64,000 bases of DNA from Chrysomallon squamiferum (taxonomy: Eukaryota; Animalia; Mollusca). Position 1 is the stretch's first letter; each line of letters begins with the position of its first letter. Of the stretch, positions 1 through 64,000 are shown one piece after another. The translations under genes were made by a program, and so were the position numbers. The stretch spans positions 22,444,001 to 22,508,000 of the forward strand of contig CM022665.1 in NCBI GenBank assembly GCA_012295275.1, in the 5' to 3' direction. Below the pieces are notes generated by a model. The model was given only the letters and a program-made list of their open reading frames with translations, did not search any database and had not been told where the DNA came from.

Positions 1-339
1 ATAACTGTGAATTATAGTAAAATAAAATAAAATAAAATAATATATATATAAAACCATCGAACAAAAAAGACCGAACAAGAGAAATACAATAATACATTAA
101 AAAGGGTCATTTATGTTAATTTTCAGCTTATTGATTTCAACTTAATTTAAAAAACAAAACAAACAACACCTGTATTAATTTAAAATTAAGCTTATCATCA
201 GTACTCGAAGTACAATGGTTCACACCCACCTACACACGTATATTATAAAACGCAACCCGACAGGCGACTTAGGTGATACAGCAGTTGATTAAATACAATA
301 CGATATCGTTGGCCGTAAGACGTTTCTATTGTCTCAGTA

Positions 340-598
340 TACATACATATATATGTATGTATATATGTATGTGTATGTATATATATATATGTATGTATGT
401 GTGTGTGTATATATATATATATATGTACATACATGTGTATATATATATATATATACCCACATATATATATATATGTACATACATACACACATATATGTAT
501 GTATATATGTATGTATGTATATATATGTACATACATACACCCACATACACACATATATATATGTATGTATCTATATATGTATGTTTGTATGTGTATAT
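340..598. repeat. Compound (TA)n/(TG)n/(TATG)n microsatellite
   Basis: Continuous alternating TA/TG/CA runs; accounts for the six Y/I/M/C/V-rich ORFs at 243-664. Confidence 0.95.
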
Positions 599-1981
599 TT
601 AATAATCTTTTACAGCACAAAAAAAAACTTTTTCTTTGATGCGTTCAAAATATTTATTATATAGCAATTGCTAATTAATGTCAGTATTTATTAGAGAATA
701 TTTACGAGAAGAAATCTGCTGTTACTCTACTGTCTGGTATCGGTTAGCAACAAAAATTCTTATATATTACCTCATTCGTGGAGCAGAGGCTGAAATCGGA
801 TACAACCCCCCAAAAATGTTTTTAACAGGAAATGATCGAGACATTTCGGTTATATTTTTATAACGACAGTTCCTAAAGTTTATTAACAACCACGCTGTGC
901 CTGCCTTTACTAAAGTAAAATAAATAAATAAATAAATTCTTTGATGCCAGTTGAAATAATGAGAATTTCGAAAATTCTATAATAAATAATTGAAACATTA
1001 AACTAAAGAACTCCGGATTTTAACTTCGTTTTAAATAAAATTCATTTATTTTTTATTCATTTTTATGCTTTCTTTTTACGAAACTGATTTTCTCTCCCTC
1101 AAATCATTTTAATTTTCTTCAAGTATATAGTCCATTATCGAAGTGAACATTTGCTAGTTTTCTTTAGAATGTGCATCCCATAATTCAATGATAATTTTTT
1201 AGTTTTGTGTTGTTATTAGGTACACATTCTGTGAGAAATACACGTCGCCTGTCAAATACGACTCACAAACTGTATCAACAGATGTTGTCTTGTAGCGATT
1301 TGTTATGGTCTACATCTAAATTACAATTATCGCAATCCGTCTTTATTACATTTTATCATATTCTATCGATTATACAGCATTAATAACATAGTTAGGCATC
1401 TTCCCTACATCTTGTACATGTTTTTCCAACAACAACAACAACAACAAAAAAAAAAAAAAAAAAAAAGATCATTCGGTATTTCTATTATGTAACATCCAGA
1501 GTGAAATCCAGAGTGTTATATGATATATACGAAATCACGTACATTTTAATTAAATGGTCTTAACATTTTTTGTCTTTTGTTGGTAAATAAATCACTATTC
1601 TGATCCTATAAAACAAAACTTTAAAATATATCCGAGATTTTCTTTTCCAGTTAACATGCACATTCTCATCACAAATATAATAATATCTGCTTTCATTTGT
1701 ATATTTTATTTTCAATAATCTTGTTCGTCTCTGCGATTTACATTTATCAATTCACTGTTTTGCAGTGTTTTATAAATATGAACAGAAAACAATTTATTAG
1801 ATGGTTTGAGCACAAATAAAATTAATAAATATTATTATAATTATTTGTTTAAGTGTTACATTTTCTGGTATATATGGAAAAGGAAATTACCACGACAAAT
1901 TATGATGCAAAAGAAAGCTAAATAATGTTCTACGACAGAATTAAAAGGGCAGGAACTTGTCTACATGTACACGTCTTTTGC

Positions 1982-4900
1982 TTATTTTTCTTCTTTCTTT
2001 TCATCAGAATCCGACTTTTTCTCTTCAGATGTTTCATGGGTGCATGTTATTGGTATTGCTTGTTCCTTTGGTGCCTCGATAGCCATTTTTGGAGCCTTGA
2101 TAGTTAGGACTCCATCATTACTCAGAGAGGACGTAACTGCCTGTGGGTCTATGTCCTGCAATACAAGTAACTTCTTAATGTGAAAACATTATTATTCGAC
2201 CAACATTATTCAGTATTAACCAGAATTTATATTCTGCATCTTTACGTTAAAACTATACCTCTACAGATTGTAAATTTGAGTTCAGTATTATATGTATCAA
2301 TTATTTCTTCCTGCATTAAAACACACACACACAAAACAACAACAATGAAATATTGCATTGTTTATTATTAATATCCAGTCAAAAACAGCCCAATTATAAA
2401 ACTGGTATGGATATTTTATCGATATTCATGCTGTTTTAAAGTTTTAAAAAGAAGTAATCCCATACATTTTTAAGCTGCCAATATTTTATAAATATTTCAC
2501 GATTTATCTGTTTTTCTGTTTGTTGTCTAATAAGGAAGTACTTCAGACTTTAACTCTTTCCAAATAGTTTCAGATGCATTTAGTTCATTTAACTATTTTG
2601 TTAACTTTGTTTTACCTTGGGCAAGACGTACTGTCTGGTGAACTCTCTACGAATATAGCCATGTTCATCTTCTCTTTCTTCATGTTTGGCATGAATGACC
2701 ACTCTGTTGTCCACAGTTTTCACTTCAATTTCATCTGGTTTGAAGTGCTGAACATCCACTTTTACACTGTATTCTTTATCGTTGTTAGATACCTGCCAAT
2801 AATACAAATCACTAACAACTGATTTCTAGGAAGATTTTCAAAACATTTCAGATATTTTTTTCCCCCTCAATATGCAGAATTTGCTAGTCTGGCATCATTA
2901 ACCAAAAAATGGATACCAATACTCGCTGAGCATCTTTTAATCAAAATGGCTCGGGCTATCAATATCTCAAATAGTCTGAGAATGCATATGTTATTTTGAA
3001 ATTCATCTATATTTCATGTGATCTATGCACATAACATTTTATAACATTATTTACAGTAATTTTATTCATGAAATAGAGTCTATTCTAAATCATACTAGAA
3101 CTACAAGCTATCGCTCTTACGTCAGACTAAAAAAAAAAAAAAAACTATTTCGAATAAAAGATGTTCATCCTGTATTATTAAAAAACGTATAATGTAAACT
3201 GCACTGATACGACTTTCGTTTGTTTTTAATTCAAGACTTTAATGACTTATCCAGAATTTTAAAGTTTGATTTATTCACAAACACCATACTATCTTAATTA
3301 CCGAAAATATCAGAAGATACATATTGTTGTGACGGCTATCAAAAGTGCCATTCACGTCGATTTAACCATTAAAAATACCTTTCTGTCTCTCTATCCATAA
3401 GCAAAATGTCTGCATTTAATGAAGGTTTTAACCTTTCAGATTTGGGTGTCTTTTACTGAAAGGTGGGGTGAAATTCCTTTCAGGTTATTTTAAAAAGTAA
3501 AAGGTAAAGAACAGTCGTGTCGTACGATTAAATAGTAATCTATTAATCTTACCTAGGATCAAGCAAGATTATGTATTTATTTATTTATTTTATTATTTTT
3601 TTTTTATAACTTTGACAGTAGGAAGATAATATATTTAAAATAATGCGTTTTAAAAACGTGCATTTGTAGTTATACGTATTTAGAAAAATGTCACAGAATG
3701 CATGTTTTATGGTACGAGTAGTAAGATCTGAATAAAATGTATATATCCGGACGATATCCCGTTATTTAATTTTTTAAACAAATTTTTAAAAAAAGAATCA
3801 TTATTTTTTAAATTATAAAATTTTACTTGGCAGATAAGCCCCTAAAATTATTCCTGGAATTACCGAATCCGTGAATCAGTGGCTTAGCATATTTAAACAG
3901 AAAACAGCGAAGGATTATGAGCCTCAAAGCATATATTTAAACAGTCCTCACAGACTGGAATGTTTGAAGCTGTACTTTTTCTTTTATTATTATTTTTTTT
4001 TAAATCGGTATTCTGTTTGCGAATTATTTTCCAACTTATTTTATCCTTTACACTTTTCAAAGTATACGTTTAAAATTACAGGTGAAGAGTACTATGCGAT
4101 GTGGAATTCTTAATCAACAAGCATTATTATTATTATTATTATTATTTATTTATTTATGTATTTATTTTTTTCTATTTTATTATTATTAATTTATTATGTA
4201 CGAGTGAATAAAATTATTATTAGTTTAATATATATCCGAAGAAGATGAAAATGACCTATAATTAATTATTCTTGATATACTACTTTAAATATGGACACTG
4301 AAAACATATTTTGAGCTAAAATACAGTCGTATCCAACCAGCAACCTTGGTGGATTTATTTTAGATTCCAAGTTCATGCGAACTACCTGGAAAAGTTAGGT
4401 AAAGATCGAACCCTGTTCATAATTTTTTCTATTTCTTTTCTAGGAGAGTACCACTTATATGATCCCAGATATGGCTTCATCTTGATCCTTCTTCTGCATT
4501 TCAGCTTTCTGCCTTGTTGAACTAATATTTCCTTCACTAATCCTTCGTTCAAGAGCTGAAAATCATTAAGTATTTTCCTTATCTAAGTCTTAAGGCACCC
4601 CACAATGAATTACATGTATTTTATTAAACGTGAATTTTGTTTCAACTTCTTGTTAGAAGCACGTTAATTAAATATTCATAAATCCTGTCTTCAGTAATAA
4701 TAATAATGATAATAATAATAACAGTAATAGTAATAATAATAGATAGTAATAGCAATAGTAATAATGATAATAATAATAATAGGTAGAGTTTTTGAGAATG
4801 TATCTTGGAAACGGCACGATTTAATCTAGGCGACAAAAAAAGTGTTAATCCTGAAAACGGCTAAGCAAAATGAATCACACTGAACTGGTGTTCTTTTGTG

Positions 4901-5549
4901 TTTTCTCGACTATTTATTTACAGTATCAAATTACTGTTACCCAATAATTTAAAAACAGAACAAACTGAATTGTTTGTATTGGTGAAAACATGTTTAATAA
5001 TAATTTAAAAAAAAATGAATTAAAAATTTCATGTCATATTATCTGAATCGTCGCTTACTTCGTTCACAAGTAAATGAAATTTGCAATATTAAAACCATTT
5101 CCAGTTAAGTTAGTTCAACATGTCCCCATAACAATATCGAAACTAATTTAAAATATCAGCTAATTACGACTTCCGAAATTTTTATTTAGTCCTGGATCTC
5201 CGTTTACTTTTAAAGTATTGTTACACTTTTTATTTATTTTTTATTTATTTTATATATTTTGTATTCATTTATTATATCTTATTTTATTTTTGTTGTTGTT
5301 TTTGATTTTGTGTAACATATGTAAAATATGACCCCTTTTTCACAGAATATCAAAAATACAGCAAAAGAAAAGGCGAATTATAACGTGAGTTAACGTATAT
5401 TATTATACACATTCCCACGCCAGGGCTGTCGAAATACGTAATTCAGGTTGGTCATTTAAAAAGATCATGCAGCTGTCTAGATATTAAATATTTTAATAAA
5501 TATTTAGAGATTATAGATTCTTTGACAGTCATTTGTTCCAGTTTTTAAA

Positions 5550-5598
<49 letters not shown>

Positions 5599-5944
5599 TA
5601 TATTTAAATCAACAAATATGATGTTCCGCCGGCGCTGTTTTAACAGTATCAAGGTGACCCGATACAGTTGAAGGAAAAGTGGCTTTTAAAATTTCTGACA
5701 ATTCTTACCCAGCACTTAATTGCTTTTAGTAAGCTAGATGACTACAAACCTCGCTTTTCCCAGATTGAAGACGCGGCTGCATAACACGGGGTTGAAGCAG
5801 CAACGCACGGTACATATCAGGTAGGAAGAAGTCATCGTCGTAAGATGGAGCTAAGCCCAACTGCTGTTCCAACAGGCGGGTTGCTTCGTCCCAAATGCCG
5901 TGTGACGGCTGGCGAAGATACATCACTCGAATAGGATTCGACAT
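1982..5944 (-). CDS. Small heat-shock protein (HSP20/alpha-crystallin family, l(2)efl/CRYAB-like), 3 exons, 181 aa
   Basis: Exons (minus strand) 5944-5750 ([12 protein letters not shown]...QSGKSE), 2792-2616 ([25 protein letters not shown]...[26 protein letters not shown]) and 2155-1982 ([23 protein letters not shown]...AIPIT...EEEK*). Both introns are GT-AG, phase 0. Has the alpha-crystallin motifs DVxHFxPxEI, HEERxDEHGYIxREFxRxYxLP, SSLSxDGVLTI and a C-terminal IPI motif. Confidence 0.96.
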
Positions 5945-6080
5945 GGCAGCAAAAACAACAACAAAACAAACCAAAACCAAATCAAATCAAATCAAATGAC
6001 AGTAGAGCTGATGAAAAATTCACGTCACTACTTACACACCGCGCTACCTTTATTTCTTGACTCGAAGCCCTAGCTATAAT

Positions 6081-6087
6081 ATTTATA
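6081..6087 (-). promoter_or_regulatory. TATA box of the sHSP gene
   Basis: Reads TATAAAT on the minus strand, ~140 nt upstream of the ATG and just downstream of the HSE. Confidence 0.7.
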
Positions 6088-6099
6088 ACAGCCGATTAC

Positions 6100-6114
6100 C
6101 TTCGAGAATATTCG
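6100..6114. promoter_or_regulatory. Heat-shock element (HSF site), perfect three-unit nTTCnnGAAnnTTCn
   Basis: cTTCgaGAAtaTTCg, ~13 nt upstream of the TATA box of a heat-shock gene. Confidence 0.85.
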
Positions 6115-6584
6115 TTTCGACCAGACGGTATTACGTTTTCTAATCCAGACACTTCTGGGTTTTTCCAGTGAGCATGCGTGAGTCAGAGATACTGTTTATT
6201 ATAAACTTATATATACCGACAACATCCCGAAACAAAATCTTCTTTTATTCATATTGGGACGCCTTTATCGCAATAAATTGTACACGGGTCTAGTTTCTAA
6301 TGCAGATTACACATAAAATAAATAAATAAATAAATAGTAAGAGAGAAATAAAAAAATGTAATAATATAAATAAAATAAAAAAAGTAATAATATAAATAAA
6401 ATAAAAACGATAAGGAACACCATATTTTATATAAAGAATTTTTGTAAAATAACATGAACTTTTAAAATGAATATTTTATTTCAGAAAATAATAATAATAA
6501 TAATAATAAAGGAAATGAAATTTAATTTGTTCGACAATCAGTTTTATTTGGGTCTCCTAAACGAAATAAGTAATTTAATTAAAA

Positions 6585-6615
<31 letters not shown>

Positions 6616-7511
6616 AATTAAAATTTAAAAACAAAAGTAATTATTTTAAATAACCAACTTTATAGTTAGTGAGAGAAAAACAAGCGTGTGGGGTAGACGC
6701 AGCGGATTCACCCAACCTGAATATGCTGTTACATGCATGTGTCTTTAGATTATCATAAACTACATTCACAAACAAATATGTTGTTACTGACAAGGTAGTC
6801 CCCTTAGAAGTTAGATATAATGACTCCTTGATTTTAATTATAATGTTACAGAAAATTTATTTACATAACTCAAAAACGTATCGTAGCTTGTGATTACATA
6901 CTAATGTTTCGGTTTTAAATGTTATTTGAAAAAAAGCACACATATATACATATATATTTAACCTATTATAAGCTCTAGAAATAATAGCAGATAATGTTGA
7001 CAAGCTATTTTCTTATTTGTTTACATTCGACGGGTGTCGTTTAAGAATAGTCTCTTTCAAATCAGTCTCTTTCCACAAACCAAGAAATATCTAGTTTGAA
7101 CGATACTATCATTGCCTGCCAAAAAGAAAATTCAAAACTGGTACATAATAGACCTATTAAGTTATTTTTATTTCTCTAGTACCTCACCAGGTATATATAT
7201 CTTTATTTTATAAAGTAATGACAGGAATCCTTATTTGTCAAACAATTACAGTAAAGCATGGGGAAATGTTAATTTACCTTGGTAACCTGTTACCGTAATA
7301 GCCGAAATAAGTGCATCGCTCAGCAGATGTCATAATAATTTTAATAAACATTCATCGTCTGCCGTATCTTTTTTTTACTGTTTGATATAATTTTTAAATT
7401 CAAAGTACAAACAGACTGATAATTGTCTGGTAATATATTCAGTGCAAAGGTACATTTATTTTATATACTTTATTACCATTTATAACTATCATAAAGTTAT
7501 GAATGAATGAA

Positions 7512-7513
<2 letters not shown>

Positions 7514-7605
<92 letters not shown>
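7514..7605. repeat. (AAT)n joined directly to (ATT)n; self-complementary microsatellite
   Basis: The aat run switches to its reverse complement att at about 7572. Confidence 0.9.
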
Positions 7606-7609
<4 letters not shown>

Positions 7610-8405
7610 ATTTCAAAGGAATCTTTTTTTTTTTCTTGTCACATTACTTATGATTAAATTAAGATTTCAAAAATAACTGGTAAAGTATTATTAAGTTTCC
7701 ATAAAGGTTAAGGGATAATTTATTAATTTCCAGTTACCAATTGATAACTTTTATATCTGGAAGTAACACAGGTATTCATACATGATATCACACATATATG
7801 TTCCTTATATATATTTTTTTTCATACTCCTTATGAGGAAGCTGATTTCCTTTTGAATGTTGTTTACCGTGGTATCCATTCATCTGAATTCATCACTGGGG
7901 AATGATGACAGTGGAATTTTTGTAAAATTATTGAATTTACTCATTAATCCTTTTAAGGGATGTAAAGAAACAGATGTTGGTCTGTGGTGAAACTAGGATG
8001 GCCATTTCCATATTTCCAAAAAGGACATTTAAAAAAAAAGTGGGGTGACACTTTATTTAGTTTAAATTAAACATGTTTAATGATGAGTAAAAATATAAAA
8101 AGTTGTATAAAATATAAAAAATATACTTAGAAGTGTTGATTTGTTAAAAACTATAATATAATGGGCTGTTTTATGGTTTTTCTAAAAAATAATTTTTTTA
8201 TTTTTTTAAATGTGTGTGGTACATGCATTCATAGAGTACAAATAAAGAACTGTGAGCAATTAATGCTCAGTTTTTTATTTCTGCTGGAAAACATACTATC
8301 TGAACTAGATATGGTTGGTCACAAGATTAATTCTTTTTGGTGGGATGTTTCTGACATGAAAAAAAAAATGAATTGAAAATGGAATTAATTAAAGGATACT
8401 GTACC

Positions 8406-8457
<52 letters not shown>

Positions 8458-9146
8458 TAATAATATAAATGACAAAAATACAAATAGGAAATTTACATAA
8501 TGCTTATTTTAGCTACACTGATATTTTAAAGATGATATGATATAAGATCAATGGCATGTAGTTATTGCATAGGGTGTGTTGATGGAATGTCAGTTAGCTC
8601 TTATTTTTTCACACTCCCATTATCCCACCACCTGCCCCATGTCATAAGACAACTGGCTGAGAACAACTACAATATTTCATAATGGGACAGAAAACTTTGT
8701 TTCCCATTATGATCTGTGATTATATTTGTGAGTGAGCTTAATATTTTTGATTAATTTACCATCATTGATAGGTCTGCAGTGCTCACCTACCAAACGCAGA
8801 ATGTACGCCCTTGCAAAACATACATATCACATTACTTTGGTGATACATTTGACATAATTATTAAAATTATAGAGGTTTCTGAGTAGTATCAAAAATCTGC
8901 CATGTGCATCAAAGCATGGCAGACACTGTATGATGATAGTGACTGATCTGTGTTAGATACCATTGTTCACAACTCTATAGATTTGATACCTTATCCTGAT
9001 TAAAATCTACTGACTTGTTTCTTATATTTCTAAAGCCATAGTGGTAAGCAAATATTTATTATTATGGTTTATACACTCATCATCAAGTGAAATTATTTAA
9101 TATATTTGTTGACTTTATATTTTTGACAATGTTCTTTTTTTTTTAG

Positions 9147-9323
9147 GTGACACTGTCAGTGCTGACATGAGATGAATGGCTGCCATTCTAATTTACTTGA
9201 TGTATTTGTAATATCTCTGGTTTGGAATATCTGAAGAAATCAAGATATTGTGGAGTAAATTATAGACTGACAGTTCTTTGGATCCATTAGTGCAATGAAC
9301 TATAGGAAAATTTGAATGAAAAG
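9147..9323 (+). other. Probable non-coding 5'-UTR exon of the plus-strand locus
   Basis: Strong acceptor (gttcttttttttttag|) and donor (aaag|gtaatt); no long open frame; lies just upstream of the exon at 9752. Confidence 0.5.
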
Positions 9324-9786
9324 GTAATTATATTTTAACACCAGAATTATGTATTTTGATTATTGAAATTTTAGATAAATTTTGTATAGGATTAATCAAA
9401 TAAGAAAAAATACACAGTATAATAATATAAATAAACAAATTCATGAGTATTTAAATATATTTAAAATATTCATTGCATATTTCATTTTCAGTTTTGCAGT
9501 ACCAAAATGCACAAAGATATTTTTTGTCTAATAACCTTTCATTCAAAAAACAAATTTATTGTGAATTTAAATAATAATTAAAATTTAGGTTGCATCAGTT
9601 TTGATAAATCTTCAGAAGAATTATTTAAGTACTGTTGTAATTTATAAAATGAAATTAGCTGTATCATATTTCCTTACTATGCTGTAAATTGTTTTATTGT
9701 TTTTTATTCATAACTAAAAATTAATTATACCTTCTACATTTGTTCTTGCAGGTTAGACAAAGTGTGTTGATAAAAATAATCAGAAT

Positions 9787-12700
9787 ATGAACAATGTACC
9801 CAGCCCGTATCAGTCTTGGCATCCTGGCTCACCAAGAATACTGTCTTCATACACCACATCACCAAAACCTTCAAGAATTCCAAGACACATTTCTCAAGTC
9901 AGTTCAACAGTGAGTATTTTCAACTGTTGGAAAATAATTTCTTCTTTTTCTTACAGTATCTGCACACTTTTTCAGTTAGCAAAGGCACTATAAAACTGTA
10001 TGTTCAGTGATATATAATCAGGGTTTTTTGTTGATTTTTTGTTACTATTTCGTAATGAGATCAATACTTTTCAATGAAGAAGAAGAGGAAGAAAAAAATA
10101 ATATTCCAATGGAATATGTAAACAGTCAGAAACAAATACACTCTCATTTGTTTTTTAAAATGTAATTGCAGTGGAAAATTAATGTGTAAAATTCCCAAGT
10201 GAATCTGTTTATAGGTCAAAAACACAAAATGGACTATTATTTCCACTGTTGTTTTTTTGGGCTGTTAATAAGTGCATTTTGGGTGTTTTTCACACAACTG
10301 AAAAACTAATATCTAAAGGGAAATAATCCAGTCTATCCTTAGGATCATGCTAATTTTTACATATTCATTATCATGAAAATAAATGGTTATTTTAATGTTT
10401 TTGTAAGTTAGAAGTAAATTATTTTTACCATGAATTAATTATTAAAAATTTCCCTTAATTCATAACAATTCAAAGTTATTAGGTTAAAAACTTGGTAGAA
10501 CCAGTGGAAAGATTAATACATAAAAGACATGACTTGTATGGATAAAAGCTGATGCAGTCAAAGACGTTATATTAGTCTTAATCTTTTTTTAACAGTTTAA
10601 TTCTAGTTCCCCAGATTAACACTGATATATTGATCTTTGTCATAAATCTATAATAATAAAGAAACTGATACGAGTAATCTTATTAGTATGAGAAATGATA
10701 ATTTCTATGATAACATAATCTTTAATTTGACAGATTTGACATACTGTCAGATAAGTTTGATTAGGACTGCAATAGAAAGACACTGGACCTTGAATGCACA
10801 GTGGATAAGGTATTAATTTATGACTGGGTATATTCTGCAATCAGATCTCAAAACTAGTTGCTATGTAGAGCTAATTAAACAGGTGTTGGATCTTTTCTCT
10901 AATTATTGTCCAACTCTAATAGTATCTTTGGAAATAATATTTTTAATTACCGTATATACTTGTGTACAAGGCGACCTTATGTATAAGTCGATGTGTATTT
11001 TAAGACCACAAATTGCGTCATTTTAGGTATTACTTGTGTATAAGTTGACTGTAGATTCCAGGCACCGTCACTATTTTTAGACCAGTGTGACAGTTGAAGG
11101 CACATTGTACGCCTACTGTAACTATTTTTACAAAAATAGCATGTATTACACGAGCTATAGCCTAAATCATTTGGTTTGCCATTACGGTTTTTAATTTTTT
11201 TTTCGGAAAAATCATTTTTACATTCATATTTGGTTTTGTTATTTAATTTTTCAAAAATATACGATAAAATTATATTTTTGAAAAGCTGAAAGACCGCGAT
11301 TATTTTAAATGCATCCCGTAGCAAAAATAGTCAAAATGGCGACTCTTCAGCAACAGCTACAAAAGCATTACCTATGTATAAGTCGACCCCCAAAATATTA
11401 CCTTAATATAGTCTCCCAAAAATTCGACTTATACACAAGTATATACGGTAATTTTTTTCACAATTGTGAATAAAAGGATCTAATGTATAAACATCCTCTA
11501 CGGTGCCACAGATTTGGTTTCACATACCACCGTTTTATTTTTCATTTGGTAATTAAATGAGTGTTCCATCCTGATGACTAAAACTGATATAAACAGACCA
11601 TGTTTATTTGTTTTGTTTATTCATTCTGAGCCTACAGGCTTTTGATTTTATAATGTATTACTTTACTACCCTATCAGATAATGTAATAAAATAATTTATA
11701 ATTATGCCTTTAATATAAAAATAAATTAGTATCATTAAACATTTTGAATGTGCATGTATACACACACTTAACTCTAAATTTGTTACTTGAAATTGAAAAA
11801 AGAAAAGAAAAGGAAAAAGAAAAGAAAAAATAATTTTTTGTCTCTTAGAAAGGATAACAAAGAAATGTACTGATGAAAACTGATGGAAACTTATTTCATT
11901 TACATTGCTTAACTCTAGTTTGAACTGTGTTTGTGGGTGTATGTAATGTAATATAATAAAGGAAAATACTTTTTCTCATGATCACATGATATTAAAGTTT
12001 CTTTAAAAAAAACATGTCAGGAACCTTATTTATGCATGTGCAAAGTGCAGAATTATAAATTAAAATACTTTATCTTTAATAGATGGTTCTTCAGACCAGC
12101 TTTAACTAATACTATCAGTTATATAAATGTCTGTTTTTTTTCTTTTTTTTCAAAAATGGTAATTGTATTTCATTGCTGCATATATACACTAAGATGCTTG
12201 TATAGTATTTTCTTTATCTATGTAATTTATGTAAATGATTATTTGTATACAATTATGTACTTGCAAATATATGAATACAATAGAATATGTATAAGAAATA
12301 TAAATAGGATTATTAAAATGCAAACTGCTTGATTTGAATACACAACTGATTTTTGTTTTATTAAAATCTAACTGAACAGCTTTTCCAAGTTATATACATA
12401 TAACTATATAACTATATATATTTTTTTTTATCATAATGATCATGCTTTTGATTTGATCACGGGATTTTGTTTGTTTTTTGTTTGTAAGTCTGTGCTTAGT
12501 AGAATGGCTTAAGGCTGTAGTCACGCTTTGGACAAATAGAGAATCTGGGTCCTCTATGGTTCTGTATAATGTTTGTTTGCAATGTATTATTTTACCACTG
12601 TTTTTTATGCTCTGATTCACAATGTCTTTTGTTTGTTTAATAGGTTTTTTTTGGACAGTGTTTTGTACTTAAATGTTTTAACTGCTGAATAGTAATCTGC

Positions 12701-15700
12701 AAGATTCCATCTGTTTAATAATGCAGATCTATTTAGGTGTCTACCTTGTTCGTGTTCAAACGTGAATTTTACTCTACATTTACAAAATCTTTTTTTTAAA
12801 AATCAAAAAATCTCTTAAAGTCATTTAGTAGAACTGTTTGTTTGTCTAGCTATAAAGGGCCTACTGGCAACGAACTGGAAAACACTTTTTGAATTATAAG
12901 AGCTGATGAAAAAGACAAGTACCTGTGAATGACAATCACTTGTTTATTACAGGCCATCTCTTGTGATATACATTTTGAACTGGTTAGGTGTTATTGTCAG
13001 AAAGATAGGTGCAAGAAGAATTTTAACAGGCCAAAGGACACCATTTATTGATAAAACTTGGTTGGAAAGAGCAGATCAATGCCAGCTGTGACAAATATTT
13101 CTAAGTTGTGTTCTCTGTGTTAATCTATAAGTGCTTGTAATATTTTGAAAATTAACAAACAAAATATTGCTCAAGTTAACAGCATTAAATATATGTGCAC
13201 AAGCAGTATTTTGAAAATTAAGGAACTGAACATAACTTAAATGATATCTTCTTGTGCAGTGTTCTAAAATATGTATTAATTATATGTTTCTCTGCATGGC
13301 TATATTTTCTGTGTTCATTTCCATGTGCATGAATAATACAGAACATTAATGGATTGAACTTTGTATTAGAAAATCAAGGAACTGGACATTATTTATGTTA
13401 TGCCTCTGTTAATCTATAAGTGATTGTATTGTTTTGAACATTAAGGGATAGGACATATCTCAGGTTATATTTGCATAGTCAGAAGAATTTTCTTATTCCA
13501 TTACATCCAATGTCTGATATAAAAAGTTGTTTTTCATGTGTTTCTTACTTTTATTGCTTTAATTTCTACTGATGTTCTGTGTTAAGTTTTGTAACACAAA
13601 GGATTTTCGAATTATTTGTGGGATTTTTATAACTGTATGTTACTTTAATACGGATACAGCATGATTATTTAGCTGTGCTTCATTAACAGATAACAATATT
13701 TAGTAAAATTATTTTTAACATGATGTTTTATTATATGTATTTTATTATACTGTCATGTGTATGCATTTCTGCTGATTGCTTTAGGATTAAATTAATAAAA
13801 TAGCTTTTGATTTTCAACCCTTTTTCTTTAAACTAGCATGGTGAACTGCTTTTGATGTATTGATTTCTAACCTGTTTATTTGGTGATGTGTTCTGAAAAG
13901 TTGATACATTATGTTTAAGACAAAAAATCAGAACTTTGTGATGAATTGAAATAGTAAAACTTTGACACAGTTTGTTATTAAAAACATATGATAATTTAGT
14001 AATTCTTATTTGCTTCAGAAATGCTGTGCCAAAGAAGAAATTCTACACAACTCATGGTTGTTCTGTTTGTTCTTTTCCTTGTCTATGTGTTTGTTTCTTT
14101 TTATTTGATACATAAGACCAACAGTTCACATAAATTAACTGAAAAAGATACAGAAGATTTTAATTTTGTGATTTCTTCATCAAAAAAACATAATACTGGA
14201 ATAATGTGTAATGAACACAAAAATTTTGTTTTTATAAAATGTATGAAATGTGCTACAGAAACTCTTGGTACTGTGTTTCGCCGTTTTGGATATGTTCGTA
14301 ACTTAACATTTGTGGCTCCAATAGGAAACAAGATTTATTTGGGATGGCCTTTTCAAATGACAGAATGTGATTATAGACCTTCAAAGAGGCCTTTCAATAT
14401 CATTATGGAACATTCTATTTATAATAAGACTGTGATGGAAAAACTAATGCCTTCGGATACATCTTTTATAACTATGATCAGAGAACCATACAGTCACTTT
14501 AAATCAGTGTTCTCATACTTTAACTTGAAAACCATTACCAAAATTACTAGTAATGACCCATTTACAGAATATTTACATAATCTTGAAAAGTATGAAACTA
14601 TATACAAAAGCCATGCAGCTTCACCAACAAGATATTGTATTCCTGATAACTTTTCTGTGACGAAAAATCTGTTGTCTCATTGTATTGGGATGCCTTTAGG
14701 TTTCCCTCCTGGAAGAGAAAACATTACTTCTAATGATAGAGCTGTAGAAAAATACATTAAACAAATTGAAAAAGATTTCACTCTTGTTATGATTATGGAA
14801 TATTTCCATGAATCTTTGATTCTTCTTAGACGCCTGTTTTGTTGGTCTTTCAAGGACATTATTTACTGGAATGCAAATGTTGCAAAGTATCCCAAAAAAA
14901 ATGAACAGCCACCTAAAGAAAATGTCAGTATATATCGGAAATGGAGTGCAGTAGATTACAAACTTTATGATCATTTTAATAAAACATTTTGGCGAAAGAT
15001 TCATGAACAGAGTACAGATTTTTTTGATGAGGTTAAAATATTTGACATTGTTCAAGAAAAAGCAATAAAATATTGTACAAAGCCTGCTTCAGAGAAGCTA
15101 GTTTTCAGCAGAACTGCCTGGAATGAGCCATTCGAATTGACTGTTAAAGACTGTGACATGTTAAAACAATATTTACTGAAGCCAATTCAAAAGCGACATG
15201 ATGAAGTAGAACATAATCCTATACCTCCTACAAGGAACCCAACAGATCCATATAAACCTTTGTGTTAAAATTCTTTACTGTTAAAATATACCTTTGACAT
15301 TCTTAGATGCATCAATGTTTAATTATTTATTTTTCAATAATGGAGTTATGATGCTCTAACTTTCAGTCATTAAATGTTATAAATGTTATCAAACAGTATT
15401 AGTCATAATATTATATAGCAAATTATAATATGTAGTTATTACCTTTTAATACTTTATGTATTAATTTATAAATGCAAATAACATATTAAGGATAATATTT
15501 AAGTAATCTCCATTTTAAAATATACAAACATGCATCATGTATATTTTAAAATGGAGATTACTTAAATATTATCCTTAATATGTTATTTGCATTTATAAAT
15601 TAATACATAAAGTATTAAAAGGTAATAACTACATATTATAATTTGCTATATAATATTATAGTGTTTTACAACACATTAATAAATTATATAATATTTTATT

Positions 15701-18700
15701 ATTGTTTATTATTTTTATGAAAAAACATTAAAAAAACATCATAAAATGAACTGTAATGTATACGAATAGTCAGCTTGTTTACAAGAATCAGTGTTTATTT
15801 AATCTTGATGAAGATTTTAATTTATATTCAGTAACATATCTCAACTATATGTGCATGTTGCTATTAGTTGAAATGATTATGTGGTTTCATAAATACAGTC
15901 TATGTTTGTTTAATTGTATTAAAGGCTTTTTATTCTTGAATCAATAATGTAAAGTTAGTAATTCTGATTTATTAAAAATACACAAAGAGCACAAGGTAAT
16001 TAATTACTTTACAGGGCTCCTGAAATAACAAAGCATTAGTTGATGTGGCTTCATTATAATAATTTTGTTTTATCAAAATATCTGAATAACAGTGTATTTC
16101 ATTGAACCCATTTAAAAAAAACAAAAAAACACCAAATTTCGGAGACAAAATTTTATTCCATTTCATTTGATATGAAAATAATGAGGAAAAAAAAAGATAG
16201 AATTATATACTCTTGACACATATGTGGAGCAACAACAGGATAAAATTTAACAATTTATAGTCAACTTAACTTCATTTCTAGGTTACATTAGATCAGAAAA
16301 TTTTGAATTTACTGAGTTGGTCCTGCTACCTAGATAAGCTATATATCAGTGTTTGATTGCTGGTCTGTGGAGAAACGTGTTTGATCAGTTATACTTGGTG
16401 CTCTCCATACAGATTATATATATATACAAAATATAAATAAAAACTTTGTATATACTTTCCTGTTTATAAGAAAATCCATATCAAATATCTTGCTCTTAAG
16501 GAGAAAAAAAACATAACCTATATGTATGACACTGTGTGAATGAAGATTAAACATGTGTTGAGTGTATCATTAATTAATAAAACATTTCTACTTCCTTTCC
16601 ACTGACACAAGGACATAATATCTACTTAGCCTTCAGAAGAAAACTCCAAGGTGGGCATGGGCTGGATTATTATTTGTTATATTCTTAGTCTAGCTGCAGT
16701 AATATGTGTCTGTGACTAAAACTGGTTAAGACATTCAGTCAGATTAAAACCATTCATATTCAGTAATCACAATTTACAACTAGGTGAGAAAAAACCTATA
16801 ACCCTTATACAGCAACCAAACACTTGGCCAGAAAACCTGATATCTTGGTCATCTACTTAAATATGAATTGACTCATTTGGCAGGTTAACTGTAATAGATT
16901 AAAAAAAACCCTAAACATAATTTTGAAGTGGCAATAAAATGTAATAAAAAATATAGAAGTGAAACAAACATTTTTCACCAGAACAAGGAAATGCTAACTT
17001 ACTGATATTGATTAAGGTATTTGAAACTAATATTTTAATAACTGTTTTGAATGAGTATTTTAACCACAGTATACTACTGTGATCAGTATTTTGTTGACTA
17101 AAAATATTTATTGAATTCATATGTACAACTTAAAAACATTGTATACACTTTTACCTTTAATAAAATCTCACTTATATTGCTTTCACACCTGATAAAATTT
17201 TGTTGTTGTTTGTCTCCTCATAAATAAGGCTTACTTTTTGTTCTATTAAAGACATTTAAAAAATACTGTACCAGCTGTTGGCCTTGATGTCATTAATGTA
17301 CATCAAATTAAGAATGTACTAACGTGATCCTTCTTATTTTTAATATTCCAAACTTTCTTCCTTCATACTGTTGGATTTAAAGGAGCAGGTGATTCAGACT
17401 TAGATATCAATTTCTTTTAACTGTTGACAGTGGGATAAAGAAATTACATATTTTATCATTGTTTATGTAACTGAGTTTGACAGGGTAAAAAAGGAACTAA
17501 TTTTTTAGCAAGATTCTACTGTGTGTATGAGATATAGTCAGTGAATTTGCATTCAGTGAAAATGTACTTATTCAGAAGAAGGTTTTCACACATTATAGTT
17601 AGTGTGTTTTTCCTTTGTTCATTCTATCTCGGTTTTTTTTTTCTTCTTCTTCAACAAACTAATGTTTCATACAAGAAATATGCAAACAAAAATGAAACTT
17701 TGATTTTAACTACACAAGTAAGCAGCACTACTGTAAGATCTTGTAAAGAGCAAACTAAATTTGTTTTTATAAAATGTATGAAGTGTGCTACAGAAACTCT
17801 TGGTACTGTGTTTCGCCGTTTTGGAAATGTTCGTAACTTAACATTTGTGGCTCCAATAGGAAACAAAATTTATTTGGGATGGCCTTTTCAAATGACAGAA
17901 TGTGATTATAGACCTTCAAAGAGGCCATTCAATATCATTATGGAACATTCTATTTATAATAAGACTGTGATGGAAAAACTGATGCCTTCGGATACATCTT
18001 ATATAACTATAATCAGAGAACCATTAAGTCATGTCAGATCAGTTTTTATCTATTTTAATTTGAAAAAACATGCCAAAGTGACAGGTAGTGATCCATTTAC
18101 AGAATATTTACATAATCTTGAAAAGTATGAAGCTATATACAAAAGCCATGCAGCTTCACCAACAAGATATTGTATTCCTGACAACTTTTCTTTAACTAAA
18201 AATCTGTTGTCTCATTGTATTGGGATGCCTTTAGGTTTCCCTGCAGGATCATCAAATATTACTTCTGATGAAGCAGCCATAGAAAAATATATTAAACAAA
18301 TTGACAAAGATTTTACACTTGTAATGATAATAGAACATTTTCATGAATCTTTGATTCTTCTTAAGCGTCTGTTGTGTTGGTCCTTCAAGGACATTATTTA
18401 CTGGAATGCAAATATTGCAAATTATGGCCAGAAATTTGACCCACCTTCTAAAGAGAATGAAAAAATATATCTGAAGTGGAGTACAGTGGACTACAAACTC
18501 TATGAATATTTTAATAAAACATTTTGGCAGAAGATTCATGCTCAGAGCTCAGATTTCTTTGATGAGGTTCAGATATTCACAGAAATTCAAGAAAAAACAG
18601 CAATGTTCTGTGCAAATCCTACATCAGAGAAAGTTGTATTCAGTAAAACATTGTGGAGTGAGCAGTTTGATTTTACCAAGAATGAGTGTAGAATATTTAG

Positions 18701-21700
18701 AATAAGCATTTTGCAAAAAATTCAAAAGCAACACGATGAACTGGAAAATTACCCTGTTGCTCCTACAAGAAAACCTGGGGATCCAAATGTACCCTTATGT
18801 TAACAGAACTGATATTTCAAGTGAATTAAATAGATTAAATAAACTGTTATTAGTTATTTTACTGTTTAGATATAATAAAATATAAATCGTAGTCTTAAAG
18901 CATTCAAATAAAACAACATTTTATGAACTTTAAAGAAAAAGAAAACAAAATTTAATTTTTTTATTAATATTGGATTTTTAAAATAATAAAGGTGTCATTT
19001 TATAATATATTTCTGAATGATTGTACATTATCTATTGTTATTAACACATTTCTACAGTGATATGTAGATTGTTAATATTAACCACTTTAATACTTCCTAA
19101 AATGTAATATATTTTTATCACAAAATTTTCTTGACAGCTTTTCATATTATAGTGACATGATAGTTCCATTGTGACATTTGTTAATTAATTTAGGAAAACA
19201 TTTTATTAGATATCTAGAATCTGACATGGGTTAGATCACAGTTTAAATATTAAAACCATGACAGTTCAGCATGGTTTGTGGTCAGATAATTCTAAACTGT
19301 GGTGTGTTAAACAGTGTATTTAACTAGTGAAACAGTTAAAATATAAATTTTAACTGAATTTCAGAGATAGTATTTGTCCACAGGTCTTGTTCACATGGTT
19401 GAAATTCCATTATTTGACATGATGAAAAAATTTATCTTTTTATTCAGACAAGTAATATTTGTCTTACTTTTGTTTCTTGTGTTTTTGTTGTGTGTATTTC
19501 TTGCTTTATGGATGCATTCAAGTTTCTGTTATTCAACTGTAACTCTTCAACCAGAGAAAATATTATTAGATGATTCGAAGGTAACAGTCCATCTTGATTC
19601 TGTTGATGATTCCAATTTTGATCATAGGGATCCATGTGAAAAGGAGAGGCACAATTTTGTGTTCATCAAATGCATGAAATGTGCTACTGAAAGTCTTGGA
19701 ACCATGTTCAGAAAGTTTGGCTATGATCGTAACCTTTCTTTTGTATTGCCAATAAAGAAAAACATCTGGCTTGGCTGGCCTTACCTTTTATCCAGAAATG
19801 ACATCAGACCATCTATTCATAACTACAATATACTCATGGAACATTCAGTTTACAGCAAGTCATTCCTTCATAAGGTCATGCCAGAAAACACTGTTTATAT
19901 CTCAAGCATACGTGAACCATTCCAGCATTTTCTGTCCACCTGTAATTATTTTGATCTCCCTTACAACACAGAGAAGAATTCATTTACTGGCAGAATTAAA
20001 GATTATCTTGAAAATTACAAATATTATGAATCAGTGTACAAAACTGAAGAATCAGCCTCTTTCAGAAAATGGTGTCCTGGAGATGGATTTTCTATTACCC
20101 AGAATGTTCAGTCTCACTGTCTGGGTATGCCTCTTGGATTTCCTCCTGGAAGAAAGGACATTTCTGAGGAAGTGGCTGCCATCGGAGAGTACCTAAAAGA
20201 ACTAGACAAACATTTCATACTGGTTATCATTGTTGAATACTTACATGAATCACTGGTTTTACTGAGGAGACTTATGTGCTGGAGCCTCAAAGACATCATA
20301 TACAATCCTGTAAATAAAGGATCATATGACAAGTCATCATCCAAAACAAAAGAAAACATCAATCTTCATAAAAATATCAGTAAAATAGATTATTTACTTT
20401 ATGATCATTTTAATGCTACATTCTGGGACAAAGTTAAAAATCAGGATGATGATTTCTATGATGAGGTTGCTTTTTTTACTAGAATTATCAGTCAGGTTAC
20501 CTCATTCTGCCATTTTTCTTCTTATAACATTTCCTCCATTGCTTTTCCTCAGTCAAAATGGAGTTCTGCATTTTTTGTTTCTACAGTTGATTGCAAGCTA
20601 CAGCATCAGTATTTACTAATTAATCTGAAAGAAAGATATGACAAAGGTGAAGGGCATTTACATGTTCCCATTGATGAAACTGAAGTGGTTCTGAGACATT
20701 GTTAAAGTATTTTTAAAGTATCTTTAAAATAGACATCAACAGATAGAGAACTTCTAATATTAACTTAAATCACACATTTTATGAAATTAATATTTGTTTT
20801 AAATAAAGTCCAACAAGATCTGTATCTTAGGAAACATTTCCTTAAATTATCACAATCTACTGATCTAACTTCATTTTAAAATTATCAGTGCAAAAACAGT
20901 TTTACCTGTTGGGTATTTTTCATCATTATAGTTTGTATGATTTCTTTAAAAGCATTTCTAAAATCTGTCAAAATTTTTATGAAAAGATGTTTGTTTTATG
21001 AGTCAAATATTAATCTAAGATAATTATCCACAGTTAAAAAAGAAAATAACTTGAGAACCTACACATACTCCCCAATATGTATAAAATGTTTCAAATAAAA
21101 TAAATCTGCTGAATTACTGTTGTAGTTGTTTATAAATCAAAAAATATTGTTATTCAATAGTATCTCTAAATTATTATTCTGCATGATTTTGTTTATCCAT
21201 GATATTAAATTTCATTAAATATAATATTATGACTAGAAGTATTCTTGTAAGATTTAATATAAACAATTTTACCATTGCAATAAATAATGTTTATATTACC
21301 CAAATAAAAAATATGATAAAGTGTATCTTCAGTGGCACAAAGAGAAAGAAAAATATTCTTCAGAGTGATTATTTTGTTTACCACGACCAGTCTTTGCTAA
21401 TAATAAATTACAACAGTAACATTTATTATTTTTATTAATAAATAAAGAAATAATGAAAGAATAAATATATATTTAAGGATCCATTAGTAAATGGCATGTC
21501 TTTTTCTACTAAATTATCATATTTAAGATTGTCTGCCTGTGACATGAAATCTCTATTTGAAGTACATCATGCATGAAAAAGGTTTTAAAACTGGGAGGTC
21601 AGCAGTTTTGCTAATCATCTGTCTTAATTTTTTTTATCTGGTATCTCAGTAGCCTTACTGAGGATAAGTATTTATATGTAACTAGCTGACAACAATGGCA

Positions 21701-21860
21701 CACATATATTTCTATTTATTTTATTTGCACTATGGTAATTTCACTGTAATAAAACAGTCATGTTCATTTTTAAATATCTTTAGATTTTTTAAAAATATTT
21801 ATTTTCATTTTTCTTTTTGGATTAAAACATTTTAATTAAATACAGTTTTAATGTATTCAG

Positions 21861-21896
<36 letters not shown>

Positions 21897-24800
21897 TTCT
21901 TCTAATTTTTCTTCATATTATTGTTGTTTATTTTTATTATTTCTCCTGTTTTCTTTTTATTTAAAATTAATCATTTATTTTCTGCATTTTGAAAACAGGT
22001 GTTTATCACATAAAACTCAACCCTGAATTTTTTATTGACCATGTGTTTCAAGTTGCTACTGAACTTGATTTATAAAGTGCTTTCTTATCAGCTTTAGATT
22101 TAAAAAATGGAGAGGCCACACCAGAATTCTCTGGAAGATCAAAATCCATTGCTTTGTTTTTATCTAACTTTTCCTGATTATAATGCATCACTACAGTTAA
22201 CATGGACAGCACCATGTAGAGAGATCCAGTGAAATGTCCCTCTACATTTTTTGTCGTTTCTTGTTTTCTTTTTCTTCTTTACATTGAAATCAACTGTATT
22301 TTGAAAATTTTATCCAGCATGATGATAATGCCTGCCAATTAATTTCTGAAATCCTGAATCCTTCCCTGATTACAATCAACTTAATCCATTTATTTATTCA
22401 TAACATTAATTTTACCAATGTTTTCCTTTATTTTTGTTTGTTTTTAAAACATGCATTCAAAATAAATTGAAAAAAAATTAAATCATATCTAATAATAAAT
22501 CTGTTAATTATATCTAAGTATAAATATTATTTGTTATAATGTAAGTAATAATAAAGAACAAAATGAAAAGCAGTTTTTAAATTTATTTCATTAACCTTCA
22601 GATATTACTTTGGCAAGATTGTTTTTGTCAACAGCTGTTATAATAAAGAATAATATAATTACTTAATATAAATGTTTGAAACAAAGTAACAATTTCACCA
22701 TTGGTGGTAATGATTTATTATTATTATTATTATTTTATATTAATATTATTATTATTATTTTAAATCCTATATTTTTTCACATGAAAACAGTTTTCTTTAT
22801 TTGTTTTGTATTGCCTTACTGTGTTAGCAGGTTGTCAAGGTTCTGTTGTCTAGTTTTGTTTTGGTTACAGAGTCCAGTAAACAAAATCCATTGACACTTT
22901 TTCCATTGTTATTCTTTTCACTATGTCATGATATAGAAGTTATCAAGCAGTTGTTGATATAAAGTGGAAAATTCATCTTTTGGTTTCTTTCTTTTTAGAC
23001 AAAAAATGTATTTATTTGTGTATTTATTTAGTTAGTAGTAATTGTGGCAGCATTAGGAATATTTTTTTTAAATTACATATTTTCATGTACAAGAACACAA
23101 TACATTTAAAAAAAAAAAATCAACAAACATCCCCTTTCCATCAATATTCTCTTTCATGCTGTATCAGTAGGATTGCACATACCACAGACATATATATTGT
23201 TTTTGTTGTATACTTGTGTGTTGCAGTCAGCAGCTGATATGCTTCAAAAACCAACTGAACTTTTCACACTGAGCTGAAACACATGATGGAATATAATTTC
23301 CTATCAGCATTTCATCATGATGACTGTGAAATAAATCTACAATATCAATTCACAGCTGCTATGATTATTGTTCTGTAAGTGCTGCAGCCATTTTCTTTAC
23401 CTTTTACTTATGTTAATTAAAGAGACAGCCAGGTTGTGCTATATATTGATGTGAGTTAGAAGAAACACTGGTGTTCAGATGGTTTTTATTGATTATGTTA
23501 ATGTTGACAGGTATAGCTGTTTGGTATGCACAGCCAGTTAATGATTGTACTGGTACAAGATAACAGTTACCGTAGTTTGTGTGTTAAATGATGGTTTAAA
23601 AAATTGCAAATAAATAAACTGATTAGAAATAAATAAAATATATAAATAAAAAAGGTGTCAGTGAATACAAACATAAAGCTGTCTTCATATCATTGGATTC
23701 TTTGATTGTCTGTTCCCCACAAAAAGGACAGATGATTGGTATACTGACATGTTTAATTTTTAGTTATTACAAAAGGATATAAAATAGTTACTGTACATTG
23801 TTTGGAAATAAAACTTCCACCATTTGGTCAGAATGACCTAACTGAGTGAGAACTTATGTCCACAGCAACTGCATTTGAATATTTATATGATGTAAATCAT
23901 GGCAAAAATTGCACTTTTAATTTTAATTTTCAGTCGGAAACTACAATGAATGAAGATTCTTGTACATGTGTTTGTGTGATTTTTTATTTTTTACCCTCCA
24001 TTTTTTTTTTTTTTTTTTTTTTTTTCATTTCTGTGCATATATTTCTATATTTTGTATACAGGGATTTTCATGCAGCATGTATGAAATATAAATGTTACTG
24101 AATATTATTTTATATTGTACTGAATGTGATTATATGTCACTATAGAAAATTTATAGTATATTAATCTGTGAAAGCCTGTAAAAATTAATATGGAAATGAA
24201 ACAGTATTTTGTTAGCTTACACACAACTTTAATGATATGCATAAATTATTATTATACTTTATATTTTTTATTATTTTAATTTATTTTGCTATTGTTATTA
24301 TTTTATTTTAATTTTGTTACTATTATTATTTTATTTTAATTTTTGTTACTATTGTTATTATTATTTATTTATGTATTTCATGATGTAAATAAAAAAGTAC
24401 TATAAATAGTAACATAAAATGATATATGTTGAACTGAAATGTGTTTATTTAACAGAACAAATACGGTAAAAATACCTGTAAACATGATTGTTGGTTTTGT
24501 AGTAAATTTTCTACATTTTAAAAAAAAAACCACTACAAGGTTTTGATTAACTGTCTAAATAAACCACATGCACTGTAAAAGTAAAAAGGATTCCAGGGAA
24601 TATATCGATGTAGGTATTGGTTTATAAAAATAGTGTGCACATGTATTTTGCTTGCACATACATGTAGGCCTGTATGAATTTGGACATACATGAATTATTT
24701 ATAGGCAAAGTAAATTTGACAATATTTATCAAATATTTAATAAATAATTGCAAATATGTAATATTTATCAATTTTAAAACAGCAGCAGCTCATGTAGTAT

Positions 24801-26524
24801 CACCAGTAATTTATAATAAGTCGTTGTTAAACATTCATTCATTTGTATGTAATTTATTAATATGTTATATGCTTCAGGGCCAGTCTTCTGTTTATGGTTT
24901 ATTATCATGCACAGTGTTTTTTATTAGTAGGACTTATGGTGTCAATAAATAACATTATTAACATTATTAGTGGGTCATTCATGTACATACTGACTTGCAT
25001 GAAAGTAGATGTTTTGTATGAAAATAATTATTATGGCTGTGGTATCAGTTTAGACACTGGAAACAATATGACTGATCATTACCACCTATAACTAAGAGAA
25101 AATTCAAACAGATATTAATGGCTATTAAGACAGAATATTGGTTGTAACAGTAATGAGCTAAATAAATAAAAATTGGAAAATCCCCTAAAGGACAAAACAG
25201 TTTTCTGGAACATATTGTTATCAGGATTAGATTATTCTGGTCTCTTTTAATTGTTGATAAATTAAATATTTCACAGGGCACAAATAATATTTCTTACCTA
25301 CAAACAAAGAAACAACAAAGAAAAACTATATATAACACTGATATGTAATTGTTTAAAATATATAAATGATAAAAAGAATATTATTTATAATATTAATCAC
25401 TGAATTAATTTTACTGTATGGTGTTTATGCTTCATAGGAAGGAATGCTTTAATCATTAATATAATACTTCTGTTTTCTTGCAGGGAGATGAATCACAAGT
25501 TAAAAAGGCAAAGAAAGAATATTACAACAAAGATGGTGAAACTTATGAAGCAGAAGGTATTAGTTTTGCTGTTTCTTCTCTTCTTCATTCACTTTCAATT
25601 TTATCAACTCCTTCTTGTTGTATCTCACTTTCTGTTTTCATTTCAGTCTTAGTTTCTCTCTGTATCTTTTTTGCTCTCTTAGTGTTTGTCTTCCCATGTA
25701 TTTGTATGTATATGTGTGCATGTTTATATAGACTACTGTATATAAACATTATTATCCCTTAAATTGCTTATTAAAGTTATCCTCTTTATTTAAATATGTC
25801 TCAGTCATCATGAAGCTTGAATTTGAGAAATATCCCATTCTTTTACAAAGAATCATACATCATCATCTTTTTTTTTGAATTTATTTAAATGTTTGTGGGG
25901 TTTTATTTTAGTATGTCTAGTGTGTACAGATCATGGAAATCCGAAATAAGCATGCATATAATTGTAATTGATTCATATTATGAAATGAATTATATTAATT
26001 GTTTTTTAAATATCATCAAAAATGTCAAAGAAATATGCATATGTCACAGTTTATAAATCAGTGAAGCCTTAGATTCCATATCACACATATAAATAATAAA
26101 AAAACATTCATACATATACAACTACCCATCTTGTAGGTCAGCTGAGCACACCACAGTCAGAGTCAAACATGCAGACAGGAGCTCAGAAGTTAGAAGAGAT
26201 TTGGAAAAAACTTGGCTTTTCAGAGAATTCATCTATTGATATCAAGCAGTTTGCAAAATTCTCACAATATGTTGATATTGGTGATGATGAGGTACATGAT
26301 ATGATGGTTTAATAAAATTAAATTCTAATTCTAAAAATTTTAATTCTTTTTCAAAAACTGTTACTGTTAATAAAATAATTTTATTTCTCTACATGCAGTT
26401 ATCAAAAATAATTTATTTCTGTTCCTCTGAAGTCATGAAAATATTAATGGTTATTTTTCATTTCCATGCTTACAAAATAATGATAATTTTATATTTCTTG
26501 ATAGCAGCATTAAGATTAATGATT

Positions 26525-26556
<32 letters not shown>

Positions 26557-29500
26557 AATGATGGTATCTGCAATAATAGAACCATTAATAAAAGAGTCAT
26601 TATTATTTATTTCTGTGCAGAAACTACAACACCTGTTTGACAAACTTGACACAGACCATGATGGACGACTGACCATTAATGATTTCATAGATGGACATCA
26701 GCGCAGCTCAGCACTGAAACGCCCTTCAACTGGTGTAACCCCTTCACCACTCCTTAGTCCTCAACATACTCCTTATGATGGTCAAAGGAAGACACCTAGA
26801 ACCATGGCAATGTCAAAAAAACTCTTTCCATCTCCTAATGCTGAGAGAAACACATCTGTATTGTCAAACAGTCGACTCTCTGGAATTTTCTCCTGCATAG
26901 ATCCTAATGAAACAGGGCAAGGATAAAAAAAATGTTTTATTAATTTAAATCTGATTAAACAACTATAATAATAATAATAATAATAATAATAAGCAGAAGA
27001 AGAAGAACAACAACAACACCAACAACATCAACACATCAAACTATTACATTAAATAAAATCAGAACAAAAAAATAAGGTCAATAACAGCATATACATACAT
27101 ACACATATGTGTATAACTACCTACCTATACAGTAGTATAACGTTAACTTATTTGTTGAAGTATCTTCATCCACCTTTATTAACATTAACATTTATATTTT
27201 GCTGCTATTACTAACATTAGGGACCTTTAAGAATTTGATACTGGATTATGAATGTATAATATAAGTTAATTGTCTAACTGCAACCTAAATTATATTTTAA
27301 TTTATTTGATTTTTTTATAGATATGCAAATGCTGATGATGTTGTTGATCTCTGGGAAACATTAAACATTCCTGACCCACCAACTTTGCTTCAGGTACAAA
27401 TCTGAATAGTGTTTCAACACAAGATTAATCTTTAATTTACATTCTTACTGTTATGCTGAGGTAATATTTTTTTATCTGAACTGGAACCAAGCACTAAGAT
27501 AAGCATGTCTATTATATATTACTAAAAAAGAGAAATGCTTTTTGCTTTATTTTTATAAAACAATTTTCAGTGATTTTTTGATTTGTAATCAATTTTTCAA
27601 TGTTGTGATTTCTATATACTAAAATATATTGGTTTTAATTTAGACTGCTGAAATAAAGATAATGTTCTGTTTTTAACTGCTACATTATCATTATCAATTT
27701 TTCCAGTTTTTTCATTAGCTGCAGATAATTCCAAAGAGTGAAAGTATCTCTCATCATAATTATAATTTTTTCTTTTTTCTTCGTTGTCTTTTTTTTTTAA
27801 CTTAAAGTGTAGTTTGATGGTAAAAAAAGAAATAGCCTAAATATATGCTGTATACTTTTAAGTAATATTTTATTGTGTTTTTACCATCCATTCTTAATTA
27901 ACATTGGATAATAAAAAAAAAAAAAATCAGTTTAAAAATATCTGGGCACTCTTTTTTTCTATAACTATGGCATCATTACATACAACGCAAACCGAATTGC
28001 TCTAGTTTTCAGGAAGGGATAAAATAACAAAATTCAAATATTTTCTAGGAGTTTAGTTTACAGTTACATTTTGTTATTAAAATCGTTGGTCACTTGATCC
28101 AAATAAAAAAATAACTTGTGAGTATAATGGAATTTTTTAGATCATCCATTCGTAACCATGTTTATTAACATGATTATTTTATTTGTTTGTTCTGTTTTTG
28201 TTAAGATTTTTGAAACAGATTTTTAAGGTGTGTATAATGTTTGATTTCAGGACCTCGGAATTAATCCTCATTCTAAGGTTAATCTTGAGGAGCTGACAGG
28301 TTTAATTGACCAGGCAGTGTCTGACTCGGATGTTGACATATTCTGTCAGATTGCACTGGTAATGTGTGAAAACGAAATTCAGTACAGAAGGTAATCAAAC
28401 AGTACAGTGAAATGTTGTATATTATATGCAATTTAAATATACTGAGATTTGAAGTGAGATCCTTACTGATGTATGTTTGGTATGTTTACATCACTGATGG
28501 TACATTAAAAGCCATAGTGTGTGCTATCCTTCATTAAGAAAAATAAATATAAAAAACTGTTAACCGAAAAACATAACAGGACTTTAAAATATCACATGGT
28601 GTTCATGAAAAAATGTGACTGTGCTGCTTCTGAAGACTCTAGCTTTGAATTTTATTAGTGAGTAAATGAAATTTATTAGTAACAGACGATTAACCAACAT
28701 TAATTGTATTTGACAAGGTAATTTGATTCCAAGAATAATCCTATAACAGGGACACTGTAGTTAATGTTCAAAACTTATAATAATATATTTTTTATTTCTT
28801 TAATTATTATTTAATTTTGTATGCATGTTAATGATTTAGGCTAAGATTTATCCTTTGCTTTTTCACTCTGTTTACCAAATTTGAAAATACATCTTTATGT
28901 TATTTGTGACAGGACACTGTTCAACAAAGTCAGACAGGAGAGAGACAAATATCTACTGGACCTGCGTGAGGTCAATGCCAGAAATGCTATCCTAGCCAAG
29001 GAGTTTGACGATCGACATATAGAGATAGAAAAATCAACAGAAGCAAAACTCTTGTATGTACAGTTTTTGAAATTAACAATTAATTAATTTGTCTCAGTGT
29101 TAAAAATGATTTTCACTTTTTATGCTTTTGGATATATATTTTAGCTGTGTTGTGTTTAGCTTTTATCATATCGAAATAACCCTGTTTGATTGCTGTATGA
29201 GATTTCCTAAATTAATTCTTATATAATTTGAAATTGCTAATTTTCAAATATTTTTTGTCCTCCACATTGATATGTTTTAGATTGTTACAAATTGTAATGA
29301 TTTGGGTAATACTATATGCATATTTATAATTAAATTTCTGCTTTTCTTCTTTCTTTTTTTATCTCTTTTATTTTTTAAAGAATTTAATTATATCTATTAC
29401 AAAAATCGTAGGAATGAATTATCAATTTATTAGTATAATATATTAAAACAGTATATATTTTTTCTCAGCATATAAATCCTGTTTTGTTTTGATGTTACTT

Positions 29501-30632
29501 TTATGCTATCAAATATTTTACTTTCACAATTTTGCTTCAGTGAAATTATTTGTGAAATAAAGAAAACATATTTGTAAGTAACAAGACTGGGTTGGATGTT
29601 TTTACTGGTTCCAGGGTTTATAACAATTTTTGTATCTTTTATTTTATTCTTTTCATTTTTTTCATAAATAATATCCAATTTATCATTTCATTTTATTTTG
29701 TTTTATTTCTTTTTTGTTTTGTTTTAGGTACATTAAATGGACGAAAAAGGTTATTTACATGTATATGTATATATATACATATATATTATTATTTTTTTTT
29801 ACAAATGCTTTTCCTTTTGAAATGCTCATGCTAGTGTAGTTGCTGAATTTGCGGCACATGCTGTCAAATACTATTTTTAATAAAACCATTTATTATTATA
29901 TCAGCTATCTTGGGATTGTAGTTTTCTTTGTCTGTGCATGTATTTGAAAAAGTTATTAAATGTGTTTATTTTCTTTAAGGATGCATTTATCATGAATAAA
30001 TATTTGATCATTTAACTATTTGTTAGTGAAATATAATGACTAAATTTAGTAAAAAAATATTCATGACAGATATTTTTCAGTTATATTTAAGGGGAAATAA
30101 TTTGGTTTGGATATCTATATAGCTATAGCAGTATGAATGTTTTATGAATAAAAATTCCTGCAAAGTCAGATAAAGGGTGTAATTAGATTTGATGCATGTT
30201 TACTAAATTTAGATGGAATTTAGTAAATTAACTTGCCTATATTAATGGACATATATTCATATATTTAGTAGATAATAACTAATATAAATTATACTGGAAT
30301 AATAAAAACTTAAACATTTAATTTTATTTAGTACTTGGCAGTTATTTCAACAGTTTATTAATATTTTGTTAATAACAACAACAAAAATTAGTAACTGAAC
30401 AATAACAATATGGTTTCAAATAATTAGTTTCAGAATTGTTAATTAGGAGTGAAAGCTCGAGCTTTAGTTTTAAAAATGTAGTTTATTCTATATTTTTCCT
30501 CTGCTTGATTTAATAAAATAATTGCATGTGTGGTATGCAAGAGCCCTATTACCAGAATATGTTAAACTTAAGCTGCATGTAAATGCAGATAATGAATAAT
30601 TTTGATATGTGTAGTTTAATGTTGGATTGTGA

Positions 30633-30701
<69 letters not shown>

Positions 30702-30783
30702 ATTATTTCAGGTACAAATAATAATCATTTATATTAAGAATATATTACAGAGTCATTAAAAATATATGATGAGACGCATAAAT

Positions 30784-30831
<48 letters not shown>

Positions 30832-31164
30832 ACACATACATAAACAACCGAATACACCTGCATAATAATAGTACTAATAATAGTAACAGATGCATACTTA
30901 TAAACAAATATTTAAACCACTCTAGTTTCACAGTAATGTATTAAATGTTAGCCATGCTAAAATATAAATACCAGATATATATTTAATTATTTACATGGAT
31001 AACTTATCATGTGTTAATCACTGCACATAGATTTATTTTTGTATAAGGAAAATGATATTACAGCTCCTAATATATTTTTCATTATTGCTCTTAATTGTAT
31101 AGCTTTGTTGCACATGGATTAACTTTAAATAGAATTCCAACATTTAATTTAAACATTATCTGAA

Positions 31165-31205
<41 letters not shown>

Positions 31206-34200
31206 TATTATTATTTCAAATATTTTATTTAGTTTAAAGAACATTATTTTTTTTACATCTTTTAAATGATCATCATTATCATCATCAATGTCATCGCCAT
31301 CATCATAATTATTTATAAGTCAGTAATGTTTTAATTTTAATGTCAAGAAGTAATAATAACAAAATTATTTAGAGAAACTTTTGAAAATAGATCCTGTTAA
31401 AAATAATTGTGTTTCTCCTAAATTACTGAGTAATGTTGTTTGCAGATCACTGTATTAATTTATGTACAATGTTTAATGCTCTTCTGTGTGGAATATGTTT
31501 TTAAAATATGCCATCTAATTTCTGTCTTTGGAGGAAATAGATTTTAAACACACAATAAAGCCAGTTAAGAACTACTCATCCACTGAAAACACTAAAGTTT
31601 AATTTGTAGTAATAGTCTGTAACTAAATAAAGTTTTAATTCTTATTATTTTTTATGGGTTTTAAAATTTTACATCTGTATGTGTATGTGTGGTTATGAGT
31701 ATTTTTATCCTATATGGATATGTTTTAATTTTTATTCCTTATTTTTTAAAATGTTTTTCAAAATCATATATACAGTTAGTATTGTTTTAAATGTCTTTAT
31801 CCTTTGTGACAAAACATTTTATTTCTTATTTAAAATTGTATATCTAATTAATAGTGTTTCTAAGATATTTATCATGTGTAACCAAAGGTTTCATTTATTT
31901 ATTTTCCTTTTTTATGTGTTTCAAAATTAAAAAAGATAATGATAATAAAAAATAAAAAATCACATAGACTCTTAACAGTTATTCTCAGAATATTTACATT
32001 TGATTTGTATTTGATTTCCTATATGGTTGTCTTGTAGTACCATTGAACACAAACACCAAGAGCAGATTGCAAAGCTTCAGAATCAGTTAGATAAAGTGAA
32101 TGAAGAACATGCCAATGAGTCGGAGCACTTTGAAATGACCATATCACAAGTGAAAGAAGAGGAACTGAAACTGAAAGAACAAGCTCTACAGTTTCAGAAG
32201 GTTTATTTTATTTATTTTTTTATTTTTATGTGATACTGATTTTCTGGGTAATGACAGTTTTTAATTCAGATAAGCATTAACATTTAACACTTTATTAAAT
32301 TTCATTTTTTATTTGTCAAAGTGATCTGCAGACTTGTTTAATACATATGCATCAATATATATGTTTGTATTGATTTTTTTGTGTAAAATGACAAGATAAA
32401 TGGTTCTATATGACAATTACATTTTATCTTTCAGGAGGTGCAGAAATTGGAGGCTGAGGTTGCAGATTTGTCAGACAAATTGTCCAGAGCTGAAAATGAA
32501 AAAATAAATCTTTTAAAAGACTTGGAAGAAATGGAAGAATTACAAAAGAAAGTAAAATTATTTAATACTTATTGAAGTACTTTTTTAACTAATGTTAAAT
32601 ATGTTTCTGTTGTTTTACATAAACATCTTGCTAAATATATCTATCTGTCTATTTATTAATCTACCTACCTATACACACACACACACACACACACACACAG
32701 GCACATACATACATAATAATATATATTTATACATAATGTTAACTTTCCAAATCTTTGTAGGACTATTCTTAAAGCCTATGCTTAAATTCAATACTTAAAT
32801 TTATTTTTCGATTATAAACAATGAATAAATGTAATTCTAATAGTCTAGGCAGTTATTTGAATCTGGAGAAACTTAATACAGACTTTTCTGCTGTTACTGA
32901 TGAAAAGATAGACAATGTGAATATGTAAGCAGTATACTAGTAGTACAATATATACATCTGACTGAAACCTATGGGGAGATAACTGATTACTAAACTGTCA
33001 AAGGAATGGTATATCAATTTGAAAAATTTTGACTCTCATACATTAAAGGCTATGGTTTGTGCATTGTTGTCTGTATCAAAGTGCATATAAAAAGATACCT
33101 TGCGGATCATTTATGAGGACTGCCCATCACTGACCAGTATTAGACTCTAAGAGACACCAGGCAACTGTTTATCCAAAAAAATGTAATGTGAAATTTTAAA
33201 AAATGCATTCATTGGCTCATTTTTCACACAGCATTTGAAACTGATTCATTTATTTATTTATCTTTATAAGCTGCCTGAATACGACCATGAAGAATTAGAA
33301 AATTCCATGAAAATTATGCAGGAAAAATTAGACAGACTACAGGAAGAAAACAAGGTAAGTAACCCAATCAGAATCAGTCTGATTCTGTTTACAGACAATA
33401 CCTACAGAAAATAAAATAATGAAAGATAATGGTTAAATTAATTTTTCAAATAAAAATGGAAAAAATAAAATTACTTATTCATTAATGTTATTTTTATTAT
33501 TGTTATTATTATTTATTTATTTATTATTTTATTTTATTTTTAATTTATTTTGGTGGGAGGGGTAGATGAATTATATTGCCACATGTTATTAGTTACTATA
33601 TTCATGACAGAACCTCAAAGACAGGAATGATGAGCTGATTGGTGAACTGGAGGTTACTAAGCAACAAAGCATGATGAGAAAACAGCGACGAAGTCTTCCA
33701 ACTGTCAGCAGCTCCATGATACCAGTGCGAGATGGAACTTCGTTGTCTGAATACTTCATGAAAAGAAGAGCTTCAGCAACTTCAGTATCATCCAATGGTA
33801 TTATATATTAGTGTTATATATTATTAATTAAAGATGTTTTCTTCATGAAATGATTGTATGAAGAAGTCTTTTTAACCGTCTTTTTAACAGTCCACTGAAC
33901 TTTAAGTATAATGGAAATTATTAATTGTTTTTTTTGCAGATTCACATACTTATAAAATACTGTTAATTGCAATAAGGCCTCTTTAGTTCTAAAATATCAC
34001 AAAAAACATTATCTATTATTTACAAACTGGAATGTGAATTTTTTCCAGATTGACACAGGAAGTATCTTGATGTTAAATTAAAAAAAAAAAAAATGTAATT
34101 TATTTTGAAACAAATTGTACATGTTTAACAATTTTTATTTAATGCATTATTTTCTGTAGATGTGTTTGAAGCTGATGAGACTGAAGACAATTTCCTCAAC

Positions 34201-37200
34201 AGACATAAAGCAAAACATCGCTTACAAGACACTCAATCTCACAGCTATGATGATGACAGTCAGTACTTTTAAAATTAATTTAAAATGTTACATATATTTT
34301 ATACAACTTTCCATTACAATTCTTTTTTAAAGTGACAGTTGTCATCAGTCACCTTGTGATTATCTTCATCATTATCGACATTATAATTATTGCTATTCCT
34401 ACAGACTTTTACTAATTATATAATAATATCTTTTACACTTGCGTCTAATTTAATTAAGCTTAAACTTACTGATTGATGTGAATTTGTGAATTTAATTTCC
34501 TGGTTACCCACCAATTACTGATGACCAGAATTGTAACTTGTGTCATGTTGGTGACTTAAAACACTGGCCTGATATTTGTAGGTGAAAGTGAAACACAAAG
34601 TTTGTCCAACTCAATGAAGATATCTTTGCTAGAAAAGGATGAAAAAGAACGAGAACACTGGTTCCGAGTTGAACTGTCTCTGTTAGAAGAACAGCACTGT
34701 CGTGAAAAACAGGAATTACATCAAATGTTTGAGATAGAGAAGGTAACTGTTTATATAATACTGTGTGTGTGTGAGTGTGTGAGAAATACAAATTGGGATC
34801 TGCTGCATGTATCTCTGAATTTTCATAATGAGTAAACAAGTGTGTGTATGTGTATCTATGCATTTGTGATGGTATCAAAGGATATGGTTCACTTTCTATA
34901 TATTATGGTTTAGTAAGTTTGAGAAAGTTTATATAAATCTGTTTCTTTGCAAATGTTTCTATTCAAGCCAGGGATCCATGACTAGTATGTTAAAGGCATT
35001 GTTTGGAGTTAAGTGCTTTCCAAAGGAAAGATGCATATAACTGTTTTGTTGATGGTAATTGATATATGTGAAATATATATATAAAATAATATAAAATCTT
35101 TTACATTCAATTTTGTTTCTTTTTTCTTCAGGTTTTAACAAACACCAGTTTTATATATATATATATAGATAAAACCAGTGTTTGTTAAAACCTGGAAAAA
35201 AAAGAAATAAATCTGAATGTAAAAGATTAAAACTGTTAATTATAGTTCATTAGTTCAAATAATATATTCATTATCAACCATGAGGTGATTGATTGATTGA
35301 TGGGTTCATTTATTTATTCATCCAATTTAGACTCATGCATGATAATCAAGAAAATTTTTATATTTATCAGGTATATTTGTAAACAGCATTATTAATCAAT
35401 CGATTGATTCTTTCAACCTAGGCTCAGCTGCGTGAGAATCTAGAACATAAAAAGCAGCAAGCCTTAGCTGAGAAGGAAAAAGAACTGCAGACAGCATTTG
35501 CATTAGAAAAACAAGATCTGCTTGAACGATCTGAGACAGAGAAAAATTTAATTCTGCAGGAACTGGCCAGGTCAGATGCTAAATCATAATTAGACGAGTA
35601 AATGTAAAATTTGTTACAGTATGTATTTTACTGGGTTTCAGAATTTAATGTCTTGCATATTACAACTATTCAGTGAAACTTTTTACACTGATAAACATTA
35701 GAGAGGTCGGTTTGATATAGTATATAGTTACAGTTATTTATTCATTTAAAAGTTAAATTTTAAAAGTATTCCTGAATAGAGGAATGAAACAAAATCCAGT
35801 ATGATTATGTTTCTTATATAGATGTAGTTCTTTTTTTCAATTTTTCACATTTAATATTTTAAAATTTTTATATTTAATATTGTTATGGAATAATCTAATA
35901 ACAATCTTTTTTGTAATTGTTTATTGTCCAAAAAATTATTATTAAGTTATTTAGTTTATACACTGCACCTTAATAGTTTGAATTTTCATTGTTTCAAATC
36001 ACTTTGTTTATAAGCTATATTCAGAATTCAAAACAGTATAAAACCTTTTACAATTTATAATGTATTCAGACTTAAAGAACAAAGGACAAATCACACTGAA
36101 GCCAGAATTCAGCAGGTTGAAAGTGAATTGACACAGAAGATACGGGAACTGGAAGCTGAGCTAGACAACAGACAAAAAATTATTGAGAATTTTGAGAAAA
36201 GTTTAGCTGATCTAAAACTACACTTCAGATTACAGGTACTCTTTTGTGATGCAGCTTACAAATTTAAGTGATGTAGTTATTAAGCTATTGGTCTTAATGG
36301 CCTGAAATATAAGAATTTTATTTCATTAAATAGAGTATATTTTAAAAGAAAAAAAGAAAAATGTGATAAAAATGTTTAAAAATTATAATTATTATAGTCT
36401 GACAGAATTTTTTTATTATTATAATAAAAGTATAAAGGACAAGTAAATAGAAAAAAATAAATATATATATATATATATATCTACACATACATACTGCTTA
36501 AAAAGATTATATTTTCAATCACTAATGTTAATTTGTATTATGTGTATTGATAAAATATTCTGGTGGTGTGAAAAGTCATTAATTATGTTTTTAATCAGTT
36601 TTCATTTTCTCTCATTTAAATTTATTGGGGCAGATAAACCATTGTTTGTCACATATCATTATATTTTTGAACACTGAATTTGATATACAATGTTATATTT
36701 GATAATACAGTATTTAAATAAATCATTAATTATTAAGTTAATGATTAACATTGTTAAATGTACCCAGGAGGAGGAGTTAAAACAAGAATGTGATAGACAG
36801 TTGGATGAAAAAGAGGAACAGATGAAAGTGAAAATCAGAGAGCTTGAATCCCAGCATGTGTTACAGATAATGGACTATGAAGATATGTTGAATGGGGTAA
36901 AAATGTAATCTTTACATCCACTATTTTGGCAGTAAGATCTGCTTGTACAGAAGAGAGGACATTTCAAGAATTTTAGTCAAGAAAGGGACTTGAGATGACT
37001 AGAAACCACAAGAAATATTCAAATGGTTCTTACAATGTCATATAATTCTCTATCATTCTTTTTGTTTGTTTGTTTTGGTGGGGCTTTTTTTTTCCAAATT
37101 ATTACATTTAGTAAATTGTTACAGTAAACAGACAAAATAAAATATTTTATTCTGATTTCTCATTGGTAGAATTATTATAAATGATCATTATGCTACAACA

Positions 37201-38621
37201 TATTTGGCATTCTTGCACTGGAAACAATTTTATATGTGAAAATATTTGAAATGGTTGAAACCAAAAACTTTTAATACAAATTATTACTTCAACTTTTCTT
37301 TGGAATAGATAATTCACTCTATCTATTAGAAATTTTATTTTTATGGTTATGAACAAAAATATGTTGTTTTCAGGGTTTTGATTCATTGAGAGGGAAATTA
37401 CGTGATGATTTCTTGACTCTGCTACAAGAGAAGACAGAAAGTGTCATTGCCATTCACCAGACCAACATGTGTAAAGAAATGGAAGCTCTACAGATAAAGT
37501 TAGAAAACGAATATTCAGCCAAACATATGGCTTTACAAAAACAACAAGAAGATTTGGAAATGGAGAGGATGGTCATGTTGAAACAGTTGAAGAATGATAG
37601 AGACTGTCTTGACGCCCAGAGGGTAACCATGGTGAAACAACAGCATGTTGACAACCATCTTGAAATGGAAAGAGCTGCCATGTTAGAGAGGGAAAAAGAA
37701 GAAAGCTGGAATAAAGAAAGATTAGTTGTAGAACAGAATCACCGGGATGAAATTGTAAAATTGAAAGAAGAACTGGGTAGGAGTTTCAGAACATTAATTA
37801 GTTTTGCTTGTGGGCAGAAAAGCTAAAGACGAGTTCCTGATTTACATTTTCTTTTCATAATAATGTGTAGTTCCACATTCTGAAGTTAACTAATCAAAAT
37901 TCTTCTCACTTGCAGTTTAAGACTTCTTCAAGTTAACTAAACTTTTGTTTATGACATATCTGCAGTATTCACCAATTATTATAAATACTCTTCCATCCTT
38001 GAATTTTATCACAAAAAACACAAAAGACTATAATAATTTAAAATGACTACATTAAAATCTACTTCTACATATTTTTTCCTGTTCCAGAACAAAATATAAA
38101 ATGATGCAAAAATTGATTTAGAATTTGTATACGTATGTGTATATAACCAGTATATATTTGTGTGTGTATGTGTATTTTTTATGTTAAACTGAAGGTGATG
38201 CTTTTGAGAAAGAGTGTACAGCACTGATGCAGAGGTATGAAGATCAGATAATAGAATTAAGAAAACATCTTGGAGATTTGAGGGTTTGTGTTGATGCTGA
38301 GAGAACAAGACATAATGAACAGCTAGAGAAGCAGCAAGAACTCACAGAACAGATAAACAAATCTACAATGGTAATCTTAAATATTTTGCCAAAATATTTA
38401 TAATTTCTTTCTTTTTATCTCAGTGTCTTTTACATTTTGCCATGAAGCCAGAGAGAGAGAGAATGAAACTGGATTTTTTTTCAATAGTTGCTTTTTATTA
38501 TTAGCAGGGTGAGATATGGACCAAAGATACTCAGTAATATTTAGCTTTCAAAGTTTTCATTTTAAGCAGAATATCTTGGAGTAAAAGCCATTTTCTTTTC
38601 CACAGACCAAATATTGAGGGG

Positions 38622-38652
<31 letters not shown>

Positions 38653-41600
38653 ATATAGTTATTATATCTTGGGTTCTTTTTTTACATACAGGAAGAATTA
38701 CAAGGTTCCTTTGATAGTGAGAAGAAACAGCTTGAACACAAAATTGAAACTCTTCAGCAGGAGGTATCTCAACTGAAATATGTTATAGAAGAAAAAGATC
38801 AAATTATTGCTGCTTTGAAAGAGAAGCTGTTGGAAATAGATTTTCAGAAACAACAAGTAAGTCGTTTTGTTTCACTTACTATTATGCTTTGTATATTAAA
38901 AATTTATCACTGTAATTCCATTTTGTGTGCAGCATTGTAGTTATTATTTATAATATACTATTTCTACCACTAAAATTTATAATACTTCAACTGCCCTTGC
39001 CAGAGGCATTTAGTTTTTACTTGTTGTGTTTATCTCTCTGTCTCTCTCTTTCTCCATATATTTATCTTCTCTCTTTATACATATGTGATTGGACATTTTT
39101 TAAACTGAAAAAAAAAAAAAAGAAGATAAACAGTAAAAATAAAAATAAACATTGAATATGTTTCTTTTTCTGTTTTTCTGTCTACGAAAATAAATAATTA
39201 TTTTTTAATAATAATAATAATAAAATTTCTACATTTTACACATCTTCGTTTTTTCATGTGTGAATATATGCATTTTTTATGAGATGTGCTGTGGTTTCAG
39301 CTGGAAATGCAAATTGAAGAGTGTAACAGTGATCAGCTTTTACTAAGTGAAAATGAGCAGCTTGTTTCAGAAAAAAACCAGTTACAGAAGAGCAACACTG
39401 TAATGCAGGAAGAAATAGATCAGTTAAAGGTTGAGAAAAGTGAATTTAGCCAGTGTAAAATGGACATGCAGGGTGAAGTGGACAAATTAATTTCAGAAAA
39501 GGAAAGGTTAAAAGAGTCTCAGATTGAACTAGAAAATCAAATTGAAAAGTTAGTTTCAGAGAAAGATGATTTAGAACAAAATAAAGCAGAAATGAAAAAT
39601 GAAATTAACAAATTAGCTTCAGAGAAAGATGATTTAGAAGAATGTAAAACACAAATGGAAAATCAAATAGAAAAGTTAAATTCAGAGAAAGAACATTTGG
39701 AACAGTGTAAAGAACAAATGGAAAATCAAATAGAAAAGTTAATTTCAGAGAAAGAAAGTTTAGATCAGTATAAAACACAAACAGAAAACAAAATTGAACA
39801 ATTAATTTCCGACAATGAAAGTTTAGGATATTGTAAAACAGAAATGAAAAATCAAATAGAAAAGTTGATTACAGAGAAAGAAGTATTAGAACAGTGTAAA
39901 GCTGACATGCAGAGAGAAATGGATAAGTTACATTCAGAGAAAAAAGCATTTCACGAGAGCAGATCTAAATTTCTAAGTGAAATGGAAAATCTGGAACCAG
40001 AACAGACACAGACTAGTTCTTTAGAATGGGTGAGATTTATTTATAACCTACATTTTTGTTTTAAATGGTCACAGTTCTTTGTATGAACAAATGATTCAAA
40101 TAAATATGTAGAGCCAGAAAGATAAAGTGCCTGGGATATTCTATTGTTCATCACAGATGGTTTATTTTATGTACTTTTTTCAGTTGAGCTTATAGACCCT
40201 GTGATTGATGTATATATTATTCAAACAGTCACATATTCTTCAGAATGGATATCTGTGAAATACAATAATATATTACTTTATTTGCTAAACAAATTTAAAG
40301 TTGTAATTTTATGTTTTGACAGCAAAGTCTTAAAGCAGACAATGAACGTTTAAAATGCAGACTTCAGCATACTCTGCAGCAAATGGAAGAACTTTCTAGG
40401 AATATGGAGCAAGTTAGTCAATTTTAATGAGAATAATTAAAAAAATGATAACATTTAATTAAAATTGGTCAGTCAATAAACTAACATATTCCAATAAAGA
40501 TAGCCATTATAAATGTCTTATAATTCCACACTGATACATAAACTGGGCATAAACTTGAAATTAATAAGTGGGGAAATGCTGTCCCCGTTTTCATCACTGC
40601 TTAGCATTGTTAAAAAAATCACCTGTGAACTGGAAGGAACAAAAACAAATATAAGGCCACTGAGGAGAAAGGCAGTTAGTTTTTAACATGTTATTTGATT
40701 TTTTGATTTTTTTAAAATCATTTAACAATCACATAAACACCATTATAACATTTTATTTATGTGATACTAACTTATCTAATATTCTTCCAAATTAGTACAT
40801 TTGTGAAGAAATGAAAACTAGGTGATAAATAAAACTGTCAAATGATAATAATAATTTAAGAAATATAAAAAAAATATAAAAATGTTGTGAGATAGAGTAA
40901 CCAGATTTTCATTTTACAAAAATTTATTTCAAACATTCAGTGTGACTTGTTTATTTTAGAATTCTATATGCTTAACTAAACGTGGGCTTGCTCGACGATA
41001 TCTCAAGGTATTTTCATCTTGGTTTTTTTGTGTGTTTTTTTTTGTGTTTTTTTAACTTTTTCTACAGGAAAATGATATTCTTCGCACTCAGTTACAAGAA
41101 AATCAGCTTGAGTTGTCTAAACTAAAGGTGTGTTGTGGGCTTTTCTACTAACATTAACCATTTTCTGTCTTCGATGGAATCAAACATTTGACTTTTCTTC
41201 TTTTTTTTAACACGATGCAGTTTGAAATTGTGTTTTTTTTTTTTTCTTTCTTTTTCATATAATAATGTTATTAAAAAGAAACAATAACTTGTACAATAAA
41301 ATAATTACAAAACAAAGGCCCTGACCCCTAAAATATTTTGCATTTCACAATTTTCTTTATAAATTTTGTTTTACAGAAAGAAGAAAATATTCTTAGTTTA
41401 TGTCATTTTGTATTTTAACATACGTTTTTTGCTGTTGACTAAGAAATAAAATTTTAACACATAAAATATTTAAAGGTAATATTTTTTACATACAAGTTTC
41501 TACAAGTGTTTCAGCATATGTATGTTTTATATATATATATGCAAGAACAAAATTAACTTTTTGATTATTTCCCCCTCCCCTTTTTTTTTGTCCTGTTGAC

Positions 41601-44600
41601 TTCATTAGGAAAAGAATTCTGAAATACAACACAAGTCTGAGTCAGTGCAGTCACAGATAAATGAGTCTTCTATACAGAAACTTTCAAAGGAAAAGGTAAC
41701 TTCGATTTAGGACAGTGGTTAATTTATACTCAGAATAATTCATTTTATAAATGTTTTAAAAAGGTAATAAAAACTGCTCAGTTGCATTTATTTGATTTGA
41801 TTTTTATTATTTACCTTGTAGTATACTAATAGTATGCTTTTATTTATTGTCTATTATTATACCAACATTATTTGTTTATACTGAAATATTTGAATCATGT
41901 AAATTATCCAGTAATAAGTGCCTCTCAGTTTATGAGTTTTAGAATTTATTTTTGTCAATCACAGATAATTCAGTGAAACAATGTATTATTATTGTTTGTT
42001 TTAAAATTATATACCATTAATTTTTACAAAATGGTTTAAAGTGAGAAAAACAATAGTGAACAGAATCTTTATTATTTTTATTTCATTCTAAATGAATTGC
42101 TGTTAAATATATAAAAAGGAAAAAAAAAGAAAAGAAAATATTAAATTATATTTTCTAATTTTTTTTCTGTGATGTCTTTGAACAATTAATTTTGTATGTA
42201 AATTGATGCAGTTATTATTACTGATATACATATTTAAATTTTAGGAAAAACGAAGCAGTGCGCCTGAAAAAACTAAAAGTCTGAAGAGGCTGTTACAGGA
42301 GACTACAGACAAGGTAGTTTTAATTATTAATTTTATAGTATGAAGACATATTTCTCTTCCCTATTGTTAGATATGCATGGTATTTTGTGGCAGATAATTT
42401 GAAAGATATGAGGATCTTTCGGGGTGTCCTTTGTGCTATTTTTTATTGAAATTCCTGGCTAAGTCAGATGATAAATTTAAGAAGACTGTAAAATTACAGT
42501 TTAGATATATATATAACATTTTAACATTTTTAATTTAGTTGAATTAGCTAATTTGGTATTGTTATTTTATTCTGTTATTATTGTTGTTATAATTATTATT
42601 ATTTTTTTTTTATCATTGTTATTATTATTATTATTATTATTATCTTTTAAAACTTATTTGTTTGATTTATTTACTTGTTTATTTATTTCTTAGTTACTGA
42701 CACTAATAACTGAGCTGTCATCATCTCAGTCTAAACATATGAAAGAGATAGAAACATGGAAAGAAAAGACTAAAGATTTGTTTCAGCTGGAGAATTTTAC
42801 TAAACATCAGATGGGCCTAGTTGAACAACAGCAACAACTTATGCATCTGCAAACCATTTTGATGGAGAACAGTCAAGTGATGAATCGTGTTCTTCGGGGT
42901 ATTTTCCATTATTCCAATGTATTTCTAGGCACCTTAATTATATACATATCATTTAGCCTGCATGTCAAAGCTATAACTGTAAAATATTTTACAGTAGTAA
43001 AAAACCCATTTATATTATGATTTTTACCAAATAACGAATATTTTTTTAATTTTTACTGTTTAATGTTTTCCAAACTTTAATTTTATTACATACTTACATG
43101 AACTCTACAGTTTATATGCTAATCATTCTTTGAGATAAAAAGTTTAATAATCATACAAGTTTTATGTTTCCTGGACAGATTTTAAATTTTTTCTTTTTGT
43201 TATGTACACATATATCTGCATTTGGTTACTGTCTTTGGTTGCTGTTTTTATTTGCATTATTATTTTTTTTGTAATAGATCTGTAACCTTATCTTTTCTAT
43301 TGTGATTACAATTTTTGTTTGTTACTTAGTTGTTGTTTTACTTACAGAATTTGAACAACATTATCAGAAGAAGATTGTTGTACTGGAGACTGAACAAAAT
43401 CACATGAAACTAGAACTTCAGACAGTCAGAAATGAGCTTACTGACAAGTGTGAGAAAATCAAAAACCTCGTAAGTAACCTATTAGAATGTTTGCTAGTGC
43501 TTGTTTGTGTATTGCTTTTCTACTGCCATTATATTTTATACTCCTTTTGTTGCATCTTCCTCCTTTGTATCTACTTTACCCTTTTTACATCGTTGTGTAG
43601 TTTTGTGGTTTCATATGGTGTAATGGTTTCTTGTGTCACTATTTTTTTTTCGTTTCACAATATATTTAATGAACATTTTGAATCCAGTGAATCTTTAAAA
43701 AATAGATGAAGACTATAAATGTTTTTTTGAGAGAAAAATAATTTTATGATTTAGCATCCAGTTATAATTTTTACAGTGAAATCTAGGACATTAAATTAAA
43801 AAAGACCAACATTTAAGAAACCTTTTTCAGTATGAGTTTTATATAAACTCGGACACTGTTGCTTTCATTAGTTTTGATTTTGTTGGATATTCAAAATATG
43901 TACATTAAAATACAGTTAAATATAAATACTACAGAAAGTAAATGAATACTGAAGTTTCACTCTATGTGTCATCAGTGTTATTAAAACAGTTTAAATTTAA
44001 ATACAGGTAGTGGTAATGATCATAACCAAAAGCTAATTTGGACATAAGTTACTTAAATTTGTGCAGGGACCTGTTTATTCGTAACTTTGGAGGTACATTT
44101 TATTTATTGATACATTTGAATATAAAATCAGTTTGTTAATAGTTTATAATAATATAGTTTAATTTTTATTAAGCTGGTTATTATGATTTGCATGCACAGT
44201 TAATTGTTTAAGGAATTATTAAATTTATGATGAACCATTTTTGTTTTGTCCAAGTATATACATCTAACATGTGCCAGTAATTTGGTTACACTAATTTCAG
44301 TTTACAAGTAATTATTTAAGGCATTATTGAATTTGTGTCCATAATTTATTTTTTATCTGAGTATACAGTAGGCTTGTGTGACCTATTTGTATTGTTGATT
44401 CACAGCATACAGTTAAAAAATCCTGCTGGATCCTGTGAACTAACCTCTAGTGCTTTATGTGTGTCAGGTGAGAATCTGTTTAAAAAAAAAAAAAAAAAAA
44501 AATTAAAAAAAAAAAAAATATAAGCTGGTGGGTAATTAAAAAAAATCTATTAAAAGAAAAAAGAAAAAGGCAAAAAATTAGTAAGTCTTCAAAATTGTTG

Positions 44601-46645
44601 CTTGCAAAAAAAAAAAAATAAATAATAATAATAATAATATAAAATAAGACTTCAACTAAAAATCTTAGTAATATTATCCCACCATTATTTTCCATTTTGG
44701 ATTCTTTTGTAAAAGATTCAGATTTATATAATGACTGAAATGTTGTTTTTTTTTTAATTAAAAAACAAAAAACAATTATCATTTAAATAATTGATCAGCT
44801 GACAGACTACCTTAATTTTTTGCTTGTCTTAAGGTGTTGGCATTTCTTGTTCACAAATCAGGGCTTGAACTTTTGAAAACCAGCTTTCTCAACTAAGAAT
44901 ATAAGCTTGTTACTTCAAAATAACCATGTGTAAACAATCATTAATATTTTAAAGAAATTATTGTTACAGAAATATGCATTCATTCATCGAAAATATTCAG
45001 AAATTCAGAACAATTAAAATAAAATAAACATTTCAACTGCTGAAAATTAATATTAATTTGCTGAAATTTGTCCTAGTTGTTGTAAAGAAAATAATGTTTT
45101 TTGGAGTTGATGTTTTAATCATCATATAGTCAGTGATATTTTAAGAGAATTTCAACATAAAAAAAAAAATGTATTAAAAGAGAAGAGATGAACAAAAAAA
45201 ATACAAGGCCTGATATTTTTTCTTCACACACTTGCTTAATGTATGTTGTTTACTAACCTTTGTAACTAGTTGCTCTTGTTAGTGATCTCTGACATCATAA
45301 TTTTTGTTTGCTTAAAGGTTTACATAGTCTTGGTTCATGGAGCTATTTCATGAAACAATGTTGTGATTGCAGTCATGTCTTGTCTATTGATAAACAAAGC
45401 TGTCCTGATGACATCATGATATACAGTAGGACTTCCTCGGAAAATGGCAGTTAACCACTTTATTTTTAACATCTTATGAATATTCCCCCTTCCCCTAATA
45501 GTGACTAGAGTTGCAGATACCTTTTTGATTTCATTAGCATTTGGCTTGAACATGTAAGTTTTATGTTAGTGATGCAAAGCAGAATGTACAGATAGTTGCT
45601 AATTTACAACCATGTATTTGGAAAATCCATATTATTGTATGCAATCATGTTATCTCAATCTTAAGTCATGCATTTTTGTTTTATTTTGGGTTTTTTATTT
45701 TTAGTGTACCCTTTATAATTAGTTTTTTAATTGTTTTCAGCATGTGCATTTTTGATCAGTTTCCGGTGAATTTTATTTATTTGTTTGCACATTGCATTTT
45801 TGGAGATAAAAAATAAAGATGGCTGTTAAAAAAGTTACCCTTTCTTTTTAACTAAGTTTGTAAACATCCAAACCTACATGATAGCCATTTACCAGAATAC
45901 AGGAAGCATGGACAGACAAAACAGTCATGGATTGCAGTAATGTGTGTTATGTCAATGTGCAAAGTATTAATTGTCACTTGTAAAAATATGCACATGGAAA
46001 TTCTAAAATGCACTTGACTACAGAATGGTAGGCGGACTGAGCATGAACAAATCATGAAGCTGACTAGAGTCAGCAGAAAAATATAAACATAGCATTAGCT
46101 GTGGCACCATTGTCACACATGCAGTCATGAAGTCAGTTAGTTGTACATTCATGACCAACTGTTTAGGATAACACTGACTTCATAAAATAAATACTGTAAT
46201 ATTTGAAAATACGTTCAGTTGACTACAGAAATGTTCCTCTATAAATGATACTGTAAATTGTTATTATTATTTAATTTTTTTCCTGGATTCATTTTATTTC
46301 CTGTATTATTATTACAATTAAATGAATGTTGTCATTCATTTTCTTTTTACATTATTTTTCTTTTTAACATTTCCATCATTTCTTGTAGGATAATTATATT
46401 CAAGTTTCAACTTTCAATGCATACTCATTTTTAAATTTTGTTTTGTTTTTAAATTTCAGTTTGAAATGAATGAAAGAAAAACTCTTCATATTAAACGGTT
46501 GATGGTGGATAATGATGACCTAGTAAAACGTGTTCTAGCTGCAGAACAGGCACAGAAAGAGGCGGCGAGAAAATACATCAATATATCAAAAACAAATGCA
46601 ACACTGAAAAAAACATTGACCCAAGTTTATCAGTCCTTAACATAA
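9787..46645 (+). CDS. NIN: Ninein / ninein-like centrosomal EF-hand and coiled-coil protein, 28 coding exons, ~1531 aa
   Basis: Hand-built phase-consistent exons: 9787-9909 (first, less certain), 25484-25556, 26137-26291, 26621-26916, 27321-27393, 28251-28390, 28913-29053, 32038-32200, 32435-32551, 33271-33354, 33611-33797, 34160-34258, 34582-34742, 35422-35570, 36070-36235, 36768-36896, 37374-37776, 38195-38370, 38692-38856, 39301-40029, 40323-40412, 40960-41007, 41068-41127, 41609-41695, 42245-42313, 42694-42898, 43348-43469, 46460-46645. Matches to recalled NIN/NINL motifs: YEAEGQL, EF-hand LFDKLDTDHDGRLTINDF, IFSCIDPNETGYANADDVVDLW, KVNLEELT, LAKEFDDRHIEIE, LKDRNDEL, and C-terminal KRLMVDNDDLVKRVLAAEQAQKEA. 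Confidence 0.85.
10950..11448. mobile_element. MITE, Tc1/mariner (pogo-like) type, TA target-site duplication
   Basis: TIRs ccgtatatacttgtgta...tacacaagtatatacgg flanked by TA on both sides; subterminal tatgtataagtcga motif repeated; no transposase ORF. Confidence 0.85.
13095..13470. repeat. Degenerate tandem repeat (~60-70 bp units)
   Basis: Recurring gttaatctataagtg..tgta and ttttgaaaattaaggaactg(a/g)acat blocks near 13119, 13205, 13365 and 13408. Confidence 0.55.
14021..15268 (+). CDS. Galactose-3-O-sulfotransferase-like protein (GAL3ST family), copy 1; single coding exon, 415 aa
   Basis: Type II membrane anchor LMVVLFVLFLVYVFVSFYLI; 5'-PSB region NFVFIKCMKCATETLGTVFRRFG; FNIIMEH; 3'-PB ITMIREPYSHFKSVFSY; FTLVMIMEYFHESLILLRRLFCWSFKDIIY; DYKLYDHFNKTFWRKI. 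Confidence 0.93.
   Translation: MLCQRRNSTQLMVVLFVLFLVYVFVSFYLIHKTNSSHKLTEKDTEDFNFVISSSKKHNTGIMCNEHKNFVFIKCMKCATETLGTVFRRFGYVRNLTFVAPIGNKIYLGWPFQMTECDYRPSKRPFNIIMEHSIYNKTVMEKLMPSDTSFITMIREPYSHFKSVFSYFNLKTITKITSNDPFTEYLHNLEKYETIYKSHAASPTRYCIPDNFSVTKNLLSHCIGMPLGFPPGRENITSNDRAVEKYIKQIEKDFTLVMIMEYFHESLILLRRLFCWSFKDIIYWNANVAKYPKKNEQPPKENVSIYRKWSAVDYKLYDHFNKTFWRKIHEQSTDFFDEVKIFDIVQEKAIKYCTKPASEKLVFSRTAWNEPFELTVKDCDMLKQYLLKPIQKRHDEVEHNPIPPTRNPTDPYKPLC
15405..15659. repeat. Perfect inverted repeat: 122-bp arms, 11-nt spacer
   Basis: 15405-15526 is the exact reverse complement of 15538-15659; spacer aacatgcatca. Confidence 0.95.
17562..18803 (+). CDS. Galactose-3-O-sulfotransferase-like protein, copy 2; single coding exon, ~413 aa
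   Basis: First ATG at 17562 (the track start at 17541 is GTG). N-terminal TM; FVFIKCMKCATETLG; IIREPLSHVRSVFIY; HESLILLKRLLCWSFKDIIY; LYEYFNKTFWQKI. Close paralog of copy 1. AATAAA at 18838. Confidence 0.93.
   Translation: MYLFRRRFSHIIVSVFFLCSFYLGFFFLLLQQTNVSYKKYANKNETLILTTQVSSTTVRSCKEQTKFVFIKCMKCATETLGTVFRRFGNVRNLTFVAPIGNKIYLGWPFQMTECDYRPSKRPFNIIMEHSIYNKTVMEKLMPSDTSYITIIREPLSHVRSVFIYFNLKKHAKVTGSDPFTEYLHNLEKYEAIYKSHAASPTRYCIPDNFSLTKNLLSHCIGMPLGFPAGSSNITSDEAAIEKYIKQIDKDFTLVMIIEHFHESLILLKRLLCWSFKDIIYWNANIANYGQKFDPPSKENEKIYLKWSTVDYKLYEYFNKTFWQKIHAQSSDFFDEVQIFTEIQEKTAMFCANPTSEKVVFSKTLWSEQFDFTKNECRIFRISILQKIQKQHDELENYPVAPTRKPGDPNVPLC
19395..20705 (+). CDS. Galactose-3-O-sulfotransferase-like protein, copy 3 (more divergent); single coding exon
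   Basis: ATG at 19395 or 19419. TM VIFVLLLFLVFLLCVFLALW; NFVFIKCMKCATESLG; YNILMEH; SIREPFQHFLS; HESLVLLRRLMCWSLKDIIY; LYDHFNATFWDKV. AATAAA at 20802. Confidence 0.92.
   Translation: MVEIPLFDMMKKFIFLFRQVIFVLLLFLVFLLCVFLALWMHSSFCYSTVTLQPEKILLDDSKVTVHLDSVDDSNFDHRDPCEKERHNFVFIKCMKCATESLGTMFRKFGYDRNLSFVLPIKKNIWLGWPYLLSRNDIRPSIHNYNILMEHSVYSKSFLHKVMPENTVYISSIREPFQHFLSTCNYFDLPYNTEKNSFTGRIKDYLENYKYYESVYKTEESASFRKWCPGDGFSITQNVQSHCLGMPLGFPPGRKDISEEVAAIGEYLKELDKHFILVIIVEYLHESLVLLRRLMCWSLKDIIYNPVNKGSYDKSSSKTKENINLHKNISKIDYLLYDHFNATFWDKVKNQDDDFYDEVAFFTRIISQVTSFCHFSSYNISSIAFPQSKWSSAFFVSTVDCKLQHQYLLINLKERYDKGEGHLHVPIDETEVVLRHC
30636..30701. repeat. (TC)n microsatellite
   Basis: Near-pure TC run in a ninein intron. 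Confidence 0.95.
30785..30828. repeat. (CA)n microsatellite
   Basis: Pure CA run. Confidence 0.95.
35095..35228. repeat. Imperfect inverted repeat (~60-bp arms) around a (TA)n centre, intronic
   Basis: aatcttttacattca...caggttttaacaaacac...ttttat pairs with ataaaa...gtgtttgttaaaacctg...tgaatgtaaaagatt. Confidence 0.8.
39349..39978 (+). repeat. Coding tandem repeat: ~10 x 63 bp (21 aa, three heptads) in ninein exon 39301-40029
   Basis: Units such as QIEKLISEKESLDQYKTQTEN, QIEKLNSEKEHLEQCKEQMEN and EINKLASEKDDLEECKTQMEN. Confidence 0.9.
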
Positions 46646-49176
46646 TACTATTTGTCATATATTAATTTTTAAATTTGTTTCATGTCAAGAATCTTAGTCT
46701 GTAGTATGTTGATAGTTTATCATTTTTATAGTCCATAGTATGATACTGTTTAATCATTTGTTTTTACATTTAGTTTACAATCAAGGATCTAAGTTTCTCT
46801 CTGTTAACTGAGATTTATCACACCTTAGCTAGATGCATCTTATAACATTATTTTATTGTTTTTGTTTTTGTTAAATCAATTTTTTCTTATTCTTTGTATA
46901 AGATAACAAATTCAAAAGAATATGTTAAGCACAAAAAAGTGAACATTATTAAATAACTGCCATTTCCTAAATAGAAATTTGAAGATAATATTAATTTTAG
47001 AAAACTTAAAAGTCAGTGTTTACACAAACTGAAATCAAATGCTATATTGTTATGATGAACACATTTTCAAAATATTATTAAAATTTCAGAACACATTTTT
47101 AAGCATATTTGCTGGGTGCAGGGGTTGTGACAATTTTTCTTTTTCGTATTTTGTTTACAAATAATAATAGGCATTATTATGGTGCTATACCTTTTTTTGT
47201 GGGTGTGTGTGGGGGTTTTTTTCTAGGTTTTTTTGTTGTAAATCACACACGTTAAAGTACTTTAGAATCTTTCTTTTTTGTACTTCTTTTTAAATATTTC
47301 ATTAATACATTACACTGTATTTTGTGATAAATTTATATTAAACTGTGGCATAGATTTGTAAATTGGGAAAAAAACTTGCTCAGTTAATTTACTCACATAT
47401 AAAACACTAAACATTTTTACTGCTTTGGTCCACTAAAGCAGATAATTAATAACTTAATAGTTAATTTAAATAGTCATTTTTAGAGGTCAACTTTTTTCTT
47501 ATCTGCATATAAATATATCACATAATAATTTATTGAATTAGAAATATGTATTAATCTTTTCTGTGTGCCAGATGTTTTATAAAATCTGACAGTAATGTTT
47601 TCTTTTCTATAAATTAATGTTTTATAAACAACAGTGTTAATATTTAACAGTCAGTGAGTCATAATCAAAGAATGAAAACATCACTGAGCTGGTAATATAA
47701 TGTAATCACTGTGTGAAAAATTCATTGTTTTTGTGGGATTTTTTATTACTGTAAGATCAAAGAATCATAATAACAATTCCATCCATTTTTTTAATACAAA
47801 CTTTAATAATTATTGATAAATCATATTTTTCTTCTTCTTTTTTTGTAAATAGAGATAAGTTAGTTCACAGTTTTCTTTACTTTTTTGTTTGTTGAATGTT
47901 ATGACAATTATGATTAATATTGGTTTGTGCATAATCTCTTGAAATATCTTTTTTTTAGTCTGTTTACATCTAAATGCATTTTATAAATGCAGTTTGTTTT
48001 TTATCCAAGAACAAATTAATTAAAATTAATTACATTATGTATAACACAATATCAATGTTTTTATTCTTTTTATCCAAAGATCTGTACAAATTTTGAATTA
48101 TGTGGGATTTACAATTTAATTAGTGCTTGAAAACTGATTTGTGAAAAAGTAAAGAAATTATGAATGGCAATACTTGATTTTTTTAATGTTTATTTTTTAA
48201 AAGTTTTTTTCTTCTTGTCAGTTTCTTAAAAGATCTGAATTTACAGAGATTATATGCAAGCATTTTTTTATAAAAATAAAGTATATTATATCATCTGTAA
48301 TGTGCTGTTATGTTGTTGTTTTTTTATGTTAAATGAAATGCAACTATAGATTGATATTAAGTACATGCCTATACACTAATGAAATACAGTATTCACTATT
48401 TCTTTTGTTTAATGAAAGATACTGACGGATTTTCAATATATATTATAACCATGCATGTTTAAAAAAGATTTGTTAACTGTTAAGAATTATTTGACACACT
48501 GATTCAGATTTTGGTATCAATATGAATGAAATATGATTGTTGGGAAATATTTTGAATTCACCAGAAAGTTGAAAGAGTTGTTCAGAATTATAAACTGTCA
48601 CCTTCATTTGAAGCAAACTAAAAAACAACTATGAAACTATTTCAGTTAACACAAACATTGGCCTCATAACCTACAAATAATTTGATTATTTAAAATATTT
48701 CTGTAATAAACATGATCATCAAGAATTTGAAATAACAAGTTATGATGACAGAAACAAATACAGCACTGTCAATTTCACTTCTGTACTGTCACATAATGAA
48801 ATCATTCGCTGCATTAAGGTCGTGTGCGTGTGTTTTCATTCAAACATCCGTTTTGCTTTATTTGGTCATATTTCACTTGAAGTTAAACAACAAAGAGTTT
48901 GTGACATGAAAGGGAACATGGTGTTATGGAACCTTTTAATGCGCACAGCCTTTTGATCAATTAACAATAGCGTCTTGGTTGAACGTGTAATGGCCTGATT
49001 GAAAACTAATAGTAATAAAAGGAATAGATATATTGTGAGCACTCGGATTTATTCTACGACGCAGTATTACACCAATCCTCCACTTTAATGTTTAATGGAT
49101 TCCCCCAACCCACCCACTTCAAGAACGTTCTTGTTAATCGGATATAAAAACATAAAATACATAATCTATACATATA

Positions 49177-49735
49177 GGGTAGAGTTGGGTGAAAGGCTCC
49201 CCTCTAGGAAAATATATATTTCTTATCACATTTAACACCTTTTCCCCATTTTGAGCAGTAAATATAATTTATACACAGAGAAATCAAATTTGTGTATTTG
49301 TTATTTTAAATCAATATAACAAAACATTCATATTTATTAATACTAATGTCTTGTAGTGGGGCCTTTTATGTGAGGCCTGGGACAAAAGGCCAACCGTGGA
49401 GCTTTAATGATGCACCATCAGCTATTCCGTCACAAATCAAAACCAGTTATTAAATACAAAGCAAACAGATCCCTTCCAAACGTCGCAATACTTTGTCAGT
49501 ATATGACCATTCTTTAATCTAAAATGTGTATAAAAAATATAAAAATTTGTCAAAAATTAGAAATTTCATAAAATACTTAAATATTTGAGTTAGAGGTAAA
49601 TTATTGGAGGAATGAATACAGGTACAACGTCAGTGAAATCTTATGATCTAGCTTCTGGTTTCAGTTCATATGTACACTTTGCTACAAAAAAACTTTGCTT
49701 TTTATCCCAAGGAAACCTTTTACCCAACTCTACCC
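49177..49735. mobile_element. MITE (non-autonomous DNA transposon), TA/TATA flanks, superfamily unassigned
   Basis: TIRs gggtagagttgggtgaaagg...ccttttacccaactctaccc (19/20 match), flanked by tata on both sides; non-coding interior. Confidence 0.8.
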
Positions 49736-50473
49736 TATATAAAATTCCAGAATTGTTCCCTTTTTATTTTTTTATTCTGTTTTAAGTACTAATATCACAT
49801 TAAAAGAAAGCAAAATAAAACTAAATTATTAATTTATTGTGCACCATTTATATTTAACTAAAAGTATTTCATAAATATTTGAAACGTTTGGAAATTCCTT
49901 TGCTTTGTTTGCTCACAGTAGCAGCTCAACACAAACACATTCTTTCATTTGACCTCTTATCCACTTTTAGTGGGTTGAAAAATATTACATGTACATCAAA
50001 CAGGGCGCAAGAAAAAGCAAAAGTGAAATTATTTCAACGATGTTTGCTGGTTAACTGAAACGATGAAATTGAAACGCGTCAGACTACTACATGACCTTGC
50101 CAGCTAGCATTGCTACAGAAAAGAGAGAAGAATACTAGGAAATGTGAAAGTTGTTTAATTTTTAAATTTTATTATTCTTACTCGGATCATCAGCAGCGAA
50201 ATTCACACTGCTAAATAATATAAAACCATAAAACCATAAATAAACAACAACAACAACAAAAAAGTAGTAATTCATAAACTGTGTTAACTCGAAAAATGTT
50301 TTAACTGAAACTGATATTACAGAGCTATTGTCAGGAATCAGAAAACACACAAAAAAGCTATCTGTCCGCCATATACGCGACTTCAGTTGTAATGGGATAA
50401 AAACTGCAGCGTTCCAATATTTTAAAAATATTATTTCGTTTTCATATTTTGGTATGTCGCCCAAAGAGAGCTT

Positions 50474-51045
50474 CATCGAAACATGTATGTATACCAGGGG
50501 TCCTCAGATCGGCGTATGCCTAACCCCAGTATGCAACAGAATATGTGGGGATAAAAAAAGCAATCAAACAAAAATGGGGGAAAAAATCATACCAGACTGT
50601 CAAAGTACAGCCGAGACATTTAATAAATTGTACGATAGCATATTCAAAATAAATGAAAGTCCACAAGTAAAATATAATTATTACTTCATCTTTAAATGTA
50701 AAATCTTAATGATTCTTTTTAGTAGACATATTAAAATGAAAGTCATAAGCTTAAATTAATAACTCAGCTGATCTGCAGAACATAATAAGTGAAACCGTTA
50801 TTAACCAAATGTAAAAAAGTAATAATCAAGTCAATTTCCAGATGAATTAGATTAATGATGTTAATTGCATCTAAAATTTTATTTATTGTTCCATATTTAC
50901 AGAAAACCATTAATAAAAGTTTACAAGTTAGTCACCAGGCATGCTTTCAACATTGAAGAGGGTTAAAAAAGGTTTGTACACATCAGCTCATTTGTTTAAT
51001 AACATATGAATTCATCTCTAGTGTGAAGACATTCGATACATTTTT
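50474..51045 (+). repeat. Local duplication block X (second copy ~57750-58310; 3' part also ~52274-52500)
   Basis: Near-identical sequence starting catcgaaacatgtatgtataccaggggtcctc; explains the twin ORFs 50328-50759 and 57763-58035. Confidence 0.9.
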
Positions 51046-51124
51046 GTCTGAACAAGGTTTGAGGAGTAAAGTAATAAATGCAGAAAAATCATACAAAAGC
51101 TGAAATCTTAATTTATTATACTAG

Positions 51125-51157
<33 letters not shown>

Positions 51158-51489
51158 CTGCAATCCTAAATAACACAAAAACTATATATTAACAATTTTA
51201 TTTCTGAAATCAAGACTCACGTGTATTGATTTTGTTGTCACTGTACATAAAAACAAAATAACAATAATTTATTTATTTATTGAATATGTTTTTGTTTTTT
51301 CTTTTTCTTTTCAAAATGGTCTTTTAAGATCTAAAACAAGAATTAAACACTAAAGAAGTAACAAAACAACACATATACAATGTTTTGTATTATTTAGCAG
51401 TGTGAATTTCACTGCTCATGATCCAAGTAAGAATAATAAAATTTAAAAATACACAACTTTCACATTTCCTGTGACTGTGTGTATGTGTG

Positions 51490-52558
51490 CACAGCTTTAA
51501 AAATAAATTACTGATATTAAAAGAAAAGAAAAAAAAAACAAACAGGTTTAGTTTATTTTTAATTCAGCATTCGAGCACAATTTCTTGGATTCACATAATA
51601 TGTTGTACTATTCTTTTCTATAGTTATGTTTATGATCATGAAATCGAGTTTAATTTTACAAACAAAATAATCATCCGTGTTTTAGAGCATCATTTTCATT
51701 AAGTTAACAAACGCAAATGGTAAGATAGTAGGCAACACGTTTCACTTTAGGTATTGAAATGAACCTATTTAGAAGCAATGACCTGTTCACTGGAGTTATC
51801 GTCCGTTGATTTCACAGCTGCCTTCGTTTCAGTCTGATTATTAGTGGTTTCTAAGAGCAAAAGTGAGTACCCACTTTCAAAATTTTAAAATTCAGACAGG
51901 TTCACTATTGTTTAACATTTACAGAAATATACAAAACAAGGTCAAAACCCCAACTGTTGTATATGTGTAAGTGTAGGCCCACACGCAGTGGTGAGTAGAG
52001 TTTGATGCTGTATTAGTATTAATATTTATTATATTATCACTGACAGTTGTTATTATTGTGTTTTTGGTAGATCTTTCTGCTCGGGCCTCGGCTGTTATAT
52101 TTATATCCATTAATTTAGTATAAATAAGTTACAACCAGTGTAGTTGTCTAAATGAATATTGTATATAAACATATAAAGACTATTAGTTAATGGCTTACAA
52201 ACAGAAATGGGATTTTCCAAAAAAATTCTAAGTATAGAAGATAACTGGAAAGTCCAGTGTCTAATAATAGTTAACACATTTTTTTTTACTCACTCAAGTC
52301 AATTTCCAGATGAATTAGATTAATGATGTTAATTGCATCTAAAATTTTATTTATTGTTCCATATTTACAGAAAACCATTAATAAAAGTTTACAAGTTAGT
52401 CACCAGGCATGCTGTCAGCGTTGAAGAGGGTTAAAAAATTGTTTGAACACATCTAATAACATATGAATCCATCTCACGCGCTAAGACACTCGATACATAT
52501 TTGAATAAGTTTTTGTGAGTAAAATAATGAATCCAGACAAATCTTACTATGCCATGCG

Positions 52559-52603
<45 letters not shown>

Positions 52604-52961
52604 TAAGGGACTGAACTAAAAGACACAGGCATAATCTAAAGATACATAAACACCATTAACATGCCTGAGGTTTATTTCTCCTTGTTTAGATGTAAAGTAC
52701 TTGAGAAATTCTTTCACGACACTTGGGACATTAATATAGGGTAAACACTGTAACTGGTGCTTTCTTAAGGAACCCAGGACAATAATGGTCTGACAGAAGA
52801 AAGAATATCAGGAAAGGGAGAAAAAAAAAACCATTAGAGCCAATTCTGAGCATTATAATTGCTATTCTTTTATCATGTTAAACTGTTATTGTCCTTATCG
52901 TGTTGTACAATCAGGCAGAGAAATTAAAGATAATCAAGATCGAACTTATGCACCTGGCCAC

Positions 52962-53007
<46 letters not shown>

Positions 53008-53037
53008 TAAAATAGAAGTGACAAGATTCGAGATTTA
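51490..53037 (+). repeat. Local duplication block Y, copy 1
   Basis: Highly similar to 56745-58744 (ttcgagcacaatttcttggattcac...gacaagattcgagattta). Confidence 0.9.
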
Positions 53038-54014
53038 GTGTAGTTGTCTACATGAATATTGAATATAAACATACACTATTTTATAAAGACTATTAGTTAA
53101 TGGTTTGTAAATAGAAATGGGATTTTCCAAAAATAATCTAAATATAGAAGATAACTGGAAAGTCCAGTGTCTAATAATAGTACATTTTTGACTGAACAAG
53201 GTTTGAGGAGTAAAACAATGAATCCAGACAAATCTTACAAAAGCTAAAATCTTAAGACAGTAACTAGTTATTTATTATTATCCTGCAATCCTAAAAACAC
53301 AAAAACTATATATTAACTTCTCTTTTTTCTGAAATCAAGACTCATGCATACTGATTTCGTTGTCACTGTACATAAAAACAAAATAGTTCTAAAATAACAA
53401 TAATTTATTTATTTTTTTGAATACCTTTTTCTTTTTCTTTTCAAAATGGCCTTTTAAGATCTAAAACAAGAATTAAACACTAAAGAAGTAACAAAACAAA
53501 ACATACAATGATACATGTGTGCGTGTCTGTAGCAGGTCACTGATCAAAGTAAATAAAATTCTGTTTCAAAAAGCTATATTTTTGGTCATCACGCTGACTT
53601 ATCTTATGGCACACAATTTGGGAATCTGTGAGTTGGACAGTTTCTACAGTATTTCTTAAATTTGTTCAGTTATAATCGGTATTTAAATTCGTACTCCTGT
53701 GTGTCGAAGAAAGGGCACTTTATTAAGACAAATTTTGTTGGTTTTTTTTTTCAGTTCAAAACTAATTAGACCAGTGTGACTGAGTAAAGTTTACAAAATA
53801 TTTTGCTGCTAAACAAGAAGTAAGGGAGAGTCCATTTACGAAAACAAATACATGGTTTGGTCCTTAAATTGAAAATGGACTTACGATATGAACTAATATT
53901 ACTGTAATTACTGTGTGATAAGTCTTATGTATGTATTGTTCTAATAAAATCTATTGACTTCCCATTTCTACAAATGTATTTTTTTGTACATATTAACATT
54001 TTATTTCTTGGCAG

Positions 54015-55114
54015 ATTATGGATAAAATAAAGCGATTCTTAAGCTGTGTAAGATGGGGTGTAGGAAAAAATAGCACACGGAAGAAATGGCGCTGCAGATT
54101 TTGACAAAAAGGTACCTTATTTTTTTTGTTCTGTAGTTGTTTTAAACAATACAGTTTATTCATTCAATATTGTTACATACATGTATTAATATTTGTACCA
54201 GTTTAAATTACACATGTACAGATACATATACATACACGTACATATGCATGTGTGTGTGTGTGTGTGTGTGTGTATGTATGCTTGCACACGTTCATAGATG
54301 CCTAAGTACATTCATATAGATGTACCTATTGTAAATATGCATACAATAGTTAAAACATCCTCCAGAATTATATCATTCTGTCAATTCAAACCTAGCATAA
54401 GATGTGTGTGTGTGTGTGTTATTTATTTTATTGGGAGGGTTCAGTTGATTAATAAAAAATAACAAATTTCCAGCAGATGTTTCTCCTGATAACAGAAGAA
54501 ATAAAAGTTTAAAAAACTATGTACCGATACTTCTCTGATTTGCAGATTTATCCAGATAAAAGTGTGCGAAGAGAAATTCAGAATCTTCTTGTTCGTTGTC
54601 CAAATTCAAAAGTAGGATGATCTGTTATTGTTCCATGGAAAAATATTGAGGCTGGTTCTAAAATTGAGACAGAAAAAGAAAGATATAATATTTAAGGAAA
54701 ATTAGAAATGAAAATTGTTGTTGATGTTATTTTAAATCATGCAAGAAAATTATATATTAATTAGTACTGTTTTTATCGTAACTGTTATTATTTTAAAATC
54801 AGCCTTTAATGATTCAGAAAGACTTAAATGCTAGGACACAATTAATTAGTAATTTCACTTGATTTATTAACATTTTCTGCATCAAATTTGATTTTGACAG
54901 GTGTAAATATATTAATGTAAATGATTTAATTATGGTATTCTTTTAAAAACATGTAGCTGAATGTGAATTCAAACCTGTGGACTGTCGAAACAAGAACTTT
55001 GGTTGTGAAACACACTTGACTGAGAGTGCGATTAGTGCTCACGAAGCTGAATGTCCTTTTCGTCAAACACACTGCAAAAAATGTGGACAAACATACATGT
55101 TTTCTATGGCCAGA
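54015..55114 (+). pseudogene. TRAF-like (TNF receptor-associated factor) pseudogene fragment: post-RING linker and TRAF-type zinc fingers
   Basis: Exon 54546-54650 reads IYPDKSVRREIQNLLVRCPNSKVG*SVIVPWKNIE, with TGA at 54618 where the conserved Cys is expected. Exon 54947-55114 reads KHVAECEFKPVDCRNKNFGCETHLTESAISAHEAECPFRQTHCKKCG; its acceptor is AA rather than AG. Upstream exon-like segment 54015-54111 has stops. Confidence 0.8.
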
Positions 55115-56744
55115 GTAATACTGTTGCTTAATGATTTTTTTCATATTTGATACCAAAAAATATATATATTGCCACTAACATTTTTATAAAATGCGTATAA
55201 TAAAGAACGTAATATTATTTATTTAAAATGAAAAGAATTTATATGTTACAGATATAATTTTTGAAGTAATTATTCTATTACTAAAGGAATTTTTTATCTG
55301 ATATGAAATGTATATGTAATATGTTGCCAGTAACAGTTTTGTTTTCATAGAAATTACAAAGACATTATTTCACACAAAATATATTTGTAAAAATATGCAT
55401 TATCTAGGTAATTATACTATACTATAGTAATTTTATATCTAATACAAAAAAAAAAAGATATTTAAGAAATGTAATATGAAAAGACTTTACTAGTGAAAAT
55501 ATGCACATTATGGGCAACTTTATAAAATAATTTTACATCTGATAGTAAAAATAAATAAAATAATGATATACCAAATTTTTATAAAATACGTAACAAATAC
55601 ATGTAATAACGTTACTTATTATTTGAATATTGCACCACAAATATCAAATAATTGTTCTATTACTAAAGGATGAAAAAACAAAAAAAACAAAAACTGTATT
55701 TGATACAAATGAATACACTGCAAGTACAGATATAAAAAGGTCCTGTCATTCCTTGTAACCGAAACTAGTCCAATGAGCAGTGTGGTGTCTATTTTTATTA
55801 TATTATATTATTTTTCTCTCTGTTTTTTGTTATTTTTGTTGTTGTTGTTGTTGTTGGTTTTTTTTTTTTTTTTTTTTGGGGGGGGGGTCCGGAAGTATAT
55901 ATTATATAACTGATAAAAAGATTACCAGGTACATATAAACTATAATACTGAAACGAACCTATCTTAAAGATTAATTAGAGCGTAAACAACTTGTTTTCAT
56001 TCTGAGTTACTGCATATATGATATTGATATAACGCCAATCTGAATCTCTGAAAAAAACCGAGTGCGTTTCACATACAATTCTTCGTCAAACGGAGCTTTC
56101 AAGACAAGATTGTATTTGATGCTACTTTGGCGTATGATCTGCAACTTAAATAACTAGGAAATGTATATAAGATAAGAGCGTGAGGAGAAGGGATACCTTT
56201 AAGTTTAACAGGAAACGTCAGTTTACAGCAGGCGGGTAATGCAATAAAACAGATTTGACCTAGTTTGGATCGGAAAAGGAAGAAAGGTGTAGACTGCCGC
56301 CATTCTACTGTCGAGCACCAACGACAACATTGATTATTTCTGTTGGCTACAGATGAGGAAGAATGCGGAAGATATTTTTCTTGCGTTTCTAGCAGATATT
56401 CCCTCAATTCATCGATAATATTATTCAAATTGTATACTTTTTAGCCCTTGTTCGTATAAATAATACATATATAATAAAAGGAAAATTTGTTTCATTTTAT
56501 GCCGTGAAAAATAATAATTATAAAAAAACAAGAATAAATAAAATAATAATTAAAATAAGCGCGCGTAAATTACACATCAAAGTAGAATTTGCTCGGTGTA
56601 GATCACACGTTGAAGTAGCACCATAGTTTTCTTAGTTTTTTTTATTTGCTGTGATTTGACTAAACAAAATTACCTATCATTATATCATATGACCATTGTT
56701 GAGGTGTTCTCAGATGGAGCTAATCAACATTTTAAGCTAAAATA

Positions 56745-58366
56745 AACACAGTTTTAAAAATAAATTACTGATATTCGAGCACAATTTCTTGGATTCACAG
56801 AATATGTTGTACTATTCTTTTGTATAATTATGTTTATGATCATGAAATCGAGTTTAATTTTGCAAACAAAATAATCATCCGTGTTTTAGAGCAGGGGTTT
56901 TCAAACTTTTTGACTTGCGGACCCCTTTATATTTCAGGCTTTACCTTAGGGGCCCCCTTATAAACGCTTATGAAATTTATAATAAATATTTGCTTAAAAT
57001 AACATATATTTTTACATTTATTTAGGATATATTAGGATATATTACAAAATTATTTACTTGTTATTTCATGCGCTCACATTTACAAATATAAGAACAAAGA
57101 TTTCGATTAAAAAACATATATAAAATCAAACTGCCCATAAAAAGTATTCGCTGACCACAGTTTGAAAACCCCTGTTTTAGATAACAAACGCAATTGGTAA
57201 GTTTCACTTTAGGTATTAAAATGACCTGTTCACAGGAGTTATCGTCCGTTGATTTGACAGCTGCCTTCATTTCAGTCTGATTATTAATGATTTCTAAGAG
57301 CAAAAGTGAGTACCCACTTTCAAAATTTTAAAATTCAGACAGGTTCACTATTGTTTAACATTTACAGAAATATACAAAACTAGGTCAAAACCCCAACTGT
57401 TGTATATGTATAAGTGTAGGCCCACACGCAGTGGTGAGTAGAGTTTGATGCTGTATTAGTATTCATATTTATTATATTATCACTGACAGTTGTTATTATT
57501 GTGTTTTTGGTAGATCTTTCTGCTCGGGCCTCGGCTGTTATATTTATATCCATTAATTTAGTATAAATAAGTTACAACCAGTGTAGATGTCTAAATGAAT
57601 ATTGTAAAGACTATTAGTCAATGCTTATAAATAGAAATTGGATTTTCCAAAATTAATCTAAGTATAGAAGATAACTGGAAAGTCCAATGTCTAATAATAG
57701 TTAACACATTTTTTTTTTTTTTTTCACTCACTCAAGTCAATTTCCAGATCATCGAAACATGTATGTATACCAGGGGTCCTCAAATCGGCGTATGTCTAAC
57801 CCCAGTATGCAACAGAATATGTGGGGATAAAAAAAGCAATCAAACAAAAATGGGGGAAAAAATCATGCCAGACTGTCAAAGTAGAGCCGAGACATTTAAT
57901 AAATTGTACGATAGCATATTCAAAATAAATGAAAGTCCACAAGTAAAATATAATTATTACTTCATCTTTAAATGTAAAATCTTAATGATTCTTTTTAGTA
58001 GACATATTAAAATGAAAGTCATAAGCTTAAATTAATAACTCAGCTGATCTGCAGAACATAATAAGTGAAACCGTTATTAACCAAATGTAAAAAAGTAATA
58101 ATCAAGTCAATTTCCGGATGAATTAGATTAATGATGTTAATTGCATCTAAAATTTTATTTATTGTTCCATATTTACAGAAAACCATTAATAAAAGTTTAC
58201 AAGTTAGTCACCAGGCATGCTGTCAGCGTTGAAGAGGGTTAAAACATTGTTTGAACACATCTAATAACATATGAATCCATCTCACGCGCTAAGACACTCG
58301 ATACATATTTGAATAAGTTTTTGTGAGTAAAATAATGAATCCAGACAAATCTTACTATGCCATGCG

Positions 58367-58405
<39 letters not shown>

Positions 58406-58744
58406 TCTTTCACGACACTTGGGACATTAATATAGGGTAAACACTGTAACTGGTGCTTTCTTAAGGAACCCAGGACAATAATGGTCTGACAGAAGAAAGA
58501 ATATCAGGAAAGGGAGAAAAAAAACAACGTTAGAGCCAATTCTGAGCATTATAATTGCTATTCTTTTATAATGTTAAACTGTTATTGTCCTTATCGTGTT
58601 GTACAATCAGGCAGAGAAATTAAAGATAATCAAGATCGAACTTATGCACCCGGCCACAATAATAATAATAATAATAATAATAAAATTAAGAAAAACAAAA
58701 TAATAATAATAAAATAAAATAGAAGTGACAAGATTCGAGATTTA
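56745..58744 (+). repeat. Local duplication block Y, copy 2 (contains the hAT MITE and an inserted piece of block X)
   Basis: Colinear with 51490-53037 apart from insertions at 56892-57174 and ~57750-58102 and small indels. Confidence 0.9.
56892..57174. mobile_element. hAT (Charlie-type) MITE, 283 bp
   Basis: 16-bp TIRs caggggttttcaaact...agtttgaaaacccctg; 8-bp TSD ttttagag / ttttagat, resembling the Charlie NTCTAGAN target; absent from the paralogous copy. Confidence 0.88.
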
Positions 58745-59127
58745 TCGCACAAATGAACTACAGTTTTAAAATAATAGAAAAGGTGCCACCTTTGAAAAAC
58801 ATGCTGAGAGGGAGCGATCTCTCCCTGCCTCCCCATCTACCGACGGTACCATATTGCTTTCCAAGAAATGTTGCTGTTTTCGTCAAACCATGTATACCAT
58901 CGGAAATACCCCATTATATCTTATCTTAGATAAAATATGATCAGACTGTCGCAGGCATATATGTTTAGTCTGAATATTTCTATCTCTGCAAAGCTGCTTT
59001 TCATACATATAGGATATACTTATACTGTCTTATCCTACGAAGGTGACAATTCTCGATTCACCGAGGCAATGCCGAGCTGCATCGAGTCATTCGACCTCAG
59101 CAGGATAAAAGCTGATATCTTAAGACA

Positions 59128-59128
59128 G

Positions 59129-59183
<55 letters not shown>

Positions 59184-59430
59184 TGCACTCGAAAATAACA
59201 CAAAAATTATATATTAACTGTTTTATTTCTGAAACAACGACTCTCGACATTAGTCGATTCACGCATATCTATTTCGTTGTCACTACATAAAAACAAAATA
59301 GTTTTTAAATAACAATATATTATGATTTTTTAAAATATTTTTCATTTTTGTTTTTTTCAAAATGGTCTTTTAAGATCTGAAGCAACAATTAAACACTAAA
59401 GAAGTAACTTTAAACAATACATATACAGTG
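59128..59430 (+). repeat. Local duplication block Z, third copy (others ~51120-51385 and ~53262-53510)
   Basis: Shared gttatttattatt...ctgca...aacacaaaaa.tatat...tttctgaaa...caaaatgg.cttttaagatct...ttaaacactaaagaagtaac. Confidence 0.8.
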
Positions 59431-59639
59431 ATGTGTGTGTGTGTGTGAAAAACAAATCACTTATCGAAATCAATACAATTTCGCCTCAAGAAGATACATT
59501 TTTGGTCAGGTAAACGGACAATTCCCCACTCCACACATTAATAGTGACATATATGATACCACACTTAGAACATAATTAGTATTTTTTTATTCGATTTTAA
59601 ATCTTACACACTGGCCAATGACCTTAAGTACATTTGGCA

Positions 59640-60298
59640 GTCTTGCTGCTGTCACGCCTGCCAGCGCACCGTTTGTACAGCTTTGACTGGAGTTTGTGCG
59701 TGTGGTGTCTTATACGCTTTCTGGTGCTCACCGCGCAGGTGACGTAGTACGATAGTGGCAACCTGGGCCTGATCTTTCCGTATGCTTTCAATGGCTCTCC
59801 TGCTGGTAGGGTCTATGTCCAATGAGCTTTGCAAACGCGTTGTTCCATCACTCGCATGTGTCATTGGTTCTTGATCCCCCTTCAAGAGTAATGGAAATGA
59901 CATTCCATATGGGCGATGGGTACATGGGAGGCATGCGATGCATCAGCTGTAGAGGCTGAATATAAGGGAAGGCTCCGGACACATAGGTATTGTCAAAATA
60001 GTCCAGAGAGGTTCGAGTCCTTCTGGTGTGTGCTGCCGTAGATATGTCAAGAACATCATCCACTGGTAAAAAGGCGAGTCCATCTAGCACGCCACAGAAG
60101 AGTTTCTTATTCTCCTCTTCTCTATATCGATGTACAAGACCAAGAGACTGGATCTTACTCCATGTGGCCTGTGTTAGGTGATGGAAGCAGTCATGTACGT
60201 TAACTTCGGGTCCAAAGAATGACAACACAGCTTTTTGGTCGAAGTCAGGGATGATGGTTGTGGGAACAGTCTGGAAACCGAAATCTGTCTTTTATGGC
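59640..60298 (-). mobile_element. Degenerate Mutator-like (MULE) transposase fragment, C-terminal half
   Basis: Minus-strand translation PTTIIPDFDQKAVLSFFGPEVNVHDCFHHLTQATWSKIQSLGL...LAFLPVDDV...LDYFDNTYVSG...IWNV...RTNDTCE*WNN matches the MULE motifs DFE, CxFHxxQ and RTNNxxExW; stops and frameshifts present. Confidence 0.85.
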
Positions 60299-63200
60299 AC
60301 ACCCCAACCAGAACGTGTTATTGTCCTCAGACACGAATGTCCCCTGAATCAGCATTCTCACTTAACAACGGTTTACAAAACTGCTTTTCATTATCGGTGA
60401 GATGTTAGAAGAATTTAATGCCTGGCTTACGGCTGTGACAGTGGGTAAATCTATGTCGTCCTGAAGATCATGAGACTGGTTACAGTAGATGTTACAGGTG
60501 ATGCCTCAGTAGTGACTATATCTTTTGAATCCAGTATCTGTCATTTGTGGACATTTTTCTGAGATAATTCCCCAACCAAAGTTTCTAGTGTGTGAACATG
60601 ACCATCCACACTGAGTTTAGCAATCACCCTGTACGATCGCGGATCCCAAAATGCCCTGCATCTTATGTCTACCCAGGTGATGAAGTAGAATATCAGAATC
60701 GGTTAAATTCACATTTCGACTGCTATCTTTACAGTGTCTCAAGTTCAAGTTTGATGCCTGCCAATTCAAATAATTTCCGCATCCATTGATAATAGAGGAA
60801 TATCCATTCATCAACAGCTGGCATGCCACCTTTTTGGTACTGAGTATTAAACAATAATTTTGGTTCTTGTCCAGAAAATAGAAAATATGAAGAGTACCCA
60901 GTTGATGAATGGCGAGTTGTATTGTAGGCGCAAACGATTTCTGGGAGGTATTTTGGCCAGTGTTTCTTCTGGGATGGATTCAATCTCCAAAGCAAATTAT
61001 GCACTGTGCGATTGAATCGCTCAGCTTGTACATTACCTGTGGGTGGTACGGCATTGTTCTGCTTTTCTTTATCCCATACATGTTACACAACTCTTTTATC
61101 AAGTCAGATTCTCACTTCCAGACTTGATCGCTATGGATTCACCGCGGCTTACCATAATATCAAACCATTCTTTGACAAGGACTTCAGCAACTGTTCGAGA
61201 TATCTGAGTTGGTATTTCCTGAGTAAATTTGGTGAAAACATCTGTAAGAACTAAGACATTTTTTCCGTCCATTTGTTGCAGGTTCAAGGACTGTGAAATC
61301 AATAGCAAGGACTTCTTAGCCAGAACACTTTCCATTGCTGGATGAACTTGTGGTCTTGATTTTGACAGAAAAAACCTATGTGATTGGCAGTACTTTTCCA
61401 CATCTACAGTTGTACCTGGCCAGAAACATATTTTTTGTACAAGTGAAAGTGTCACTCATACCTTTGTGTAATGCATGCAAGGTTTTTTTTTCACACAGTG
61501 CATCAGGTAAAGTCAACTGGTATAACGCATTGCCATGGACTTGGTCGAATGTTTACCAAAAAGAAAGAAATGTCTTTATATTGGAGTTCTGTAACTGCAG
61601 GCGGCAAGATCTTTCCATGAATATGATGGCAGTATTTGGACAGAGAGGATGGGGAGCTAGAGCACTAGACCAAGTTGTAACACCAAATATCGAAACATCC
61701 AAGCTGTTAATTTGAACGGATGCTCGAACCATCAGTTCCTCATTAAGAAGGAGAGAACTGTTAGTGGGTTCAGCCATTTTCCTGGAAATCCATTCATGAT
61801 CTCCTTTGGCATCATCAAAGCAACCCTTGACACATTGACGACTCAGTGAGCATTGGCATTACTTTTACCTGATTGATACTTCAGCAGGACATCAAATGGA
61901 GATACCCAGTGCACTTCTGTGGCTCCAAGATTGGCAGTTTTAAAATAAGGTAGTGGGTTGTTGTCTGTGAATACCACAAACTATTAACCAAGCTAGTACT
62001 TAGAGAATTGATCTGGAACGGCCCATTTTAGAGCCAAGAGCTCAAGTTTCATTGAGCACTGCACTCAGCAGGTTTTAGGCTTCGACTGGCATAAGAAATA
62101 ACCACTAGTCGACCATCTTGCTCTTGAGATAGAACAGCTCCCAAAACCTGAAACCGGCATCAGTCTCAACAATGAAAGTGCCTGAAATTAGGGTAGCCTA
62201 AAATTGGACTTGTAGTCAGCTTAAGTTTTGATTTTTTGAAAGCGTCATTACATGATTGATCCGAACATTCCTTAAAACTTGTCAACAACTTTTCCTTTCT
62301 GTTTCTTGCCACCACCTATCAGTGCATGCAGGGGACGCCGCTATCTGAGCAAAACCCTTAATGGACCTTCGAAATTAACTGGCCAATCCAAGAACTGACT
62401 TCAGTTCAGTCTCTCTTGTTGGTATTTTCCACTCTTTGACAACTGAAATCTTATCAAGGTCAGTAGAAATTCCCGACTCTGAAACAACATATCAAAATAC
62501 TTAACATCCTTTTTAAACAAATAACATTTCTCAGGCTTCACTTTGAGACCAAATTTCCGTAGCCTACTAAATACCATTTCTAGCCTTTGGACCATTTCCT
62601 CGAAGGTGCGTCGAAACACCAGCATGTCATCTAGGTATACTTTCAGAGACTGAAGATTTTTGTCTCCCAAGCAAGCCTGTATTAGCCTTGAAAAAGTGGC
62701 TGGTGCATTACGCATATACTGATTTTTACAGCCTGTTGTTTGATTCGTTAAAACAGGCTCTAATTGTTTAAGTTTCTGCGACCATCGCATCACATCGCCT
62801 GTGACAGTCTCTTTGGAAATGGCCTAAACGACCACATTTGATGTTTGTTACTGAAATCAAAATATAAACCATATTTTGGAGAGGAATGTCTTTGATTAGA
62901 TTGAAAAGGGGGCGATGTTGGATTGGTCAGGAGTCAGGAAAACTAGCTGGAGCTGTTGTTACTGAAGGGCAAAGAGTGTCAAATCTCCTCAGCAAATGCA
63001 GGACAGCTTCATTGTGCTTTTGCTGAGCTTTCATATGCTACTCCAACATATCTCCCTGCCGTTACTGGCTGAACTGGCTGAAGCGGATTCCTGAACAGAT
63101 ATCTCCGAAGGCAACAGATGATTAACGGCAGCCTCTTTAACCATGACATGGTGAATACATGAATCCCGAGATGTATGTTTATGCCAATCAATAGCCCAAT

Positions 63201-63845
63201 CTCTGAGCTTGAAAAAGGATTCTGCAGGATTAGCCAGTATCTGTCGGTTGAGTTCCCGAGTCAAATGGGGATCTCTAACACCTTCGACAAAAATGGCTGT
63301 CAAATTATCTCGCTGACCATAGTAATATTAATCACGTTCCAGTTGCTTATATAGTCTTAGCAATTCATGAGCAGAGATTTATCATACCCCTGTTTTCGAC
63401 TGTAGAGCCGCAAACGTTTTTGCTGTGTACGAAGAACATATGAAATATCTGCGGGTCAGGAAGTATCATCATGATTATCTATTTCCAACCTGACAGAACC
63501 TGCTAAGTGCACCTTTAGGAAACGTATGGCTCAGTTATCAGTTTGACATTTTAACTCACGCTGACCTTTGATGCCGCGAATCCAATCCTCCAAGTTAATG
63601 TTCGATCCCGGCTTACCTTGAAACCGCCGACTATGGCGTTCCCGTGACACAAAAATTATTTGTGGTTCCATGTAAGCACGGGATTGAGGTTCGACTCTTT
63701 TAGATTCCTTATCTCTCGTACTACTACTAATCGAAACTAAAAGAGTCTGATTCTCTTTGGCCTGCTCCCTAAACTGGGAATCGAGGTTTTGAAAATATCG
63801 ACTAAGCTGTTCATAACTACCTAATTCTTCTTCTATTTGCGACAT
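60299..63845 (-). mobile_element. Degenerate Ty3/Gypsy LTR retrotransposon internal region (gag, RT, RNase H, integrase)
   Basis: gag ~63845-62900 (RRFQGKPGSNINLEDWI; FVEGVRDPHLTREL). RT ~62713-62400 (NAPATFSRL, VYLDDMLVF, LRKFGLKVKPEKC). RNase H remnants ~62230-61860. Integrase ~61470-60730 (LVLTDVFTKF; WPKYLPEIVCAYNTTRHSSTGYS). RT-RH-IN order is Gypsy. Many frameshifts; no LTR recognised. Confidence 0.92.
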
Positions 63846-64000
63846 CTTCCAAAACCACTACAGAACTATAGAATTACTTTAATTAAAATGGAATTAAAGA
63901 TTTATGAAAAGTGCAAAATTCTATCTTACTGGACTTCAGTGACTTTCAAGATTTGGTAAAATATAATTTAAAAAAAAAAAGAGAATTTGACTTACTTTTC

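Follow-up and report, generated by a model that had tools for sequence, protein, structure and literature searches.

Three GAL3ST-family genes likely nested on the same strand within a ninein intron of Chrysomallon squamiferum, behind putative relics of ninein coding exons

Three intact GAL3ST-family genes (ST1, ST2 and ST3) likely sit on the same strand inside a single intron of the ninein gene in a 64-kb stretch of the genome of Chrysomallon squamiferum (the window), a layout likely inherited from an early mollusc (Table 1). Taking the evidence together, we lean towards a nested cluster with start sites of its own, together with a ninein transcript whose splicing takes in two former coding exons, now decayed; this transcript is predicted to skip over the cluster and would encode a product without the first EF-hand pair. 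The sulfotransferases may be read independently of ninein, in which case the AG before each of their start codons would close a normal intron in the 5′ UTR. Downstream of the cluster, relatives also appear to start ninein internally, which could allow a short ninein to bypass the nested poly(A) sites.

Table 1. Features of the window (positions in nucleotides)
Feature	Position	Strand	Description
CpG-retaining region	5501-7500		Likely promoter zone (role predicted), shared with a small heat-shock gene lying head-to-head
Most upstream ninein exon seen	7106-7190	+	Non-coding, no ATG; GT..AG joint 7190 to 9147 in X2 and X3; candidate 5′ end
Putative relic exon	9147-9323	+	First coding exon (EF-hand) of the ancestral gene, decayed to 5′ UTR; six short upstream ORFs; stops in all frames; spliced in X1-X3
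Ninein exon	9752-9909	+	5′ half a frameshifted relic, in-frame stop at 9754; putative new start ATG 9787; 3′ part conserved in frame; spliced in X1-X3
High-copy repeat	10940-11460		Inside the ninein intron; X5 depth up to 78,000 versus about 60
ST1	14021-15268	+	GAL3ST-family ORF, 415 aa; candidate acceptor before 14019; AATAAA 15678
ST2	17562-18803	+	GAL3ST-family ORF, 413 aa; candidate acceptor before 17557; AATAAA 18838
ST3	19395-20705	+	GAL3ST-family ORF, 436 aa; candidate acceptors before 19365 and 19384; AATAAA 20802
Candidate internal first exon of short ninein isoform	21565-21734	+	ATG directly before donor 21734, as Gigantopelta isoform X3 requires
Ninein exon after the sulfotransferase intron	25484-25556	+	80% identity to Gigantopelta aa 142-166; acceptor among top three ranks
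Remaining ninein exons	26137-46640	+	Encode the second EF-hand region and coiled coil; another 22 collinear segments at E<1e-3

All three ORFs between the two ninein exons matched Pfam PF06990, with E values of 1e-48 (ST1), 1e-47 (ST2) and 4e-37 (ST3) and bit scores of 167, 163 and 128 against a curated cut-off of 27, and most of the model was covered. An earlier sequence-only reading of this DNA had described three intact same-strand GAL3ST-like ORFs in a ninein intron, and the coordinates agree. Each protein has a single N-terminal hydrophobic segment (hydropathy 2.6-3.5 at aa 11-38, elsewhere ≤1.5). Comparison of ST1 with ST2 gave dN 0.21 and dS 0.47, as for intact ORFs under constraint, and the two genes have eight identical runs of 30-59 nt in common. 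In a quick tree ST2 is placed as the sister of ST1, and ST3 as an older paralogue shared with limpets. Enzymes of the GAL3ST family are located in the Golgi and use PAPS, and ST1-ST3 are predicted to be sugar-sulfating enzymes. They resemble vertebrate GAL3ST1-4 in the Pfam match above cut-off and in a predicted N-terminal membrane anchor and luminal catalytic region, but they belong to a mollusc clade, and sulfate transfer to the 3-OH of galactose would be a putative activity for them. A sequence search returned no related solved structure, and a literature search returned no paper on GAL3ST gene structure.

The ninein gene of the window is collinear with Gigantopelta ninein in 24 ordered segments at E<1e-3, and no sulfotransferase motif was found among the ninein matches. 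A GTGAGT donor lies at 9910, the gap from there to 25484 is 15,574 nt and the 9909/25484 join is in phase 0. Positions 9853-9906 align with Gigantopelta ninein aa 123-140 (13 of 18 identities, at least the median of 10.5 for 74 coding blocks), and 25484-25558 with aa 142-166. The two exons are contiguous in Gigantopelta ninein isoforms X1/X2, so that the cluster lies wholly between two host exons; the donor, phase and in-frame join proposed earlier hold at the same coordinates.

In order to follow splicing of the upstream exons, RNA contigs of runs X1-X3 were aligned to window positions 6950-12300; X5 is DNA. The 9323 to 9752 splice, which had been named as a check, was present in all three RNA runs. 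Thus 9147-9323, put forward earlier as a leader exon, is a real spliced exon, but it is not the first, being preceded by the exon ending at 7190, and its leader role is doubtful. Contigs ran unbroken through the donors at 7190 (both of the runs covering it), 9323 (three of three) and 9909 (both of the runs reaching it). Record 2 of X1 and record 14 of X3 align to 9910 and then continue for 1304 and 25 letters, respectively. Among seven acceptors tested, a stop at exactly 9910 is predicted only by 25484 and by a weak AG at 17484, although the same stop would follow from 77 of the 713 intron AGs. Two runs read G directly after 9909; this letter fits the exon at 25484 and not the three named sulfotransferase acceptors. 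By this indirect, one-letter evidence the ninein transcript probably joins 9909 to 25484. No GT..AG joint within 9910-12300 was seen in the aligned contigs, which does not prove its absence.

A different reading is that the gene has been split, its upstream exons now serving mainly a sulfotransferase or an unseen exon and the sole source of ninein being an internal start near 21.5 kb. Annotations of Gigantopelta, Haliotis, Pecten and Mya include short isoforms beginning at the counterpart of the exon at 25484, and the five Patella ninein models seen all have this form. A bivalve-like metagenome contig (L008) also carries a candidate internal first exon after its sulfotransferase, and the 1305-nt continuation equals the length from 17557 to the likely ST2 cleavage site. 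In the window, an M-K-K-V start at 21573 resembles that of a Haliotis short isoform (reached by 26 of 2000 shuffles, for a pattern picked post hoc), and the short-isoform N-termini of four relatives gave no clear match in the intron. The G after 9909, however, does not fit 14019 or 17557, and the identical ST1/ST2 runs would tend to break a contig passing through ST2. Furthermore, within 9752-9909 the 3′ part shows in-frame conservation on a par with coding exons, in contrast to the decayed 5′ part. We therefore regard a split gene as improbable.

The exon at 9147-9323 appears, on strong grounds, to be a relic, derived from the first coding exon of the ancestral ninein gene. When aa 1-56 of Gigantopelta ninein and of sequence P0228 were placed on the window, the best of 127,402 end positions was 9323 for both, the donor of this exon, with 23 (Gigantopelta) and 22 (P0228) identities of 56 and scores of 47 and 50 against 43 for the next best. 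The local score was reached by 1 of 1000 shuffles. The relic was resolved by the two closest orthologues only, with gap penalties varied between alignments. It was not detected with a Haliotis query and was missed by plain tblastn; a 12-sequence profile scored 24 against a tile mean of 23 (31 of 1500 shuffles), not above background tiles, and the score under a strict frameshift penalty (38) did not exceed the tile maximum (39). For the ancestral middle exon (aa 57-86) no significant relic was found (93 of 1000 and 523 of 1500 shuffles). The 5′ half of 9752-9909 taken alone is a weak match, at 103 of 1000 shuffles and with 958 of the 127,402 positions scoring as high. Translation of ninein may begin at the ATG at 9787.

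Could the broken exons be an assembly artefact or belong to a dead duplicate, with an intact full-length ninein being made? Close relatives keep the first coding exon intact, and our search for intact N-terminal exons covered the window. On the other hand, the stops and frameshifts of the relic were confirmed in RNA and DNA, X1-X3 and X5 having no differing letters or gaps relative to the window over both exons, and it is these relic exons that are spliced in the RNA contigs. A search of the window found no intact ninein N-terminal exon, and the CpG-rich region at its start is unlike the inside of the ninein gene. We consider this explanation very improbable.

Sequence P0228 matches EF-hand_7 and the EF-hand pairs in PDB 2PMY and 6PSD, and Gigantopelta ninein aa 2-255 are collinear with primate ninein aa 7-256. 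Human NIN1-87 binds the dynein light intermediate chain LIC1 while NIN180-356 does not (PMC7655957). Of the N-terminal EF-hand pair that binds this chain, the window holds only the relic with stops and frameshifts. Since the first coding exon appears to have decayed, ninein here would lack the predicted dynein-binding end, and loss of light-intermediate-chain binding in Chrysomallon squamiferum is suggested. The gene resembles human ninein and ninein-like in its second EF-hand region and coiled coil, both collinear with Gigantopelta ninein, but the first EF-hand pair, the sole LIC1-binding part in that study (PMC7655957), appears here as decayed 5′ UTR. In Drosophila Bsg25D, N-terminal similarity is kept although some EF-hand residues are missing (PMC5004617).

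The sequence-only reading had proposed that one promoter and a non-coding leader splice either to ninein or to any of the three sulfotransferases. Its same-strand nesting and its 9323 to 9752 splice stand; splices from the upstream exons to a sulfotransferase are unsupported in the contigs. CpG observed/expected was 1.19 at 5501-7500, compared with 0.09-0.22 over the ninein body outside one repeat, and 0.19, 0.11 and 0.14 before ST1, ST2 and ST3. A single CpG-rich zone (1-7500) gives way to a CpG-poor domain that runs uninterrupted to about 47 kb. In the window we found neither a promoter nor a 5′ exon private to any sulfotransferase. Between the ST2 AATAAA and the ST3 acceptor there is only about 520 nt, and no consensus AG|GT donor. 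The CpG depletion before all three genes, this limited room and the missing donor are points in favour of an upstream promoter. A scoring matrix trained on 23 ninein acceptors gave 3.6, 0.5 and 1.3 for the AGs before ST1, ST2 and ST3 (ranks 22, 79 and 51 among 713 intron AGs), similar to true ninein sites (leave-one-out median 1.4). The AGs and AATAAA hexamers lie where they had been placed, and the acceptors are plausible without being diagnostic; the intron contains 44 AATAAA (2.8 per kb), so that one downstream of each sulfotransferase is expected by chance.

If a leader is shared, the candidate is the ATG-free exon ending at 7190, from which a promoter at 7.1 kb would most likely feed the sulfotransferases as alternative terminal exons. 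The exon at 9147-9323 is doubtful in this role because it is a relic of the first coding exon, contains six upstream ATGs, which would hinder translation, and remains a coding exon in close relatives; splicing from it there would put the ninein start codon ahead of the sulfotransferase. No joint from 7190, 9323 or 9909 to a sulfotransferase was present among the contigs aligned to 6950-12300 or their listed loose ends, which view the donor side only, and contigs were unbroken at the three donors in runs that do contain sulfotransferase words (shares of the whole sulfotransferase stretch, not per gene, of 0.22, 0.13 and 0.11 in RNA runs X1, X2 and X3; the share in X4 is 0.06). Little weight can be given to this silence, as rare forms tend to be lost from contigs and the alignment covered the donor side. 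Ninein-sulfotransferase fusion proteins from 9909 were rejected, as all four joins tested stop early, leaving dead-end ORFs of 41-70 aa.

The shared arrangement is of a known kind. In CPNE1/RBM12 and other promoter-sharing pairs (PMC2568002), unrelated same-strand genes are joined, the nested coding sequence lying in one large exon, and C. elegans unc-17/cha-1 (PMC3875643) is exactly the proposed model, with a common 5′ exon, a gene nested in a host intron and two unrelated proteins. The ninein locus has the same strand and a nested coding exon behind an acceptor, as in both. However, both precedents share only untranslated exons, cDNA-proven for CPNE1/RBM12, whereas the three exons ahead of the cluster were ancestrally coding: 9752-9909 still codes in part, and relatives use the upstream exons as coding sequence. 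In unc-17/cha-1, moreover, both products serve a single pathway and the nested gene occupies intron 1. We think a shared promoter and leader possible but distinctly less probable than separate start sites, and the findings on the decayed ninein N-terminus would stand unchanged under it. Its fullest form is more tentative still: one promoter would have fed ninein and the cluster since early molluscs, the first coding exons having become a spliced leader, with splice or poly(A) choice selecting between a truncated ninein (without the dynein-binding EF-hand pair) and three Golgi enzymes.

We also examined the layout in other molluscs. By tags or accessions, ninein and sulfotransferase models adjoin in Sinanodonta, Potamilus, two Patella species and two Nucella loci (limpets, a whelk and unionid mussels), which makes them neighbours and does not prove nesting. 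A Solemya model fuses the ninein N-terminus to a sulfotransferase. On contig L008, order and strand are the same for a sulfotransferase, a candidate internal first exon and ninein exons; L008 was the only one of 80 metagenome loci, most of them short or distant, with ninein exons. The start of the Mya short isoform matched the L008 exon in its 10-residue version and not in its 25-residue version. In Haliotis and Pinctada the ninein and sulfotransferase identifiers are not consecutive, and in Babylonia the pair is on different chromosomes. Synteny, suggested earlier as a check, thus recurs in gastropods and bivalves; the comparison argues strongly for nesting common to both groups, and the layout is likely inherited from an early mollusc. 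Its long persistence suggests some constraint, a point for the shared leader, and makes the locus well suited to asking whether a shared promoter keeps genes nested on one strand or whether they are merely trapped.

To our knowledge no functional link connects ninein with glycan sulfation, and our literature searches found no report of ninein-sulfotransferase nesting. The earlier premise, under which nesting on the host strand would be unusual, is weak: in a survey of host/nested pairs (PMC11694760), both orientations are broadly similar in frequency in human and mouse, same orientation being common, and nested poly(A) sites can alter host isoforms. As in those pairs, whole genes appear to lie inside a long 5′ intron of the host, but here a tandem trio is nested and the layout is apparently kept across gastropods and bivalves. 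The nesting is a new and apparently ancient example of an already known arrangement. With separate start sites or a shared leader alike, the locus would be a natural deletion experiment, in which exons for the LIC-binding EF-hand pair, retained by close relatives, have become 5′ UTR. If there is no intact copy, the dynein-activating role of ninein would be dispensable or rerouted in this lineage and separable from microtubule anchoring. The layout also accounts for the split and chimeric models of ninein found in mollusc annotations.

The sequence-only reading had placed three intact sulfotransferase ORFs (ST1, ST2 and ST3) on the same strand in an intron of ninein. All three match PF06990 far over the Pfam cut-off and carry a single N-terminal hydrophobic segment, and their placement is borne out by the ninein of Gigantopelta aegis, the closest named match of one ninein exon (72%). 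This protein aligns to the AT-rich window in 24 collinear segments, from 9853 to 46636. Since its residues 123-140 fall in exon 9752-9909 and residues 142-166 in exon 25484-25556, the cluster splits exons that are contiguous in the protein of the orthologue. The nesting is real and likely ancient. Of the signals proposed for the sulfotransferases, the acceptors (before 14019, 17557 and 19365/19384) rank 22, 79 and 51 among 713 intron AGs and are plausible, falling inside the range of true ninein acceptors, while the AATAAA sites (15678, 18838 and 20802) carry little weight at an intron density of 2.8 per kb.

Features of the window
Feature	Position	Strand	Remarks
ST1	14021-15268	+	intact ORF, PF06990
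ST2	17562-18803	+	intact ORF, PF06990
ST3	19395-20705	+	intact ORF, PF06990
Internal first exon of short ninein	21565-21734		weak candidate
Apparent GC donor, ninein exon from 26621	26917-26918		GC-AG intron, from homology and phase
Large ninein exon	39298-40026		internally repeated coiled-coil unit; three offset registers against Gigantopelta; seems longer here
HSP20 small heat-shock gene	1995-5945	-	head-to-head with ninein, ~1.2 kb from exon 7106-7190; CpG-retaining region
CpG-rich repeat	10940-11460		very high copy; ~1000-fold depth in X5 (likely DNA run); abundant among RNA contigs
Local duplication	50271-50759, 57631-58035		near-identical open stretches; first without Pfam match
Reverse transcriptase fragment	62401-62823	-

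For ST1 the best named relative is a protein of Gigantopelta aegis, a gastropod (66%). A quick tree makes ST1 the sister of ST2 (93) inside a group of close relatives (100) and places ST3 beside proteins of Gigantopelta, Patella and Lottia (97). ST1 and ST2 differ by dN 0.21 and dS 0.47. Gene conversion between them is likely, because blocks of 91-99% DNA identity sit among blocks of 52-87%. The former, at 14200-14660 and 17740-18200, include the motif-bearing catalytic region and are flanked by divergent blocks.

Ninein and sulfotransferase in other molluscs (consecutive tags or accessions are evidence of adjacency, not of nesting; same-scaffold placement, including the 967-kb contig, is inferred from equal scaffold sizes)
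Source	Placement of the pair
Sinanodonta	consecutive tags 036196 / 036197-8
Potamilus	consecutive tags 017499 / 017500
Patella caerulea	consecutive tags 010651 / 010652-3
Patella vulgata	consecutive accessions XP_050404292 / 293
Nucella	consecutive tags 051490 / 051491 and 024414 / 024413
Gigantopelta	XP_041353347-9 and XP_041353353-4; three accessions intervene
Mizuhopecten	same scaffold, 128 kb
Saccostrea cucullata	same scaffold, 538 kb
967-kb contig	three sulfotransferases and intact ninein exon 1
Three Haliotis species, Pinctada, Ostrea, Mya, Dreissena	chromosome shared only
Babylonia	discordant

Further copies are located elsewhere in Gigantopelta, Sinanodonta and Dreissena. Strand and order are fixed by two other records. 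A Solemya gene model, likely a prediction error spanning the intron, fuses a ninein N-terminus to a sulfotransferase C-terminus. A metagenome contig (L008), whose ninein exons are most similar to those of Mya and Dreissena, holds an intact 415-aa sulfotransferase at 3032 and then, on the same strand, the equivalent of exon 25484 at 6865. Because of these two records, we strongly infer nesting within this ninein intron in both gastropods and bivalves. Nucella has two ninein-plus-sulfotransferase loci (P0177/P0050 and P0194/P0119), so either both genes were duplicated together or the assembly contains the pair twice.

No ordinary match to ninein residues 1-122 was found within the 64-kb window. 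Exon 9147-9323, proposed as a non-coding leader, has stops in all three frames, and consecutive pieces of it resemble the Gigantopelta ninein N-terminus. When all 56 residues of exon 1 were aligned allowing frameshifts and every possible end on either strand was scored, 9323, which the RNA shows to be a donor, ranked first of 127,402 positions with both the Gigantopelta query (47, next 43) and a second orthologue, P0228 (50, next 43). A Haliotis query and a broad profile did not resolve the relic. It is the two closest orthologues, together with the positional coincidence, that strongly indicate the 'leader' to be the dead former coding exon 1 of ninein. Exon 9752-9909, which contains an in-frame stop at 9754, aligns to residues 91-140 with two frameshifts (score 91, mostly from the intact 3' part; shuffles reached 60 at most). 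The RNA runs and X5, possibly the window's own source, agree with the window letter for letter and without gaps over both exons, so the stops and frameshifts are not assembly errors. Splicing bypasses the ancestral middle exon, which was not detectable in the window. The N-terminal exons appear, unexpectedly, to have decayed into 5' UTR in this lineage specifically. Since 13 of the final 18 codons of exon 9752-9909 match, against a median of 10.5 over 74 coding blocks, translation may begin at ATG 9787, with six short ORFs upstream of it.

Contigs from three RNA runs (X1-X3) and X5 were aligned to 6950-12300. The predicted 9323 to 9752 junction was present as a GT..AG joint in X1, X2 and X3, and a 7190 to 9147 joint in X2 and X3; X5 had neither. 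An X1 contig starts at 9146, one base ahead of exon 9147, and there could be a second upstream exon, with a GT donor-like site near 7140. X1 record 2 (1641 nt) and X3 record 14 aligned as far as 9910, followed by 1304 and 25 further letters. An end exactly at 9910 means that the next exon opens with G and then not T, which 25484 fits; ends at 9909 are expected for 14019, 17557 and 19365, and at 9911 for 19384. The 9910 end is also compatible with 77 of the 713 intron AGs, including a weak AG at 17484, and the 1305-nt continuation approximates the ST2 exon length too. Donors 7190, 9323 and 9909 were crossed by unbroken contigs, a weak sign against frequent branching.

We lean slightly towards transcription of the sulfotransferases from their own start sites. 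A promoter and leader shared with ninein, most likely through donor 7190, we consider doubtful. It would resemble CPNE1/RBM12, of which kind >20 human pairs are described in PMC2568002, and unc-17/cha-1 (PMC3875643). In favour of sharing, CpG observed/expected is ~1.1 over 1-7500 and then 0.1-0.2 to 47 kb, with no patch ahead of any sulfotransferase, consistent with a single methylated gene body (PMC3840415 describes intragenic methylation in oyster); the ST2-ST3 gap is also short and lacks a consensus donor. Against sharing stand the unbroken contigs, the position of the cluster behind ancestrally coding exons, the dead-end ORFs given by joins from 9909 and the upstream ATGs in 9147-9323. The premise that nested genes are more often antisense does not sit well with PMC11694760, where nesting in the host's own orientation is no rarity among mammals. 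Titles and abstract openings, mostly from non-subscription journals, yielded no report on this locus.

A ninein route bypassing the cluster likely exists in molluscs, judging from annotated short isoforms with an alternative short exon directly before the 25484-type exon (Gigantopelta, Haliotis, Pecten and Mya), from five Patella models without the N-terminus and from a candidate internal first exon in L008. Located downstream of the sulfotransferase and ahead of the following ninein exon, this candidate (5561-5638; 26 codons, phase 0) ranks first of 16,140 for the Mya short-isoform start. It is lysine-rich and in a locally CpG-richer patch.

Intact orthologous exon 1 matches EF-hand_7 as well as the EF-hand pairs in PDB entries 2PMY and 6PSD, and the N-terminal regions of Gigantopelta and primate ninein can be aligned. 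PMC7655957 describes binding of the dynein LIC1 helix by human ninein residues 1-87 and not 180-356; residues 1-693 bind in PMC6336354, where the site is not mapped. From these matches and the human mapping, the locus is predicted to encode a ninein without the LIC-binding module, LIC binding by molluscan ninein being itself putative; the genome could also hold a second, intact N-terminal copy elsewhere. All five Patella ninein models seen (P0159, P0315-P0318) are without the N-terminal EF-hand pair, possibly through independent loss or split annotation.
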